From positions 124,001-188,000 of the IMG/VR virus record IMGVR_UViG_3300048672_001051: a DNA stretch of 64,000 nucleotides; one strand, written 5' to 3'. Made by a program: the position numbers and the translations under genes. Numbering within the stretch: position 1 is the first letter of the stretch; each line of letters begins with the position of its first letter. Positions 1 through 64,000 of the stretch are shown here, piece by piece. The notes under the pieces were generated by a model that was not told where the DNA came from, searched no databases, and worked only from the letters and a program-made list of their open reading frames with translations.

Positions 1-234
1 AGGTTTAGCTGAAAACATATAATTAACTCTATCAATAAAGTGATAACCGTTAAGTATAATTAAAGATCCGCCAGTATCAACAAGAGTCCAAATTAAAGAA
101 TCATGATTTTTTGAAATAAACTCAAGATCTTTGCCATATGTTTCAAAAAGACCGGCCTCATTTCCAGATTCTGTGGGGCCTAAATAGGGTGAATATTGTT
201 CAACCCACTCATCATAAGTTAAATTTGTAGACAT
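1..234 (-). CDS. Hypothetical phage protein, runs off window edge
   Basis: Manual translation from ATG at 234: [14 protein letters not shown]...[10 protein letters not shown]...IWTLVD...[11 protein letters not shown]; open to position 1. Confidence 0.7.
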
Positions 235-362
235 GCCAAAGTACCTAAGTTAAAGACTGTTAACAAATAGTTGCACCAAAGACTGTCTGATGAACCGCGA
301 AACGTTGGTATACCAGACTCGGCGCTAATTCCAGCGCCTGTTATAAAAACTAAATTTTCCAC
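219..362 (-). pseudogene. 47-aa N-terminal stub of a Sir2/CobB sirtuin
   Basis: Manual translation: [31 protein letters not shown] then stop; start overlaps upstream TAG (TAGTG), GAGG SD upstream; not in ORF track. Confidence 0.75.
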
Positions 363-1747
363 TAAGTTAAGTCCTCAGATAACCCTGTAGTCTTAAGTGA
401 TAATTCCCAATGCATATCTATAAACCTAATTATAGCTTGAGCATCAACATCAGCACTAAATACAATATTTGGACCGTGATGATTTAGATGAACTACCCAA
501 ATTAATTGGCCATTGTCAAGATAATACTCACGTAAACCTTGTATTGTGTTTTCAGCACAACTTAAACTTATTGTTTTATCAATAGCATTGTGGGAACCAC
601 ACTCAGCTTCAAATTGAGACTTACAATTAATAAAGTCCCTACTAGCTGACTTTAAAGGGCAATGAAAATGGACAATACAATCTAATGTCGGATATGCATC
701 AAATACAGATCTTTGAGTCTGACCGCCAACAGATGGCTTAGCACCATAAGCATAAATATGATCTGGGCCATCTGTAACAACTTTAACTAAACCTAAAGAC
801 TCTAATTCATTAAAATTAGATTTACGCATGGATGTTAAGAAAGTATTAGAACTTATACGCTGTGCAAAATGCCCAACGGATCCGATCTTACCAGTACCAT
901 CACCTACAGTGAAAGTTTTATAAGCGCCTTTACTTGTAACGTAGTTTACAACGTCTCTAAGAGTGCTAGCGACTTCTTCTGAGTTCCAAGGTACCAATGC
1001 ACTATCAATTACAGTAGAGCGCGTAAACGCTAAATTAGAGCGCTTAATGGCCATATCTACTAATGCTTCTAGTGCATCCTCTCTGGTATTATACCAATAA
1101 GAAGATTCTTCAGGTGTAATTAAACCATTATTTAAAATATCTGGGGAGACATCGTTTACAAAAACAATATTGGCTGAAGATTGTTTTACCAATTTCAGTC
1201 CACGTTCAAACTGAATTTCTTTAGATTTCCCACAAGTGGTTTTAAAACCAACCAATAAAATATCTTTACGAGTTTTACGAATTTTATTAATTACTTTTTC
1301 ATAAGGCTCTAGAGCTAATTCTGCTGAAGCAACATTATGAAGTCTTTCTGCATATTTGTTAAACATTGGTGCATTTAAATCACGGCAAACTCTTGTATAC
1401 CTATGGCCAACATTTAAATTATCTCTAGCGTGATACTTTAAATGTGTAGGTTTAAATTCAACCATGGCGATATTGAATACAACAATACGAACATCTGGGT
1501 CTTCAATAATTCTATCGACTTCTGAAGAAACATCTTCAGGCGTATCCATAGTACTATTAGCAGGATCTGCCATCTTAGTTAATTTTAAAATAACATCCAT
1601 TTTATTTTGTGGATGTTCTTTAAAAAGCTGCTCTAATTGCCTAGCAGTATTGCCGTAAGCAGGTGCAGACAATGCAAAATGATTGTAAACATAGGAGTTA
1701 GTGCCACCACCTAAAATTACTATTTTTTTGTTAGCTGGTAAAGCCAT
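362..1747 (-). CDS. CoaB/DFP-like domain fused to class II aldolase-like domain
   Basis: [14 protein letters not shown] and IVFVND resemble CoaB/DFP; C-terminal CIVHFHCP and LNHHG resemble class II aldolase metal motifs. Confidence 0.55.
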
Positions 1748-1754
1748 TATATTT

Positions 1755-2606
1755 TTACTCTAAGAAGAGTTTAAAAAACTCTTTTGTTGGAATTTTAACA
1801 CCGCTAGACATCTGATGCCCGCCACCACCAAGCTCTTTAGCTATTTCTGAAACATCTACACCAGTCTCAACTGATCTAAAACTAACATGTGCAACATCCC
1901 CACGTATTTCATACATAATAGAAAAAGTATATGGATTTGCTTTAGCTAAAGCATTTCCAACATGACTACTAAATTTGTAATAACAATTACAAATAGGTAC
2001 AAACATATCTTTATATTTAATTATAGTAGAATTCTCAACACACTGAGATATACACTTATCGTAATACTTTTTAATTATAGTACCTTGATTTATTAAAAAA
2101 TTAGTATGTACTGTACTTTCAGTTATAGACTTTTCTAAAACAACTGAATAGGTTTCTAGATTAAATGGTTCTAATTCAATAGCCATTAAGTATTCTTGAG
2201 TGTTAGAATACTTCCAATTCCATAAATCTCTATCTTCAACATACTTTATTAAATCTGGTACAGCCTTATTAGGATAAAAATAATCCCAAGTAAGTCCAGC
2301 GCCAGACTTTTCTAAACTAACATAAGGTGTAAATTTAGGGTGATTAAATATTGGCGCCAAAGCTTCAATTGCAGTCTTATGGTGATCAATAAAATAAACA
2401 TGATTTGCTGTTAGCAACATTTTTGAAACAACTTCGAGACTGTAAGAAAAATCTACAAAGTAAACATTCTTACCTACAACAGAAGGTGGAGCATCCGTAT
2501 AATTTCCTGGAAAATACTCAGCTTGATCTTTAAAATGTAGTTTAGTTACAGCAGCTGCTGCAAAACCGTCGGAACAGTTGTTGTGATAAATAACTATATT
2601 ATTCAT
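1755..2606 (-). CDS. DHH/DHHA1 phosphoesterase (oligoribonuclease-like)
   Basis: YHNNCSDGF, FVDF, IDHHKT, EDRDLW, GGGGH motifs. Confidence 0.9.
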   Translation of the reverse strand: MNNIVIYHNNCSDGFAAAAVTKLHFKDQAEYFPGNYTDAPPSVVGKNVYFVDFSYSLEVVSKMLLTANHVYFIDHHKTAIEALAPIFNHPKFTPYVSLEKSGAGLTWDYFYPNKAVPDLIKYVEDRDLWNWKYSNTQEYLMAIELEPFNLETYSVVLEKSITESTVHTNFLINQGTIIKKYYDKCISQCVENSTIIKYKDMFVPICNCYYKFSSHVGNALAKANPYTFSIMYEIRGDVAHVSFRSVETGVDVSEIAKELGGGGHQMSSGVKIPTKEFFKLFLE

Positions 2607-2665
2607 TTTTAATTAACTAGTTTTTAATATATTGCTATTATAAATAGCGTGTATTTGTTTAGATA

Positions 2666-2896
2666 CTAACAAGTGAGTTCAGGCTTTATTCTCGTGTAAT
2701 ACAAACTCTTCGGGAAGCTAAAACTATCTGGAAATTCTTTTAAAATATCTGAAGTGATATTCGGTGTCTCTTTTTTAAACACTAAATTTAAATGATCTTT
2801 TATAACTTTAACTTGTAGTGGTGTTATTGTTTCTGAATTAGAAAGTTCAAAAAAACCTTGGAGCCAATAACAGAAAAGTTCAGGATTATTAGTCAT
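2666..2896 (-). CDS. Hypothetical protein
   Basis: 76-aa ORF in operon; FCYWLQGFFEL...IKDHLNLVF is phage-like. Confidence 0.7.
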   Translation of the reverse strand: MTNNPELFCYWLQGFFELSNSETITPLQVKVIKDHLNLVFKKETPNITSDILKEFPDSFSFPKSLYYTRIKPELTC

Positions 2897-3180
2897 TATA
2901 AATCCACCATATTTAAAACACTGTTTAAAGTTTGAGTGTTAATCTCAAGCTCTGAATAGCAAGCGCGAATCTGTTTAGCTAAAGGCGATACATTAGGACT
3001 TCCAATAGCGCCTGAAATTGGTTGATCTTCAGGTTGAGGACTTTTTAAAACAGGCGTCAAAACTTGAAGCAGCTTGCTAATAACTGAAGATTGATTGTTA
3101 ATCTGAGCTTGCAAATTTGCAAGCTCAGATGTTAACGTAACTTCAGAGGGTGGTTTTAAAAATTGTTGAGGTTGTTGCAT
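2896..3180 (-). CDS. Hypothetical coiled-coil protein
   Basis: 94-aa ORF; its stop overlaps the start of the next gene. Confidence 0.65.
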   Translation of the reverse strand: MQQPQQFLKPPSEVTLTSELANLQAQINNQSSVISKLLQVLTPVLKSPQPEDQPISGAIGSPNVSPLAKQIRACYSELEINTQTLNSVLNMVDL

Positions 3181-3184
3181 AAAA

Positions 3185-3610
3185 TTATGCTTCCGGGTTA
3201 AATTTAATTATATTTGAAAATTTTTTAAAATGTTGTTTAAGAAATGGTTTTATTACAGGTTTACCATCAAGCCAAATACCTACAAAGATAATTGCTAGAC
3301 TAATAACTACGTAAAAAAGTATTGTCAAATAACTTACAAGTAACGCTAAAGCCGAGCTTAGAGTGTCAAGCTGCCAAGCAATTATAGGTGAAGTTACAAC
3401 AATTAAAATTGGAGCTAAAATTAAAAGTACTAGACCTGTAATAAAAATATTAAACAAAGTTGCTTTTAAAAAAGCAAAAGTATCATTAAATGCGCCAGTA
3501 CTTTCTGGGTAATTATCTGACTCTGGTTCTAAACAACCAAAAAGATAAAGACGAGAATGATAACTTTGATAAAATTTATAGATAGCTGAATGCCTAGTGA
3601 CAGTGAACAT
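3185..3610 (-). CDS. Membrane protein
   Basis: Two long hydrophobic segments. Confidence 0.7.
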   Translation of the reverse strand: MFTVTRHSAIYKFYQSYHSRLYLFGCLEPESDNYPESTGAFNDTFAFLKATLFNIFITGLVLLILAPILIVVTSPIIAWQLDTLSSALALLVSYLTILFYVVISLAIIFVGIWLDGKPVIKPFLKQHFKKFSNIIKFNPEA

Positions 3611-3619
3611 AAATAGACT

Positions 3620-4729
3620 CTAAGTGCAGGTTTTTAAACAACGTAAAACTGCTTGTGGGTATAAAGTCTTGAAGTGATCTTCAAGATTAAAATTTGGATC
3701 TTGTTTAAGCTTAAATAAAAAAGCTTTGCAAGGGTAATGTTTAACAGATTCTGCAAAATCTTTAGCAGAAAGAGCTGAGTCTATGCTGTTAAAAATAGTA
3801 TAAACATCTAAATAAAATTTATCTAAAGTGCTAAGTAATGTATCTATACAAAATTTATACTCAGGACAATAAGCAAGATACTCATGATATTCACCGCTGA
3901 GACATAATTCAATAGCTCTAACTGGTGTTAAAAAGTTACCTTTCAAATGATGTACTTTTAAATATGCATCAGATTTAACTTTAAGACGTAAGTTGTTAAC
4001 ATCTCTTAAAACAAAACCTTCTTGAAGATCTGGTAATAAATTTGCTGCTAAAACAATACTATCAAAAGTTGTAAAAGAATACTTTAAAGGCCTGTGAACA
4101 TTTAAATCTAATGCTATAGTATCAAGAATATCAGTAGTTGTATCATATCCACTTATGTTATTAAAACAACCTAAAAGAAATATTTTAGGTTCTTCGTACA
4201 TATGAACAACTTTATTATCCATAGTGCACAATTCAAAACAATACGTAAATTGTTTATCAAGCTTACTGTAAAATACTGATATGTCTTGACCTGTAGTTTC
4301 AGTGAAAGTTTTAATAAACAAATCTTTAAAAGAAATTAAAGATTCTTTTTCAAACATTGCACTTAACTGTTGGACAGGTGATTCACCATTAGGTGTACCA
4401 TTAGTACCAATTTCAAAAGACTCTGTCAGTTCATTATACCAAACGCCAATAATAGAACCATCTTCTTTAGATTCAATGGTGCAGTTTTCAAATTGAAATT
4501 TAAGATCATTTTCAGGAAATTCTCCTAAATTAAAAAATCTTGGAAACATTCGGCGGACAATTTTCATATCAGACTTACGTACAACAGTGCCACGACAATT
4601 ATGAACAATGGCAGATTCTCTAGGACTTTTTAATTGGTCATAGCTTAAAAGTATATGATCACCGTAATCACGGATATTTACAGATAAATCTGTTAAAGTT
4701 TGAAGTAATGGCTGTAATAAAATATTCAT
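3620..4729 (-). CDS. T4 Rnl1-like RNA ligase
   Basis: Nucleotidyltransferase motifs SKEDGS, CFELCT, EGFVLRD, LKVKSDAY. Confidence 0.85.
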   Translation of the reverse strand: MNILLQPLLQTLTDLSVNIRDYGDHILLSYDQLKSPRESAIVHNCRGTVVRKSDMKIVRRMFPRFFNLGEFPENDLKFQFENCTIESKEDGSIIGVWYNELTESFEIGTNGTPNGESPVQQLSAMFEKESLISFKDLFIKTFTETTGQDISVFYSKLDKQFTYCFELCTMDNKVVHMYEEPKIFLLGCFNNISGYDTTTDILDTIALDLNVHRPLKYSFTTFDSIVLAANLLPDLQEGFVLRDVNNLRLKVKSDAYLKVHHLKGNFLTPVRAIELCLSGEYHEYLAYCPEYKFCIDTLLSTLDKFYLDVYTIFNSIDSALSAKDFAESVKHYPCKAFLFKLKQDPNFNLEDHFKTLYPQAVLRCLKTCT

Positions 4730-4735
4730 AAAATC

Positions 4736-5665
4736 TCAACGAAAAGAACAATTATATCTAGACAATGATCTTGAAAGATCGGGTGATTGTAAATTAAAAA
4801 TTGCAATATATTGTGCAAGAGAATAATAGTCTGCAGGTTGTTTAAAAAACCAAGTTAAAAATAATTGCTGTCTGGAGTAATTATAACCAAACATTTTATA
4901 ATAGATGTCGTGTTCATCGAGCAATAATTGTAGAAGCTTATCGGAATAATTTCTTCGAAAAATACTGACAATTAGTGTAAAACTTGTTTTAGTATATAAG
5001 TTAGATAAGCAAATAAGCTTCCTAGCTCTATCAGCATCAATACGTCGAGTTAGTTGTACAAAAATTAAATAATGCGTAATCTTATCTAGCCCGAGATATT
5101 CTTCAAAAGGTAAACTTGTAACTACCACAGGCATATTATATTGCTGCAAAGAATCGGCTAAGCCTGCATAGTAAAGCTCTGCAACCTTTCGATACTTAGG
5201 TCTCTCTGTATTATATAAATTTAATAAATAATTATTAGTATCAGTAGTTATTGAAGCTAATTTATTCATATTATAACGTCTAACAGCACTACCTTTTCTG
5301 TAAGAACTGGCAGCTCTAATTTTAAGAATAGGTATTAAATGCTGCAAGTTTGTCATCAAATATTCATAAAAAGCAGCATTTAAAGTTTTAGTCAAACCTT
5401 TAATTGTTATACCATACTCTTGAAAAAATTTCTGATAAACAGTTGGAAAATATAGTGTAGGTTGAATGCCAAGGCGGTTAAGCGCATTGGAGCCGTAATT
5501 TTGCAATTGCCGCATTATTATATGAGCAGTTTGAGTAATTGAATAAGAGTTAAAAGGAAAACTTAAGAGTGGAGTTTGAGTGTCAACAAGAAGCACATCT
5601 AATCTAAATAATAGACGTGCTTCGTCACAGCTGACTACCTGAACTCTAAAAGGTAGAGTAGACAT
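4736..5665 (-). CDS. Hypothetical protein
   Basis: 309-aa ORF in operon, no recognised motif. Confidence 0.7.
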   Translation of the reverse strand: MSTLPFRVQVVSCDEARLLFRLDVLLVDTQTPLLSFPFNSYSITQTAHIIMRQLQNYGSNALNRLGIQPTLYFPTVYQKFFQEYGITIKGLTKTLNAAFYEYLMTNLQHLIPILKIRAASSYRKGSAVRRYNMNKLASITTDTNNYLLNLYNTERPKYRKVAELYYAGLADSLQQYNMPVVVTSLPFEEYLGLDKITHYLIFVQLTRRIDADRARKLICLSNLYTKTSFTLIVSIFRRNYSDKLLQLLLDEHDIYYKMFGYNYSRQQLFLTWFFKQPADYYSLAQYIAIFNLQSPDLSRSLSRYNCSFR

Positions 5666-5679
5666 AAAGAGTTTTTAAA

Positions 5680-6261
5680 TTAACGCCGACGGCTAGACGA
5701 ACTGCTAACACTACGGACTGAACGAGTAGAAGACTTACTAAAAGACGGTTTACTTGAATAGTTTGAAGAAGATGGTTTGTTAATAACAGGCTTAGGTGCT
5801 TGAGGCTTAACAACAACTGTTTTATTAATAATTACAGTTTTCTTAACTTGTTGTGGTTGCCGATTATAGCTACCATAATTGTTAGAATTCCCATAGTTAT
5901 TGTTATAGCGGTTGTCATAGCCATAATCTGATGAGCGATTGTTATTACTCATAGCACTAGTTAGCGCAGCACCTGCAACGGCACCAATTGCAGCACCAGC
6001 CAATGCATCACCCATACCACTGTCTTGTTGTACAATGACAGGTTGCTGTGTTGGTTGTTGTACAACCACAGGCTGTTGATACTGTTCAGCAGGCGGCTCA
6101 GATGTATAATACACAGGCGCTGGAGGCTGTTGTGTTTGAACAGGCGCAGAAGTGCGAATCACTTTTGAAACAGCAGGCTCTGAATCATCAGAGCATGCTG
6201 TAAGTGGAAACGCAACTGCTAATGCTAAACAAACAATAAGAGATTTTCGATAATTTAACAT
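5680..6261 (-). CDS. Lipoprotein with low-complexity Q/N/S-rich tail
   Basis: Signal peptide with lipobox LTAC; QQP and NNYG repeats; basic Ser-rich C-terminus. Confidence 0.75.
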   Translation of the reverse strand: MLNYRKSLIVCLALAVAFPLTACSDDSEPAVSKVIRTSAPVQTQQPPAPVYYTSEPPAEQYQQPVVVQQPTQQPVIVQQDSGMGDALAGAAIGAVAGAALTSAMSNNNRSSDYGYDNRYNNNYGNSNNYGSYNRQPQQVKKTVIINKTVVVKPQAPKPVINKPSSSNYSSKPSFSKSSTRSVRSVSSSSSRRR

Positions 6262-6277
6262 ACAGTTGGCGCTCAGT

Positions 6278-6730
6278 TTAAGATTGAACTTTATATTTTG
6301 AAGAGTACCGTTTCAGAATCAAATCAGCGCCTTTAATCAAAACAGACTGCATTGACTCATCTTCGCCTTTTGGCAAAGTAATCAAACGTTTGGTAAGACT
6401 AGCAGCAGTAGCTTCATCTTCAATAGGCAGCAAAGACGCATGAAGTGCATCTGCAGCAATTTTCAAACCAAGGGCACGAGAGAAGTTACACTCTTCACCA
6501 CAAATTGACAACGCCATGTGAACTTCGTCGACATCATTCAAAACACCGGCAATAGTGGCACCGCCACCAATCAGTTCTGGAATGCTAAGTTCTTTTTGAA
6601 CAGCAGGTGTGCAGAAAGTACGACGATCATCTACGTAGTTACGTAGGTGAATAGCGGCAACAACTGGCTCAACACCAGGATTTACACGACGAGCAGAAGC
6701 TTCGAGACTTTTTTGAGCAGGAGAGGTCAT
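6278..6730 (-). CDS. Hypothetical phage protein
   Basis: 150 aa; ALSICGEECNFSRALGLKIA resembles a common phage motif. Confidence 0.7.
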   Translation of the reverse strand: MTSPAQKSLEASARRVNPGVEPVVAAIHLRNYVDDRRTFCTPAVQKELSIPELIGGGATIAGVLNDVDEVHMALSICGEECNFSRALGLKIAADALHASLLPIEDEATAASLTKRLITLPKGEDESMQSVLIKGADLILKRYSSKYKVQS

Positions 6731-6732
6731 TA

Positions 6733-7074
6733 TTATTTCATACCTTTTTTAAGTTCACTTTTATGCACATTTTCAACTTTGGTTACAAATTTGATTGTTT
6801 GTGCAATGCCGTTAGCCACGTCTTTAGTGACAGTGGGGATATTACTTCGAATATAGGAAGTAACTGTGGCGTTACTTTGAAGCCAGCCGAGTTTATTTTT
6901 TGGTTTTTTACGAATGTTAGCAGAGCCAACAACAGTTAGAGCTTGAGCAGCTTTAACATCATTTGGAAACTTTTTGACATGTTTTTCAATTTTGCTACGC
7001 TTATTTTTGATAAACGAGCCGAGCTGTTGATAAACGGTGCCTTTTGACGGTTTACCACCTTTTTGGGGAGCCAT
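6733..7074 (-). CDS. Basic hypothetical protein
   Basis: 113 aa, Lys-rich, AAGGA SD upstream. Confidence 0.7.
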   Translation of the reverse strand: MAPQKGGKPSKGTVYQQLGSFIKNKRSKIEKHVKKFPNDVKAAQALTVVGSANIRKKPKNKLGWLQSNATVTSYIRSNIPTVTKDVANGIAQTIKFVTKVENVHKSELKKGMK

Positions 7075-7160
7075 GAAAATAAATCCTTAAAGATAAAAGG
7101 GAGGGGAGAGATTAGGGTCTTTAAGAAGCAGAGTAACAATCTACACTTAAAGACCCAGGA

Positions 7161-7234
7161 GGTTTCGAATGCGGGATTTGAACCCGCGATGACGCCTTGA
7201 AAGGGCATTGTTATAACCGCTTAACTAATTCGAA
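7161..7234 (-). tRNA. tRNA-Glu(TTC)
   Basis: Cloverleaf; anticodon loop CT-TTC-AA; T-loop TTCAAAT; ends CC-T. Confidence 0.9.
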
Positions 7235-7246
7235 ATAGTATTTAAT

Positions 7247-7322
7247 TGGAGCTACCTATAGGACTCGAACCTATAACAGGCTGATTACAAATCAGCTACT
7301 CTACCAATTGAGTTAAGGAAGC
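7247..7322 (-). tRNA. tRNA-Thr(TGT)
   Basis: GCTGA-TT-TGT-AA-TCAGC; CCA encoded. Confidence 0.95.
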
Positions 7323-7323
7323 T

Positions 7324-7521
7324 TTAAGTAGCATCTGAAATCTTAGAAACTTCGACTACAGAAGAACATTTTAAACATTTAATATAATAAAGAGTATAGT
7401 CAACATCCCAAACAGAACCAAGTTTTGTTTGAATATCAGTTTGAGAGTACTGTAAAAGAGTATAGCACCTCTTACACACAACTCTACTAAAAGAACCAAC
7501 CATACCAACCATACTGACCAT
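7324..7521 (-). CDS. Small Zn-ribbon protein
   Basis: CKRC and CLKC pairs. Confidence 0.55.
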   Translation of the reverse strand: MVSMVGMVGSFSRVVCKRCYTLLQYSQTDIQTKLGSVWDVDYTLYYIKCLKCSSVVEVSKISDAT

Positions 7522-7547
7522 GCTAGCTATCTCAATAATATTAAATT

Positions 7548-7624
7548 TGGTGCTACGGGCTGGAATCGAACCAGCGACACCTGGATTTTCAATCCAGTGC
7601 TACTACCAACTGAGCTACCGAAGC
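7548..7624 (-). tRNA. tRNA-Phe(GAA)
   Basis: CTGGA-TT-GAA-AA-TCCAG; CCA encoded. Confidence 0.95.
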
Positions 7625-7629
7625 AAAAT

Positions 7630-7870
7630 ATTAGCCGATGCCTAATAAAGCGATACTCAGTTCTTAACACTTGACCTCGCTCGAGGGTGCTGCTCGGATC
7701 CGCAAACAAGTTTGTTTGTTCTTTAGAGACCGTCGGACATATAAACGGTCTTTTGTGAAAGTTAACTTTCACAAATCATTGTAAGCAGATAAAAATACTT
7801 AAGCTGGTTTATTTGCCTAACATGCGAAGTAAGCCTAAGACAACAAAACTACTTACAATGATTTGTGAAA
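7630..7870. ncRNA. Candidate structured RNA or switch
   Basis: Perfect 19-bp inverted repeat 7767-7785/7852-7870, alternative partner 7752-7760, GC-rich hairpins at 7675-7703. Confidence 0.35.
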
Positions 7871-7899
7871 AAACCTAGAGTAACTATACTCTAGGTTTT
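7870..7899. terminator. Intrinsic terminator-like hairpin
   Basis: AAAACCTAGAG-8nt-CTCTAGGTTTT. Confidence 0.6.
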
Positions 7900-8269
7900 A
7901 ACAATACAACAATTACATGACACTTAGCCAAGCTGATTGTTTACCTTGACGCCTTGCATGCTTTTTACGATCACGTAAGTTACACATTCTATAAGGAAAA
8001 CAGCATCCAAATTTACAAGCAGCTTGGGGGAATATCTGAACGTTTAACGCCATAAGCTTTCAAAGTCAGACAAGCCCAAAGCTTTCAGCAATGCCGTCAC
8101 CATCAAACACACCCAGACCATAGCCAGCAGTCTTTGCATGAGCAGGTGAAGCAAGTACACTATACTGCATAAAAATACCTCTTTGTTTGTGATAATTAAA
8201 TGAGTACTAAAAGTACACGTTGTATTTGTGCAATTAAGCACAAAGCAGTTGTTTATTTCAAACAACTGC

Positions 8270-8364
8270 TGGCGGTAAGTGTGGGGTACGATCCCACAAC
8301 CCGATTCATCATCAGGCTCTAGTTTTCAGGACTAGTGCAATTATTCCATTTCTGCCAACTTACC
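8270..8364 (-). tRNA. tRNA-Ser(TGA)
   Basis: CTAGT-CC-TGA-AA-ACTAG; long variable arm; G73; T-loop ATCGTAC. Confidence 0.9.
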
Positions 8365-8368
8365 GTTG

Positions 8369-8457
8369 TGGAAAAAGAGCTAGGATTCGAACCTAGGACA
8401 GCTCACGCACGACGGAGTCAAATTCCGTTGTGTTGAACCAGACTTCACCACTCTTCT
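8369..8457 (-). tRNA. tRNA with TTG (Gln) anticodon on a class II long-variable-arm body
   Basis: ACGGA-AT-TTG-AC-TCCGT; 15-nt extra arm; 3-bp D stem; T73; CCA. Confidence 0.8.
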
Positions 8458-8460
8458 ATT

Positions 8461-8537
8461 TGGTGCGGAAAGCGGGACTCGAACCCGCAGCATCTGAAAT
8501 CTAAATCCAGCGTGTTTGCCAATTTCACCATTTCCGC
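8461..8537 (-). tRNA. tRNA-Leu(TAG) with short variable loop
   Basis: CTGGA-TT-TAG-AT-TTCAG; 5-nt variable loop ATGCT; A73; CCA. Confidence 0.9.
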
Positions 8538-8540
8538 AAA

Positions 8541-8615
8541 GGTACATCGTAATGGATTCGAACCATTGACCTACTCCTTGTAAGGGAGCCGCGCTACCAA
8601 CTGCGCTAACGATGC
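8541..8615 (-). tRNA. tRNA-Val(TAC)
   Basis: GCTCC-CT-TAC-AA-GGAGT; ends CC-T. Confidence 0.92.
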
Positions 8616-8670
8616 ATCTAACAAGAGCCTAACATAAGTATGCTCTTGTATTTTAAAAATTTATTAAAAA

Positions 8671-8765
8671 TGGTGTATGCAGTAGGAATCGAACCTACAC
8701 TGTGATCATTAATCCGGGATCGCGTTTACAGCGCGGTGCAACCAACCAATAGTTGCATTACATAC
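8671..8765 (-). tRNA. tRNA-Tyr(GTA)
   Basis: CT-GTA-AA loop; long variable arm; CCA. Confidence 0.92.
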
Positions 8766-8778
8766 ATGGAAAAAATCG

Positions 8779-9165
8779 TTATAAATAACGATTTACTAGA
8801 ATTGCATCGCAATTCGAAACATAAACATCGTGAGCATAATAACCGTTATGCTCATTATAAACAGTAATTTGAAACAAACCTTTAGTAGTTTCAATATTTA
8901 CAAAGATACAGTTGTCAGCTTGCACTTCTTTCAATTTTAAAGTTGTCAAATTTAAAGCGCTGTCTACTACAGAAACAGATAAAACTTGAGAATCAATAAA
9001 ATCATCAAAATTATCTAGAGAACTGAGGTAACCGTAAGATTCACAACATTTCCGTCCTTCCTGTATACCTACACCGATACACCCAGAAGATGTTTCAATT
9101 ACAAATCCAACATATCTTAAGTGTCCAACTACAAAAGAAGATTCTGATATACTTAAAATTTTCAC
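8779..9165 (-). CDS. Conserved phage hypothetical protein
   Basis: CCESYGY and YNEHNGYYAH motifs; TTG/GTG-type start. Confidence 0.7.
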   Translation of the reverse strand: MKILSISESSFVVGHLRYVGFVIETSSGCIGVGIQEGRKCCESYGYLSSLDNFDDFIDSQVLSVSVVDSALNLTTLKLKEVQADNCIFVNIETTKGLFQITVYNEHNGYYAHDVYVSNCDAILVNRYL

Positions 9166-9199
9166 ACAATAACCTCAATCTAAAAAATAACTACTACAA

Positions 9200-9372
9200 T
9201 GCTGGCCGCCGAAACTCTTTAGCACTTACTCTAGCCTACAAAAATGCAAACTAAACCGGGTTCAGGTTGTTTAAACCATTACAGAATAAACCCTCCAGCA
9301 ATTATACCGCAACTTGTATAACAATCTAGAACAGAACAGTGCATTAAGTATGTTGCTACGCTGCTGGATCCT
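9200..9372 (-). ncRNA. Candidate small structured RNA
   Basis: Nested pairings CCAGCA/TGCTGG, AATGCA/TGCATT, GGGTT/AACCC; shares GGATCC(G)AGCAGC with 7689-7701. Confidence 0.3.
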
Positions 9373-9374
9373 CG

Positions 9375-9752
9375 TTATTTTGAAGTAATTATTAAACCTT
9401 CTAAAGTTATAAAACCATACTGCTTAGAATGGTAGTAACCATATTGTCTAATATAATAAACTTCACGGTTAAACATATCAATAAAATAACTTTGATATTT
9501 TTTATGCTCTAAGAAATAAGGACTTTTAACAATATCTTTATAGACATTGTTTATAGACTTATTAATATTTTGGGCTAAAGATTTTTTAAATATTTTATAA
9601 AAAACATTAAGAATATTATTAGCACGCCAAGGAATTTTTTCTGAAACTTCATAATAAGTATTGTTTTCTTTGAATCTATATTTCATAGATTTAATATGAG
9701 TAGAAGACTCATTATTAAACTTTTTTATTTTATGCTGAATACTCAAAAACAC
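9375..9752 (-). CDS. Hypothetical protein
   Basis: 125-aa basic ORF. Confidence 0.6.
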   Translation of the reverse strand: MFLSIQHKIKKFNNESSTHIKSMKYRFKENNTYYEVSEKIPWRANNILNVFYKIFKKSLAQNINKSINNVYKDIVKSPYFLEHKKYQSYFIDMFNREVYYIRQYGYYHSKQYGFITLEGLIITSK

Positions 9753-10161
9753 ACCTACTTAAAAAGTAATATTTGGTCGAGTATTTTTTAAAGAAGATCT
9801 CGAAAACTCCACCCAAATCGGCTACAAGTTGGGATCCTTGTAGCCTGACGCAACTTTTACGACTAAGTCCAAGGTGTAATAGACTTATAGCTAAAATTTA
9901 AGAGTTTTTCTGAAACTAAGTTATCAGAAAAAACAACATTATTTATAACTAATTTAGCACTATCGCCAGCAATTGTAATAGTCCAATCTGTAATATTTTT
10001 TGGCAACTCAGTATTATTTCTAAAAATTTAAAGGCGGAAATTCAGGGATTTTAACCCCATTATATTGAGCAATTACTTCAATATTGTGAACTCTATGAAT
10101 AACTAAATTATACATAAGAATAATTTCTACCATTTTAAACATGCCTTTAAGTTAATTGTTT

Positions 10162-10207
10162 TGGTTGGCCGGGAGGGATTTGAACCCTCGATACCCTGAT
10201 TAAAAGT
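10162..10207 (-). pseudogene. 3' half of a canonical tRNA-Lys(TTT), positions 31-76
   Basis: A-CT-TTT-AA-TCAGG, T arm, CCGGCCA-A-CCA; 5' half missing. Confidence 0.85.
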
Positions 10208-10215
10208 GTAAATAT

Positions 10216-10289
10216 TGGTTGGCCTTGAAGGTATTGATCCTTCTTCTGGAAATTAAAAGTTTCCTGCATCACCTTAATGCTTAAAGCCA
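10216..10289 (-). tRNA. tRNA-Lys(TTT), divergent variant
   Basis: GGAAA-CT-TTT-AA-TTTCC; T-loop ATCAATA; CCA. Confidence 0.85.
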
Positions 10290-10296
10290 ATTATAC

Positions 10297-10325
10297 TTGA
10301 CAATATATTATAAACATAATATAGT
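10297..10325 (+). promoter_or_regulatory. Sigma70-type promoter for HNH gene
   Basis: TTGACA-N17-TATAGT. Confidence 0.7.
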
Positions 10326-10391
10326 AGTAGTTCAATAGTTAGTAGTAAACTACTAACTCAACTTACAATTAAAATTAAAGAGTATCATATT

Positions 10392-10904
10392 ATGAATAAA
10401 CAAATATTATTAGATTTTATTAAACAAAATAAATCTTCTAGACAAATTGCAGAAGAACTTCAAGTATCACAAACAACTATTAGATATTGGCTTAAAAAAT
10501 ATAATTTAAAAACTAAAATATACACACAAATTATAGATAATAAAAAAGTTTGTACTAAATGCAATATTAATAAAGAAATTTCAGAATATTATTTTAAAAA
10601 TAAAAAACATAAAAATATGCACTCGGAATGTAAACTGTGTTTTAATTCTAGAATTACCGAGCAGTTTAGAGATTTAAAAACACAGTGTATAGAATACAAA
10701 GGATCTAAATGTCAAATTTGCGATTATAATAAATATCAAGGAGCTTTAGAATTTCATCATTTAGATCCAAATGAAAAAGATTTTGCTATTTCAGCAGCAA
10801 CTTCAAGGTTGTTAAATGAAACAATGAAAAAAGAATTAGATAAATGTATATTAGTTTGTTCGAATTGCCATAAAGAAATTCACGCTAAACTAGTTGATAT
10901 TTAA
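10392..10904 (+). CDS. Freestanding HNH homing endonuclease with N-terminal HTH
   Basis: RQIAEELQVSQTTIRYWL HTH; CQIC...LEFHHLDP...CSNCHKEIH. Confidence 0.88.
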   Translation: MNKQILLDFIKQNKSSRQIAEELQVSQTTIRYWLKKYNLKTKIYTQIIDNKKVCTKCNINKEISEYYFKNKKHKNMHSECKLCFNSRITEQFRDLKTQCIEYKGSKCQICDYNKYQGALEFHHLDPNEKDFAISAATSRLLNETMKKELDKCILVCSNCHKEIHAKLVDI

Positions 10905-10929
10905 ATTTTCTACCACTGAAATATACTCC
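10905..10929 (-). pseudogene. 5' tRNA fragment (acceptor strand plus D arm)
   Basis: TGGAGTA-TA-TTTC-AGTGGTA-GAAA; perfect D stem; partner 3' half unclear. Confidence 0.5.
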
Positions 10930-10979
10930 AAAATTGCTTATTTTAAAAAATAACCACTAATCTACCGACCAATTGTGTG

Positions 10980-11165
10980 TTAAGTATTTTTTAATAACCA
11001 ATCAGCACGAACTCCTGTGAGAATATTACACTGGCTGTTATACTCACCCTCTATTTCAGCTAATTTTGTCTTAAGAATTCTATTTTCTTGAGCTAGCTGC
11101 ATATTTGCACGTCTTAAAATTTGTAATTCTTCAGTAAGCTTTAAATATTTTACACTTTCTTGCAT
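10980..11165 (-). CDS. Small coiled-coil protein
   Basis: 61 aa with heptad pattern. Confidence 0.55.
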   Translation of the reverse strand: MQESVKYLKLTEELQILRRANMQLAQENRILKTKLAEIEGEYNSQCNILTGVRADWLLKNT

Positions 11166-11293
11166 AATAAACCTTTAATACAGTTAAAAAATAAGGGTCT
11201 TTTGTTTATGAGAATAGACTGTAGTATTAAACTACAGTGAAATCAAAACATTCTGAAGACTTAAAAGTCTTACACAGGGGCGACCTACTCCTG

Positions 11294-11527
11294 TCACTTT
11301 GCCTTACGGCTACGATAATACTTTTTAAAAACACTGTAAGGAATCCGATAACTATTCAAAAACTTATTTAAATAATGCGCAGAAATTTCAGGATGATCTA
11401 TGACAAATTGATGTATATTACACAAGTATTCAAGAAGTTCTGCTCTTTCCATTTGATGTCCAGGTTCTATTGGACAATGGTACGAAGGGCCTTGTAAGTG
11501 ACGTTCCATACGATCTTTATCAAACAT
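11294..11527 (-). CDS. Hypothetical protein
   Basis: 77 aa, AAGG SD. Confidence 0.6.
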   Translation of the reverse strand: MFDKDRMERHLQGPSYHCPIEPGHQMERAELLEYLCNIHQFVIDHPEISAHYLNKFLNSYRIPYSVFKKYYRSRKAK

Positions 11528-11741
11528 AATAAACCTTAATTTTTAAAATAATACTTAGAATTTAGTTGAGGAGGTTTTACTACATACTGTTGAGTTTTAT
11601 CACACCAGATAAAAGAAGATTTTCTTTTATACAAAGTAGGTATAAGTATATTTTCATTTGGTATGTTAATAACTGCATGTATATAACTAGCATATAATTT
11701 TTTAAATAAGCTCATTTTAACTCAATCTTAAAATATATAAA

Positions 11742-11815
11742 GGCGCATTTAATGGGAATCGAACCCACATAAGACTCCTAGACAGGGAGTTACCTTACCA
11801 ATCGGCCTCAAATGC
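11742..11815 (-). tRNA. tRNA-Asp(GTC)
   Basis: ACTCC-CT-GTC-TA-GGAGT (unusual pyrimidine at 37); G73. Confidence 0.88.
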
Positions 11816-11867
11816 GTAAAAAACCAACACGTATAAGTCATAAACCTATGCTGATGTTGGTAAACAG

Positions 11868-11896
11868 TTGCATTGCTAATTACTTTGTAATATACT
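11868..11896 (+). promoter_or_regulatory. Sigma70-type promoter for HNH gene
   Basis: TTGCAT-N17-TATACT. Confidence 0.6.
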
Positions 11897-11970
11897 TGCG
11901 CTACACAAGTTCGAGTTGTTATTAAATAATCGAACAAACATTAAAATTAATAAATTACAGAGTTATAAAC

Positions 11971-12567
11971 ATGCTAAAAGAAACATCTTTAAAAGAGAAA
12001 ATAATTGATTTAAGAAATCAAAATTTAAGTTACAGAGAAATTTCTGAAAAACTTAACTGTACAAAAAGTGTAATATGCTATCACCTTACAGAAAAAGAAA
12101 AACAGAGAGTTGCAGATTCGACTAAAAAATTTAAAGAAAATAACCCTTTAAGTACAAAATTAACTCAATTTACAAGAGAGCAAGCAAAAGGACTTAATAA
12201 TAAAGCTCTTAAATTCTCTCAAGATAGAGAGATTAGAAAAGGCTTAAAATTACATAAAGATGGTGAAAATTATATAAATTATAAAAATCTTTATGAAGAG
12301 TTAATAAAAAAGCCTTATTGTTATTTAACTGGTGAAAGTGTTGATTTAACAAAGTCAGCAGATTATCAACTAGATCATATTATACCTATTTCAAAAAATG
12401 GTAGTTCTACTCTAGATAATATGGGGTTAACAACTAAAGCAGCTAATAAAGCTAAAAGCGATCTAACTTTAGAAGAGTTTTTTGATTTATGCGCAAGTGT
12501 TATTGTTCATAATAATTTAATGCCTTTAGTGGAGGCAAAACTTGCCAATAAAATATTAGCAAAATAA
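11971..12567 (+). CDS. Freestanding HNH homing endonuclease with N-terminal HTH
   Basis: LSYREISEKL HTH; CYLTG...LDHIIPISKNG...NMGLTTKAANKAK. Confidence 0.88.
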   Translation: MLKETSLKEKIIDLRNQNLSYREISEKLNCTKSVICYHLTEKEKQRVADSTKKFKENNPLSTKLTQFTREQAKGLNNKALKFSQDREIRKGLKLHKDGENYINYKNLYEELIKKPYCYLTGESVDLTKSADYQLDHIIPISKNGSSTLDNMGLTTKAANKAKSDLTLEEFFDLCASVIVHNNLMPLVEAKLANKILAK

Positions 12568-12568
12568 G

Positions 12569-12647
12569 TGGCTGCCCATCTAGGTAACGATCCTAGCTAT
12601 TCATTGTTTAACAGACAAGTCCGTGCACCATGCTCGGATTATGGGCA
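12569..12647 (-). tRNA. tRNA-Asn(GTT)
   Basis: TTGT-CT-GTT-AA-ACAA; T-loop ATCGTTA; CCA. Confidence 0.88.
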
Positions 12648-12716
12648 AAAATTTGAAGTTATGTTTTAAATGCACATAACTTCAACTACAACAAGAAAAT
12701 ATAAAGTTAAAAAATT

Positions 12717-12968
12717 TTATATAAAAAATTCACACCAGCTACTTCCAAACTTATCACTATTATTCTCTTCAGCTAATTTTTTAAATTCTTTAGCTGTGTA
12801 AGGTGTGTTAACAATAATAGATTCAAATGCTTGAGTATGTTTAAACTTAGACCAAGTTAAACTAGCACAAGACCCGCATAAATTATAAACTTGTCTAATT
12901 TGTTTACTAATTACTGGAACGTTGAAAGATACTTCTACTTCACCATTATGACAATTTACGCAACCCAT
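12717..12968 (-). CDS. Small Zn-finger protein
   Basis: CVNC and CGSC pairs. Confidence 0.6.
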   Translation of the reverse strand: MGCVNCHNGEVEVSFNVPVISKQIRQVYNLCGSCASLTWSKFKHTQAFESIIVNTPYTAKEFKKLAEENNSDKFGSSWCEFFI

Positions 12969-12971
12969 TTT

Positions 12972-13073
12972 TTAAAACTCTAAATAAATTTTAATTTGTT
13001 GTCTTGCACAAGCTTCACAACAACCATCAGGTACAGTAGCACCTGTTAAAGAATTCCAAATTACTTTTAACAT
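12972..13073 (-). CDS. Possible 33-aa peptide (track ORF trimmed to exclude tRNA)
   Basis: MLKVIWNSLTGATVPDGCCEACARQQ. Confidence 0.35.
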   Translation of the reverse strand: MLKVIWNSLTGATVPDGCCEACARQQIKIYLEF

Positions 13074-13117
13074 GCTTATCCTGCATTTTTTTAACACGTT
13101 ATAAAAACAGTGTATAA

Positions 13118-13206
13118 TGGTCCGGCCGGTGGGACTTGAACCCACAATGTGCTGTAGCACGCTCGATTATGAGTCGAGTCCATTTAACCAATTCTGGCAC
13201 AGCCGG
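13118..13206 (-). tRNA. tRNA(CAT), Ile2-like anticodon arm on a class II long-variable-arm body
   Basis: CTCGA-CT-CAT-AA-TCGAG; extra arm GTGCT-ACA-GCAC; 3-bp D stem; A73; CCA. Confidence 0.85.
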
Positions 13207-13240
13207 ATAAATTTAAAATATAAATAAAAAGGAAATAAAT

Positions 13241-13999
13241 ATGACTACATTACCAAAATATTACATTACAACTCAACATGAAATTGACAACATGAAATCA
13301 AATTCTTTAATTTTTATTAATTGTGAGTATTGCAATACAGAGTTTTCACTGCAAAAGAAGTATTTAACATTACAGCTTAAAAATCAAAACACTTACAGAA
13401 CAACATGCAGTGGAAGTTGTTTTATAAAGCTTAAATCAATAGACTCTAAAGTAATTACAAATTGTAAAACATGCGATAAAGAAATTACTAAAACAAAAAA
13501 AGAAATAGAAGGATCTAAGTCAGGTTTTGTTTTTTGCTCTAGTTCTTGTGCAGCTAAAACAAATAATATCACAAGTAAATTAAAATACTCAATTAAAAAT
13601 TGTTTAAACTGTCTTGTAGATTATAAACCTACAAGATGTAGAGATAGTGGAACATGTTCTCAATTTTGTTTAATGGAGTATGGCATGAAATCAAGAAAAT
13701 TATCAGACGTAGTTAAAAGAACTCATTCAAATAAATACGACGGCGTTAGAAGTAATGCAAGGCTTTACGCTAAATACCACTATTTACCAAAATGTGCACT
13801 ATGTAATTATGATAAACATTTTGAAGTTTGTCATATAAAAGCTTTAACTAATTTTAATAATAATGATTCATTATTTGAAATTAACAATAAAACTAATTTA
13901 ATCCATTTATGTCCAAATTGTCATTGGGAGTTTGATCACAATTTAATACAGCTTGAAACTATAGTTAAAGCACAAGTAGAAAGTTTGCTAGTCTTGTAG
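13241..13999 (+). CDS. Freestanding HNH homing endonuclease with Zn-finger repeats
   Basis: Multiple CxxC; CALC...EVCHIK...LCPNCHWEFDH. Confidence 0.88.
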   Translation: MTTLPKYYITTQHEIDNMKSNSLIFINCEYCNTEFSLQKKYLTLQLKNQNTYRTTCSGSCFIKLKSIDSKVITNCKTCDKEITKTKKEIEGSKSGFVFCSSSCAAKTNNITSKLKYSIKNCLNCLVDYKPTRCRDSGTCSQFCLMEYGMKSRKLSDVVKRTHSNKYDGVRSNARLYAKYHYLPKCALCNYDKHFEVCHIKALTNFNNNDSLFEINNKTNLIHLCPNCHWEFDHNLIQLETIVKAQVESLLVL

Positions 14000-14213
14000 A
14001 CTAGCTATGCTACAGTTGCTAAATAAAAAACGCGTACTCCCAGAATGAATACGACTAGTTGTTTAAAAATATATTTTTAAAGGATAATAACTCAGCGCTG
14101 TCTTCACACGCATAAAAAACCTAGAAGCTTTATATTCCTTCCTGTCAACACTTTCTAGTTTTATAGTCTAAAAGTGCGAAAACGACAAAAGCCTTTCTGA
14201 AGGGCTTAATTTG

Positions 14214-14642
14214 TTATTTAACCAATTCATAAATATGATAACAATAAACTTTTTCAATAAAAGGTTCATCATAAATATATTCATACTGAGGGTCTAAATT
14301 TCCAATATACTCACCCCATTTATGCCAACGCCAACCACCTTCTGCGGGTTGATCAGCTTTAACAACTGGAGTTAATGTAATCACAAATGAACGATCAGTA
14401 GAATCTACCAGTTCAGGGCATTGCTCTAGGATTTGTTCACAATTATCACAAACGCCATAAGGGCCAATATCCAAAGTTGGATATCGTTCAAAATCAGATA
14501 AAATATGGGTACCACCAAAAGAATTAATCTGGTAGATTCCAGGAATAATTTCTACAGATGGAGGTAAGTTGTGGAACTCAGTTAACATCTTTAACACTGG
14601 ATCAGCTGGATCTGCCAATAAAGAAGGCATTGGAATTAACAT
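14214..14642 (-). CDS. Conserved phage hypothetical protein
   Basis: YGVCDN and GGWRWHKWGEYIG motifs. Confidence 0.75.
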   Translation of the reverse strand: MLIPMPSLLADPADPVLKMLTEFHNLPPSVEIIPGIYQINSFGGTHILSDFERYPTLDIGPYGVCDNCEQILEQCPELVDSTDRSFVITLTPVVKADQPAEGGWRWHKWGEYIGNLDPQYEYIYDEPFIEKVYCYHIYELVK

Positions 14643-14667
14643 AATATATTTACCTATTTAAAAAGTT

Positions 14668-14741
14668 TGGAGCGGTGTGGCAGATTCGAACTGCCAACTA
14701 TTGGTTGGAAGCCAAGGTGCTGACCGTTACACTACAGTCCC
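14668..14741 (-). pseudogene. tRNA-Gly(TCC) with non-pairing (chimeric) acceptor stem
   Basis: D, anticodon (CT-TCC-AA) and T arms normal; 5' GGGACTG pairs with 3' ACACCGC at only 2 of 7 positions. Confidence 0.75.
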
Positions 14742-14760
14742 CATCACATTACAACAAAAA

Positions 14761-14847
14761 GGCAGAGTGCAGTGGACTCGAACCACAACCGTAAAAACAA
14801 TCACGTTGCTTAGCAGGCAAGTCTTAACCCAGTTAAGTTTACACTCT
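14761..14847 (-). tRNA. tRNA-Ser(GCT)
   Basis: TTGC-CT-GCT-AA-GCAA; long arm; G73. Confidence 0.88.
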
Positions 14848-15007
14848 ATTTAATTGACAATTATATGCTTCTTTTGCCGTTTAGACATGCTGTACATATC
14901 TTTAGCATTAAGAACATCTTTATATGTTGCTTTAAGAGCTTTAGATAATAACTCAGAAAACTCTTTTAAGTCAATAACTTTTTTCATATTTTTAACAATA
15001 ATAAAAA

Positions 15008-15082
15008 TGGTAGTTCTATCAAGACTTGAACTTGAGTCAAACGATTATCAATCGTCCGTTTTACCGACTAAACTACAGAACT
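15008..15082 (-). tRNA. tRNA-Ile(GAT)
   Basis: ACGA-TT-GAT-AA-TCGT; CCA. Confidence 0.92.
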
Positions 15083-15087
15083 AGTAA

Positions 15088-15117
15088 TGGTCTACTGTTG
15101 TATTAAACAGTAGACCA
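15088..15117 (-). terminator. Terminator-like hairpin after vWA gene
   Basis: TGGTCTACTGT-8nt-ACAGTAGACCA. Confidence 0.6.
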
Positions 15118-15124
15118 TAAAGAA

Positions 15125-15979
15125 TTAACGATTGCAGTAAGCTTGATAATCTTTAATCCAATTTGGAAATTCAGTTAGAAGTTTATCATACAGCTGCTCG
15201 TCAGTAATTGAAGACAAAGAGTCTACTTCAAAGAAGTTGCAGTTGTCAACAGCACGACCTGACATTGTATCAAGATGCTCAAGAATGCCGTAATTGCTGC
15301 CACCCAAACCTACAAACTGCCAGAAAATATTTTCTGTAGAAGCCTGACGGATTAGTTTAGTAATTTCAGCGTCTTTATAGACGCCACCATCACTGATGAA
15401 AATAACGTAGGTTGGTAAACCATTAGTTTCATTTTTATGGTTGGCAATAACTTCATGAATAACTTTTGGCTCATCATTTGAAAAACCAATACCTACGCCA
15501 CTGCCAGCACGGCTCAAGCTTACATTCTTAACGTAGTCTGCGATTGTAGTTAAAGTAATGCTAGGCATTTGGCGAGTCTTACAAGCGAACGCATGACACT
15601 CTAAAATGCCGTCAGGATCGAAATGAGTGGCTAGTGGTACTACACGGTCAAGAACACCCTGAACAGCGCCTGAGCCGTATTGTGAGGTCATAGAGCCAGA
15701 CGCATCAAGAACAATAACAACATTTGCTTTAACTGTAGTTAAGTTATTTTTAACCAAACTAATTGCAGCCGTTTTTGCAAAATTCAGCAAGCTTGGATTT
15801 TGAGTTTCGTACTTTTTAACAAAGTCTAATGTGCTGCTAGGGCGTTCGCCAGCGGCAAACATTTCAAGAGGAGATTTTGAAGGTTGCGGCTTAACAGCTG
15901 GAGTTGGACTTACAGGGGCAGGTGGTTCTGCTACAACAGCAGCAGGTTTACTACCAAAGAGATTTGAAAAAAAGCTCAT
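15125..15979 (-). CDS. vWA domain protein (vWA-TerF-like, Ter stress system)
   Basis: MIDAS VLDASGSM; FISDGG; FWQFVGLG; LEHLDTMSGRAVDNCNFF. Confidence 0.88.
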   Translation of the reverse strand: MSFFSNLFGSKPAAVVAEPPAPVSPTPAVKPQPSKSPLEMFAAGERPSSTLDFVKKYETQNPSLLNFAKTAAISLVKNNLTTVKANVVIVLDASGSMTSQYGSGAVQGVLDRVVPLATHFDPDGILECHAFACKTRQMPSITLTTIADYVKNVSLSRAGSGVGIGFSNDEPKVIHEVIANHKNETNGLPTYVIFISDGGVYKDAEITKLIRQASTENIFWQFVGLGGSNYGILEHLDTMSGRAVDNCNFFEVDSLSSITDEQLYDKLLTEFPNWIKDYQAYCNR

Positions 15980-16189
15980 AGATTACTCGTAAAAAATCTG
16001 AAGAATATTCTTCATTAGAAATAAAGGCTGATGTTTGTATCAAACATCACTAGGGAGTTACTGCAACTGAAGGGCAGAGTGGCTGATGATTTAGGAATAA
16101 TTCACTAACATTGTATGTAGTAACTGATACAACAACTGTAATAATCACCCAAAACCATTGACGGCTTGTAAGTACAACCATAATACATC

Positions 16190-16480
16190 CTAAAGTTTAT
16201 TGACAAATCTGGATGATTTTAAGTCAACTGGAGATACATCATTTATCAAATACTGATAGAGTTCGTCAGTAAGTTTGATTGTTCTCAAATAAATTTGAAA
16301 AGCGTAGTCAACATTTTCATGCTTATAATGAAAATAACTAACTTCTAAATCAATACTAACATCATACAGAAAATGATGATCACCACCATGAAAATTCTCT
16401 ACAGCATTTTCAAATGCTTCAATAATTTTTTTAGAAGAACTATCATTAAATAAGTCTTTCATTATAAAACGTTTAATCAT
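16190..16480 (-). CDS. Hypothetical protein
   Basis: 96-aa ORF in operon. Confidence 0.6.
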   Translation of the reverse strand: MIKRFIMKDLFNDSSSKKIIEAFENAVENFHGGDHHFLYDVSIDLEVSYFHYKHENVDYAFQIYLRTIKLTDELYQYLINDVSPVDLKSSRFVNKL

Positions 16481-16488
16481 ATTAAGTC

Positions 16489-16767
16489 TTAATCTTTTTT
16501 CCGAAATTGCCAGCCAGAAGTATGTGCATAATACATAACTGTTTTTAAGTCTGAACTTACATAAACTTTACGGCTACTTTTTAAAGTCTGATAAAAAACT
16601 TTAAAAAGTTCTTGTTGCTTGTTAAGTTCTACAGTAGTCAAAGCGGTTGAGAGTCTGTTAAACAGGGGATGTTGTATAACATTAAGTTGCTTAGCTAGCG
16701 CTAAAGCATCTGATAAACAGCCATTAATTAAAAGAAACTCAATAACAGAATCATTAAGCTTATTCAT
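16489..16767 (-). CDS. Hypothetical protein
   Basis: 92-aa ORF in operon. Confidence 0.6.
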   Translation of the reverse strand: MNKLNDSVIEFLLINGCLSDALALAKQLNVIQHPLFNRLSTALTTVELNKQQELFKVFYQTLKSSRKVYVSSDLKTVMYYAHTSGWQFRKKD

Positions 16768-16787
16768 AATAAAATCTCTCGAATATG

Positions 16788-16900
16788 TGGCAGTAGACCA
16801 AGGACTTGAACCTAAAAGATATTTATTTTAAATATCTCACAGCACCATTTTAAATAACAGTAACTAGTATGTTAAATAAACTTGACCTGTGGGGTCTACC
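16788..16900 (-). ncRNA. Atypical tRNA-like element
   Basis: Acceptor GGTAGAC/GTCTACT, G73, CCA, T-loop TTCAAGT, AT-rich hairpin arm; no recognisable D or anticodon arm. Confidence 0.5.
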
Positions 16901-16906
16901 ATAATT

Positions 16907-17416
16907 TCAGCTTAAAATTTTTAACAAATCTGGAACTGCACTAGTCATACAATAAAACTGATTGACTTGGACTTGTAGAGTTTGACGCATAAAATGCGAA
17001 AAATTATCTAATCCTTTTTGTCGATCGTCAGTAATTAGATGAACTCTTGCAAATTTTAATTGATTAACAACATCAAAAACAATATTTGCTGGAAAAATAA
17101 ATTCTTTTACATTAAAAGGATCTAATGTAAAGGAATAAGTTCTTAAATTAATGTTAATATTTAATTTATTAACAGTAATAAATTCAAACCAGACTAAAAT
17201 CTCCGGTGTTAGAACAACTTTATCATTTATAGTATTTGCTTTAAAAAAAAGACCATTGACAGCTAATACATTATTTAAAAACTCTAATCGCTGTGTAGCA
17301 GAAAATGTGGCTATAAGCCACAAATGAGGCTCAAGATTTCTTTTTTGACTATTTAAAAAACTTAAAAGCGTAGGAAAGCTTGAGCCGTGAAAACTTTCAA
17401 AAAAATGATTATTCAT
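16907..17416 (-). CDS. Hypothetical protein
   Basis: 169-aa ORF. Confidence 0.65.
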   Translation of the reverse strand: MNNHFFESFHGSSFPTLLSFLNSQKRNLEPHLWLIATFSATQRLEFLNNVLAVNGLFFKANTINDKVVLTPEILVWFEFITVNKLNININLRTYSFTLDPFNVKEFIFPANIVFDVVNQLKFARVHLITDDRQKGLDNFSHFMRQTLQVQVNQFYCMTSAVPDLLKILS

Positions 17417-17475
17417 TTTTAAAGCAACCTATAATATGGGAGTACTCTCGAGATTTGGACTAGTTCTAAAAAACT

Positions 17476-18165
17476 TTAATTTATTAAATCTAGCGTGCTT
17501 TTAACAAAATACAAATCTTGCAAAGATTTTTCAATATCTTTTAATTGAGCTTCATGTCTAAGACGTGGTGAAATACATTCTAAAATATTATTAAAGTATT
17601 CAGAGTCAGACAAACAACGACTATAAAAATCAATGTAAACTTGAGTAATAAGTTTACTTAGTTTTAATAGATTCTTTTCTGTATTATCATTGATTTTAAA
17701 AACTCTAGAGTAATTTTCTGAAATACACATTGTTGGAAAATATTTTAAATCAGTAACTAAGTTTTCATACCAAAAATCATAATTAAAAATATTTTCAGGT
17801 GTTAAAAATACTATAGAGTTAATTTTTTCATCTGTTTCTTTTAAAGCTTTTTCCCACTGCTCTTCTTCAGTTAATTTTAAAAAATTATTTATACGTTTTC
17901 TAGATTTGTAATTTTCTTCAAGTCTATTTTCTATATAAACATTTTCATAATATTGAAGGCACCTTTCTGGTGTTTGTACATCTTTATAGTACTCTGTAAA
18001 AGGAATGTGCCTGTAAAATTGAACAGACTCTACTGGATTACCTTCTACAAAATCAACTCCATTCCCTATAGTAAATAAAAAATGGCTTAATACATCAATC
18101 GGTTTTGAAAAACCTGCTGTATATTTAATTTGAGTTTCAGTTACATATTGAATTAAATAACTCAT
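17476..18165 (-). CDS. Hypothetical protein
   Basis: 229-aa ORF. Confidence 0.7.
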   Translation of the reverse strand: MSYLIQYVTETQIKYTAGFSKPIDVLSHFLFTIGNGVDFVEGNPVESVQFYRHIPFTEYYKDVQTPERCLQYYENVYIENRLEENYKSRKRINNFLKLTEEEQWEKALKETDEKINSIVFLTPENIFNYDFWYENLVTDLKYFPTMCISENYSRVFKINDNTEKNLLKLSKLITQVYIDFYSRCLSDSEYFNNILECISPRLRHEAQLKDIEKSLQDLYFVKSTLDLIN

Positions 18166-18186
18166 TTTTAAATTAACCTGGAATAT

Positions 18187-18244
18187 TGGTCGGCGCAGTC
18201 GGAATCGAACCGACGGTGTACCATTACGATGTACGCGATTCGAA
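18187..18244 (-). pseudogene. 3' half (33-76) of a class II-bodied tRNA with TCG (Arg) anticodon
   Basis: T-TCG-AA-TCGC, long arm, GTCGG-TTCGATT-CCGAC, TGCGCCG-A-CCA. Confidence 0.8.
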
Positions 18245-18253
18245 CTAAGAATT

Positions 18254-18280
18254 TGGTATCACGAACGGGATTCGAAACTG
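18254..18280 (-). pseudogene. Degenerate tRNA 3' end fragment
   Basis: TTCGAAT T-loop plus acceptor strand and ACCA. Confidence 0.55.
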
Positions 18281-18288
18281 TACTATAT

Positions 18289-18339
18289 TGGTGTGGGTAG
18301 GGAGAGTCGAACTCCCAAGGCCGAAACCTGTCAGATTTT
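18289..18339 (-). pseudogene. 3' half (35-76) of a tRNA-Leu-like gene
   Basis: AA-AA-TCTGA, AGGT-TTCG-GCCT arm, T arm, TACCCAC-A-CCA. Confidence 0.75.
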
Positions 18340-18378
18340 CTTACCACTATAGTGTAGGTTTTGGTATACAGTATAAAC

Positions 18379-18407
18379 TTGTAATTTATGTGTATAGCTG
18401 TTATAAT
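18379..18407 (+). promoter_or_regulatory. Sigma70-type promoter reading antisense through tRNA-Leu into the endonuclease gene
   Basis: TTGTAA-N17-TATAAT with extended -10 TGn. Confidence 0.65.
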
Positions 18408-18411
18408 ATAT

Positions 18412-18497
18412 TGGTGGGCGCGACAGGACTTGAACCTGCATGCTTTAAAGCGGGACTGTTTAAGAATCCTGAGTCTACCTGATTTCTCCACACGCCC
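18412..18497 (-). tRNA. tRNA-Leu(TAA)
   Basis: GGATT-CT-TAA-AC-AGTCC; long arm; CCA. Confidence 0.9.
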
Positions 18498-18526
18498 AAT
18501 AAATTAAAACTAATAAAGGATTAAAA

Positions 18527-19285
18527 ATGAATCAATTATCAAAAGAACAATTATATAGTTTATATATAAATTATTATCAAACAAATATAAGTAAATTAAA
18601 AACTGCTAAAGAAACTAAAATAGATCGCAGTACAGTAAGAAAATACTTTAATTTATTTCAAACTTCTAATATTGAAGATATTATAAATACAACACACTCA
18701 GAACTTGCTTCATTAAAAGACTATATAAATAGCTGGTCAGTAGTTGAAAAACGTTGTTATACTTATATTTTAGCACAATATTTTGGGGATGGCTATATAA
18801 ATAAAACAGCCAGAACTTGGAAATTAAGGATTTCCAATGATAAAAAATATGAAAATATAAACTGTCTTATAGAAGATTGTCTTACTACTTTATTTCCAAA
18901 CAATTGTGTATCAAGGATTAATAAAACAGGGTGTTGGGATATTTGCGTTCACAGTAAAAAACTCCCTATTTTATTTCCTCACTTAGGGCAGGGTAAAAAA
19001 CATGAAAGAAAAATAAGTTTAACAACAGAACAATTAGAACTATTAAAAATGTATCCTAAGGATTTTATCTTAGGTTGTTTACATTCCGATGGTGCTAAGT
19101 GTAAAAGAAAAACAACAAATCACTTTTATCAATTTACTAATTTATCTTTAGATATAAAAGAATTTTTTGAAATTGCTTGTAGTTGTATAGGCATACCACT
19201 TAAAAATATTAAAGCTAAAAATGTTTATATTTATAAAAGAGAATATATAAATATTATAGATTCATTTTATATTGATAAATCTTAA
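18527..19285 (+). CDS. Freestanding LAGLIDADG-type homing endonuclease with N-terminal HTH
   Basis: YILAQYFGDGYI and FILGCLHSDG motifs. Confidence 0.8.
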   Translation: MNQLSKEQLYSLYINYYQTNISKLKTAKETKIDRSTVRKYFNLFQTSNIEDIINTTHSELASLKDYINSWSVVEKRCYTYILAQYFGDGYINKTARTWKLRISNDKKYENINCLIEDCLTTLFPNNCVSRINKTGCWDICVHSKKLPILFPHLGQGKKHERKISLTTEQLELLKMYPKDFILGCLHSDGAKCKRKTTNHFYQFTNLSLDIKEFFEIACSCIGIPLKNIKAKNVYIYKREYINIIDSFYIDKS

Positions 19286-19293
19286 TTTTAACA

Positions 19294-19313
19294 ACCTGCT
19301 TCGCCATGCGCCG
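19294..19313 (-). pseudogene. 5' fragment of the split Arg(TCG) tRNA
   Basis: CGGCGCA-TG-GCGAAGCAGGT; pairs 7/7 with acceptor strand TGCGCCG at 18191-18197. Confidence 0.8.
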
Positions 19314-19624
19314 ATATGTTTCTAACAACAATATAAAATCTTCTGGCTATATTTTCGTATACAGCATATCTGTTTTGTTAAAAGATCCGGACCTTTCAGA
19401 TGTTTTTACTCTTAAACTACAGAAGATAAACTACTTATTACAAAATTTTTGCAGTGCAAACTGCTTTGTAATCCGTATAAAAACGTGTATTAAATAACTT
19501 AGTTTGTACTTGTTTCGCTTCTAAGCAAGCTTTAGGCGTTGAATACTCTTGAGAGCCGCTAGAAACACTGTCAGTGCTACTTACAAGAACCCAAGTTAAA
19601 ATCCAAATATTCATACAAAAGTCC

Positions 19625-19840
19625 TTAAATAATAAATTCGACAGTACTTGGTGCTGTCACCATGTAATAAGTTTCTTTAAAAAGTTTTAAAGAAACACTT
19701 ACGTTTTTAAACGGAATTTTATCACGAAAAGCATTAATCAAATTTGGTAAAGATTCTGCAAGAGCTAGTTTAATATCAACTAATCCAGACTCTTTTTCTT
19801 TATCCAATAACTTTAAAAGTTCTTGTTTAAAGTTAATCAT
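19625..19840 (-). CDS. Hypothetical protein (start moved to MINFKQ)
   Basis: 71 aa after trimming overlap with upstream gene. Confidence 0.5.
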   Translation of the reverse strand: MINFKQELLKLLDKEKESGLVDIKLALAESLPNLINAFRDKIPFKNVSVSLKLFKETYYMVTAPSTVEFII

Positions 19841-20054
19841 ATGTAATCGTCCGTTGTTTAAAAGTTGCACTACTAGTAGTGCTATTTTCGCAACGTGCAA
19901 TGTAAAGTCTTTCGGCATTAACCCACAATTTTGTTAATGCGCAGTCTTCAAAACCTGAACGTAAATTTAATTCACGCTCAGCTTCTTCTATAGACGTACA
20001 GCCTTGTAAAAAAGCTAAAAACACTGCAGCAATAATAAAACTTTTAATTTTCAT
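19833..20054 (-). CDS. Small lipoprotein
   Basis: Signal peptide with lipobox LQGC. Confidence 0.7.
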   Translation of the reverse strand: MKIKSFIIAAVFLAFLQGCTSIEEAERELNLRSGFEDCALTKLWVNAERLYIARCENSTTSSATFKQRTITYD

Positions 20055-20180
20055 AAGTAATCCTAGTTATAAAGTCATGCTTACTGAACAGCTTCAGCAG
20101 CTTTAAACATTTTATCAATAATAATTTCAAGCTCATCGAGTAAAAGATGAGCTTGTTTAATAAGTTCTGGCATAAATACC

Positions 20181-20717
20181 TCAACAATATTGTGAGTGGT
20201 TATTTGGTGCAATACAAAAATTGTTAGTCAACAGTTTAAAACAACCTTGAGGTACAATTTTTGAAAGCTTGATATACTCATTGGCATTTAAAAGTTCACG
20301 CACAAGTGTGCCTGAAATGTTTAAATCTGATGTAAAATCACAAAAAGTAACTTTTGGATTTAACTCTAAAATTTGATTTAAATATGTAGTAGTACTTAAG
20401 TCTTTCTTAGAACCCGCTAAATGACTGATATCAAAAAGATCAATGAGTTTTGAAACAGACTGTAGCCAGCTGTTGGTGTCTAAGTCATCGTATAACGGTA
20501 TAAATAAGAATTTATCTGCGTCATCAGATGAAAAAGAATTTTTAATACAGTTGACTCTAAAATTAAAATCAAATGGATTTAAATCGTCTACAATACCTAC
20601 GCCTATAGCGACAACAACATTGTTCAAAGTTTTATTCAAAGCTTGTTGAAGTTGCTGAAAATGTCCATTATGGAAACCTTGAAAACGCCCAACAATTAGA
20701 AAATTTGAGTTAATCAT
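20181..20717 (-). CDS. NMN adenylyltransferase (NadM-like, HxGH nucleotidyltransferase)
   Basis: GRFQGFHNGH and ISGTLVRE motifs. Confidence 0.8.
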   Translation of the reverse strand: MINSNFLIVGRFQGFHNGHFQQLQQALNKTLNNVVVAIGVGIVDDLNPFDFNFRVNCIKNSFSSDDADKFLFIPLYDDLDTNSWLQSVSKLIDLFDISHLAGSKKDLSTTTYLNQILELNPKVTFCDFTSDLNISGTLVRELLNANEYIKLSKIVPQGCFKLLTNNFCIAPNNHSQYC

Positions 20718-21195
20718 TTTGACAACCTTGAAGCTTTTTAATTAAATTATCAGCAACTTCAGCAGTAAAACCATAACTATTATCAATTTTTAGAAACTTA
20801 GTTTCATGTTGATAACTTGCATCAGAATCGTCGTCTAAGACGTAGTAATCTTCACAAGTGTTATTGGCTAACCAGTCGGAGATTTGCAAGCCACGGGCAA
20901 TTAAGCCCGCGCGCTTACGGTGTTCTTCAGGTACTAAATCTTTGCAAGTTGTTGAACCAACAACTTCTGCTGTTAAACCCATTGATTTACAAACTATCTG
21001 TAAAGTTTGAAAGTCATATAGTTTGCGCCAACTACTGCTGACAACTATTTTAAAATTACAAACATCAGTTAAGCGATTAATATTTGCAATTAATATTGGA
21101 GAATAAGAATCAATATCATTAGATTGTAATGTTACTAAGTCTGTCGACTCACAAGCATTTATAACACCATCAAAATCAAGAAAAAGAATTTTCAT
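20710..21195 (-). CDS. HAD-family phosphatase (RNA-repair type)
   Basis: FLDFDGV, VVSSSWR, VLDDD; start trimmed to exclude tRNA-Trp. Confidence 0.85.
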   Translation of the reverse strand: MKILFLDFDGVINACESTDLVTLQSNDIDSYSPILIANINRLTDVCNFKIVVSSSWRKLYDFQTLQIVCKSMGLTAEVVGSTTCKDLVPEEHRKRAGLIARGLQISDWLANNTCEDYYVLDDDSDASYQHETKFLKIDNSYGFTAEVADNLIKKLQGCQND

Positions 21196-21209
21196 GTCTA
21201 AACTCAAAA

Positions 21210-21284
21210 TGGCAGCTATGCACGGACTCGAACCGCAACTAATGGTTTTGGAGACCATTGTCCTGCCAATTAGACGACATAGCT
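21210..21284 (-). tRNA. tRNA-Trp(CCA)
   Basis: ATGGT-CT-CCA-AA-ACCAT; CCA. Confidence 0.93.
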
Positions 21285-21291
21285 ACAACAA

Positions 21292-23829
21292 TTAACGATA
21301 CATTTTTGTTAAATATTTTGTTAACAAAAACTGTGCGTGTAAATCAGAACGCTCTTCTGCGTACTCAATTTCTAACTCAGTTGAAAGCTCTTGTAAACGT
21401 TTATCAATTTTAAGTAATAAAGAGTCAAGGCTAAAAGTCATTTCATTTAAACCTACCACTTTTAAACCTGCCAAAGTTTTTAAACGTGATATGGCAACAT
21501 AACCCTGACCTTTTTCAAAAACTTTTGATAAATCTATCTCAGCTTCGTCTAAACTCATACCTTGACAGTTTGACATTACAAAGCCATTTTGAATAAAATT
21601 TCCAGCATTTGGAACCTCAACACATTGCGATTCAAGTTCAATATTGACTAAATTTTCAATTCGAACGTAATAAAAATCTAACAAGTCAGAACAAATTGAA
21701 GGTACATAATCTCTAGTGACGTAACCTCTTTTTAAACTAGCTTTATACATTGTATAAGATATGTATTTATTCGTATACCAATTTAAAAGAGTTTCCTTAG
21801 TTACTGGAACTCTACTATTAGAATCAGTTCTGATAATAGTGTAATTTAAAAGTCTTTGTTGATTAAATTTATTTATAAATCCGACATAATCTCTAAAAAG
21901 CTTGCAGTACTTACCATAAATATATAAATAAGTAATGTTATCTTTTTTTGATATTGTACAAGCAATCCCTACACGTAATAAGACTTGCTGTACAAATTGA
22001 CAAACAGTAAAAGATTTATTAGCAAATTCAATGTGATCTACTTTACTTTGTTTAATATTTACAGTGCCGTCTTCATAAAGACCTTTTAAAAAAGATAACT
22101 GAACAGAAAGGGGTGATTGTTTTATAATATGAGGAACTTGTTTTAAATTTGAAACTAATTCAGGACACCACTCATTCAGTATATAATGAGAAAGATGACG
22201 AGAACAGACTTCAAATTGATAAAAATCTTTACCACCCACATTTAAAATTCTAATAGGGTTATCAACGACATTAAATAAATTAATACATAATTGTTTAAAA
22301 CGTTCTACTGTTTCAATATGTTTTTTAGTTAAGCTAAAAGAACTTTTTCTAACAGTTCCGTCAGCTAAAAGCAATCCTAAGAATTCTGAGAAATTTTCAT
22401 CAAGTACTTCTGGTAATTTGTATTTTACAGTGCGTACATCAAATATTTTTGAAGTCGCAGATGACAATTTTAAATAAGGACTATTACATGTTTGATTAAG
22501 TTTCAGTTTAAGCCATTGACCTACAATAAGCTCTTTAGCTTCTACATAATTCCAAGAATCTCCAGTAAAAGCTAAGCACTTGTGAGAATCAGTGACCTTA
22601 ATACTATAGTTACGCTCACAAATAATTTCTTTTCCAGTTAGTAAGTGGTTATTAACTTTATTAACATAAGGCAACACTTCAAACTCAGTTTGTATTGCGC
22701 CTGACTCTTGTATATCTTTAATCTGCAATAAGCCTTGAGTAGTATTAACATAAGTGTCAGGATGAATACACTTATGGACTGTTATAGCGTAAGCAAGCGT
22801 TAAAGGCACTTGAGTATAAGTAGCGGTGTTACCAGCGCCATTGTTTTCAAAACGCCATTCAACAGGGTCGGCAGTCACTGTTAATCCTGTTGTTAATTTA
22901 ACTTTAGGATAATATTGACCATTAAATCTTTCAAAACCTACGACTGTACCTTGAGACCCATTAGCGTACTGTCCATTTATGTTGTCATTTTTAACAAACA
23001 TAACTTTAGTGTTAAGTTTTAATTCAAGAACTTCAGGAGCTTTAATATTTGCTTTTAACATATCTACAAATATAGATTTACCTGTAGTTTTAGCCTTATT
23101 AGTATACACAATACCTGGCAGGGCATCAAAATGTTGTTTATTAATAGCTGTAACGTCTCTGTTGTGAGTATACAACTTTAAAGGATTTGTGAGCGTATTT
23201 GAAGAAGTCGCAGCAATAATATCAATGTGCTCTTGAGTGACAGTTTGAGATCTTATTGCATTTAAAATATCATTTAACTTATCACCATCAGCTTGACGAT
23301 ATTGTTTTGTTAAGTAGCAAGACTTAAAATTTGCTCTAACCCAAACAGGTGACATAAAGCAAAATTTATCGCGATTGGCTTCACCATTAGTACTAACTGG
23401 TGGTAATTGTAGCCCATCACCAGCTAATATAACTTGAAGACCGCCAAATGGTTTTTCACTCTGCCGTAGCCTACGTAGTACAAAATCAATTGCTTCAAAC
23501 TGATCTTTGTGCAACATAGATATTTCATCAATAACTAAAACGCGAGCTTTAATTATCTTCATGTATTTTATTTGATTTTTCTTAATCTTGTCGACATGTG
23601 TTTGTGTAATGTGGCTTTTAATTCCAATGCCAGTCCAAGAGTGAATTGTCTGACCATCAATATTTGTAGCTGCAATACCTGTAGACGCAGTAATAGCGTA
23701 AGGCACGTTACGAGCTTTAAGATAGTCTAAATACACTTTTAAAGTATAAGATTTACCAACACCTGCAGAGCCAGTTAAAAATACATTGGCACCTGTTTTA
23801 AGAATATTTAAAGCAGTTGTTTGATCCAT
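21292..23829 (-). CDS. Pif1-family SF1B helicase precursor containing an intein
   Basis: GSAGVGKS, IDEISM, GDGLQLPP, AITVHK|CQG, YVAISR. Confidence 0.92.
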   Translation of the reverse strand: MDQTTALNILKTGANVFLTGSAGVGKSYTLKVYLDYLKARNVPYAITASTGIAATNIDGQTIHSWTGIGIKSHITQTHVDKIKKNQIKYMKIIKARVLVIDEISMLHKDQFEAIDFVLRRLRQSEKPFGGLQVILAGDGLQLPPVSTNGEANRDKFCFMSPVWVRANFKSCYLTKQYRQADGDKLNDILNAIRSQTVTQEHIDIIAATSSNTLTNPLKLYTHNRDVTAINKQHFDALPGIVYTNKAKTTGKSIFVDMLKANIKAPEVLELKLNTKVMFVKNDNINGQYANGSQGTVVGFERFNGQYYPKVKLTTGLTVTADPVEWRFENNGAGNTATYTQVPLTLAYAITVHKCIHPDTYVNTTQGLLQIKDIQESGAIQTEFEVLPYVNKVNNHLLTGKEIICERNYSIKVTDSHKCLAFTGDSWNYVEAKELIVGQWLKLKLNQTCNSPYLKLSSATSKIFDVRTVKYKLPEVLDENFSEFLGLLLADGTVRKSSFSLTKKHIETVERFKQLCINLFNVVDNPIRILNVGGKDFYQFEVCSRHLSHYILNEWCPELVSNLKQVPHIIKQSPLSVQLSFLKGLYEDGTVNIKQSKVDHIEFANKSFTVCQFVQQVLLRVGIACTISKKDNITYLYIYGKYCKLFRDYVGFINKFNQQRLLNYTIIRTDSNSRVPVTKETLLNWYTNKYISYTMYKASLKRGYVTRDYVPSICSDLLDFYYVRIENLVNIELESQCVEVPNAGNFIQNGFVMSNCQGMSLDEAEIDLSKVFEKGQGYVAISRLKTLAGLKVVGLNEMTFSLDSLLLKIDKRLQELSTELEIEYAEERSDLHAQFLLTKYLTKMYR
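21568..22770 (-). mobile_element. 401-aa intein with LAGLIDADG endonuclease
   Basis: Starts CIHPDT after TVHK, ends FVMSN before Cys+1; FLGLLLADG and FLKGLYEDG motifs. Confidence 0.92.
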
Positions 23830-23885
23830 AGCAGTGTTTCATTTTTAATAATTGTATATTTAATGTGTTTTATAAAATTTGTGAG

Positions 23886-23961
23886 TGGTCCACCTGGAGG
23901 GATTCGAACCCCCAATCTAGAGAATAGAAGTCTCTTGCTTTATCCATTTAGCCACAGGCGG
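23886..23961 (-). tRNA. tRNA-Arg(TCT)
   Basis: AGAGA-CT-TCT-AT-TCTCT; CCA. Confidence 0.93.
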
Positions 23962-23971
23962 AAAATAAAAA

Positions 23972-24148
23972 TTAATCAAAAAAACTTTCAAGAATATCTA
24001 GAAAGTTTTTTAAAACATAATCTAGAAAAGCCAAAATAATTGCAGCAACAAATCCAATTAACAATGCAAAAGAAACTTTAGTAATTGTTAAAGAAATTCC
24101 TGCAACTACAATAAATACAGCAATAAAAAATTGGAGTCTTGCTGACAT
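23972..24148 (-). CDS. 58-aa two-helix membrane protein
   Basis: Manual translation MSARLQFFIAVFIVVAG...; below track cutoff. Confidence 0.55.
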   Translation of the reverse strand: MSARLQFFIAVFIVVAGISLTITKVSFALLIGFVAAIILAFLDYVLKNFLDILESFFD

Positions 24149-24335
24149 TTTGTGAAACCTTTTAGCCTAAAGCTGAGAAATTAAAGTGTAATCACTAAGT
24201 TTAAAATTCTTAATGATAAAAACTTTGCCAGTAAAAAAGCATACTTCTTCATAATGCTGCCCTAAAATTTTTGGAGGCTTACATAAATAAAGACGACACA
24301 ATGCTTTTGTTTTATTATTACGATAAAAACTCATA

Positions 24336-24548
24336 TTAATAAAGTTTCTCTAAATATCTGTCTAGATTAGTTTTCAGCTTAAGTTTTTCTTCAGGCGTAC
24401 ATTTTGAGTAATAGCTGTAGAAAAAACTAAATTCTATCCAACCTTCCGTATTAATTACTGAACATTTGCGACACACAACATCGGTAGTTTTTAAAAACCA
24501 AGAGATTGTCGTGCCACAGGAGTGGCAGTGAGAATAAAAAATACCCAT
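24336..24548 (-). CDS. Small Zn-ribbon protein
   Basis: CHSC and CRKC pairs. Confidence 0.6.
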   Translation of the reverse strand: MGIFYSHCHSCGTTISWFLKTTDVVCRKCSVINTEGWIEFSFFYSYYSKCTPEEKLKLKTNLDRYLEKLY

Positions 24549-24572
24549 AATATAGTAAAATCCTGCGTATTT

Positions 24573-24809
24573 TTAAATTGCTAAATTCATTTTACAACAA
24601 AAATCGTCAATGTCCCGATGGTATATCTCTCCAAGACTACTTTGGTAAACAATCAATATAGGAGTACCTTTTAAAACACCTGCTGGTTTACTAATACCTA
24701 AAACTTTATATGTATTAGGTTGATCTGAATAAGTAGCTTCAATATCATTATGATCGTTCAACAGTTTTAATAAGAGATCTGGAACATAACTCTTTGCAAC
24801 TAAATTCAT
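24573..24809 (-). CDS. Hypothetical protein
   Basis: 78 aa; YKVLGI...IVYQS...YHR pattern. Confidence 0.6.
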   Translation of the reverse strand: MNLVAKSYVPDLLLKLLNDHNDIEATYSDQPNTYKVLGISKPAGVLKGTPILIVYQSSLGEIYHRDIDDFCCKMNLAI

Positions 24810-24823
24810 ATTTAAAATCTATA

Positions 24824-24900
24824 TGGAGCTTGTGCAGAGACTTTAACTCTGTATCACTGGATTTGCAATCCAGTCCCTCGAACACTTCGGGTTAACAAGC
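24824..24900 (-). tRNA. tRNA-Cys(GCA)
   Basis: CTGGA-TT-GCA-AA-TCCAG; atypical T-loop TTAAAGT; T73; CCA. Confidence 0.85.
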
Positions 24901-24904
24901 ATGT

Positions 24905-25114
24905 TTAATGGATGTTTAAAACATACCACAAAATACAACCTGCAACAATTGAAGAAGCTGCAGAAACTAAAAAACTTGCGAAATATGATTTAAAATCACA
25001 ATCTTTTTTTAAAACTTCAGGTGGAGTAGTTTGAGGGCTGCTGGATGCAATTCCCAAATCGTTACCCAGACCATCCCACATTTCAAAACAATTTTGAGAG
25101 TAAATGTTAAACAT
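24905..25114 (-). CDS. Small membrane protein
   Basis: C-terminal hydrophobic helix. Confidence 0.55.
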   Translation of the reverse strand: MFNIYSQNCFEMWDGLGNDLGIASSSPQTTPPEVLKKDCDFKSYFASFLVSAASSIVAGCILWYVLNIH

Positions 25115-25130
25115 AAAAATACCTTAAAAA

Positions 25131-25261
25131 GTACAAGGCCAGGACTCGAACCTGGAACCAGCTGATTGGTCGATGTAAACCTTTACTACAACACTCTATG
25201 GAGGTTAAAAGTGCAAAAGTTACTTTTTGTCGGCTGCTCTACCGATTGAGCTACCCTGTAC
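25131..25261 (-). ncRNA. tRNA-shaped RNA with about 60-nt insert in place of the anticodon loop; candidate Y (Yrl) RNA
   Basis: Acceptor (G)TACAGGG/CCTTGTA(C), canonical D and T arms, no CCA, followed by U run; starts 11 nt after TROVE stop. Confidence 0.75.
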
Positions 25262-25272
25262 TATTTTAAAAC

Positions 25273-26736
25273 TTAAACTGAAAGTGTATTAATTAACACT
25301 TCAGCATCACCAGACATGCTAAGGTATTGTAAGATGTTGTCGCTATAGCCTGCAAACTGAGTCCAACCATTAGATGGCTGTGCAGCAGATGTAGGTGAGC
25401 GGCCCATATTAAAAGCAAATTTATGCTCAATACTTCTAAAAAAGCTGTCAAAAGAATTGCCAGTGGCTAAAGACTGCAGCTGCATGTCTGAAAACATGAA
25501 CACAGTGTCTAATTCAACATTTGGAATGTTGTCAACAATACTTGCTAAATTAGTTCCACCGCCGACATCAAAGTGTTTAATCTTATTAATGATATCTTGA
25601 TAAGAATCACTAACAGACACTTCAATATTTTTAGAGAATGTGCCAAAGGTTGTAATGTAAACTGGTATGTTGTAATTATGTAATGATTTACAAATCACAG
25701 CAGCCAGAAAAGCACTATTATTCATTGGAATGCCCTGCATTGACAAGCTTGCGTCAACAACTAACCAACAAGCTCGTTTAGAAACTTGTGGAACATTGTC
25801 AATAGCGTAGCCCAAAGCTTGCACTAACTCGCTTTTGTACGATTGCGTTTGGTCGATAGCTGAATAAAACTGATATGGATACAGTTTTGCTCTAGCTACT
25901 GAACGACGATCGACAAGTTTTGAGCGAATTAAACTTTGAATTTCAGTTAAGCTTTCTGAAGCAACAAGCATACTAATAGACATGCGTTCGATATTAGCTA
26001 AGTTTTTAAGCAAAGCTTGATAACCGAGTTTATTGTTGCGTAGAAGGCTTAACCAACTGTCAATTCGAGCTTGAGGTGTTGAATTTTGCGAACTATCACT
26101 AAGCAAAACTTCGTGAGTGTCAGGTTTTTCTAAAGTATTATTTAAAATACATTTAAAAATACGTGACTGCTCAGAATCCTTAGGTTGAGGCCTTGCTGTT
26201 AAAATAAGAAACTTCAAATTGACATTGTTAATCTTTCGGTTATATTTGCCAAATTGATAAGCATCAAACTTATTTAAACCAACTTCCAAAGATTTTTTTA
26301 CAATTTTAGGAAGTTCTTTAGGCAGCAAACCGCCTGCAAGTAAATTACCAACTAGTTTCAACATGTCATCGACACGATAAAAATACTCGCCAATCAACTT
26401 ATAAGAGTTTGGAGGAAACTCAGTACAAGTTAAAAGATAGCTAGTTAGTAAATCTAAAGGTGCTTGTTTTAACCCAAGTATATGCCGTGCAAAAATAGCC
26501 AGATTAAAAACAAATTTACTTTCACCTGCAGCGTGTAAGTCTGCAAGTAGTTTAATAACAACAGTCTGAAGTTCAGTCTGTGTGTGGTAAAAAGTATCAC
26601 CTTTAATTAAACTGTTCAACACAATGTTTAAAAGTTGTTGTTTAGAGCTTAAAGTTAGTTGAGGATTCCCCTCAAGAGAAATTGACATTTTTGTCATTTG
26701 AACATCGCCTTTTAAAAGGGAAATGCTGACTTTCAA
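25273..26736 (-). CDS. Ro60/TROVE domain protein with C-terminal vWA
   Basis: FGKYNRK, THEVLLS, YQALLKNLANI, LYPYQFYSA, VVDASLSM, GGTN, FSDMQ. Confidence 0.85.
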   Translation of the reverse strand: MKVSISLLKGDVQMTKMSISLEGNPQLTLSSKQQLLNIVLNSLIKGDTFYHTQTELQTVVIKLLADLHAAGESKFVFNLAIFARHILGLKQAPLDLLTSYLLTCTEFPPNSYKLIGEYFYRVDDMLKLVGNLLAGGLLPKELPKIVKKSLEVGLNKFDAYQFGKYNRKINNVNLKFLILTARPQPKDSEQSRIFKCILNNTLEKPDTHEVLLSDSSQNSTPQARIDSWLSLLRNNKLGYQALLKNLANIERMSISMLVASESLTEIQSLIRSKLVDRRSVARAKLYPYQFYSAIDQTQSYKSELVQALGYAIDNVPQVSKRACWLVVDASLSMQGIPMNNSAFLAAVICKSLHNYNIPVYITTFGTFSKNIEVSVSDSYQDIINKIKHFDVGGGTNLASIVDNIPNVELDTVFMFSDMQLQSLATGNSFDSFFRSIEHKFAFNMGRSPTSAAQPSNGWTQFAGYSDNILQYLSMSGDAEVLINTLSV

Positions 26737-26760
26737 TTGAAAGTCAGCTTTAAATTTAAA

Positions 26761-27330
26761 TTACTGAATTGAGCGGATAAAACCTGCCAAGTCAGTCTTA
26801 CTACCTGCGCCAACAGCTTTAAACTTCCAATCGCCGTTATGTCGATACAGCTCTGCAAAAGTCACAAGAGTGCTTGTCGAATGATCTTCAGTCAAGTCAA
26901 AACGAAGAATTTCAACGTTAGTAACATTGTCAACCATACGTGCATACGAGTTATCGACTTGGCCAAAATTTTGCGAATTTTCCGCTGCATTGTGGATGCT
27001 AACCACGATTACAATTTTGGCAACATCAGCAGGCACTAGTGGCAAGTTGATAAAAATTTCTTCATCATCACCAGAGGCGCCACCAGTACGGTTATCACCA
27101 CTTAAAGTGACAGCCTTGTTTGGAGATTCTTTTTGGTTATAAAAAATGACGTTGGCTTCAGTGGCAAGTTTGCCATCTGAATTTAACAAATATGCAGAAG
27201 CATCCAAATCATGCGGATATGGAGAAGCAGTGGCATTTGGATTCCAGCCAAGTCCAATCATAATTTTACTAAGAGTTGGACAATCTTTGCTCAAGTTGAG
27301 GCTTTGGCCCTTTTCAAAAGACAATGACAT
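26761..27330 (-). CDS. terD: TerD-family stress protein
   Basis: LSFEKGQSLNL, GLGW, DLDASA, GDNRTG...GDDE, ELYRHNGDWKFKAVG. Confidence 0.92.
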   Translation of the reverse strand: MSLSFEKGQSLNLSKDCPTLSKIMIGLGWNPNATASPYPHDLDASAYLLNSDGKLATEANVIFYNQKESPNKAVTLSGDNRTGGASGDDEEIFINLPLVPADVAKIVIVVSIHNAAENSQNFGQVDNSYARMVDNVTNVEILRFDLTEDHSTSTLVTFAELYRHNGDWKFKAVGAGSKTDLAGFIRSIQ

Positions 27331-27366
27331 ATTTATACAAACCTTTGTTAACAGCATTAAGATTAA

Positions 27367-27714
27367 TTAGTCACAAATTTTGTAACTAACATTACAAGTG
27401 CCTTGGTTTAGGAAACCTAAACTTTGTGCAGCTTTTTTTGATAAATCAAGAGCTCGCCCTTTAATATAAGGCCCTCTGTCATTAACACGAACTTTAATTG
27501 TCTTAGCAGTCTTCAAATTAGTGACACACAAAACAGTACCAAAAGGTAACGTTTTATGCGCTACGGTCAAATCATTTTGATTAAACCTTTCACCATTTGC
27601 AGTTTGTTTTCCATGAAAACCTGGCCCGTACCAAGAAGCTTTACCGTGAAGTAAATCTGCAGCTGGGCATAAACTACTAAAACAAAGAGCTAATACTGAA
27701 ATAAAATATTTCAT
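27367..27714 (-). CDS. rlpA: RlpA-family lytic transglycosylase (DPBB)
   Basis: GKASWYG, TANGERF, HKTLPFGT, VNDRGPY, LDLSKKAA. Confidence 0.92.
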   Translation of the reverse strand: MKYFISVLALCFSSLCPAADLLHGKASWYGPGFHGKQTANGERFNQNDLTVAHKTLPFGTVLCVTNLKTAKTIKVRVNDRGPYIKGRALDLSKKAAQSLGFLNQGTCNVSYKICD

Positions 27715-27908
27715 ATAAACTCTCCTTCTATAATATTTTGCAGAATTGCAAAAATAGTATGTAAGTTTTGTCGGTTATGTTCCGACATTGGATTGTCGTA
27801 CCAATCATTGAGACGGTCAGGTGTGAGACCTGGCAGAATATAGTCAACATACTCACATAATCGACTATAGCAACACACAGTATTTTGTACGAAGTGTGTT
27901 ACAAACAA
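27711..27908 (-). CDS. Hypothetical protein
   Basis: 65 aa, coupled to neighbours. Confidence 0.55.
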   Translation of the reverse strand: MFVTHFVQNTVCCYSRLCEYVDYILPGLTPDRLNDWYDNPMSEHNRQNLHTIFAILQNIIEGEFI

Positions 27909-27909
27909 C

Positions 27910-28392
27910 TCAGGTGAGCATTAGCTTAATAGTTTCTCGAACTTCCATAAGTACAAGACCCAGCTTATTTTCACCTAGCCATTTTTCTTTTTTATAGATA
28001 TCTGGATTATATAAACTTAAACCAACACCCCAAAGTAAATCTTTAGGTGAGGCTTCAACAAGAATTTTATCACCAGTTTCTAAAAGACGAGTACGGATAT
28101 AAGGATTTTGCATAAACTTCAACAAGTTAGCTTCCACCATATACTCGTATGAAACTTGCAACCAATCTTCAGGTACAAAGTTGGCTACACGTCGACCAAA
28201 ACCTTTAATTTCGTCTGGGTTTGAAGTCTTTAAAATCTTTTGTGCAATTTTTACATCGTTGAAATACAAAGCTTTAGAATACATAAAGTATTGCTCAGTG
28301 CTCGTAAACCAATGATTATAGCGATCGCTATAAAATTTTGTAATATAAAAATTACTAAAATAATTTTTATAAAAAGGTACTATGTTATTCAC
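27910..28392 (-). CDS. NADAR (YbiA-like) family protein
   Basis: FSNFY, EQYFMYSKA, LVEASPKDLLWGVG, GENKLG. Confidence 0.92.
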   Translation of the reverse strand: MNNIVPFYKNYFSNFYITKFYSDRYNHWFTSTEQYFMYSKALYFNDVKIAQKILKTSNPDEIKGFGRRVANFVPEDWLQVSYEYMVEANLLKFMQNPYIRTRLLETGDKILVEASPKDLLWGVGLSLYNPDIYKKEKWLGENKLGLVLMEVRETIKLMLT

Positions 28393-28540
28393 GGAGTAAC
28401 TCGTTTATTTTTAATATTACGGGAATTTCGCCATGTACGATAAGATGTTTTCTTTGTTGTAAGCCAACATCCAAAAACATAAAACCAGTAAAGAGCTGTA
28501 ATAAGCCCAATCAACGCTAAAACATTTGTTACACTGATAA

Positions 28541-29167
28541 TCAGCATGTTTGAACACTCTCTGCCTTAATGAGGTTGAAAATAGTTTTATACAAACCTGG
28601 ATGAATATCATGCAAAAGTGGTGTAACTTGTGCACGAATTCTATTACGCCTATATTTTAAATTTGAATTGGATTTATCTGTGTGATAACAGATTGAATGC
28701 CTAGCTGCATACTCGTAAAAATCATTCTTACGTACAAGCAAAAATGGTCTTATAACATTAACTGTCGAGTATGGAATTAACTTAGGCTTGCCAGTAAGAC
28801 AAGTCATAATCCAATTTTCAACCTGATCATCTAAATGATGACCAGTGATAATTGGGTATTCTTTTTTAGTGAAAAAGTTATAACGTTGTCTATGATAATA
28901 ACTTTCTTCATTAACAGAAGAGTCAGTTAATTTTTTTAGATAGTCAATATGCAACTTAATGTTTGGGTATTCTTTAACATTCGACCAATAAAAATTTAAA
29001 ACTGCATTTAAATTTGCAGAACTATCTTGTGTATAATGCCACAAGTAGTGGATATGAATTTCACGGCTTTTTGATTGCATTAAAAAATGAACAATACTCA
29101 AGCTGTCAACACCGCCAGAACAAGCTACACCTAAAATATTAGGAATTTTACCAAGAAGTTCAAACAT
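28541..29167 (-). CDS. tilS: tRNA(Ile)-lysidine synthetase, N-terminal catalytic domain only
   Basis: PP-loop ACSGGVDS, GHHLDDQVE, RPFL, DKSN...RRNRIR; 208 aa. Confidence 0.82.
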   Translation of the reverse strand: MFELLGKIPNILGVACSGGVDSLSIVHFLMQSKSREIHIHYLWHYTQDSSANLNAVLNFYWSNVKEYPNIKLHIDYLKKLTDSSVNEESYYHRQRYNFFTKKEYPIITGHHLDDQVENWIMTCLTGKPKLIPYSTVNVIRPFLLVRKNDFYEYAARHSICYHTDKSNSNLKYRRNRIRAQVTPLLHDIHPGLYKTIFNLIKAESVQTC

Positions 29168-29179
29168 ACAATTTCGCTA

Positions 29180-29836
29180 TTAAGTAAAGTCTACTTCAGG
29201 CATAATTTTTTGATAAATCATTGTATTCATGTCTAACTCATATTCCAGCTCTGGTGGGAAATGAATGTGTGCATCTGGGCTGATATAAATCCGCAAAGTA
29301 TGATCTGGAGAGATGCCTTCAATGAGACCAATAAATTGGACTTCGTGTGCCATTTCTGGGAAAAATGGGAAAATCCAAGGAGTATCTTGATTATACGTAA
29401 GAAGCAAATATTCATAAGCTTCCATATGTAAATCAAAATCATCAATCATTTTCAGACGAATTTTATGAGGATACTCAGCAGTTGGTACCGTTTGACGGAC
29501 AACAGACCCATCGCTAGGTGTTGGAGTAGGTTCAACATAAGCACTCATTTGAGCAATACGTTCCAACAGTGCAGCGTCTGTCGCTGACACACCAGTAGTA
29601 GCTTGGATAGTTTCTTGTGGTGTACTGAAAGTTGCAGTAGGCTCAGATGTGGGAGCTAATGTCGCTGCAGCTTCTGTAGGTGCAGCAGCTACAACTGGCT
29701 GAATATTCAGCTGACTAGCAAGACTTTGCGTAGTTGTCACTGTAGCATCAGCAACCACAAGCTGCGGTGTATTTGCATTACGAGCATCTAAAGCGGTTTG
29801 TAGATTATTAGTCACTGTCATAGAGATTATACTCAA
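29180..29836 (-). CDS. Hypothetical protein with Ala/Thr/Pro-rich linker
   Basis: 218 aa; low-complexity N half, globular acidic C half. Confidence 0.7.
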   Translation of the reverse strand: MSIISMTVTNNLQTALDARNANTPQLVVADATVTTTQSLASQLNIQPVVAAAPTEAAATLAPTSEPTATFSTPQETIQATTGVSATDAALLERIAQMSAYVEPTPTPSDGSVVRQTVPTAEYPHKIRLKMIDDFDLHMEAYEYLLLTYNQDTPWIFPFFPEMAHEVQFIGLIEGISPDHTLRIYISPDAHIHFPPELEYELDMNTMIYQKIMPEVDFT

Positions 29837-29869
29837 TTGATATTTATGTTGATAATTTTAAAAATAAAA

Positions 29870-30178
29870 GACCTAGCTTTGATCCTAAGGCTAGGGCTTA
29901 GCCTACACACCAGCTACGAGTAAACACCAAGGACAGACCCCTTGTAAAAACATATACGTAGATTTTAAAAAGCTTTAAGCATTACGCTTTAAACTTTGCC
30001 TATCATAAACTTTTAGCTTTTAGCTTTAAGCTTTAAGCTTTAAGAGTCGAAAAGCACCGTCTTGCCAGAAGCAAGACAGTCCACTTTTTTATCTTATGAT
30101 AGCGGTAATAAATAATGGCTATTACCAAGCCCGTCTGTAACGGTATTTGCAGTGTGCAAGTAAAGATCAGTTCAAATA
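29870..30178 (-). ncRNA. Candidate structured RNA with tandem T(T/A)AAAG(C/T) heptamers
   Basis: Five tandem 7-mers at 30008-30044 plus two more nearby; multiple hairpins; 9-bp long-range stem. Confidence 0.55.
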
Positions 30179-30799
30179 CTAAAGTTCGAGTTCGACTTTA
30201 ATATTAATATTTGCTTCTGAAAGTACAGTGTCAAGTTCTGATTTCAAGAACTCAATCTGTACAGCCATTGCTTCCATATGCTCAGCTGGGGTACTTGAAG
30301 AGCCTTTATAAGCTAAGATAACTGGACAATGTAACTTGTCCAAACTATCTTTAAACGAGGCCACCATATCTGCAGGTGTAGTCGGATCCATTTTAGCTAA
30401 AGTTTGTGCTTCATAAGCTTCAGCAATTTTTTGAGTATCAAGAAATTGCCGACGATACGTAGCTAAAATAGTCTCAAGCTCTGCCACATAATTTTTACGA
30501 ATAATGGCTTCAGCAATAGACATTTCTACACCATTCACAACAACAGTGTTTTCAACGTTTGCTTTAGCAATAGCACTTTTAATGCGAATAATTTGATCTG
30601 CTTTTGCAGTCAGGCTTTGGCCTGACGACATAATAGCATTATTCAAACTTTTATCATCTGGATACGTCTTCAAACTTGGGCGACGTGTTTGAGTTCCAAT
30701 TACAAGACTGACAAGTACAGAACGATCTAATAGTTTTTTAAAACTATCAGGATGCTGTTTAACCATACTGAGAAGACGATGAAGGGTGTACTGGGCCAT
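30179..30799 (-). CDS. Coiled-coil protein, DIP1984-like from memory (start at MAQYTLHRLL)
   Basis: TLHRLL, MSIAEAIIRK, IEFLKSELDTVLSEAN pattern. Confidence 0.65.
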   Translation of the reverse strand: MAQYTLHRLLSMVKQHPDSFKKLLDRSVLVSLVIGTQTRRPSLKTYPDDKSLNNAIMSSGQSLTAKADQIIRIKSAIAKANVENTVVVNGVEMSIAEAIIRKNYVAELETILATYRRQFLDTQKIAEAYEAQTLAKMDPTTPADMVASFKDSLDKLHCPVILAYKGSSSTPAEHMEAMAVQIEFLKSELDTVLSEANINIKVELEL

Positions 30800-30945
30800 A
30801 AAAAATCCTATGTTTAAGTGTAAAGGAAAAAAGAAATAATAAGAAAAAGAATAGTTGTAGTATAGTAAATAAAACAACAATATTCTTTACAAAATAATGT
30901 TAAAAATTTCATGTTTAACCTTCAAAGGTAAACAAAGGCATTAAT

Positions 30946-30979
30946 GATGCTCCCTCTTATTTAAATAAGAGGGAGCATC
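30946..30979 (-). terminator. Terminator-like hairpin after NAMPT-like gene
   Basis: 15-bp perfect stem GATGCTCCCTCTTAT/ATAAGAGGGAGCATC. Confidence 0.7.
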
Positions 30980-30982
30980 TAG

Positions 30983-31272
30983 TTAAGACCAAAGACGCTG
31001 GCGAATTGCTTCCAATGAAGTTTCAGCAACAAACTGACCATCTTTATAGACAGTTTGAAGACATCCAACAGCTTCTTCTTCAAGTGTCACACTGTCTTTT
31101 AAGACGTATGCGCCACTCTCGCCAACAACTTGCAAAAGACCTTTTGCAGATTTTTTTGAAGAATCTGTTTTAGGATCTTTATAAATTGCTTGTGATTGGC
31201 CATTAACAATAGCGTTAGTGGCTTTCACTGCAGTGCCCAAATGATCACGAGAAAGCATATTCAAAGAGAATG
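30983..31272 (-). CDS. nadV: NAMPT-like protein, exon 2
   Basis: Splicing gives GVG-S-FSLNMLSRDHLGTAVKAT...KDPKTD...KKSAKG, matching the NAMPT C-terminus. Confidence 0.88.
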
Positions 31273-32289
31273 CATTTTTAAATAGTCGCCTAAAGGCGAT
31301 ACTACAGGAATATTAAAAAGTTCTGTCGACCAGTTCGTAAACACGCGAAAACTTTTATGCGTGTCTAAAATTAGTTGTTCAATCTGATAGGCAGTGTATA
31401 AATTTGTTTGTAAGCTGTCTAATAAGCTAACAGAGAGTTTAGACTTACTTTCAATAGCTTTTAAACGCTTATCTAAATTAGTCGTAATACCTATTTTATA
31501 ATAGGGTCCAACTTTTAAATAATAGACAAAAGCATTTACAAATTTTTTATCAGGATTTCTCAAAAAGAAACAATCTGAATAATTGCCGAGTAATTTTTTA
31601 TTTGCAACTAAATCGTCTATAGCACATCTAAAACAATGCTGACCTTGCAAATGTTTTGCAAAAGATTTTTTAAACAATCCGTGAATTGGGCATACAATAT
31701 CAATTACACTACGCATATTAACATATAAATCCAAATTTGTTTTAGGATAAATATATTTAAAATTGTAGTGATTATTGCAACGATTGATAACAGAATAATA
31801 GTCAGAAGTTCTTGTAACTTTAGATAAGTTAATGACACATCTCGGACAAAATTCTGTATATAATCTTTTATAAGCAAAATTTGTTAATTGATAAAAATAT
31901 GCACAATTTTTACAAATAAAATTTACTTTCAACTCTTTAAGAGTTGTTACAGTCGGTTGATCAACAACTTCATAAATAAAAGCATTAGTTTCGAAATTTT
32001 CCTTTAAAAGTGTTAAACGTTCTAAAAACTTATTAGCCATAGCTTTTGACAAATTAACATGCCTTTTTAAAGCTACGGCTGCAGCTGTAGATTGTTTATA
32101 CTCTTTTAAACATAAATGACAAGAATGTTTAGCTTGTAAATGCTTATCAGCTGTTTGCTGAAAAACATAGTTATGTTTTAAACATTTTATATCTGATTTA
32201 TCTTTCCAACTTTTAGCTTGGAAATTTGAATAATCGTATAAGCCATTGTAACGATTTTTTGCTTTGTTTATAAAAAACTCAATATTCAT
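31261..32289 (-). CDS. Intron-encoded endonuclease: Zn-finger repeats plus C-terminal GIY-YIG-like (T5orf172-type) domain
   Basis: C-x2-H...H-x4-C-x2-C repeats; VYYLKVGPYYKIGITTNLDKRL; GGAGGT SD. Confidence 0.8.
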   Translation of the reverse strand: MNIEFFINKAKNRYNGLYDYSNFQAKSWKDKSDIKCLKHNYVFQQTADKHLQAKHSCHLCLKEYKQSTAAAVALKRHVNLSKAMANKFLERLTLLKENFETNAFIYEVVDQPTVTTLKELKVNFICKNCAYFYQLTNFAYKRLYTEFCPRCVINLSKVTRTSDYYSVINRCNNHYNFKYIYPKTNLDLYVNMRSVIDIVCPIHGLFKKSFAKHLQGQHCFRCAIDDLVANKKLLGNYSDCFFLRNPDKKFVNAFVYYLKVGPYYKIGITTNLDKRLKAIESKSKLSVSLLDSLQTNLYTAYQIEQLILDTHKSFRVFTNWSTELFNIPVVSPLGDYLKMHSL

Positions 32290-32640
32290 CTAGTATTACA
32301 CCTCCATTTTTTGTGTTAATTATTATAACACAAAAATTAAAAATGTAAATTTAAAAATGGACTATATCTTCACTCCTAAATAAGGAGGCTTCCTGTTTCG
32401 GGTGATAAAACCCTACTCTACTCGCTTCTTCGGGTAGTTAACCCTATGCTTTCGATAGTCTCTGAACTCTCATCTGTATTTATTATACAGATGCTCAGCT
32501 GCGGATTAATTCATCAATAAACTTTTTACTATACCTAGGTCATTACGCTAGCCCTTATCTATATCACTATGATAAGTTAGTATTTATTGATTAAGAACAG
32601 TCCCCGCAATTAAGGAAGTTTTACTTGGGCCATTTTGTTA
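31273..32640 (-). mobile_element. Group I intron, 1368 nt
   Basis: P AATTGCGGGGA 32601-32611, Q AATCCGCAGC 32498-32507, R GTTCAGAGACTAT 32455-32467, S AAGATATAGTCC 32359-32370; P1 TTGGGT/GCCCAA with U.G at splice site; terminal G. Confidence 0.93.
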
Positions 32641-34096
32641 ACCCAACGCCAAATACAATATTGGTGCTAGCAAAGCCTTTCGCTTCAAGCCGTTTGAAAA
32701 TTTCAGTAGCACGTTCAAATGTAATGCCATCGCCATAAATCATACCGATATGACTATCTAGTACTTTATAGCCAAGCTCGTTAACCGTGCCGCCGAATAA
32801 ATCCCAAAGAGCTTCAATTGTGCCTTTGTACTCAACATCAATTTCTTTTTCAACAAAAGACATTACTGCAGTTTTATGATTGAGCTGATAATAATTTGGA
32901 GCTGCACGAACCCACGTTAATTCATTAGCAGTCACAACCCACAGCTTATCATCCCATTTAAAAGACATTGTGTAAGTAGTCACACCTTCTTTATTAGTTG
33001 GTGTGGTAGCTTCGACTTTGTTTGCAATACGCATTTTACAAACACTTAAAAATTCATCAAAAGTCTCAGCAGACTCTTTTGAAATTTCAATGTATTGCAA
33101 ATTTGTACCTGTAATGATATCGACAGGATTGCCGGAATCACCACGAATAACAAATTTGCCATCACGCGACATAATTTTGTCTTTGTGAATTGGTAAAATG
33201 TTTTCAATAACATTCCAATAGTCATAACTGTCAGCTACATAGCTGACAATACCCGTTTTGAATTGATTCAATACGTAGTCAATATACTTGACTTCACCAT
33301 CGTACTTATCATCAGGGTTAGACATTGTAATACCTAAAGTGGTAACACTATGCTCACCAGCTGGGACTGAATAGGCAATAGGTTGTTTTGAAATATCAGC
33401 ATTATAGTACTGTTCTAAGTACATGATTGCAGGCATATTATCTGAGCCCAAAGAGCTTAGAAGAAAACCTGCACCATTTGCTGCTGAACTTTCAAAACCA
33501 CTTTGACCGCGGAATGAAAAATCATGCAATTGAAAATCTACACCATCTGTTGAACCAGTGGTTTTGATTGCTGCCGCATTAGCTAAAATACGGAACAATC
33601 GGCCAACAGTTGCAACTGTCATTGGCTTCCAAATCTGAGCACTCAAGATAGTCTCAAGATAATTTGGAAGCCACTGAAAATCTGGATGAGTATTTTTTAT
33701 AGTAAACAGTGGAATGTTTGGTTGTACTAAGGAACCTTCAGGCAAGCCTTTGATTTCAATAGGTAAATAGCCCAAATCATGCAACTGTTCAAAATGCGAG
33801 TAATCACTCATACCGATGTATGGCGTGAGTACACGTTTCATCTCAGCGATAACTTCATCTTTTGGCTGATTAAAAAATGTGTCATTCCACATATTGTGAA
33901 AAATTTCTTTGATAGCTGCTTGCAAACCAAAGAAAACAATTTGATCATCAAACAACGGATAAAGTTGTTTCAAATAATGCGTAAATCGAGCAGTAAAGTT
34001 CGAATAAATCTGCTGTGTACCTGGAGTGGTAAACTGAATATGACTCAATTTGTATGAGTCTGTTAGTAGTGCTGCAAAAGCTGGAGTTAACTTCAT
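32641..34096 (-). CDS. nadV: NAMPT-like protein (NadV or Namat), exon 1; spliced product 581 aa
   Basis: LTDSYKLSH, YLET, LHDFSFRG, PAGEHS, VADSYD, RGDSGNP, IYGDGIT. Confidence 0.92.
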
Positions 34097-34105
34097 AAAA
34101 ATCTC

Positions 34106-34933
34106 TTAAAAATCATTAGCTGTTTTAACAAACATAGTATTAATCATACCATGCCAATTATAATAAGCATAAACCATGTCAATATCTACAAGCAGAGGTT
34201 CGAGACCTTTACTGAAAATACCATGAGTAATGTATAGTGTAACAGTTTTAGCGCCAGCTTCTTTTAAAGCTTTAGCTAGTTGGATAAAAGTCCAACCACC
34301 GTCGCAGATATCATCTGCAATTAAAACATCCAAACCGTCAACAGGATCAGTTACACGAGTACCTGTGATTGCACCAGTAGTGACATCACGGTCTTTCAAT
34401 GCAACAATTAACTTGTTGACGCCAAGAGCTTTGCTAACATTTAAACACTTTTTATAAGCACCAGCATCTGGACTAATAATAGCGTCAAAAGTTTTTCCAA
34501 AGTCGAATGTTTTAATACACTCATATTGATTTATAACATAAGAGTTATTAATTAAAGCTGGAGCAACATCACTGTGAGGATCAGTTACTATAACTTTAGG
34601 AAGATTGAAGCTATTTAGCAATTCTGCAAATAACTTTAAACTTTGAGCATCACCTTCAACCATTGCACGATCTTGACGTGCAAAAGAGATATATGGCAGA
34701 TATAACACAATATCAGAAGATGTTGATTTGAGGACGCTTAAGACTTGGAGCAATGCAAGAACGCCACTGGAATCTTTTATTTTCGCAGTAACATTAAAGC
34801 TATCACAAGTGTTAGCAGCCCCTAGAGTGACTTGTACTTCTCCAGCTGAGAAAGTTTTGCAACTCACCTCAAGTGGGATTGTTGTTTGAAGTCCTTTGAG
34901 ACGACCAACAACGGTAATTAATGATTTCATCAT
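34106..34933 (-). CDS. prs: Ribose-phosphate pyrophosphokinase-like protein (PRS or Adps)
   Basis: FSAGEV, PYISFARQDR, DPHSDV, SPDAGA, ADDICDGGWTF, THGIFSKG. Confidence 0.9.
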   Translation of the reverse strand: MMKSLITVVGRLKGLQTTIPLEVSCKTFSAGEVQVTLGAANTCDSFNVTAKIKDSSGVLALLQVLSVLKSTSSDIVLYLPYISFARQDRAMVEGDAQSLKLFAELLNSFNLPKVIVTDPHSDVAPALINNSYVINQYECIKTFDFGKTFDAIISPDAGAYKKCLNVSKALGVNKLIVALKDRDVTTGAITGTRVTDPVDGLDVLIADDICDGGWTFIQLAKALKEAGAKTVTLYITHGIFSKGLEPLLVDIDMVYAYYNWHGMINTMFVKTANDF

Positions 34934-35007
34934 AATTCCTGTAGAAGTTGTCTATATGATAGATACTAAAACAATACCTATCAGATAACCGCCTTATACA
35001 AAAAGAG

Positions 35008-35040
35008 TGGGGGGGTTGATTTAAAAAATCAATCCCCCCA
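35008..35040 (-). terminator. Terminator-like hairpin
   Basis: G-run TTGAT / ATCAA C-run stem downstream of TerC-like gene. Confidence 0.6.
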
Positions 35041-35047
35041 CTTCAAA

Positions 35048-36091
35048 TTATTTAGCTTTTAAAGACTTAACAACAGCAATACCGATAAATACAATACCGA
35101 GAACTGCAGCTAAAAACTCATTAACATGGCTAAAAATTGAATAAAACATAATACCAACTAGACCTAAGATAGCCCAGAATGCACCATGTTCAAGATATTT
35201 CAGTGTTGAAATACGTTGATTATCAAGCAGTTGCAATGTAAAACTACGTACAAACATTGCACCAATACCTAGACCTAGCATAATAATAAAGATGTTGGTA
35301 CTAACAGCAAAAGCTGCTACAACGCCATCTAAACTGAAAGATGCATCAACAAGCTCAAGATAAAGCAAACCAACAACACCTTGTCGAATTACACCATCTG
35401 CAGTTCCATCAGAGAGTTTATCTGAAATGAAATGCAGTGCATAAAATGACACCATACCGATGGCTGCTGCGATAACTACTTCAACGCCAAAATATGCTTG
35501 ATAAAATCCATAAACAAATGCTGCAAGCGCAACGGAAGTTACCAGCAATGGTTGGCGAAGTTTTTGAAATAATGTTTCAAACTTAGGAAACAAGTGGTCT
35601 TCTTTATCTTTATTAATAAAGAAACCCATAGCAACACAAAGAAGAAACATACCGCCAAAAGCTGCAATCTGAGGATGAACTGATTGCAAAACTTCACCAT
35701 AGTGTTTTGAATCGTTAACTGCCATATTGAAAGTTTCAATCAAGCCTAAGCTTGCAGCAGAACTAACAATTACCAGTGGGAACACAAAACGCATACCAAA
35801 GACGGCGATAGGTAAACCAACCCAAAGGAAAATTTTACGCCATTTATCATTCCAATTTTTCAAAATTGTCATGTTAAAAACAGCATTATCCAATGATACA
35901 GAGGTTTCAACAAGGCCTAGCATTAAAACGCTAAGCAAGCCTGCCAGTCCAAAAAAATAAAAAGCAACAATTGCAGCAAAGATTGTTGCAAAAAAGGACG
36001 CAGTATGATACTTACGGATTTGATCAAACATGATAGAACTCTGATTTAACGCCAAGAAAGCCACGCGTTGTTGCCACTTTATACGTTTCAC
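35048..36091 (-). CDS. TerC-like (DUF475-type) membrane protein
   Basis: ETSVSLDNAV, DASFSLDGVVAAFA, YLEHGAFWAI; many TM helices. Confidence 0.88.
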   Translation of the reverse strand: MKRIKWQQRVAFLALNQSSIMFDQIRKYHTASFFATIFAAIVAFYFFGLAGLLSVLMLGLVETSVSLDNAVFNMTILKNWNDKWRKIFLWVGLPIAVFGMRFVFPLVIVSSAASLGLIETFNMAVNDSKHYGEVLQSVHPQIAAFGGMFLLCVAMGFFINKDKEDHLFPKFETLFQKLRQPLLVTSVALAAFVYGFYQAYFGVEVVIAAAIGMVSFYALHFISDKLSDGTADGVIRQGVVGLLYLELVDASFSLDGVVAAFAVSTNIFIIMLGLGIGAMFVRSFTLQLLDNQRISTLKYLEHGAFWAILGLVGIMFYSIFSHVNEFLAAVLGIVFIGIAVVKSLKAK

Positions 36092-36118
36092 CTGTTAAGG
36101 TAGTGGGTTTTAACTGCA

Positions 36119-36514
36119 TTAATGGAGTAAGCTAAACAATTTACTGTTTTCTTCGCAGTAATTTGAATGCTGCGGGTTTAACAACGTTTCTTTTGTAACA
36201 AAAAAGACATAACCTAGTTTGGTCAAATCTATGTTATCAAAAGCAGGCCCTTGATATTTATAGACCATAATCATAACATCTGTGGTATGTTTTAAAAGAA
36301 AACGAACATGCTCAACTTCTAAAGCAATACCTAGATCTAGATGTACTTTACGGACTAGTCCATGCCAGTAATTTTCATAAGGCCCTAGAAGACCTCCAGG
36401 CAACCTGAATTTACCAGTAGTCTCATCACGAACTACAAGAATTAATCCTTCAGGTGTTTCGTGATACAAACAACTGGCTGCATCAATATTAGTCGTAGTC
36501 ATAGTCGTAGTCAT
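36119..36514 (-). CDS. Nudix-fold protein with degenerate Nudix box
   Basis: LPGGLLGPYENYWHGLVRKVHLDLGI; REUXEE glutamates lost. Confidence 0.7.
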   Translation of the reverse strand: MTTTMTTTNIDAASCLYHETPEGLILVVRDETTGKFRLPGGLLGPYENYWHGLVRKVHLDLGIALEVEHVRFLLKHTTDVMIMVYKYQGPAFDNIDLTKLGYVFFVTKETLLNPQHSNYCEENSKLFSLLH

Positions 36515-36710
36515 TATCGCGGCCTTTAGATTTCCGTTGACGAGACTTCAATCGTCGGTCATCACGACCTGGTTTTTGAAGCCATCCTTTTTGACCAGTC
36601 TTTGTAACTGGTTGTTCGTCAAGCTCTTGAAAACCTGAGTTTTCAAACAACTTAATTTCATTATTAAAATCATCAGACATGATAAGCAAGTCCTGGAATA
36701 CCTGTTGCAT
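36489..36710 (-). CDS. Small charged protein
   Basis: RRLKSRQRK and DYDYDYD tail; start uncertain. Confidence 0.55.
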   Translation of the reverse strand: MQQVFQDLLIMSDDFNNEIKLFENSGFQELDEQPVTKTGQKGWLQKPGRDDRRLKSRQRKSKGRDNDYDYDYD

Positions 36711-37014
36711 TTACAGCCATAGTGTCAATCTGAATTGGCGCGTCTTTCCAGTACAAATGCCGAGTCCACTGCTTACAAGCCAACACTTTAATTTTCAAAC
36801 CGCGGCTTACAAGCAATTCGTGAGTACTTCGAATTTCAAATGTGCGTTGGGGTAACCCCAAAGTTTTTGCAATAATTTGACACAACCCTGTAAATTCAGA
36901 GTAGGATAATTCGTTAACTTTGTTAACATTTACAAATTTAACGAAGTTGTCAGCAAAACGACACAAGTCTGATTCTGACCAACGAGGGCGGGGGTTTACT
37001 GCTAAGCGTGGCAT
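36673..37014 (-). CDS. Hypothetical protein (start moved to MPRLAV)
   Basis: 113 aa after trimming overlap with HD gene. Confidence 0.55.
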   Translation of the reverse strand: MPRLAVNPRPRWSESDLCRFADNFVKFVNVNKVNELSYSEFTGLCQIIAKTLGLPQRTFEIRSTHELLVSRGLKIKVLACKQWTRHLYWKDAPIQIDTMAVNATGIPGLAYHV

Positions 37015-37060
37015 AAGGGCTACCTTACATACTAAAAAAGAATGAACTACAACAACATGC

Positions 37061-37573
37061 TTAACGCAATGCAGCAAAAATCTGCATATACTCAGCTTGA
37101 TATTTTGAAATGCGAAGCAAACTTTGCTCAACAGTTTCAGAATTTTTAAAGCGACCAATAAGACTATTGTGAGTTAAGTCAGCAAGTTTGATATATTTAA
37201 CATATTCAAATTCTGCTGGAACTTCACAAATATTCTGAATATACTCTGCACGAGACATATCCGATTTTTTTGTCAAGAAGACTAAAGCTTGATCTAGCAG
37301 TAGAGCTACACGATCGCCTAAAATGCTCTCTAAGCCGTTAAATAGCTCTTGAGCTACAACTGGACTTAAATCTTCGTACACGTCGTGTAGAAGGGCTACG
37401 GCGGCAGCAAACTCGCTATAGTCTGGCAGAAGAGCCTCTGTAAATACAGCCACTGTTTCGCAATGGAAATAATAAGGCAAACCATCAGAAAGTTTTTTAG
37501 CTGAGAATTCACATCTTACAAATTCAAGTGCAAAATCGTCTAAACGATTTTTAGGCTTGTAAGTGATATACAT
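37061..37573 (-). CDS. HD-domain hydrolase, RelA/SpoT-hydrolase (SAH/Mesh1) type
   Basis: PYYFHCETVA, LLHDVYED, LTKK, IKLADLTHNS. Confidence 0.8.
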   Translation of the reverse strand: MYITYKPKNRLDDFALEFVRCEFSAKKLSDGLPYYFHCETVAVFTEALLPDYSEFAAAVALLHDVYEDLSPVVAQELFNGLESILGDRVALLLDQALVFLTKKSDMSRAEYIQNICEVPAEFEYVKYIKLADLTHNSLIGRFKNSETVEQSLLRISKYQAEYMQIFAALR

Positions 37574-37575
37574 GG

Positions 37576-38001
37576 CTATGATCCCATAACTAGTGGTCGA
37601 TAACTTTCAAAAAGATTTTTAATATCTGCAGTAACTGGCTCTAAAGCCAATGTTGTAGCAGAATAAAAACCATCTTTGTCAGTATACAAAATTGCCGATA
37701 AATTTAAGTTATCACGAATATATTCGTGAAGACTAGAGACTGTGTCTGGCGCTACTAGCAAGATTAACTCTGGTTGCCGTTTACTAGGACTTCCATAAAG
37801 TAAACCAGCTTCATAAGCAGCCATAGCAATATGCTTTAAATAAACTTGAACAGGTAAACCTTTATTTACAAAAATATGCAAATATGTAGGCTCTTGTCCA
37901 AGCATGTCGCCAACAAAGTTGTTGGTAAACTTATCAGCAGTTAGCAACGCTTGGTCTGGTAGGATACCAGAAGTTGGAAATTCCATAGCAGTAGCTGGCA
38001 T
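37576..38001 (-). CDS. Peptidyl-tRNA hydrolase 2 (Pth2)-like protein
   Basis: YLHIFVNKGL...HIAMAAYEAG...LILLV...TTLALEPV pattern. Confidence 0.5.
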   Translation of the reverse strand: MPATAMEFPTSGILPDQALLTADKFTNNFVGDMLGQEPTYLHIFVNKGLPVQVYLKHIAMAAYEAGLLYGSPSKRQPELILLVAPDTVSSLHEYIRDNLNLSAILYTDKDGFYSATTLALEPVTADIKNLFESYRPLVMGS

Positions 38002-38003
38002 GT

Positions 38004-38384
38004 TTAAAGTCCTCTGACTTTACAGATTGTTTGTTTGATTTCAATTAAATCATCTTTGATTTGTTCCTGTTCTTCGTGAGTAAAAATATCACGATCAACA
38101 ATAACTTTTGTAATCATATTTGCAATAATGCAAGGAATGATTACAAATATCCAAAAATGACCTAAAAGAATAGTTAAAACTTTACCTAAAACAGTGTGTG
38201 GTGATATATCTCCATAACCAATAGTTAATGAAGTTATGCAAGCCCACCAAAGGCTGTTGAACAACGTCTCATGCTCAACAATTGAGTAAACAACAGTGCT
38301 TAAAACAAGGCTTAGCCCGTATGTAAAAAATAACAGGCTGAGATTGTTTGAAAGCTTTGTAAACAGCTTTATAAATGAGGACAT
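38004..38384 (-). CDS. Pore-only two-TM potassium channel
   Basis: SLWWACITSLTIGYGDISP selectivity filter flanked by TM helices. Confidence 0.9.
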   Translation of the reverse strand: MSSFIKLFTKLSNNLSLLFFTYGLSLVLSTVVYSIVEHETLFNSLWWACITSLTIGYGDISPHTVLGKVLTILLGHFWIFVIIPCIIANMITKVIVDRDIFTHEEQEQIKDDLIEIKQTICKVRGL

Positions 38385-38824
38385 TTTGGATTGTGATCTT
38401 GAAAATGATCAAACAGTAGTGTAAATACGCGACTGTTATAAGTTTCAAAACGATACGATGGAATATGATTAAGTTTTACAGGCAATTTTAAAAGTTCAAT
38501 TACATCTTTAATGAACAAAACAATTGCAGCAGAACGACTTATACCCATTAAACAATGTACATAAATATTGTCGTAAGGTTTTAAATCACCATTCACATCA
38601 AAAACGAGATCGTAGATTACCTTAGCATGCTTTGTTGTGAAACTAAAGTGATCATCTTCAAAGATTAACTGTGCACTAGCCGCAAATTTGTCACCTAAAT
38701 CAAAACGATTATCAGGTTTGGTGATAACAGAAATTGCAAGAGTTTTAGACAAATCTAAATTACCTTGCATAATTTTTTCACCAAAAACATATTGTGAAAA
38801 AAAGTCAATATTTAAATTTTTCAT
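38369..38824 (-). CDS. Protein-tyrosine/dual-specificity phosphatase-like protein
   Basis: VHCLMGISRS (CX5R). Confidence 0.82.
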   Translation of the reverse strand: MKNLNIDFFSQYVFGEKIMQGNLDLSKTLAISVITKPDNRFDLGDKFAASAQLIFEDDHFSFTTKHAKVIYDLVFDVNGDLKPYDNIYVHCLMGISRSAAIVLFIKDVIELLKLPVKLNHIPSYRFETYNSRVFTLLFDHFQDHNPKCPHL

Positions 38825-38826
38825 CG

Positions 38827-39273
38827 TTAAGGCTCCAACCGTAGCTGCTCTTTTAAAAAAGAATAGTTAGGATATTTTTCAAATTGAATACAATGCCAAA
38901 CATTAGGCGTATCGGAATATTGCAGGATATTAGTAATAGTTCCAACACGCCCATGATACATTGAACCTGGATAATAAATTTTCACGTTATCATTAATTTT
39001 AAAAGACCGTGGTTGAGACGATGCAATTAAAATTTTTAAGAAATCTTCAGAGACTACTCGACAAGGCGGACTTCCAACTATTAAAGAAACAGTATTTTCA
39101 AAAATATCTAAACATTCAGTATTAGATATTTTTTTGAAAATACTGTAGCTACAAATTTCAAGTACACCATCAACTAAACGTTGTTTAGGTTGAATATAGT
39201 GCTGACCTTTCTTAACAAATAAGCTGAGAGGGTTTGTTAGAGTACTCATAAGAAGACCTTTAGAATAAATCAA
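38827..39273 (-). CDS. Hypothetical protein
   Basis: 148 aa; C-terminal KOW/SH3-like GRVGTITNI. Confidence 0.6.
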
Positions 39274-40481
39274 GCAAAGATTTTAATCCGTGCAATATTT
39301 TTCTTACCAAGTTGAACTACAACAGTTTGACCAGCTGTAAAAACAACAGTTGGTGTAGCAATAACACCATCAACTTTTACAGCACTATTTTTTAAAGCGT
39401 CCTTAGCCATTGCAGAGTTTTTAGCTAATTTAGCTCGTAGTAGTACACTACCAATAAACAACTGCTCCTGTCCTTCTAAAGATAGGCTGACTTCAGGCAT
39501 GTCCTCTGGTAGCTCACCATCCATGATGCGGTTGCCTGAGCTCTTGTGAGCATTGGCGGCGGCATCGGCGTCGTGGAAGCGTTCGATCAACTCTAATGCC
39601 AAGATGCGCTTGATCTCTTGCGGGTTACGGCCTGCTTGCATTTCGGCAAGTAGCGATTCGACTTCGCTCATGCTGCGGAAACTGAGCAGCTCGAAGTAAC
39701 GGGCGATCAGTGTGTCTGGCATGGAGAGGATTTTTTGATACATGCTGCCTGCGCTGTCGTGCACACCAATATAGTTGCCCAGTGACTTTGACATTTTTTG
39801 TACGCCGTCAAGTCCTTCTAGGATTGGGACGGTGATACAGACTTGTGGGGTTTGGTCGTAGCGCGATTGCAGGGTGCGACCCATCAATAGGTTAAAGGTT
39901 TGATCGGTTCCACCAAGTTCGACGTCAGCCTTGAGTGCAACAGAATCATAGCCTTGTACTAATGGGTACAAAAACTCGTGAATTGCAATCGGTTGTTGGT
40001 CGTTAAAGCGCTTACTAAAGTCATTACGTTCCATCATGCGGGAGACGGTTTGCTGACTGGCTAGACGAATCAGGTCGGCGGCGGACATGGCATCAAACCA
40101 TGTGCTGTTAAACACGACTTCGGTTTTGGCGGGATCCAGAATTTTAAACACTTGTTCTTGGTAGCTCTTGGCATTTTCGGCCACTTGTTCGCGAGTCAGT
40201 GGTGGGCGGGTAGCGCTTTTGCCTGTGGGATCGCCAATCATGCCGGTGTAGTCGCCAATCAAGAAGAGGACGTGGTGGCCAAGTTCTTGGAAGGTGCGTA
40301 GTTTGTTGATCAATACGGTATGACCCAAATGCAGGTCTGGTGCGGTGGGATCGAATCCGGCTTTGATGCGCAGCGGGCGATTTTCTTGCAGTTTTTTGAG
40401 CAGGTCTTCGCGCGAGATGATTTCGCTGGTGCCGCGTTCGATCAGGGCCAGTTGTTGCTCGGCTGGGAGAAAGGAGGTCAT
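39270..40481 (-). CDS. tyrS: Tyrosine--tRNA ligase, GC-mosaic, Moraxellaceae-like
   Basis: [34 protein letters not shown]; C-terminal S4 domain. Confidence 0.97.
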
Positions 40482-40669
40482 GTTAATATGCTCAAGATGA
40501 CAGAAGCAATAGCAACTGTTTCAGAAGAATGAGCAATTAAAAAATAAGTTAAGATAATCATGTGTCATCATCACAAGTAAAAGATTTAAAAAAGAATAAA
40601 GCTATAAAAATAGCTAGAGGATATTTTAGAAGTTTCATTTTGAATAGCCTTTGAGTCGTGGTATAACTT

Positions 40670-40960
40670 TTAATGGAAGTGTTGGTATAAAACAATCCCG
40701 ATACAATGAGTTAAAATAAGACAAATAAAATTAATTAAAAAATAATTTTTAAAAGTCTTTTGAGCATAGTATTCTCTATTAAAAATTAAAAAGAATACTA
40801 AAGCTTGTGCAAAACAGCTAAGTAAAATACCTACGTAAGTCAATTCTGGTGGTGGCGCAACAAATGCTAACCAACCAGAAATTGCAATAACATAGATAAT
40901 AACTCTGCCAAAAAGCATAATATTATTAAAAAAATTTGAAGGTTGTGCTGAAGAATTCAT
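40670..40960 (-). CDS. Small three-TM membrane protein
   Basis: Hydrophobic segments. Confidence 0.65.
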   Translation of the reverse strand: MNSSAQPSNFFNNIMLFGRVIIYVIAISGWLAFVAPPPELTYVGILLSCFAQALVFFLIFNREYYAQKTFKNYFLINFICLILTHCIGIVLYQHFH

Positions 40961-40962
40961 TT

Positions 40963-41190
40963 TTAAATACTCTCAGAATACTTTAAAAGCCAATGACGAG
41001 TTACTGTACATTGATCAACTGGATAAGCTTTATCACCAATGAAGTAGATGTTTTTAATACGACTTACTTCAAAATTTAATACATACATTTTTTCAGTATT
41101 ACAAACAACTGTCAAAGGCATGATAATTAAATACAAAATAAAGAATATTCCAGCAGTAATCAAAACAAGTTTACTAATACTTTTAAACAT
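40963..41190 (-). CDS. Small membrane-anchored protein
   Basis: N-terminal TM helix. Confidence 0.6.
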   Translation of the reverse strand: MFKSISKLVLITAGIFFILYLIIMPLTVVCNTEKMYVLNFEVSRIKNIYFIGDKAYPVDQCTVTRHWLLKYSESI

Positions 41191-41229
41191 TGCGCTAACC
41201 TTTAGCTAAAAAATTATTAGTTGTAGCGC

Positions 41230-41870
41230 CAGAGTCGGCGTACATTCCGTTTTGTGTTAAAAGAACAGTACTCATATCGGTAACACTTAATCAGGGTAGA
41301 GAGGAAAAGCTTTGTTGTTTCTCAATAATAGTCTATTTTACAAAAGCATTATTGAGAAACAACAACTTTTTAAGGTTGTTGTTTCTACGGCGTTCTTTAG
41401 ATTCTAATTTTAAATAAGGTTGATGTAATTTAGCCTTTCGGCTAACGATAAAGCAGTAATTTAGGCATATTTTATCTCGCAAGGTGGGGGCGGGAACGGC
41501 GGAAAGAACTGGGCTAATGTTACATTACAACAAAGAATTAATAGTTGCAAAACAGACAGACTAGCTAGAAAGTTTTGCAACATGGGTTTTACCGATTAAG
41601 CAGATAAATAAATCAACTGCCTTGTAGAGCCTATAGCAAAATAGGTTTTACGCGCTGTATACACTATATTTTAGTATATTAGTGTATTTCTCAACGCTTA
41701 AAAAATTGCTTTTTGACTAAACAAACGGTACGGTTGTCGCACTTTTTAGTCGCTATAATATTTTAAAAAGTGCGACATTTACTCAGAAAGATGGAATGCC
41801 ACTTTTGGACATTCAATATACACCCCCTGAGCTATGCTATAAGCGTAAGACGCCTTTTACAAGGCGTCCG
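41230..41870 (-). ncRNA. About 640-nt ORF-free, hairpin-rich region (large ncRNA or origin candidate)
   Basis: Perfect inverted repeats of 18, 14 and 10 bp; two GNRA-capped hairpins on the minus strand. Confidence 0.4.
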
Positions 41871-41903
41871 GTGACTTTCACACCTTTAAGTACCTAGGGC
41901 ATT

Positions 41904-42329
41904 TTAAGTGCGGGCTGGTTTTTTGATCTTTGCCAACTCTTTCAAATCTTTTGGATCCAGAAGAATTTCAAGCGCTTGATCTTTCAATTGGCACTTGCCA
42001 ACTAGCAACTGCAAAAGCGGTACAGGATTCGAAGATTCACATGCGTAATTTTCTGCTTCTGTAACGTCTTTAAGCAACTTTGTTAGGCGAGTTTCTTGCG
42101 CGCGAAGCGAACGAAGCTCGGCCACCATCTTAATGCGAGTTTCTTGGCTGATATTAATCAAGCGAGTTACACCAGTAGCGTAAACAGTAGCTTTCTCAAT
42201 TTCAGCTGCAGCATTTTGTTGCGCTAAGATTTGCTTGACCAAGTCGATATTTACACCAGCTGGTGCCATACTTGTCAAGTCGTCAGGTTTCAAATGTGCT
42301 TGAGCAGCACGGCTCAATACGCTAGACAT
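41904..42329 (-). CDS. Coiled-coil hypothetical protein
   Basis: 141 aa, GAGG SD, higher-GC codon usage. Confidence 0.7.
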   Translation of the reverse strand: MSSVLSRAAQAHLKPDDLTSMAPAGVNIDLVKQILAQQNAAAEIEKATVYATGVTRLINISQETRIKMVAELRSLRAQETRLTKLLKDVTEAENYACESSNPVPLLQLLVGKCQLKDQALEILLDPKDLKELAKIKKPART

Positions 42330-42396
42330 GGGCTTATCCTCATAAGGGCGGATTGGTATGAAAGATTACTGCAACAACAACACAAACATGCTTTTA

Positions 42397-42849
42397 CTAC
42401 TTTGTTAAAACAACACTTCCATTTTGAAAATGTTTACAAAGTTCGTTCGTAGCTACAGCAGATAAACTTGTAACTAAAGGCAACATTTGATCTGTTGTGC
42501 GTAATGAGTTAGCACTACGTGCAAGTTTTCCATTGTTATCGCGATAAGTTTCGTAAATAACCTCTGAGTTAATTACTAACTTAAATTTTGAAAAATTGTC
42601 AAATGTGCATTTTAAAGTTCGAGATTTATTTGTCAAAACTAAAAGACCATTTACTTTAGTTTTGACAATATCTTTTCGAGCATAAAGATTAAAAATTGTG
42701 TAATAAACAACTTTTTTAACAGGATATTTTTGGATAACAATCCAAAAAAGAATTAAAATCAATAACAAAAAAGCTAGCAGTGTAAAAATTGCTTGTAAGC
42801 TTATAAGTATAAAAGACATGGTGGTTGCTACAGTATATGGAGGACACAC
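42397..42849 (-). CDS. Membrane-anchored hypothetical protein
   Basis: N-terminal TM helix. Confidence 0.6.
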   Translation of the reverse strand: MCPPYTVATTMSFILISLQAIFTLLAFLLLILILFWIVIQKYPVKKVVYYTIFNLYARKDIVKTKVNGLLVLTNKSRTLKCTFDNFSKFKLVINSEVIYETYRDNNGKLARSANSLRTTDQMLPLVTSLSAVATNELCKHFQNGSVVLTK

Positions 42850-42859
42850 ACATGCTTAT

Positions 42860-43450
42860 TTATGGTGCTAATGTTGTACTATCTAAGTGCAGTCCTGCTT
42901 TCAAAGCTTCCATGAAATCTACATCCATTCCAGGCGAATACTGAGATTTAATTTTGGATGCGACATAAGAGGTTCTAGGCTCTGCTAAACCAGTACCATA
43001 TTGATATTCCCGACTAAAGAAATCTCTTTGGCCATAGCTACCTAACTCAACACCATCATACTCCAAATCGCAGTCTACTTTTTTACAATACAAGCCTATG
43101 CTTCTAAAAAAAATCAAAGCATCTTCTTGTATATTTCTAGTTGTAGGTCCAATTGTACACAACTCTAATTTTAAAAAAATCTTTTGATGTGTCTCATCTT
43201 CTACGTCATTTCTAACACAAGGAGTTAGAGCCATGTAAGCTCCATCTTCAAGTTTAGGTAGTAGACTAAAGAATGACTGTTCGGCACTACCAACATAATA
43301 TTGATTTGTTGGTGGATAAGCTTTAGAAATTCCTTCAAAGCTTAAATCAATAAATTCTTTATCAATGATATATGGCACTGATAATGCTTTATAACCTAAA
43401 CTTTGATAAAAATTTATTGCAGCAGTCAAGTAAGGTAAGGATATCATCAT
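42860..43450 (-). CDS. Minimal class II aminoacyl-tRNA synthetase-like catalytic domain
   Basis: Motif 2-like TPCVRND...HQKIFLKLEL; ELGSYG; motif 3-like GTGLAEPR; ATGATGA overlap with upstream gene. Confidence 0.65.
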   Translation of the reverse strand: MMISLPYLTAAINFYQSLGYKALSVPYIIDKEFIDLSFEGISKAYPPTNQYYVGSAEQSFFSLLPKLEDGAYMALTPCVRNDVEDETHQKIFLKLELCTIGPTTRNIQEDALIFFRSIGLYCKKVDCDLEYDGVELGSYGQRDFFSREYQYGTGLAEPRTSYVASKIKSQYSPGMDVDFMEALKAGLHLDSTTLAP

Positions 43451-44043
43451 AGCGTAAATCTCTGTAAATGATACATTGGAAGTTTTTCGCAATTATCTAG
43501 AAAGCTTAACTCTAATTTAGATTCATGAATAACTCTAAAAACACTGAAATCATGTGAATTTTGAACAGCAAGTTTATCAATAATTTCAAGATCATTTGTA
43601 AAATACATTTTAGAATTAATTACAGGAGTACCTTTAAGAATCTCTAAAATAGCATTTTTTGAAAAAATTGTCTGATCATTTGAATTAGGGACTGAGTTTT
43701 CTGTAACATAGTAAGTTATGTTACCAATAACTACTACATGACAATTATTCTGGCAAACAATATATTCACCATTATCTATCAGATACTCAAATAAGTTAAA
43801 ACAAGGTCTTGAACCTGTTTCAAATACTTCTTTAGTTTTACTAGCCATTATGTCTAGATCTTTGACAGTTAAGCCTAATTTAAATGCTTCTGATTTTATA
43901 CATAAAAATAAATCAGACAACTCTGTAGCTGCCATTATTTTATTTTTATGACTAAGCGCATCAATATATTCTAAAAATTCTTCATAAATTTTAAAAGGTG
44001 ATGTGTGCGGAACTTTTGGAATTTCAAGTGTATGATAAGACAT
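43447..44043 (-). CDS. MazG-like nucleotide pyrophosphohydrolase with C-terminal extension
   Basis: KIYEEFLEYIDA...ATELSDLF. Confidence 0.65.
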   Translation of the reverse strand: MSYHTLEIPKVPHTSPFKIYEEFLEYIDALSHKNKIMAATELSDLFLCIKSEAFKLGLTVKDLDIMASKTKEVFETGSRPCFNLFEYLIDNGEYIVCQNNCHVVVIGNITYYVTENSVPNSNDQTIFSKNAILEILKGTPVINSKMYFTNDLEIIDKLAVQNSHDFSVFRVIHESKLELSFLDNCEKLPMYHLQRFTL

Positions 44044-44081
44044 ATTTAAATATTTCTCTAAATTATAATACTTAAATGCTT

Positions 44082-44546
44082 TTATAAATATCTAAGATTG
44101 TGTATAGGTACAACTTCACCTGCAATGTAAAAAATTGAAGAGTATCTTTGTCCAGAATTTACATTTGAAATTCGTGCAGTAGATCCGTGTAATAAGCCAT
44201 TTTTAAAAAATCCTTCAGGTACAGTTGAATTATAAGCTCTGCGGCTATTTTTAAAATTACCGAACATACGTCTATTTGAAAGGTAAAAAGAATCTTTAAA
44301 TGTTGCAACAGTTGATTCATAATCAGTAACACACTTACAAGATTTTGGGATATTAGGATACGTATTATAAAAAACAACTTGATTATAAAAATATTTTAAA
44401 ATATTTTCAAATTGAAGTAGTCTGTTAGTTTTTAATAAAAATTTTAAAATTTTTATTTTTTCAATTAAAGGATACCTTGAAGTCATCCTGTGAGAATTAT
44501 TTAAAATAAATGTGTAATATTCTTCAGCTTCACTTCTTTTTAACAT
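44082..44546 (-). CDS. LRxL-array paralog 1
   Basis: LHG...YIAG...LRYL. Confidence 0.8.
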   Translation of the reverse strand: MLKRSEAEEYYTFILNNSHRMTSRYPLIEKIKILKFLLKTNRLLQFENILKYFYNQVVFYNTYPNIPKSCKCVTDYESTVATFKDSFYLSNRRMFGNFKNSRRAYNSTVPEGFFKNGLLHGSTARISNVNSGQRYSSIFYIAGEVVPIHNLRYL

Positions 44547-44547
44547 A

Positions 44548-44934
44548 TTATAAATCTCTTAGTTGTAAATATTTTGGTAATTCTTCATCATTAATGATAA
44601 AAGAAACTAAACTAGTAGCCATATCTTTAAAAGCTCCGTGAAGTTCATAGCTCTCTAAAAAATACATTTTATTTTGATAAGCATGTTGAAAGCCACTAAC
44701 TTGTAAACCAATTTTATTTAATTTAGAAGTTAAATAGTATGAGTTATATCTACTCTTACAAAAACCTGACGGAATTTTAAGAGAACCTTTTCGACAATAA
44801 ATATCATGAAGTATCGCTCTAAAATACGCATTAAAATCTTTAGGGTTTTCCATTGTAATTAGATGTTCGTACTGGCTTTTATTAAACTCTTTAAGGTTTA
44901 ATAAAAAATCTATATATTCTTTTGTATATATCAT
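44548..44934 (-). CDS. LRxL-array paralog 2
   Basis: LHG...LRDL. Confidence 0.8.
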   Translation of the reverse strand: MIYTKEYIDFLLNLKEFNKSQYEHLITMENPKDFNAYFRAILHDIYCRKGSLKIPSGFCKSRYNSYYLTSKLNKIGLQVSGFQHAYQNKMYFLESYELHGAFKDMATSLVSFIINDEELPKYLQLRDL

Positions 44935-44951
44935 ACTTTAAACCTGTAACT

Positions 44952-45305
44952 TTATAAATGTGCTAAATTTGTTATATTTAAAACTAGTCGTTTATTTATA
45001 TAAAAAGAATATTTTTTAGTATATTTTTCAAAGTAGCAGCCGTGTTGATTCCCACAAGTTAAAAAAGAATTTACATATAAACTTTTAGAAATTCCGAAAA
45101 TATAATTTTCGGAATGTTGATAAAATTCAACATTTCTCCATTTAGCAAAACCTGCTTTTTTAAAATGTTTTCTTAAATCTTTAAATAAATTAAGCCTGTA
45201 GAAACTATAACGCATTAAAATATCAAAATCTACACAAGAACCTACTTTAGCAGTTTTTATCAGGTCAGTATACAAATCAGTTAAGTATCTTTCGTTCATA
45301 CTCAT
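44952..45305 (-). CDS. LRxL-array paralog 3
   Basis: QHG...YIN...LAHL. Confidence 0.8.
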   Translation of the reverse strand: MSMNERYLTDLYTDLIKTAKVGSCVDFDILMRYSFYRLNLFKDLRKHFKKAGFAKWRNVEFYQHSENYIFGISKSLYVNSFLTCGNQHGCYFEKYTKKYSFYINKRLVLNITNLAHL

Positions 45306-45306
45306 A

Positions 45307-45708
45307 TTAAAGCTCTCTTAAATTTGAAATTTTTAATCTTTGATTATTTATTGCAAAATGTGTTTTTTGATATTCTGATGCAACTGCGCCCAAGAATCTG
45401 TTAGCCACAACAAAGCCAGTTCTCCTTGTAGTGCTAGTACAAAGACCTATTGCGTCACATTTAGTGGTTAAAAAACCTGACAGGCCAGAATCACTTTTAA
45501 ATTTACCAGCTAAAGGTTGTTTATAATCCCAAGCAATTGTTCGATTACCAGTTGTTTTGTTAAGATAAACTATAGACCGAGCATACTCCCAAAACATTTT
45601 TTTACTTTTAATTCCTAAAAAATATTTATTATTAAAGTACTTTTTATCCCAATTTTTTGTAACAAATTTACTAGCTTCTGGGTCGTGTTGCCAATCAAAT
45701 GTTTGCAT
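45307..45708 (-). CDS. LRxL-array paralog 4
   Basis: KMFWEYAR...LREL. Confidence 0.8.
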   Translation of the reverse strand: MQTFDWQHDPEASKFVTKNWDKKYFNNKYFLGIKSKKMFWEYARSIVYLNKTTGNRTIAWDYKQPLAGKFKSDSGLSGFLTTKCDAIGLCTSTTRRTGFVVANRFLGAVASEYQKTHFAINNQRLKISNLREL

Positions 45709-46106
45709 TATAAGTATCTCAAGTTAGTAATTGGTTTTTTGTATCCAGCTATGTAGTGCGTCAGCTGAGCGTTATAAACCTCTGCACCATGTTGTGCTGA
45801 ACTATTTAGATGGTACTTAATTCTATCACCACGAACTGATTTGACTAAACCAATTGTTTTTGCCTTAGCTGTAATAATATAGCTAATATCTGAGTTAGGT
45901 GAATACGCAATTCCACCTATATTATAAAAAATATCTAACAGATCATATCTTAGCATGTCTCTAACAAGAGAATAAAATTCTTTAGAATTTTTATTTCTAG
46001 TTGTATTTTTAAAAATTCCTATTAGTTGTGGAGTTACTTTTGAACAAGCACTAAAGCCATCTAAAATTTCTTGCGGTGTTGAATTATTAAAATCAATTTT
46101 TTTCAT
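45708..46106 (-). CDS. LRxL-array paralog 5
   Basis: QHG...YIAG...LRYL. Confidence 0.8.
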   Translation of the reverse strand: MKKIDFNNSTPQEILDGFSACSKVTPQLIGIFKNTTRNKNSKEFYSLVRDMLRYDLLDIFYNIGGIAYSPNSDISYIITAKAKTIGLVKSVRGDRIKYHLNSSAQHGAEVYNAQLTHYIAGYKKPITNLRYL

Positions 46107-46483
46107 AAATGTCTCAAATGTGTAGCTGCTACACGTTCACCATCAATATAAAGTTTTAAAGAATTTGCGACAGCACCATGACGGATGTCGTTAGCATAAA
46201 ATATTCTTAAATCGCCTTCCTCGAAAATCCCAAGCATGCCACTATTTTTTAAATAATAATTACAACCGTAAGTACTTCGTATAAAGCCATTTTTTAATTT
46301 AGCTAGTAACCTATGATTAAATAGAGAAGGGTATACTTGAATCGTATTTCTCAAGAATCCCCAAAAATATTTAGGATTTTTTTCGTATGAATATTTTATC
46401 AAATATTTATAATAAAGATTGGAAGTTCCTAAATGTTTTTTTATAAGTTTAATAGCATCAAAAACATCTTTAATTTCATGCAT
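46103..46483 (-). CDS. LRxL-array paralog 6
   Basis: KYFWGFLR...RHG...LRHL. Confidence 0.8.
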   Translation of the reverse strand: MHEIKDVFDAIKLIKKHLGTSNLYYKYLIKYSYEKNPKYFWGFLRNTIQVYPSLFNHRLLAKLKNGFIRSTYGCNYYLKNSGMLGIFEEGDLRIFYANDIRHGAVANSLKLYIDGERVAATHLRHL

Positions 46484-46484
46484 A

Positions 46485-46922
46485 TTACAAATACCTTAAA
46501 TGTGTACAGGATACAACTTGATCAGCAATATTAAAATAAGTTTCTACGTAAGAGTGATATGTGTCTGTCGCGTCGTCATAATCTTCTCCGCTGTAAATAG
46601 TAGCTCCATGCTCCCCAACTGAAGACTTAAACCACTGCGAATCTGAAGTGGTAATTAAGCCTCTGGTGCTATTGTGGTAAGAACTGTAGTAGTGTGTTGG
46701 TGGAGAATGTGTAGACTTGAGTGGATCATAACTCTCAGCCGGTCCAGAACTTACTGTTATAGTTTCGTTTTTAAATGTTCTTCTAATTTTTAAATATCTA
46801 ACATACCGCCAAAATGATTTTAGATCTTTTTCTAATAATAATTTTTCAAGCATTATTACTTCATGCTGATAATTTTTAATTGAGCTAAGCTCTTTAAGTA
46901 TTTCAAGAGGTGTACTATACAT
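46485..46922 (-). CDS. LRxL-array paralog 7
   Basis: KSFWRYVRY...EHG...LRYL. Confidence 0.8.
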   Translation of the reverse strand: MYSTPLEILKELSSIKNYQHEVIMLEKLLLEKDLKSFWRYVRYLKIRRTFKNETITVSSGPAESYDPLKSTHSPPTHYYSSYHNSTRGLITTSDSQWFKSSVGEHGATIYSGEDYDDATDTYHSYVETYFNIADQVVSCTHLRYL

Positions 46923-46942
46923 TATAAATCTCTAAATTTTAA

Positions 46943-47353
46943 TTACAAGTATCTTAAAGATGCCGTATCAATAGGTCTGTTGTTAATCCAAAAGCGTTTT
47001 GTTCTGTTAGGTTCATATAAACTCCCATGCACAGAACAACGTTCTTTGCAGAAATATTTCCTTTTTGTAGGTGATAAGTGAAAACCAATCAGTTCAAGAT
47101 TTTTTTTACGATAATAGATTTCACTATTAAAGTCTAAGCTGTTGACATATTTACCAGCACCTAACTCTTTTTTAAATTTTTTTAAAAATTTAGAATTCTG
47201 GGAGTTATAATTTTCTAAAAAATGCCTAATTCTTGGAATAATATTTTTTAAATCTGTAGAATTTTCAATTTTAATATTATTAAAATAATTAAAAAAAACA
47301 GTTTGTTCAGAAATTTTTTTAACAAATTTTCTAAATTTTTTTTCGGTTAACAT
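46943..47353 (-). CDS. LRxL-array paralog 8
   Basis: VHG...WIN...LRYL. Confidence 0.8.
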   Translation of the reverse strand: MLTEKKFRKFVKKISEQTVFFNYFNNIKIENSTDLKNIIPRIRHFLENYNSQNSKFLKKFKKELGAGKYVNSLDFNSEIYYRKKNLELIGFHLSPTKRKYFCKERCSVHGSLYEPNRTKRFWINNRPIDTASLRYL

Positions 47354-47370
47354 TATAAAGTCCTTAGTAG

Positions 47371-47772
47371 CTACAAACTTCTTAAAGAAGTTATTAATGT
47401 TTGGTGCCCATTTAGATATAAAGATATATCATTAAAATGTTTAGAAGCGCCGTGTTGTTTAGTATCTAGTAAAAAATACATATATTGCTTATTTTGAAAT
47501 ACTAATTTATGTCTACGATTTGGTGGACCTATAGTGTAAATAGCATAAGTAATTTTATTAACTTTTAAATATACGCTACAAACATAACCAAAACTGCTGT
47601 TAAAATTTGGTAATTTAATATACTTTCTTGATGCTAAAAATCTAACATAAGCCCAAAAGTCTTTAAGATTACCATTACTACTTAAAGACAGCATATAATT
47701 TGTTCTACTTCCAAGAGTATATTTATCAATTTCATTTAGTACAGTTTGAATTTTATTCATATTACAATTCAC
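47371..47772 (-). CDS. LRxL-array paralog 9
   Basis: KDFWAYVRF...QHG...LRSL. Confidence 0.8.
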   Translation of the reverse strand: MNCNMNKIQTVLNEIDKYTLGSRTNYMLSLSSNGNLKDFWAYVRFLASRKYIKLPNFNSSFGYVCSVYLKVNKITYAIYTIGPPNRRHKLVFQNKQYMYFLLDTKQHGASKHFNDISLYLNGHQTLITSLRSL

Positions 47773-48187
47773 TTAATTTTAAATTTGAAATATGTTTATC
47801 ATTAACATAAATTAGATAAGAAGTAGTACCAATCTGCGCCATACCGTGAGACTCATCCTGTTTTTTATAAGTTTTTTGATTTGACATACTAAGTAAACCA
47901 AAAGTATTGTCAGAACTATTAACATAACCTACAACTTTTAAGCTGTGCGGTGCTATAAGGTGTCCAGCAATTTTTAATTCTAAATCTTCTAGATTAAAAA
48001 AAGTGTAACGTTTATAAAATCGCAGAGTACCAAAAAATTTCATTAAATTTTTATAATTATTTAATGAAATTTTTTTCAAAGATATCAAAGCATTTGTTGC
48101 AAAGTATGAACTAACTACAGAATTTTGCTCTGCAATAGCCTCTATTTCACCTAATATTTGTAAACATGAATCTTTAGTTTCTAGCAT
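47762..48187 (-). CDS. LRxL-array paralog 10
   Basis: SHG...YVN...LSEL. Confidence 0.8.
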   Translation of the reverse strand: MLETKDSCLQILGEIEAIAEQNSVVSSYFATNALISLKKISLNNYKNLMKFFGTLRFYKRYTFFNLEDLELKIAGHLIAPHSLKVVGYVNSSDNTFGLLSMSNQKTYKKQDESHGMAQIGTTSYLIYVNDKHISNLKLSEL

Positions 48188-48202
48188 AATTTGTAATAAT
48201 CC

Positions 48203-48583
48203 TTAAAGATTTCTTAATGTTCTATATGCAGGTACCCTACAGCCTTCAAAATAGAAGGTTGTTATATTACCTGTCTTAGAGCAGCCGTGTATAACATTTT
48301 TAGAATAAAAATTAACTCTAATAAAAGATACTGAAAAACCTACACAACTATTATTACTTGTTAGGTAGTAACTTACTGTATTATCTGTTGAAATTATAGC
48401 ACCATAGCTTTTAGAGCACAGGTACATCTCAAATAAGCCTCTAGATATTTTTTTTAAATAGCGCACTTTAGCCCAAAAATACTTATATTCACCAGCATCT
48501 AAATGTTTTTTTAAAGTTTGGATACTCTTATCTTCGTATATATCTAAATCTATTATATATTTCAAAACATCTTGTGGGGTCAT
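48203..48583 (-). CDS. LRxL-array paralog 11
   Basis: KYFWAKVRY...IHG...LRNL. Confidence 0.8.
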   Translation of the reverse strand: MTPQDVLKYIIDLDIYEDKSIQTLKKHLDAGEYKYFWAKVRYLKKISRGLFEMYLCSKSYGAIISTDNTVSYYLTSNNSCVGFSVSFIRVNFYSKNVIHGCSKTGNITTFYFEGCRVPAYRTLRNL

Positions 48584-49065
48584 AAGTCTCTCAATCTTAA
48601 GTTTTTTGGGGCGTAGCAGTCTGGTTTAAATAAAAATTTAAATTTTATAGACTGGGCTTCGTATACAGTACCGTGTGACCCAGTAAATTTTGTTTGAAAA
48701 TGTTTAGAATATGTATGCACTACTAACCCTACGTTGTTTAAATTTTTACCATTTGCGTAATAACTACAGTTTTCTTTATAATAATATCCAGACATATTTA
48801 AATTAAGTCTAAAATAGGTTGGAAGTTGATAATTTATATATCTTGCATACCCCCAAAATTTTTTAAAATCTTTGTCCATAAAAAATTTTAAAAGTTTATC
48901 GTATTTTGCGCTTGATACCGTGTCTAGTGCATAAAAATATTGCAAAACTTTTAAAGGATTAACAATAACTGTGTAGTTAAAGCTTTTATAAAAAAGCATT
49001 AAAGTTTTTGTAGAATTATCATATATCTTAATATTTAAAATATAGTTTATAAGCTTATTAAACAT
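48580..49065 (-). CDS. LRxL-array paralog 12
   Basis: KKFWGYARY...SHG...LRDL; start uncertain. Confidence 0.8.
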   Translation of the reverse strand: MFNKLINYILNIKIYDNSTKTLMLFYKSFNYTVIVNPLKVLQYFYALDTVSSAKYDKLLKFFMDKDFKKFWGYARYINYQLPTYFRLNLNMSGYYYKENCSYYANGKNLNNVGLVVHTYSKHFQTKFTGSHGTVYEAQSIKFKFLFKPDCYAPKNLRLRDL

Positions 49066-49067
49066 AG

Positions 49068-49466
49068 TTATAAGTACCTTAAATTTGAAATATGTATAAG
49101 GTCACCGTCTAGATAATAAGCTACCTCAGAGGAGTTGTGCTGATATGTGCCGTGCCTTGAAGAGTTTTTTAAAAAATAATTAAAATAATATTTATTGCTT
49201 TTAACTAAGCCAATTAAATCTCTAGCTGTATTTATAGTGTATAGTGCGTTTTCACCCGGAGTGTTTGCACTCCCCGCTACATTATAAAAGTTAGTTAATT
49301 CATAAAAATGTACTATATATCTTAAATATTTTAAAGCTTCGTTAAACATTAAATTTTTAATATAGTCTTCAGCAGTTTTTATATGACTAAAGTGTATCTG
49401 AGGTATTTGTTTTAAAATTTTTAAAATCTGCTGAGGTTTTAAATTATTAAAATCTGTTGTAATCAT
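49068..49466 (-). CDS. LRxL-array paralog 13
   Basis: RHG...YLDG...LRYL. Confidence 0.8.
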   Translation of the reverse strand: MITTDFNNLKPQQILKILKQIPQIHFSHIKTAEDYIKNLMFNEALKYLRYIVHFYELTNFYNVAGSANTPGENALYTINTARDLIGLVKSNKYYFNYFLKNSSRHGTYQHNSSEVAYYLDGDLIHISNLRYL

Positions 49467-49834
49467 AAATTCCTTAAACCTGTATACGGTATTTTTTTAC
49501 CCATCAGATATAACCTTGTATTCTTGCGATCAACATCATCTTTAAAACTTCCATGTTGCATATTATTACTTGTAAAATATTTTAAATATTTATATTCTAA
49601 ATAGCCGACTTTATAAAAATCCTTAGAAGTGCCTATAAAAAAAGTATGCCAATTATTAATATCTCTAGTTTGACCGGTTTTAAATTTGCCTAGGTTTAGA
49701 TGAGGAATTAAATAATATCTAGCGCGCTCCCAAAATAATTTAATATCATTTGTAAGGTAAATTTTATTCAGTGCATTAAAAATTGAAGCATATTTTAAAT
49801 ATTCTAAAACTTTTTCTGGTGTGTCGTAAATCAT
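49463..49834 (-). CDS. LRxL-array paralog 14
   Basis: KLFWERARY...QHG...LRNL. Confidence 0.8.
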   Translation of the reverse strand: MIYDTPEKVLEYLKYASIFNALNKIYLTNDIKLFWERARYYLIPHLNLGKFKTGQTRDINNWHTFFIGTSKDFYKVGYLEYKYLKYFTSNNMQHGSFKDDVDRKNTRLYLMGKKIPYTGLRNL

Positions 49835-49846
49835 TTTATAAGCCTA

Positions 49847-50278
49847 TTAAAGATTTCTTAAAGTAGTTTTTAAACTTAACTTTTGTCCATAAATATAGTG
49901 AAAAGCTGAAGTAATTTTATAATATTCAAAAATGTTGATATCAAAAAATTGTCCATGAGGCAAACTTGCAGTGTAGTAACCTTTTTTTGTAGCCCTTTTA
50001 TAAAGTCCAAATCTTTCTGAGTTATTTTTAATATAATAGTTTGGTGCGTCATTATAGTCGAACGCTACATAACCTTTAGCAGTATGTGAATTTAAAAATT
50101 TTGCATCTAAGCGCCAACGCATAGTGTTAATATATCTAATATTATTCCAAAAATTATTTAAATCATCGTTAATAATATTTGTAACTAATTTTTCATAAGT
50201 TTTATTATTAAGATTATTTTTTATATATTTTAAAATATCAAATATTTCTCGAGCTTCTTCAACACTTACTTTACCCAT
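49847..50278 (-). CDS. LRxL-array paralog 15
   Basis: NNFWNNIRY...PHG...LRNL. Confidence 0.8.
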   Translation of the reverse strand: MGKVSVEEAREIFDILKYIKNNLNNKTYEKLVTNIINDDLNNFWNNIRYINTMRWRLDAKFLNSHTAKGYVAFDYNDAPNYYIKNNSERFGLYKRATKKGYYTASLPHGQFFDINIFEYYKITSAFHYIYGQKLSLKTTLRNL

Positions 50279-50279
50279 A

Positions 50280-50669
50280 TTATAATTCCTTTAAAGCTAC
50301 ATTTAAAATATTATTGTTAACCAACAACTCGTAACGTCGCCTATTTAGTTTTGTTGTTGCAGGTAAAACTCTACCATTCATAAAAGTTTTATGACTGCGG
50401 TTGGCTATTACGAGGCCAACTTTTAAGTTATTACTTTTTATGTAAAAAGTGCTTAACATACTATGAGTTATAACAAAAGCTTTACCGATGTTGTAAATAC
50501 CTAAATCAATTTTTAATTTATAATAGGATTTTATTCCACGCGCAAACATCCAAAATAACTTATCGTTTTTAGATAACAATTCACGTCTTAGCTTATAAAA
50601 TTCTAAATAAACTTGAGAATGATTTCTTAAAAGTTCATCCATAAATTCTTCAGGTGTGTCAAAAACCAT
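50280..50669 (-). CDS. LRxL-array paralog 16
   Basis: KLFWMFAR...LKEL. Confidence 0.8.
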   Translation of the reverse strand: MVFDTPEEFMDELLRNHSQVYLEFYKLRRELLSKNDKLFWMFARGIKSYYKLKIDLGIYNIGKAFVITHSMLSTFYIKSNNLKVGLVIANRSHKTFMNGRVLPATTKLNRRRYELLVNNNILNVALKEL

Positions 50670-50681
50670 TGCATAATGCTC

Positions 50682-51068
50682 CTATATATATCTTAAATTA
50701 TTTACATTCAAATTTGAACCATTAATAAAATATACACCTGAAACTTTACTAAATCCGTTTAGCATGTTTTTATTATAAAAAGAACTCGAAGAATCACGGT
50801 TGTGTAGTCCAAATTTTACAAAATTTTTTTTAAAATAGTAAAAATTTCTAAAAGAGTTGCTTGCAAAACGTCCGGTAGATATTTTAGAATTTTTACTGAC
50901 AGGTTCTAAATCTAAAATACAGTTATTAGTATATCGGATAATTTCCCAAAACTTTTTATAATCACCTTCGTTAATACTATTTAATAATCTTACACAGAAA
51001 GAGTCTTTAGCGCCTAAATTATTTTCAATATATTTAACTATATTAAATATTTCTACAACTTCAGTCAT
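50682..51068 (-). CDS. LRxL-array paralog 17
   Basis: KKFWEIIRY...FING...LRYI. Confidence 0.8.
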   Translation of the reverse strand: MTEVVEIFNIVKYIENNLGAKDSFCVRLLNSINEGDYKKFWEIIRYTNNCILDLEPVSKNSKISTGRFASNSFRNFYYFKKNFVKFGLHNRDSSSSFYNKNMLNGFSKVSGVYFINGSNLNVNNLRYI

Positions 51069-51070
51069 AA

Positions 51071-51445
51071 CTACAAATCTCTTAATTTTAAAAATTTTGG
51101 TAAAGGTTTATTATCAATAATAAACCTACCCCTAGTATTTTGTCCGTGATAGCAGTCATTTTTAAAATATTGTACTTTACGGTCATTATAATGTTTTCCA
51201 AATCTCTGTCGACGACTGTTTACATAAAATTTATCGTTAAATAAACTGTATTTTGCAAAACCAGCTTTACGTTTATCGGATAAAATTTTTAACTCTTGAG
51301 TAAATTCAATATGTCTACAAATTTTCCAAAAATCTTCTAAAGATTTTTGGAAAATAACTTCAAGAATTTTTTTAAGACCGGGAGATTTATTACCCAAGCT
51401 TTTTTGAAATTCTTTATATGTTTGAAATATTTCTTCATGATCCAT
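51071..51445 (-). CDS. LRxL-array paralog 18
   Basis: EDFWKICRH...YHG...LRDL. Confidence 0.8.
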   Translation of the reverse strand: MDHEEIFQTYKEFQKSLGNKSPGLKKILEVIFQKSLEDFWKICRHIEFTQELKILSDKRKAGFAKYSLFNDKFYVNSRRQRFGKHYNDRKVQYFKNDCYHGQNTRGRFIIDNKPLPKFLKLRDL

Positions 51446-51446
51446 T

Positions 51447-51872
51447 TTATATATACCTTAAGTTTTTTACAGATAGAGGTCGGCCATTAATAATAATTCC
51501 AGTTTCACTGCTAGTACCATGATACTGACTATTATTAAAAAAATTTAATTCGCCATTCCAGTTATCAAAACCTAAAATACAATGGTCTTTAACATAATTA
51601 GTTACAGTTAAAGTTTTACCAGAAATAGCTTTACCAGTAGGATATTTATTAAATATCCTACTTAGGTTTAGCTCTTCATTTAAATTTAAATTTAAATAAA
51701 TATGTCTAACTACACACCAAAACAAATTTATATTTGGAGGTTCAGCCAAAAGGCTTAGTCTTAATACTTCAACACTAACTTGTGTATCATAAGCTAAAGA
51801 ATCGTAACAGTTATCTTCAGCTATAAGATTATTAATATAGTTTAAAAATTCTTCACATTCTAATATGTCCAT
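51447..51872 (-). CDS. LRxL-array paralog 19
   Basis: LFWCVVRH...YHGT...LRYI. Confidence 0.8.
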   Translation of the reverse strand: MDILECEEFLNYINNLIAEDNCYDSLAYDTQVSVEVLRLSLLAEPPNINLFWCVVRHIYLNLNLNEELNLSRIFNKYPTGKAISGKTLTVTNYVKDHCILGFDNWNGELNFFNNSQYHGTSSETGIIINGRPLSVKNLRYI

Positions 51873-52279
51873 TATAAATACCTTAAGTTAGTAACATTGC
51901 ACGCGACAGCATTTACATAAAATCTTCTTGTGTGTTGACAATAACCGTGAACTTTACCTAAAAATCTAGCGCGGTACAAATAGCCTGATACTCCTGGGAG
52001 CCGAATAACGCCAAAAACTATAGAATTACTATTTACGTAAATTTTAAGGTCTTCAGCATGTCGGTTACAGACTCCAGCTTCATATTCATATAGTGTAAAA
52101 GTAAAATTACATAAATATTTAAAGTATCTTGCAACTTCCCAAAATCTTTTGAAAGACTTTTTAATTAAAAGATTTTCCAAATATTCATAATCACGGTGGC
52201 TTAAGTGTATAAATCTTTCTAAAACTTCAGTTGCTTTTTGAAACTCACTCATTCTTATAAATACCTTAAATTTGAACAT
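51872..52279 (-). CDS. LRxL-array paralog 20
   Basis: KRFWEVARY...VHGY...LRYL; likely start MSEFQ. Confidence 0.8.
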   Translation of the reverse strand: MFKFKVFIRMSEFQKATEVLERFIHLSHRDYEYLENLLIKKSFKRFWEVARYFKYLCNFTFTLYEYEAGVCNRHAEDLKIYVNSNSIVFGVIRLPGVSGYLYRARFLGKVHGYCQHTRRFYVNAVACNVTNLRYL

Positions 52280-52638
52280 TGAATATAAATATTTTTTATA
52301 TAAAATTCAGGGTTAGTCAGACTGCCTGAGCAGCCATGTAAAGTATCATTCACGTGAAATTGCTTTTTTTCGCAGTAGTTGTGTCGCCCAATTCTTTTAA
52401 AATTACTGTTAAAATAACAAAATTTTTTGTCTGTTAAATCTAGACTATATCCACTATTATATTTTCCAAAAGATACGTCGTACCTAAAACCGTGCTTAAT
52501 ATAACGAGCTACACTCCAAAATTTTTTTAAGTCTCCAGTTATTAAAATATTATTTAAAGTTTTTAATATACGTGTTGGGTACTTAAGTGTAGCCATATGG
52601 TCTATTATTACGTTTGGATCTTCAATAACTTGTAACAT
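52255..52638 (-). CDS. LRxL-array paralog 21
   Basis: KKFWSVARY...LHG...LRYL. Confidence 0.8.
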   Translation of the reverse strand: MLQVIEDPNVIIDHMATLKYPTRILKTLNNILITGDLKKFWSVARYIKHGFRYDVSFGKYNSGYSLDLTDKKFCYFNSNFKRIGRHNYCEKKQFHVNDTLHGCSGSLTNPEFYIKNIYIQCSNLRYL

Positions 52639-52639
52639 T

Positions 52640-53002
52640 TTAAAGCTCTCTTAATTTTAAATCGTAAATTGGCTTACCGTTAATTTTGAAACCTAAATAA
52701 CCTGTGCCATGCAATTTATCTTTATTTACAAACAAATGTCCAATTAAACATTTGTTTAGACCTACTCGCTCACTTTTTGAATTTACGTAAAAAGTTATTT
52801 GACTACTCATATTTTGTGAAAAACCAGAAGTGTGTGAATTTAACTTTAAGTGTGGACACAGACCTTTTAAAAACCTTGCATATATCCAAAAAAATTTAGT
52901 ATCACAACTTTTAACAATAGCTTTTAAATTTTTAAAAATAGTGTCATTAGACTCAAACTTAATTTCGTTTAAAAAAGTTAATATTTCTAATTCTTGATTC
53001 AT
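52640..53002 (-). CDS. LRxL-array paralog 22
   Basis: KFFWIYARF...LHGT...LREL. Confidence 0.8.
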   Translation of the reverse strand: MNQELEILTFLNEIKFESNDTIFKNLKAIVKSCDTKFFWIYARFLKGLCPHLKLNSHTSGFSQNMSSQITFYVNSKSERVGLNKCLIGHLFVNKDKLHGTGYLGFKINGKPIYDLKLREL

Positions 53003-53004
53003 GC

Positions 53005-53388
53005 TTATAAATGCCTTAAACTTGTTATAGGTCGACTATTACTTTTTATATAAAATTTTTTTGTAAAATTAGAATAGCCGTGTGCATAACCGTCAAGTCT
53101 AAATGTTTCACAAGATTTTCTCTCTAAAAGAAAAGTTTTACCAAATTTTCTGCCAGTACTATTTAAATAGTAAGCCCAATTATTATCTGATCTTTTGGCA
53201 AGACCAGACTCATATTCATATAATCCAATAGGAAGTCTTGATTCATATTTAATATATCTAGCTATTTCCCAAAATATTTTAAAGCATTTCTGCTTTAAAA
53301 TATAATTAAGATTAATGCAAATAATTTTGTAGCGCGCAAAATTTTCAAAATATTCTAAAACTCTGGTTGCTTTTTCAGATTCATTCAT
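53005..53388 (-). CDS. LRxL-array paralog 23
   Basis: KIFWEIARY...AHGY...LRHL. Confidence 0.8.
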   Translation of the reverse strand: MNESEKATRVLEYFENFARYKIICINLNYILKQKCFKIFWEIARYIKYESRLPIGLYEYESGLAKRSDNNWAYYLNSTGRKFGKTFLLERKSCETFRLDGYAHGYSNFTKKFYIKSNSRPITSLRHL

Positions 53389-53389
53389 A

Positions 53390-53788
53390 TTACAAGTACC
53401 TTAAGCTATTAACATGGTTAATAAAATTATTTAAAAAATATTTTTGCATAGTAAAATTATAACCGTGAAGTTTGTTTTGAATAGTGAAATAACGTTGAGG
53501 ATCTTTTCTATTGTCAACAACTTTACCTACTCGTCTGCTAATAGAATTAACATACGCATAGTAGGTATTTGAGCTGTTTATAGCTTTTCCAGCGCTATAT
53601 TCTGCTAAGTCTAAAGTTATTAAAGATTGATATTTTAATTTCAAATATCTTACATACTCCCAATAACGTTTAAAAATTCCTGTCTTTAAACCAAAATTAT
53701 ATTGCTCAGTTAAAAACTGCAAATTAAATTTCTCTTTAGAATTTTTAATTTGCATAAAAATATTTGCACCAAATGTCAAAACATTCAT
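53390..53788 (-). CDS. LRxL-array paralog 24
   Basis: KRYWEYVRY...LHGY...LRYL. Confidence 0.8.
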   Translation of the reverse strand: MNVLTFGANIFMQIKNSKEKFNLQFLTEQYNFGLKTGIFKRYWEYVRYLKLKYQSLITLDLAEYSAGKAINSSNTYYAYVNSISRRVGKVVDNRKDPQRYFTIQNKLHGYNFTMQKYFLNNFINHVNSLRYL

Positions 53789-53791
53789 CAG

Positions 53792-54226
53792 TTAAAGCTC
53801 TCTTAATTTTAAATTAAAAACATCTTCGTCATTAACACTAAATCCGAGACTATGAGTACCATGGCAGGTACTGTCTGTACAGTAGTACTTATGATCATCT
53901 GACGAGATATGCAAACCTATTGTAAAATTATCAGATTTTATATAACTAGTTGTTATAAGTTTTATCGGATCTATAATAGCACCTACTGGGTACTTATTAT
54001 AAAATTTATCTAAGTCTGCGTACCAACTAAATATATCATATGCATATCTGACTACGCCCCAAAAAAAGACTGAATTTAGAGGTTTTTGAGTTGCAATAAA
54101 ATCTAGCCTATTTACAATATCTATAAGTGTTGGTGAACACTCACCTTCAATACTTATTTTCACTATCTCTAAAACTTCTTTGAAGTATTTAACAACCTCT
54201 AAACACTCTTTTAATTTCAAATCCAT
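53792..54226 (-). CDS. LRxL-array paralog 25
   Basis: FFWGVVRY...CHGT...LREL. Confidence 0.8.
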   Translation of the reverse strand: MDLKLKECLEVVKYFKEVLEIVKISIEGECSPTLIDIVNRLDFIATQKPLNSVFFWGVVRYAYDIFSWYADLDKFYNKYPVGAIIDPIKLITTSYIKSDNFTIGLHISSDDHKYYCTDSTCHGTHSLGFSVNDEDVFNLKLREL

Positions 54227-54227
54227 A

Positions 54228-54620
54228 CTATAAATGCCTTAAATGCAGGTCAATCATGTCGCCATTAATAATAAAATAACTTTTATCGAGAGTATTACTT
54301 TGTCCATGGCTTGTACCTTTAAAACGAAAGCTGTGAGTTTTAATCCAGCCGGCTGCTACACAATTACCTAGTCTTATACCTGAAGTTGTACAGTAAAATT
54401 TTCCAAAAAATTTATTTGGTACTTGGCTAAAACCTTCAGAATATTTTTTTAAATCTACATTTTTCGTATGACAATTTTTTAAATAACGAGCTGCTTGCCA
54501 AAATACTTTAGCACTTCTTTCAATATTAATGACATTTAATAAAATTTTATAAGCTTCCTCATTTTCTTTTTTAAAGTCTGTTAAAACTTTAAAAATTTCT
54601 AACGCTTGAACTTCATTCAT
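54228..54620 (-). CDS. LRxL-array paralog 26
   Basis: KVFWQAARY...SHG...LRHL. Confidence 0.8.
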   Translation of the reverse strand: MNEVQALEIFKVLTDFKKENEEAYKILLNVINIERSAKVFWQAARYLKNCHTKNVDLKKYSEGFSQVPNKFFGKFYCTTSGIRLGNCVAAGWIKTHSFRFKGTSHGQSNTLDKSYFIINGDMIDLHLRHL

Positions 54621-54622
54621 AT

Positions 54623-55003
54623 TTACAGATACCTGAGAGATTTGATACGATTAGGAATACCGTTTAAATAATATTTTTTATCTATTTGGTCATAGCCGTG
54701 AAGCTCACCTTTAATATAAAAATATTCACGATTATCAAAAATAGCGCGACCAAATCTTTCGAGAGAGCTTGATAAATATCCTGGACGTCTAGACTCTGAA
54801 TTAAATATAGGTCCAGCAGTGTATTCTTTTAAATCTATTTCATGTCCAGCACACGCTTTAAAAAATCTCAGTATCATCCAGTATTTTTTAAAATTGGCAG
54901 TTTTTAATGCCAATTTAAATTCGTCTTTTAGTTCACTGCCTAGCTTATGACGCGTGTCCGGAATAAGTTGAAAAATATGCTGTGCAAATAGTTCTTCTCT
55001 CAT
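54623..55003 (-). CDS. LRxL-array paralog 27
   Basis: KKYWMILRF...LHGY...LRYL. Confidence 0.8.
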   Translation of the reverse strand: MREELFAQHIFQLIPDTRHKLGSELKDEFKLALKTANFKKYWMILRFFKACAGHEIDLKEYTAGPIFNSESRRPGYLSSSLERFGRAIFDNREYFYIKGELHGYDQIDKKYYLNGIPNRIKSLRYL

Positions 55004-55455
55004 TATAACTCTCTTAGTCTTAAAGTATTTTTTAGTGCGCGATCATTTATATTGAAACTAATACTATTATTAATACTGCAAGTCCCATGCTTCATATCTT
55101 TAAGTCTATAACTTGTACTCTCCAAGTAATAATCCAAACCTATTAGTTTAAAATCTGTTGTAAGATAACTTACAATTTTTAAATCTGTCGGTGATCTAGC
55201 CAAACCTGCAGGATATTTATTTAAAGTTTTGTCGAAATAATAAAAATAATTTGCCAAATTTAAATAGACATAACGGGTTATCTGCCAAAAACAAATAATA
55301 CTTGGACTAGGAGATTTAAAAATGTAGTCTAAAATTTTACAAGCAAGCGATAATTCATCAATATATTTTATACGAACATTTTTAAGCATTTCAGGCGTTT
55401 CTAAATATTCTTTAAAATATCTTAAGATTTTTTCAGAGTCTTCTAGTTGTGTCAT
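55003..55455 (-). CDS. LRxL-array paralog 28
   Basis: CFWQITRY...KHGT...LREL. Confidence 0.8.
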   Translation of the reverse strand: MTQLEDSEKILRYFKEYLETPEMLKNVRIKYIDELSLACKILDYIFKSPSPSIICFWQITRYVYLNLANYFYYFDKTLNKYPAGLARSPTDLKIVSYLTTDFKLIGLDYYLESTSYRLKDMKHGTCSINNSISFNINDRALKNTLRLREL

Positions 55456-55457
55456 AA

Positions 55458-55835
55458 TTACAAATCTCTCAGTTTTAAATTAGAATTTAAAACACAATTA
55501 TTTATTTTTAAAATAAATATTTTTGAAGCCTTATTAACATACACGCCGTGCATTCCACCGTTATTTTGAAAAAATTTTAAATTAATATTGTCATATTCGC
55601 CGAAAGACCTGAGATAACTATTAAAATAATATTTTCGATTAGTGCCAGGCGATACATACAAACCAGCTCTTGTTAGAAAATTTGGCCGTACTGGACGGCC
55701 AACATCATATTGTAATTCTCTTAAAACACCTAGGAATTTAGTTGTCTCACCGTCAGCTAACATTTTTAAACATAAAATATATGCATACGTATTTTTCGGA
55801 ATATTTTGTAATAAATCTAAAAATAATATTTTCAT
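55458..55835 (-). CDS. LRxL-array paralog 29
   Basis: YYFNS...MHG...LRDL. Confidence 0.8.
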   Translation of the reverse strand: MKILFLDLLQNIPKNTYAYILCLKMLADGETTKFLGVLRELQYDVGRPVRPNFLTRAGLYVSPGTNRKYYFNSYLRSFGEYDNINLKFFQNNGGMHGVYVNKASKIFILKINNCVLNSNLKLRDL

Positions 55836-56242
55836 TATAAATGCCTTAATTCTCTAGTTTTTACATCACGGCTGTTAATAATAAAAATAAAGCCTCTCTC
55901 AATGTCAAAAACCCCATGTTTTCGACTTTGTTTGTAATGCCTTCTAGCTACACTATTAAATTTAGCCATACCAATTACTTTGTCTTGTTTGTTTACATAA
56001 TAATGATAATTACCTAATATTGATGTAGCTAAGCCTGAACGCATGTGGCCTATATCTACACCCGAAGGCTTTATAGCTTTATGGTAATTATAATGTCTAA
56101 TAATCTCCCAAAATTTTTTAAAATTGTTAGTAGCAATTAAACTTTCTAATTTTCTAGTAGTTTTTTTGTCAATACTTGGTTGATTATACTCTTGTATAAT
56201 TTTTAAAATTTCATAAGGATTTGTAGTAATCATTTGCCACAC
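55835..56242 (-). CDS. LRxL-array paralog 30
   Basis: KKFWEIIRH...KHG...LRHL. Confidence 0.8.
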   Translation of the reverse strand: MWQMITTNPYEILKIIQEYNQPSIDKKTTRKLESLIATNNFKKFWEIIRHYNYHKAIKPSGVDIGHMRSGLATSILGNYHYYVNKQDKVIGMAKFNSVARRHYKQSRKHGVFDIERGFIFIINSRDVKTRELRHL

Positions 56243-56254
56243 CTTTGTTAATAT

Positions 56255-56674
56255 TTATAAATACCTTAGATTTTTTTTGTAAAAAAAATCATTATTAATA
56301 TACATGGTAGTAATATTATTCAGGAAAGCCATGCCGTGAAAATAATTATTTTTAAAAAATAAACATTCTTTATTAATACCAGTCTTGTGTAAACCTATTC
56401 TTAAGCCTAAGGAGTTAATATAAAAACTTTCATTGCCTGAGTTTAGGCTAACAAAACCGCTTGCCTTACTTCCTAGCGGTATTTTTAAATCATAATTTTG
56501 ATTAACATACCGACATACTTCCCAAAATTTTTTAGTATTATTTTGATAAATCAATTGTGATAGTATTGCAGGGTAATCTTTTAAAGTAATATACTTTTTT
56601 GTATATTTTTCAACTTCTTTTATAATTTCTAAGGGTTGCATTTCTAGAGATTCCTTAAAGACTTTGTTGGGCAT
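56255..56674 (-). CDS. LRxL-array paralog 31
   Basis: KKFWEVCRY...FHG...LRYL; likely start MQPLE. Confidence 0.8.
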   Translation of the reverse strand: MPNKVFKESLEMQPLEIIKEVEKYTKKYITLKDYPAILSQLIYQNNTKKFWEVCRYVNQNYDLKIPLGSKASGFVSLNSGNESFYINSLGLRIGLHKTGINKECLFFKNNYFHGMAFLNNITTMYINNDFFYKKNLRYL

Positions 56675-57039
56675 TCAGAATTATTAATATAATTTTGAAA
56701 ATAAGAATTCACAGTACGAACTCCGTGTAATTTTCTATTTTTAAAAAATAATTTTGCTTTATGATGGATTGATAAACCCACCACCTTACCTTTACTATTT
56801 AAATAGTAACTACTAGATAAGTTATGCATACAAGCTAAGCCCACTAAACGTGGGCCTGTAATATATTTTAAATCAAATTCATTTTTTAAATATCTGTACA
56901 GTTCCCAAAATTCTTTAACATTTTTAGTAGTACTTAAAAGATTGTAAACATAATGATTACAGTCAGCAGGATCTTTTAAAATTAATTTTAAAAGATCATA
57001 TATTTCAATAATTTCGTGTTGTTCAATTGTCTTAGTCAC
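56644..57039 (-). CDS. LRxL-array paralog 32
   Basis: KEFWELYRY...LHG...LRNL. Confidence 0.8.
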   Translation of the reverse strand: MTKTIEQHEIIEIYDLLKLILKDPADCNHYVYNLLSTTKNVKEFWELYRYLKNEFDLKYITGPRLVGLACMHNLSSSYYLNSKGKVVGLSIHHKAKLFFKNRKLHGVRTVNSYFQNYINNSECPTKSLRNL

Positions 57040-57408
57040 TTATAAATACCTTAAGCTCCGCCATGTCAGTAAATTGCCTTTAAGCCAGAATTTATGAAAT
57101 CTATCATCGCAACCATGCCTATAGCCTTGACAATAAAAAACTCTATCTCGAGAGTTTCTTGCAAATCCAAATTCTCTAGCTTCTCTATTAATATAACTTA
57201 AAAAATTAGAATTAGAGTTATAAATTTTACCAGCAGTATACTCACCTAAAATTAAATTAAACTTTTCTGTTTTTTTAATTCTACGAGCTACACTCCAAAA
57301 TTCTTTAAAATTTTGGTTAAGAAGACATTCTTGCAAAAGTCTAGTGTCAATATGGTAACTAAATCTTAAGTGGTCTAAAACATTTTTAGCTGATTCTAAT
57401 TCAGTCAT
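57040..57408 (-). CDS. LRxL-array paralog 33
   Basis: KEFWSVARR...RHG...LRYL. Confidence 0.8.
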   Translation of the reverse strand: MTELESAKNVLDHLRFSYHIDTRLLQECLLNQNFKEFWSVARRIKKTEKFNLILGEYTAGKIYNSNSNFLSYINREAREFGFARNSRDRVFYCQGYRHGCDDRFHKFWLKGNLLTWRSLRYL

Positions 57409-57409
57409 A

Positions 57410-57886
57410 TCATAAATACCTTAGCCTAGTCACATTACTTCGTATTCCATCAATATAAAAATCAGGTGCATTGAATCTTTTATATGCGCCATGTCTAATA
57501 TTATTTTTAAAATAACATGATTCATTATCAGACCTTTGACACAGACCTATCATGCCACTATTTTTTAATTTATAATAAAAATTATTATAACGCATAAACT
57601 TACCATTAAAATAATGTTGTAAGTTTATTTCAGGGCAATAAGAAGTACTAATATATTTTATTTTAGGCCAAAAATTTTTGGTATTATTGTCTGATAGAGC
57701 ATTTTTAAAAAGTCGCAAAATATCTACAGACTTTAAAGATCTTTGATAAACAGTTCTAACTATATCTTCACGAGTGTGACACTTTTTTAAAATTTCTTTT
57801 GTATTACAAGGATTGTAAAAAAAAGGAAAAGGACTTGGTGACAATATGGTTGAATAAGCCATAGACGTAATATCTGTAGGGTACAT
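57410..57886 (-). CDS. LRxL-array paralog 34
   Basis: KNFWPKIKY...RHG...YIDG...LRYL. Confidence 0.8.
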   Translation of the reverse strand: MYPTDITSMAYSTILSPSPFPFFYNPCNTKEILKKCHTREDIVRTVYQRSLKSVDILRLFKNALSDNNTKNFWPKIKYISTSYCPEINLQHYFNGKFMRYNNFYYKLKNSGMIGLCQRSDNESCYFKNNIRHGAYKRFNAPDFYIDGIRSNVTRLRYL

Positions 57887-57898
57887 AAAATATCCGTT

Positions 57899-58117
57899 TT
57901 AAAGTTGTAATAGTGTAATATTTTTTGAAAGTTTTTTACCAGCTATATATAATGTAATATTCTCTTGATCCTGTAGCGAAGAACCATGTCTTCCAGCTAT
58001 AGAGTTAAAGAAACTTTCAAAAGAGTCCATATATAACCCAACAATTCTTGCCAAACTATCTCTAAAATAATTGCCGTATTCGCCAGTATAGTAACCTGCA
58101 ACTTCAGATTTTTCCAT
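57899..58117 (-). CDS. LRxL-array paralog 35, lacking the N-terminal helical half
   Basis: 72 aa: GYY...IVG...RHG...LYIAG...LLQL. Confidence 0.7.
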   Translation of the reverse strand: MEKSEVAGYYTGEYGNYFRDSLARIVGLYMDSFESFFNSIAGRHGSSLQDQENITLYIAGKKLSKNITLLQL

Positions 58118-58276
58118 AAAAATGACTCGTTATTGTAAACAAAAAAGGGGTTTTAAGCTAAGATGCTAAAGCTTTGCACCCCTTAAAATAAGTATACTTA
58201 AATAATATTGCTTAAAAAAATGACTCGTTATTGTGATAGAAAAATTTTTTAAAAACAATTCTAACAACAATAACGA
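58118..58276. repeat. 19-bp direct repeat and partial inverted copy upstream of the array
   Basis: AAAAATGACTCGTTATTGT at 58118-58136 and 58216-58234; ACAATAACGA at 58267-58276. Confidence 0.75.
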
Positions 58277-58310
58277 TAAAAAATAAAAAGTCAAAAAAGC
58301 CTTATAGCTC

Positions 58311-58592
58311 TTAAAGCTTTAAAAAGAATTTATTAGAATTTTCTAAATTAGAAAGCAGATATACGTGCTTAATATTCAGAAAAGAGTCAATAAATGAATA
58401 ACCTAAAATATTATTTTGATTTGAAGTTTTAAGAACCTTCAAATCTTTAATAAGATTCAAATTATTAATGAAATAATTCAAATAACTATGATTACCTTGA
58501 ACATTTGGAAAATTAGAATATAAATCTTCTAAAATTTTCCGAGTAGTATTCAAGTTACGAGCACGTGTTAAAACATACCGCGGGCGAGTCAT
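58311..58592 (-). CDS. Hypothetical protein (start MTRPRY)
   Basis: GGAGG SD before ATG at 58592; 93 aa. Confidence 0.6.
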   Translation of the reverse strand: MTRPRYVLTRARNLNTTRKILEDLYSNFPNVQGNHSYLNYFINNLNLIKDLKVLKTSNQNNILGYSFIDSFLNIKHVYLLSNLENSNKFFLKL

Positions 58593-58770
58593 TAAAACCT
58601 CCACAAAAAGAAAGAATTTTTGATACGGTAAACCAGAGATTGGGGGATTGTTTGCACTAGTCCAAGGGGGTTAGACCAGAATTGCAAATAAAAGAACCAC
58701 TACTACATAAGTTTTCCAAGACTACTCTAACGATCTTCAATGATCATTGATGCTATAATGCTTTTTAATT

Positions 58771-58800
58771 GGTGTTTCGGAAGTTAACTTCCGAAACACC
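58771..58800. terminator. Perfect 30-bp palindrome after the RNAP stop
   Basis: GGTGTTTCGGAAGTT|AACTTCCGAAACACC. Confidence 0.65.
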
Positions 58801-58810
58801 GTGTTAAGGA

Positions 58811-61800
58811 TTACATACCTAAACTTTTCATTAGTGCATCTAAGTCATCTGGCGGAACGTTACCATTTGAATTAGCGCCTTCTTGAATGTTAAGGTCACT
58901 AAACTCTTCAGGATCTGCACAGAAAGCCTCAAATTTCTGACGGATCTCGAAAAGTTTTGAAACAAGTGAACCGAAATATGTGTTTTCAGAAATGAATGTC
59001 TCCCACATTTTCAATTCACTTTCGTCTACCGGAATTCGACCCTTATTGTATAAAGAGATAAAATTCCGACAACCTTTTAAAGCCTTCGAATGAGAACCCC
59101 AAGTGATAATAAACAAAAGTTTATTAATATCACCAAGGGTCATCCGATATTCAGGTTTTTGCAATTCAGCAATAATAATCTTACGATTTTCAGGCAATGC
59201 CATATTGCGCAGAAAGAACATTTCAAAGTCCTTACTACCATTTTTGGCATGCTTAATTGCTTCAATAACTTTTTCCTGAACCAAACGAGTATAAGCAAAA
59301 GAGAATTGTTTAAATTCTAAATCGCTAAGGGGCTGCAATAAAACAGGGTTAGGGACATTAGCAGTTTTGTATAAACCTTTATTTGCGACAAAGAATGCTT
59401 GATAACACTGCATTAAAGCAGTAGCAGTCCAAATGTCTAGGGTGGCAGGGCCAATATTAGCTTTAGCAACAGAGGCATTAAGCAAATACTGTTGATAGCA
59501 TGGAATGCCATTTTGAGGTGCCATTGGAACTTTGTTCAGTTTATAAACATGTTGACCAATAGGTAACAACTTGTTAGTTGTTTCATACTCACCATCAATA
59601 TACTCTTCATTCCAACATAATTCTTGCTCAAGAGGTTGAGGCCGAACAAATCGACGAAGAATTTCTTGACCAATTGGATTAGGAATAGCTAATGGTAGAG
59701 CATCACCATCACAATCACTTCGTGCTTCCAAAGCAATAGTAGGGCTGATTAACAGAATGTCACTATTGTACCGAGGATTCAAATACGCGTGCAAATCAAT
59801 ATTATGCACTGTCTTCAAATACATTCGGAACAAGTTAACATCCCAAATACGAGGTACTTGTAGCTGCATTTCCCAAAGTACAGGATTACGCACTGCTAAG
59901 CTACGAGGAACTTCGTTTAAAGCACGATCTACAGCTTGTTTGTCTAAAGTGCCATGCTCATTTAAACGCGCTAAGATGTCAATCTGAGAACTAACAAGAC
60001 GTTCCCAATCATCACCAAAGGCTTCATTCGAGATACGTTCAAATTTAGACTGACTCATAACAACAACAACATCAGGTGGTAGATAATGATCAACTACCTG
60101 TTTCATACCAAAGCCTTTCATACGAGGCTTGATAAGATGTTGAATTACCATTTGAGCGGCTTCTTCGTCTGAATAAAGCGTCGATTTAACTGCACGCAAA
60201 TACTCGTCTAAAGCATAAGACTGTTGTCGATTGTTGTCAGGCATTAACATGTTTCGGAAAACTTTATTATACCCTTTCAGGTATTTATAGTTTTCACGAA
60301 CAAGTCGCAAAATCTTAGACAATCGAATTAAAATGTCTGGATAATTTGTTTCGCCACTCATAAGTCGACCAGTAAACCGGTTCAACAAATAAGCACTAGG
60401 CATCCGGACACAAGGGCCGCCGAGAGAGCTGAAATCCAAATAAAAACCATTCGGATTATATTCAGCATTTAACAAGCGAGAATTAGATGGAAAAATTGCC
60501 TTCTTTGTTAATACAAAGTCGTCAGGTCCATACATAGGATTCTTACTAATTAAATCGGCAGGGGTGATAATTGGAAGTTCATCAACTTCTGAAAATACAG
60601 CGCGATCATCTGTTAGAATTTTAAACAATTCATAAACAGCTTTAATAGAATCAGGATCACGATAACTTTCAAAAATATGATTTGCAAGTTCAAGCGATAC
60701 GCCACCTTGGAATGTTAACATCTTCAAGGTTTCAAACATTACAGATTGAGGTTTCCAATCTGCGTAGATGTCAGTAATTTCAGTGTAGTTGATATAGACA
60801 AGTCCAATCTCAACGTTAACTTCATTACCAAAATTATCTACATATTTGTATTCAGGCAAAGACTGAGACGCAGCATTAATTTCAGCTTCATCCAATGAAT
60901 TTAAATAGCCTGAATTACCACGTTTAACACTGGGTTTATAGTAGCCCAGCTTAACAGCTAGAGCAGCTCGTGCTAAAACAATGGTGTTTGATGCAGCTTT
61001 AACAGCATTCATACCAGTAACAATGTCCGGTACGAGAAAATCTTTTTCATTCCAAGTGTTATCTGTCGAGGAATCTCCAAGATATTCAGAAGCATTTGGA
61101 TAACGTTCAGCAATAGCAGAGTCATCAAAAACATTCTTAAACATAATCTTACCAGTATTGGTAAGAACTTTAGTAACACCTTTAAGTCCGGTGCTACTTG
61201 TGATACGGCAGTTACCTGCACGGCAAATACCTTTAAAACGAATTTTAAAAGAATTTGCAATGCTTGTCGCATCAATAGAAAGTACAGTAATGGTTTTAAA
61301 ATTGTACAAGTCGATAGGACTTGACAAGTTATTCAACCCAACTGTAAATGTTTTAAAAGAAGGCTGATAAGTCTTGCCAGCTTCTACTAAAACTTCAGAA
61401 AAAATTTCTTCAATACTGAAAGAAACTTCTAAAGCTTGAGCTGCAATAGTTGCTGCAATTTCAATTTCACCGGAAACAAAACGTTTAGTGTCTGGGTCCA
61501 TTGGATGAAATACAATAAAAGCTTCACGTTGGCAATCGTCTTTACGAGTAAAGACGTCACCATTAATGATATAATCCTGTGTAAAAACAGAATTACTAGG
61601 GTTTTCAATCTTTAGATGCTCTCCTAAAGAATGAGTTTTAAGACGAGCAGCTAACGACTGTTTATTATCGAAAATAGTCAAGATCGAAGGAACTGTATCT
61701 CGAAGATTTTCAGAATAACCTGTGTTGCGAAACATAAAAGGCTGTTCACCTGTAAACAGGCTAACAGTAGCAGTTTTAGACATACTACCTTCAGATGTCA

Positions 61801-62434
61801 GATGAATCTGACAATCACGGATAATATTTGGCCAATCTTTTTCACGAGGTTGTGAATTAGAAATAATTTGGCCAAGAACAAACTTACCATTATTGATTTT
61901 GTCCAGATGTTGATTAAAACTAAGAATAACAAAAGAATGTTCAGATTTTTTCTGAGCATTAAAACTTACAGGCTTGGTATAATTTGCAAAAGACTGCAAA
62001 TTATTAATATCAGTGTTTAACAAACCTGTATAGATGTCTTTGCTGTACTGTTGATACATATTAAGACGATCTACTAAAATAAGATAAAATACTTGATTTT
62101 GATTAAGAATCAAATAATTATGATGACCAAAATAATCAATTCGACTATTAGAAGTCGAGCTGACTTCTACGAGAAAAGGATAATACGTTGTCTGCACTGG
62201 TGCAGTGCTAGGTGAAAACAATGTTTTACGAATAATAACTTCCATTGCATGAGTATCACTGCGAGGGAAAGCTATAATAACATCATCATCAGCATTAATA
62301 GAATAATTGCACAGCCCACTGTAACCTTGAGGCAGGTGTCCAATAAGTTCTTCAGCTGTGCAATTTGCCGGAATATCACGAAAGGCTTGTGTGCGTACAA
62401 TACCATCCAAACGTGCAATCGGAAATGAAGACAT
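58811..62434 (-). CDS. Single-polypeptide two-barrel DNA-directed RNA polymerase (beta-like plus beta-prime-like)
   Basis: Beta-like RITSSTGLKGV (K/R-x7-K) and PDIV; beta-prime-like VRNPVLW and catalytic RSDCDGD at 59702-59716. Confidence 0.8.
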   Translation of the reverse strand: MSSFPIARLDGIVRTQAFRDIPANCTAEELIGHLPQGYSGLCNYSINADDDVIIAFPRSDTHAMEVIIRKTLFSPSTAPVQTTYYPFLVEVSSTSNSRIDYFGHHNYLILNQNQVFYLILVDRLNMYQQYSKDIYTGLLNTDINNLQSFANYTKPVSFNAQKKSEHSFVILSFNQHLDKINNGKFVLGQIISNSQPREKDWPNIIRDCQIHLTSEGSMSKTATVSLFTGEQPFMFRNTGYSENLRDTVPSILTIFDNKQSLAARLKTHSLGEHLKIENPSNSVFTQDYIINGDVFTRKDDCQREAFIVFHPMDPDTKRFVSGEIEIAATIAAQALEVSFSIEEIFSEVLVEAGKTYQPSFKTFTVGLNNLSSPIDLYNFKTITVLSIDATSIANSFKIRFKGICRAGNCRITSSTGLKGVTKVLTNTGKIMFKNVFDDSAIAERYPNASEYLGDSSTDNTWNEKDFLVPDIVTGMNAVKAASNTIVLARAALAVKLGYYKPSVKRGNSGYLNSLDEAEINAASQSLPEYKYVDNFGNEVNVEIGLVYINYTEITDIYADWKPQSVMFETLKMLTFQGGVSLELANHIFESYRDPDSIKAVYELFKILTDDRAVFSEVDELPIITPADLISKNPMYGPDDFVLTKKAIFPSNSRLLNAEYNPNGFYLDFSSLGGPCVRMPSAYLLNRFTGRLMSGETNYPDILIRLSKILRLVRENYKYLKGYNKVFRNMLMPDNNRQQSYALDEYLRAVKSTLYSDEEAAQMVIQHLIKPRMKGFGMKQVVDHYLPPDVVVVMSQSKFERISNEAFGDDWERLVSSQIDILARLNEHGTLDKQAVDRALNEVPRSLAVRNPVLWEMQLQVPRIWDVNLFRMYLKTVHNIDLHAYLNPRYNSDILLISPTIALEARSDCDGDALPLAIPNPIGQEILRRFVRPQPLEQELCWNEEYIDGEYETTNKLLPIGQHVYKLNKVPMAPQNGIPCYQQYLLNASVAKANIGPATLDIWTATALMQCYQAFFVANKGLYKTANVPNPVLLQPLSDLEFKQFSFAYTRLVQEKVIEAIKHAKNGSKDFEMFFLRNMALPENRKIIIAELQKPEYRMTLGDINKLLFIITWGSHSKALKGCRNFISLYNKGRIPVDESELKMWETFISENTYFGSLVSKLFEIRQKFEAFCADPEEFSDLNIQEGANSNGNVPPDDLDALMKSLGM

Positions 62435-62455
62435 AATACGTTCCTTAAAAAATGT

Positions 62456-62806
62456 CTAAAGTGTTGTGTATAAAAAACACTCTTGACTGTTGAAAAACAA
62501 CGGTTCAGTTTGAATAAGATAACCATTGGTCATCAGATTCATCTGAATCCTCTTTACAGCAGTATGATTTAAGAGTTCTGAATTTTTTAAAAACAAAAAT
62601 CCTAAACCAGAATCTTTACAATAATCAATATTATTGAAAAAATCTGTGACATCAAAGTCTTGATAAGACTTAGAGTCAGAAGCTTTAATGACAGACTCAA
62701 GATCAATAAAAACATGTTCAACATTTTCAAAGATGTTGACAGATTGATTTTGAGATTGTTTGGGTTGAAGAGCCAGTACAACTGGTTTCAAAATAGTATC
62801 AGACAT
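62456..62806 (-). CDS. Hypothetical protein
   Basis: 116 aa directly upstream of RNAP. Confidence 0.7.
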   Translation of the reverse strand: MSDTILKPVVLALQPKQSQNQSVNIFENVEHVFIDLESVIKASDSKSYQDFDVTDFFNNIDYCKDSGLGFLFLKNSELLNHTAVKRIQMNLMTNGYLIQTEPLFFNSQECFLYTTL

Positions 62807-63080
62807 GATAATAAGTCCTAAGAGGTATTGATAATAAAAAATCCATTATAGTCTGAATTTAAACATGTGGTAACCTCTTTAACCACATTAAAATTCAAAC
62901 CCTGAAATCGTAAAAACATTACACGATTCATCCTATCTGTTCAAAAGAATTACTGTAACCAGTAAAGTATTACAAAAATTGAAAGCAATAAAACAAAAAA
63001 TGTTACATTAAACATCAAAGATGATTAACATTTTAACCTCCGTTAAAAATTGATTAAACTTAATGTAATGCTCCAACTTA

Positions 63081-63344
63081 TTAAGTCAGAGCATTTTGAA
63101 CTTGAATGTTTTTAATACAGGCATTTTGTAAATAATGCCTATAAAAATACATCGCAATTCTTTCACAACATAAACCTGCAATAAATGTTGTAGCTAATAG
63201 CCAACTAACACTCATTACAGGTGCTAATAATGTAACGGAAAACCATGAAATTAAACAAAGAGAACTCAAAAGAACTACTGTATAAATTCTTGTAGAGTTT
63301 TCAAAAAATTTCATGTTAAGTGTTACTTGCCGCACGGGTTTCAT
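63081..63344 (-). CDS. Small two-TM membrane protein
   Basis: Hydrophobic segments. Confidence 0.65.
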   Translation of the reverse strand: MKPVRQVTLNMKFFENSTRIYTVVLLSSLCLISWFSVTLLAPVMSVSWLLATTFIAGLCCERIAMYFYRHYLQNACIKNIQVQNALT

Positions 63345-63586
63345 GCAGATACAGTTCGGATGTTGTTAATCATCGAATTGATACCTTCGCCAGCTAAATA
63401 AGCAGCAGCAAAGAGCCCCGCATAGTAAAAAACTTCAATGGCTGCATGTGCAAACAGCATATGAAAGCCAAAGAAATAACCAGCAGCAGCAACAACTGCC
63501 ATAGTAGCAGCGGTTACAAGAATACGTTGGCTGGTGTTATTGCTAACACAAATTTTAGCAGCAGGTGTGGCGGTTGCAGTAGTCAT
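63341..63586 (-). CDS. Small membrane protein (start MTTATATP)
   Basis: Ala-rich TM helices; GAGG SD. Confidence 0.65.
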   Translation of the reverse strand: MTTATATPAAKICVSNNTSQRILVTAATMAVVAAAGYFFGFHMLFAHAAIEVFYYAGLFAAAYLAGEGINSMINNIRTVSA

Positions 63587-63608
63587 GATTTGAATCCTCA
63601 AAATTTGA

Positions 63609-63794
63609 TTATGCAGCAACAGAATTGTTACTTGCATTTAAAAGAGTTGAATTTTCAGCGTATTGTTTATATAACGCAACGCATAAAAATCCAATGGCAC
63701 TAACTAGCATAATGTTGGTAAAACCAACAACACTGCCAAGAATAATGCCAACAAAAAGCAGTAACCAGTCTTGGACACTGACTAAGATTTTCAT
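63609..63794 (-). CDS. Small membrane protein
   Basis: Two TM helices; CAGGGAG SD. Confidence 0.55.
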   Translation of the reverse strand: MKILVSVQDWLLLFVGIILGSVVGFTNIMLVSAIGFLCVALYKQYAENSTLLNASNNSVAA

Positions 63795-64000
63795 ACAAAA
63801 GCTCCCTGAGGTAAACCTGTCCAGTCGCTATAAGCTTTGCCATAACCATGTTTATACTGTAAGCCAATGCTTCTGTAGGCATAAACAAGATTTGTAAACA
63901 TTGTTTTCAAAGCAAACCCGAATTGACCAAATCGAACATTCATTATGTTATACCTTGCCATTGCAAAGTAATAAATGAAGTAAGATTTAATAGCCCAAAC

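Follow-up and report, generated by a model that had tools for sequence, protein, structure and literature searches.

A single open reading frame of 1207 codons occupies the minus strand near one end of the stretch of DNA analyzed here (hereafter the window), which comprises 64,000 nucleotides, positions 124,001 to 188,000, of the IMG/VR record IMGVR_UViG_3300048672_001051, the 98%-complete genome of an uncultured 230-kb freshwater phage. The frame begins with an ATG at 62434, preceded by an AAGGAA ribosome-binding site a few bases upstream, and ends with a TAA at 58811-58813. The coordinates given in a preliminary description of the locus are exact, although the gene lies on the minus strand. 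The gene resides among non-structural genes on that strand, including a tRNA synthetase, NAMPT, an RNA ligase, and a Pif1 helicase, and is adjacent to a 35-gene array. A strong hairpin follows its stop codon (RNA fold −27.5 kcal/mol, z −6.4, with 0 of 200 shuffles folding as well), for which a role as transcript 3' end or stabilizer is inferred. The features of the locus are compiled in the table below.

Features of the candidate RNA polymerase gene, with coordinates in the window and residue numbers in the translation
Feature	Window coordinates	Strand	Residues
Whole ORF, candidate single-chain two-barrel RNA polymerase (family A)	58811..62434	-	1-1207
beta/Rpb2-like module	60755..62374	-	21-560
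Flap-like sandwich-barrel-hybrid insert (probable)	61220..61435	-	334-405
RITSSTGLKGVTK, basic pair of the beta-type barrel (R410, K418)	61169..61207	-	410-422
PDIV			near 469
beta-prime/Rpb1-like module	58955..60613	-	608-1160
KPRMKGFGMKQV, first strand region of the beta-prime-type barrel	60095..60130	-	769-780
Double-psi beta-barrel of the beta-prime type (predicted)	59666..60124	-	771-923
VRNPVLW, presumed counterpart of the R-x-P-x-L-H motif of beta-prime	59873..59893	-	848-854
RSDCDGD			905-911
DCDGD, predicted Mg-binding catalytic loop	59702..59716	-	907-911
38-residue helix, bridge-helix candidate	59384..59497	-	980-1017
KHAKNGS, conserved K-H...G-S, trigger-loop-like candidate	59234..59254	-	1061-1067
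Perfect 13-bp hairpin beginning 10 nt after the stop codon, no U tract	58771..58800	-	

The protein and a profile of 46 sequences were compared with Pfam, PHROGs, NCBIfam, and PDB sequences, yielding only chance-level hits, with no Pfam family at E <= 1, including the RdRP family PF05183 and the T7-like polymerase family PF00940. Nine distant relatives likewise match no Pfam family. Homologues form 123 representative clusters, and an alignment of 46 of them (28% mean column identity, 20-40% identity among the sequences) shows that the motifs noted in the preliminary description are conserved rather than chance matches. G416, K418, G774, Q779, R849, P851, W854, D907, D909, G910, and D911 are invariant, and P770 and K778 are present in 45 of 46 sequences. 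Residue 410 is arginine in 45 of 46 sequences and lysine in the remaining one, so that the beta-like motif, with its two basic residues eight positions apart, reads R-x7-K in this family and not K-x7-K, as had been suggested. Similarly, the cysteine in the DCDGD loop, which had been highlighted in the preliminary description, is not a family feature: position 908 is cysteine in 18 of 46 sequences and otherwise V, T, N, S, A, L, or I. Further toward the C terminus, K991, T998, and W1002 are invariant and G995 is found in 45 of 46 sequences, within a helix whose assignment as a bridge helix is an inference; K1061 (46 of 46) and H1062 (45 of 46) belong to a segment for which a trigger-loop-like function is also only inferred.

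An AlphaFold2 model built on the 46 homologues is confident (pLDDT 88.3, pTM 0.85) and matches two-barrel RNA polymerases. In a Foldseek search of the PDB, the top 50 hits are all second-largest RNA polymerase subunits with a probability of 1.0. Structural alignment with VIA-align, carried out after Foldseek and independently of it, placed the N-terminal module against the whole length of beta/Rpb2 (Z 12-15), with the beta C-terminal chains of the AR9 and phiKZ non-virion polymerases matching residues 234..560 (Z 12.5 and 12.2, respectively). The C-terminal module aligned with Pol I A190 (Z 10.1), Pol II Rpb1 (Z 9.7), archaeal A' (Z 9.1), and M. tuberculosis beta-prime (Z 8.3), with all alignments starting at model residue 608. 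Within this module, isolated DPBB domains (VAT-N, Cdc48-N, and the designed DPBB proteins 7dww, 7dbo, and 7dvc) match the segment carrying DCDGD at Z 5.5-6.3 and rmsd 2.3-2.7 Å. The insert in the beta-type barrel matches the E. coli and Thermus beta-flap domains (3tbi_B, 3woe_A) and the NusG SBHM (2xhc_A) at Z 5.1-5.8; these values are modest, and the flap assignment is therefore regarded as probable. The basic pair lies directly after this insert, apparently as KMAGRHGNKGV does in bacterial beta. The resemblance of VRNPVLW to NRAPTLH of beta-prime is likewise a presumed correspondence that is consistent with the fold match.

Across the whole chain, the model aligns with the single-chain enzyme QDE-1 over both barrels (Z 14.8-15.1, residues 74..1176 or 76-1176, 461 residues, rmsd 4.1 Å), and P74-26 gp62 and P23-45 gp96 follow at Z 10.4 and 10.2. 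Among Swiss-Prot models, the best match is the fused killer-plasmid RNA polymerase, K. lactis pGKL2 ORF6 (E 1.7e-12), and a search of AFDB clusters returned two full-length matches that are automatically named DNA-directed RNA polymerase (E 1.6e-23, TM 0.51/0.56, and E 1.2e-13). These data support the central inference of the preliminary description, namely that a beta-type half is followed in one chain by a beta-prime-type half, with two barrels and a DxDGD loop. It is important to note that no sequence-profile method links the protein to any curated RNA polymerase family, and hence the assignment rests on a predicted structure plus motifs.

A simple alternative would be that the protein is not an enzyme but a structural or regulatory protein that merely retains a polymerase-like fold, a view that could draw on the absence of any curated family HMM that recognizes it. 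We consider this very unlikely, as the three aspartates and the glycine of the loop, together with K418, are invariant across the diverged homologues, and decayed enzymes lose exactly these positions. Relatives are interrupted at or beside the loop, in Acinetobacter phage ME3 by an endonuclease gene and in the relative G004 by an in-frame insert, and many metagenomic fragments end or begin at residues 909-914. Homing elements target the catalytic loop in relatives, which fits an essential conserved site.

We next asked whether the genome encodes other polymerases. No canonical beta or beta-prime (PF00562 and PF00623, searched in six frames), T7-like polymerase, or sigma70 region 2 is detectable in the genome, although the genome search for the T7-like enzyme says little, because its control genomes gave no signal either. 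Two further two-barrel-like candidates lie outside the window. The first, paralogue B, is a distant 1211-residue protein with an NDADGD motif (hhalign probability 97.7%, E 1.5e-12), which shares the motif of the bridge-helix candidate and, as MKHS, the K-H...G-S segment. A word-based homology search for B found only one close relative, and B was found in other genomes only through a weak profile hit followed by genome-by-genome searches. It lies upstream of the family A gene in all six environmental genomes examined, always 14-30 kb away and on the same strand, but was not found in ME3. The second candidate is an 1830-residue protein in the virion module that carries the crAss-type DFDFD motif, a DxDxD conserved with ME3 gp036, between a virion structural protein and a peptidase. 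It is flanked by a 1311-residue protein and a 2154-residue lytic internal-virion-type protein, in an order syntenic with ME3 gp035-gp037. Each of the two is a full-length chain with its own DxDxD loop, which makes them look like parallel enzymes rather than missing subunits. The structure prediction for B from a 6-sequence alignment failed (pLDDT 29), and the three-polymerase scheme therefore rests on profile similarity and motifs.

These candidates bear on whether the family A protein could instead be a virion-packaged polymerase that is injected with the DNA to transcribe the earliest genes, as several phage single-chain two-barrel enzymes, such as crAss gp66 and P23-45 gp96, are virion proteins (bioRxiv 2020.03.07.982082; PMC10770324). 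This appears unlikely, given that the gene lies in the non-structural minus-strand block far from the structural module and that the 1830-residue protein is a better candidate for such a role. A further possibility, which we consider less likely than not, is that the protein is the catalytic core of a polymerase that cannot work alone and requires one or more phage-encoded partners, for example a small beta-prime C-terminal subunit like killer-plasmid ORF7, a promoter-specificity factor like phiKZ gp68, or even paralogue B in a heteromeric enzyme. In agreement with this notion, its nearest full-length structural match, pGKL2 ORF6, probably works with a separate small subunit, the flap docks initiation factors in cellular enzymes (PMC7824862), and A and B co-occur in six of six environmental genomes. 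In contrast, the chain extends through the bridge-helix-like and K-H...G-S segments to about residue 1180 with high pLDDT and aligns to beta-prime/Rpb1 up to residue 1160, so no obvious catalytic piece is missing. Moreover, no neighboring small gene is conserved beside A in relatives, and B has its own complete DxDGD loop and a similar length.

The evidence also allows for a two-barrel polymerase with a different task, such as an RNA-dependent or ssDNA-dependent polymerase like QDE-1 or a primase-like enzyme that makes primers for phage DNA replication. QDE-1 is the best single-chain structural match, the protein-language features of residues 740-1180 are nearest to PF05183 RdRP clusters, and the use of phage two-barrel polymerases for priming has been suggested for other jumbo phages (PMC7824862). 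However, the N-terminal half aligns along the whole beta/Rpb2 subunit and carries a flap-like insert that is described as absent from RdRPs and YonO-type enzymes (PMC7824862), PolD DP2 scores only Z 6.6, and the lack of a detectable host-type sigma or other RNA polymerase leaves transcription needing an enzyme. We therefore regard this alternative as improbable.

A de novo search for promoter motifs in 102 upstream regions gave mostly AT-rich noise, and the one clear promoter-like motif class lies outside the window and could belong to any of the three candidates. No promoter could be tied to this enzyme. Sigma70-like sites around the gene are no more frequent than chance (25 sites against 24.4 expected). 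The proposal in the preliminary description that the enzyme transcribes the adjacent array has no support, considering that the hairpin follows the gene, that the array has its own upstream gaps, and that the array family was not found in the flanks of relatives.

Taken together, the most likely explanation, in which we have fairly high but not complete confidence, is that the gene encodes a catalytically competent, DNA-dependent RNA polymerase of the two-barrel superfamily in a single chain, although only two DNA metagenome runs contain the sequence, there is no biochemical or transcript evidence, and activity, DNA template, timing, and independence from partner proteins are inferred. In this model, the N-terminal 560 residues represent a pared-down beta subunit whose double-psi barrel carries a flap-like insert and supplies R410 and K418, and the C-terminal 600 residues represent a pared-down beta-prime whose barrel holds three invariant aspartates that would bind the catalytic Mg2+, followed by the long bridge-like helix and the conserved K-H...G-S segment. 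Its inferred role, which is less certain, would be that of a non-virion polymerase made during infection that transcribes middle and/or late phage genes without host RNA polymerase. It would be one of three phage polymerases, with the 1830-residue DFDFD protein injected for the first genes and B acting before A.

Single-chain two-barrel polymerases are known, but the present family is invisible to Pfam, PHROGs, NCBIfam, and PDB sequence searches, although we cannot exclude that it appears in the alignments underlying a published list of 23 two-barrel families (PMC10770324) or in those of Drobysheva 2021. Its only cultured relative is ME3 gp152+gp154, annotated as hypothetical, and a 2021 survey states that phages of ME3's group encode no RNA polymerase. 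If the enzyme is active, statements about the transcription strategy of this lineage need revising, a chain of this size that retains the cellular beta/beta-prime layout, including a flap, would be a tractable minimal system for studying two-barrel catalysis and promoter recognition, and the co-occurrence of two to three divergent polymerases per genome offers a new case of polymerase cascades in phage development. More speculatively, it is possible that a whole clade of 170-243-kb phages, comprising freshwater metagenomic genomes plus ME3, transcribes its genome without the host enzyme by a cascade of up to three unrelated-looking single-chain two-barrel polymerases, a virion DFDxD enzyme, then B, then A. 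Family A would then be the most compact known enzyme that still keeps the cellular layout (lobes, flap, clamp-side, bridge helix) in one chain, a natural minimal model of a cellular-type RNA polymerase, and a possible intermediate between multisubunit and single-chain forms.

Among characterized systems, the fused beta-then-beta-prime architecture is closest to that of killer-plasmid ORF6 (UniProt P05472) and less like that of QDE-1, crAss gp66, or, without a direct comparison having been run, YonO. ORF6 is of similar size (982 vs 1207 residues), the match covers query residues 41-993 against 94-966, and both proteins belong to the type whose beta barrel carries a flap/SBHM insert (PMC7824862 for the plasmid enzyme). 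Yet the two share 9% identity with no sequence-level relationship shown, the phage protein extends about 200 residues further at the C terminus, and the plasmid enzyme is cytoplasmic in yeast and probably uses the ORF7 subunit, no counterpart of which was found beside the phage gene. QDE-1 and the eukaryotic RNAi RdRPs share the single-chain arrangement and a DxDGD loop with Gly at position 4, but RdRPs are said to lack the insert in the beta-type barrel (PMC7824862). YonO of SPbeta is a phage-encoded, single-chain, two-barrel, rifampicin-insensitive type of enzyme of about 100 kDa (PMC5467207); YonO-type proteins are grouped with RdRPs and lack the SBHM insert (PMC7824862), and our searches, which did not include a YonO sequence, revealed no sequence or profile link. 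The crAss-like virion polymerase gp66 (phi14:2, PDB 6VR4) aligns over 573 residues but only at Z 6.3; it has 2180 residues, is virion-packaged, and carries DFDID without the Gly (bioRxiv 2020.03.07.982082), and the 1830-residue DFDFD protein resembles it more in motif and genomic setting. Phages P23-45 and P74-26, whose hosts are thermophiles, encode the non-virion polymerase gp64/gp62 and the tape-measure-fused gp96, two divergent paralogous polymerases acting in sequence (PMC10770324), like A and B here; these are much smaller catalytic cores without sequence similarity to the present protein, and the matches skip most of its beta-like N-terminal half. Finally, the non-virion polymerases of phiKZ and AR9 are jumbo-phage, host-independent, beta/beta-prime-derived enzymes whose beta C-terminal chains superimpose with an rmsd of 4.1-4.2 Å. 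Those enzymes are split into four or five polypeptides (PMC7598289), whereas here everything is fused in one uninterrupted chain that is about half the total mass.

The observation that prompted this analysis, a single gene carrying both beta-type and beta-prime-type polymerase signatures, is confirmed. The gene is one uninterrupted ORF that begins with an ATG preceded by AAGGAA, and each of the motifs on which the preliminary description relied is present in its product (see table). The virus record to which it belongs, a 229,656-bp IMG/VR entry with 34.7% GC that is rated 98% complete, derives from a freshwater metagenome.

Positions of the candidate polymerase gene, of motifs and predicted elements in its product, and of other features of the genome (G000:C1) and of relatives. 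L001, L002 and L004 denote loci; G004 is a further genome.
Feature	Frame	Position	Strand	Details
Family A gene (predicted two-barrel RNA polymerase)	window	58811-62434	minus	1207 aa
RITSSTGLKGV	protein	aa 410-420
PDIV	protein	near aa 469
KPRMKGFGMKQV	protein	aa 769-780
VRNPVLW	protein	aa 848-854
RSDCDGD	protein	aa 905-911
Long helix	protein	aa 980-1017		38 residues
K-H...G-S segment	protein	aa 1061-1067
Perfect hairpin	window	58771-58800		13 bp, begins 10 nt after the stop codon
Exact direct repeat, ACAATAACGAGTCATTTTT	window	58118-58136 and 58216-58234	minus	19 nt
Tandem paralogous genes	window	44082-58117	minus	35 genes of about 120-160 aa (the last is 72 aa)
tRNA genes: Glu, Thr, Phe, Ser, Gln, Leu x2, Val, Tyr, Lys, Asp, Met, Ile, Trp, Arg	window	7161-23961	minus	15 genes
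Pif1-like helicase carrying an intein with a LAGLIDADG endonuclease domain	window	21292-23829	minus	845 aa
Auxiliary genes: TROVE/Ro-like protein with a vWA domain, nicotinamide/nicotinate phosphoribosyltransferase, TerC/DUF475 membrane protein, class I Tyr/Trp-type tRNA synthetase, T4-type RNA ligase	window	25273-26736, 32621-34096, 35048-36091, 39270-40481, 3620-4729	minus	typical of large phages
Candidate B	genome	216781-220416 (= L004:1-3636)	minus	1211 aa, NDADGD at aa 949; outside the window
Candidate V	genome	36982-42474 (= L002:3939-9431)	plus	1830 aa, GDFDFDH at aa 1430; outside the window
Conserved motif, AAAAGCAAAATGGTCT-n-T-n-ATGAGG	genome	190262-216206	minus	25 nt, ten copies; outside the window, 2-28 kb beyond its right end
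Interrupted family A gene, phage ME3	L001	7953-12688
Interrupted family A gene, G004	G004:C1	155290-159006

Searches of Pfam, PHROGs, NCBIfam and PDB sequences returned nothing, either for the protein or for a 46-sequence profile. In contrast, homologues (together with this protein, family A) were recovered as 23 clusters in a set of 5.8 billion proteins, none of them named, as 123 representative clusters in an exhaustive search, and at 13 IMG/VR loci on contigs of 11-243 kb, ten of them over 100 kb. The only cultured relative is Acinetobacter phage vB_AbaM_ME3 (Metrivirus, 234.9 kb), in which gp152 (798 aa) and gp154 (333 aa) are 31% identical to the two parts of the protein, are separated by an endonuclease gene, and are annotated as hypothetical. 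In the 46-sequence alignment, which has a mean column identity of 28%, G416, K418, G774, Q779, R849, P851, W854, D907, D909, G910, D911, K991, T998, W1002 and K1061 are invariant, and R410 is an arginine in 45 of 46 sequences. The cysteine of the DCDGD loop, which the preliminary description had singled out, is incidental: position 908 is Cys in only 18 of 46 sequences, and a more distant group of about 1000-aa proteins carries SD-x-DGDL-x-P, again with a variable x.

A structural model of residues 1-1200, predicted by AlphaFold2 with the same alignment, is confident (pLDDT 88.3, pTM 0.85). The top 50 matches in a Foldseek search of the PDB are exclusively second-largest RNAP subunits, at probability 1.0. 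Re-alignment of these hits with VIA-align and a search that does not depend on Foldseek agree. Residues 21-560 match the whole of beta/Rpb2 (Z 12-15), and within them residues 234-560 match the beta C-terminal chains of the AR9 and phiKZ non-virion RNAPs (Z 12.5 and 12.2, rmsd about 4.2 A), whereas residues 334-405 match the E. coli and Thermus beta-flap domains and the NusG SBHM more modestly (Z 5.1-5.8). Residues 608-1160 match the largest subunits, namely Pol I A190, Rpb1, archaeal A' and M. tuberculosis beta-prime (Z 10.1, 9.7, 9.1 and 8.3, respectively), and residues 771-923 match isolated double-psi barrels, including VAT-N, Cdc48-N and designed DPBB proteins (Z 5.5-6.3, rmsd 2.3-2.7 A). 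The whole chain, over residues 74-1176, aligns to QDE-1 (Z 14.8-15.1, 461 residues, rmsd 4.1 A). The two barrels expected from the preliminary description, which had inferred a compact, divergent single-subunit RNA polymerase, are present in the model, and this main interpretation is supported by computation, although activity, template, timing and independence from partner proteins are inferred.

Further matches were found outside the PDB. Among Swiss-Prot models, the best hit by far is the fused killer-plasmid polymerase pGKL2 ORF6 (E 1.7e-12, query 41-993). Among AFDB fold clusters, two full-length matches of 1052 and 1262 aa are automatically named DNA-directed RNA polymerase (E 1.6e-23, TM 0.51/0.56, and E 1.2e-13). 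In BFVD, the top hits are ME3 gp152 and gp154, followed by a phage "minor tail protein", a Microcystis phage protein, crAss-like proteins and a second ME3 protein. Finally, language-model features of residues 740-1180 are nearest to PF05183 RdRP clusters.

Six-frame searches of the genome found no RNA_pol_Rpb2_6, RNA_pol_Rpb1_2 or sigma70 region 2, and no T7-type RNAP, although the T7 search had no positive control. A scan of long ORFs for DxDxD, however, identified two further candidates, B and V. Comparison of B with the family A profile by hhalign gave a probability of 93%, which rose to 97.7% (E 1.5e-12 over 238 columns) with a 6-sequence B alignment; the aligned columns cover the barrel, the loop, the AK-x-x-[IV]G...T helix and the Q...MKHS segment. 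B is a distantly paralogous single-chain polymerase candidate. A structure prediction for B did not yield a usable model (pLDDT 29). B-type genes of 1116-1151 aa were found in the five other IMG/VR genomes examined, and in all six genomes B lies 14-30 kb upstream of A on the same strand, but B was not found in ME3.

Candidate V lies between a 1311-aa ORF and a 2154-aa protein with transglycosylase and peptidase domains, an order that is syntenic with ME3 gp035-gp037. Its C-terminal 700 residues are homologous to ME3 gp036, which carries DHDQD at the aligned position and sits between a virion structural protein and a peptidase. In addition, a half-length piece in BFVD of an ME3 protein of the right size matched the family A model at E 1e-4. 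DFDxD is the signature of crAss-like virion RNAPs (bioRxiv 2020.03.07.982082), and V is a candidate virion-packaged RNA polymerase. It is important to note that each candidate is a full-length chain with its own metal loop; B and V therefore look like parallel enzymes rather than missing subunits of A, and the family A enzyme is probably one of two or three phage polymerases.

The surroundings of the gene offer no support for the suggestion in the preliminary description that the enzyme might transcribe the adjacent gene array. The hairpin that follows the stop codon lacks a U tract (-27.5 kcal/mol, z -6.4). Farther downstream, after two gaps of about 200 bp and two small ORFs, comes the run of tandem paralogues, which are of about 130 aa, are tightly packed, have no Pfam match, and have a GC content of 27% against about 35% for the polymerase gene. 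A profile of this family found nothing in the flanks of the polymerase gene in ME3 or at 13 IMG/VR loci, so nothing supports a special link between enzyme and array, which represents a lineage-specific expansion of unknown function. The 19-nt direct repeat occurs twice in the gap upstream of the first (72-aa) array gene and nowhere else in the genome, even when 3 mismatches are allowed, and may be a regulatory site. Sigma70-like sites are at chance level, and no neighboring small gene is conserved. The sharply conserved 25-nt motif is co-oriented with the genes, and its copies are mostly in intergenic gaps upstream of small genes, between gene B and gene A. It is a good candidate for a phage-specific promoter class, but it cannot be assigned to a particular enzyme.

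Family A genes of several relatives are interrupted at or beside the catalytic DxDGD loop. In ME3 the loop (DVDGD) sits about 33 residues into gp154, just after the endonuclease gene. In genome G004 the profile match breaks at the same profile position inside one open frame, with an in-frame insert of about 140 codons, and in another genome, G001, a single TAA separates two ORFs. Many metagenomic fragments end or begin at residues 909-914. Homing introns and inteins typically settle in the most conserved sites of essential genes, which fits a catalytic role.

Within the literature searched, which did not extend to the alignments of the 23 families in PMC10770324, the ME3 proteins are never called a polymerase, and later papers on two-barrel enzymes and on freshwater jumbo phages do not mention this family. 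Because two AFDB cluster representatives already carry an automatic RNAP name, what appears to be new is the family rather than the type of enzyme. Other single-chain phage enzymes match the model: P74-26 gp62 (Z 10.4), P23-45 gp96 (Z 10.2) and crAss gp66 (Z 6.3). In the family A chain the beta-like half comes first, followed by the beta-prime-like half. R410 and K418 follow directly after the flap-like insert, and the R-x-P motif, the DxDGD loop, the 38-residue helix (with K991, G995, T998 and W1002) and the K-H...G-S segment follow in the order expected for beta-prime, although the last two assignments are inferences. An SBHM insert in the beta barrel marks cellular and killer-plasmid enzymes and is absent from RdRPs and YonO-type proteins (PMC7824862), and a clade of multisubunit RNAPs and their fused derivatives has likewise been separated from a clade of diverse single-chain phage, plasmid and RNAi enzymes (PMC10770324). 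Although the flap match is modest and the comparison was made without a profile dendrogram, on the present evidence family A looks like a fused, strongly reduced beta/beta-prime enzyme rather than a relative of YonO or QDE-1.
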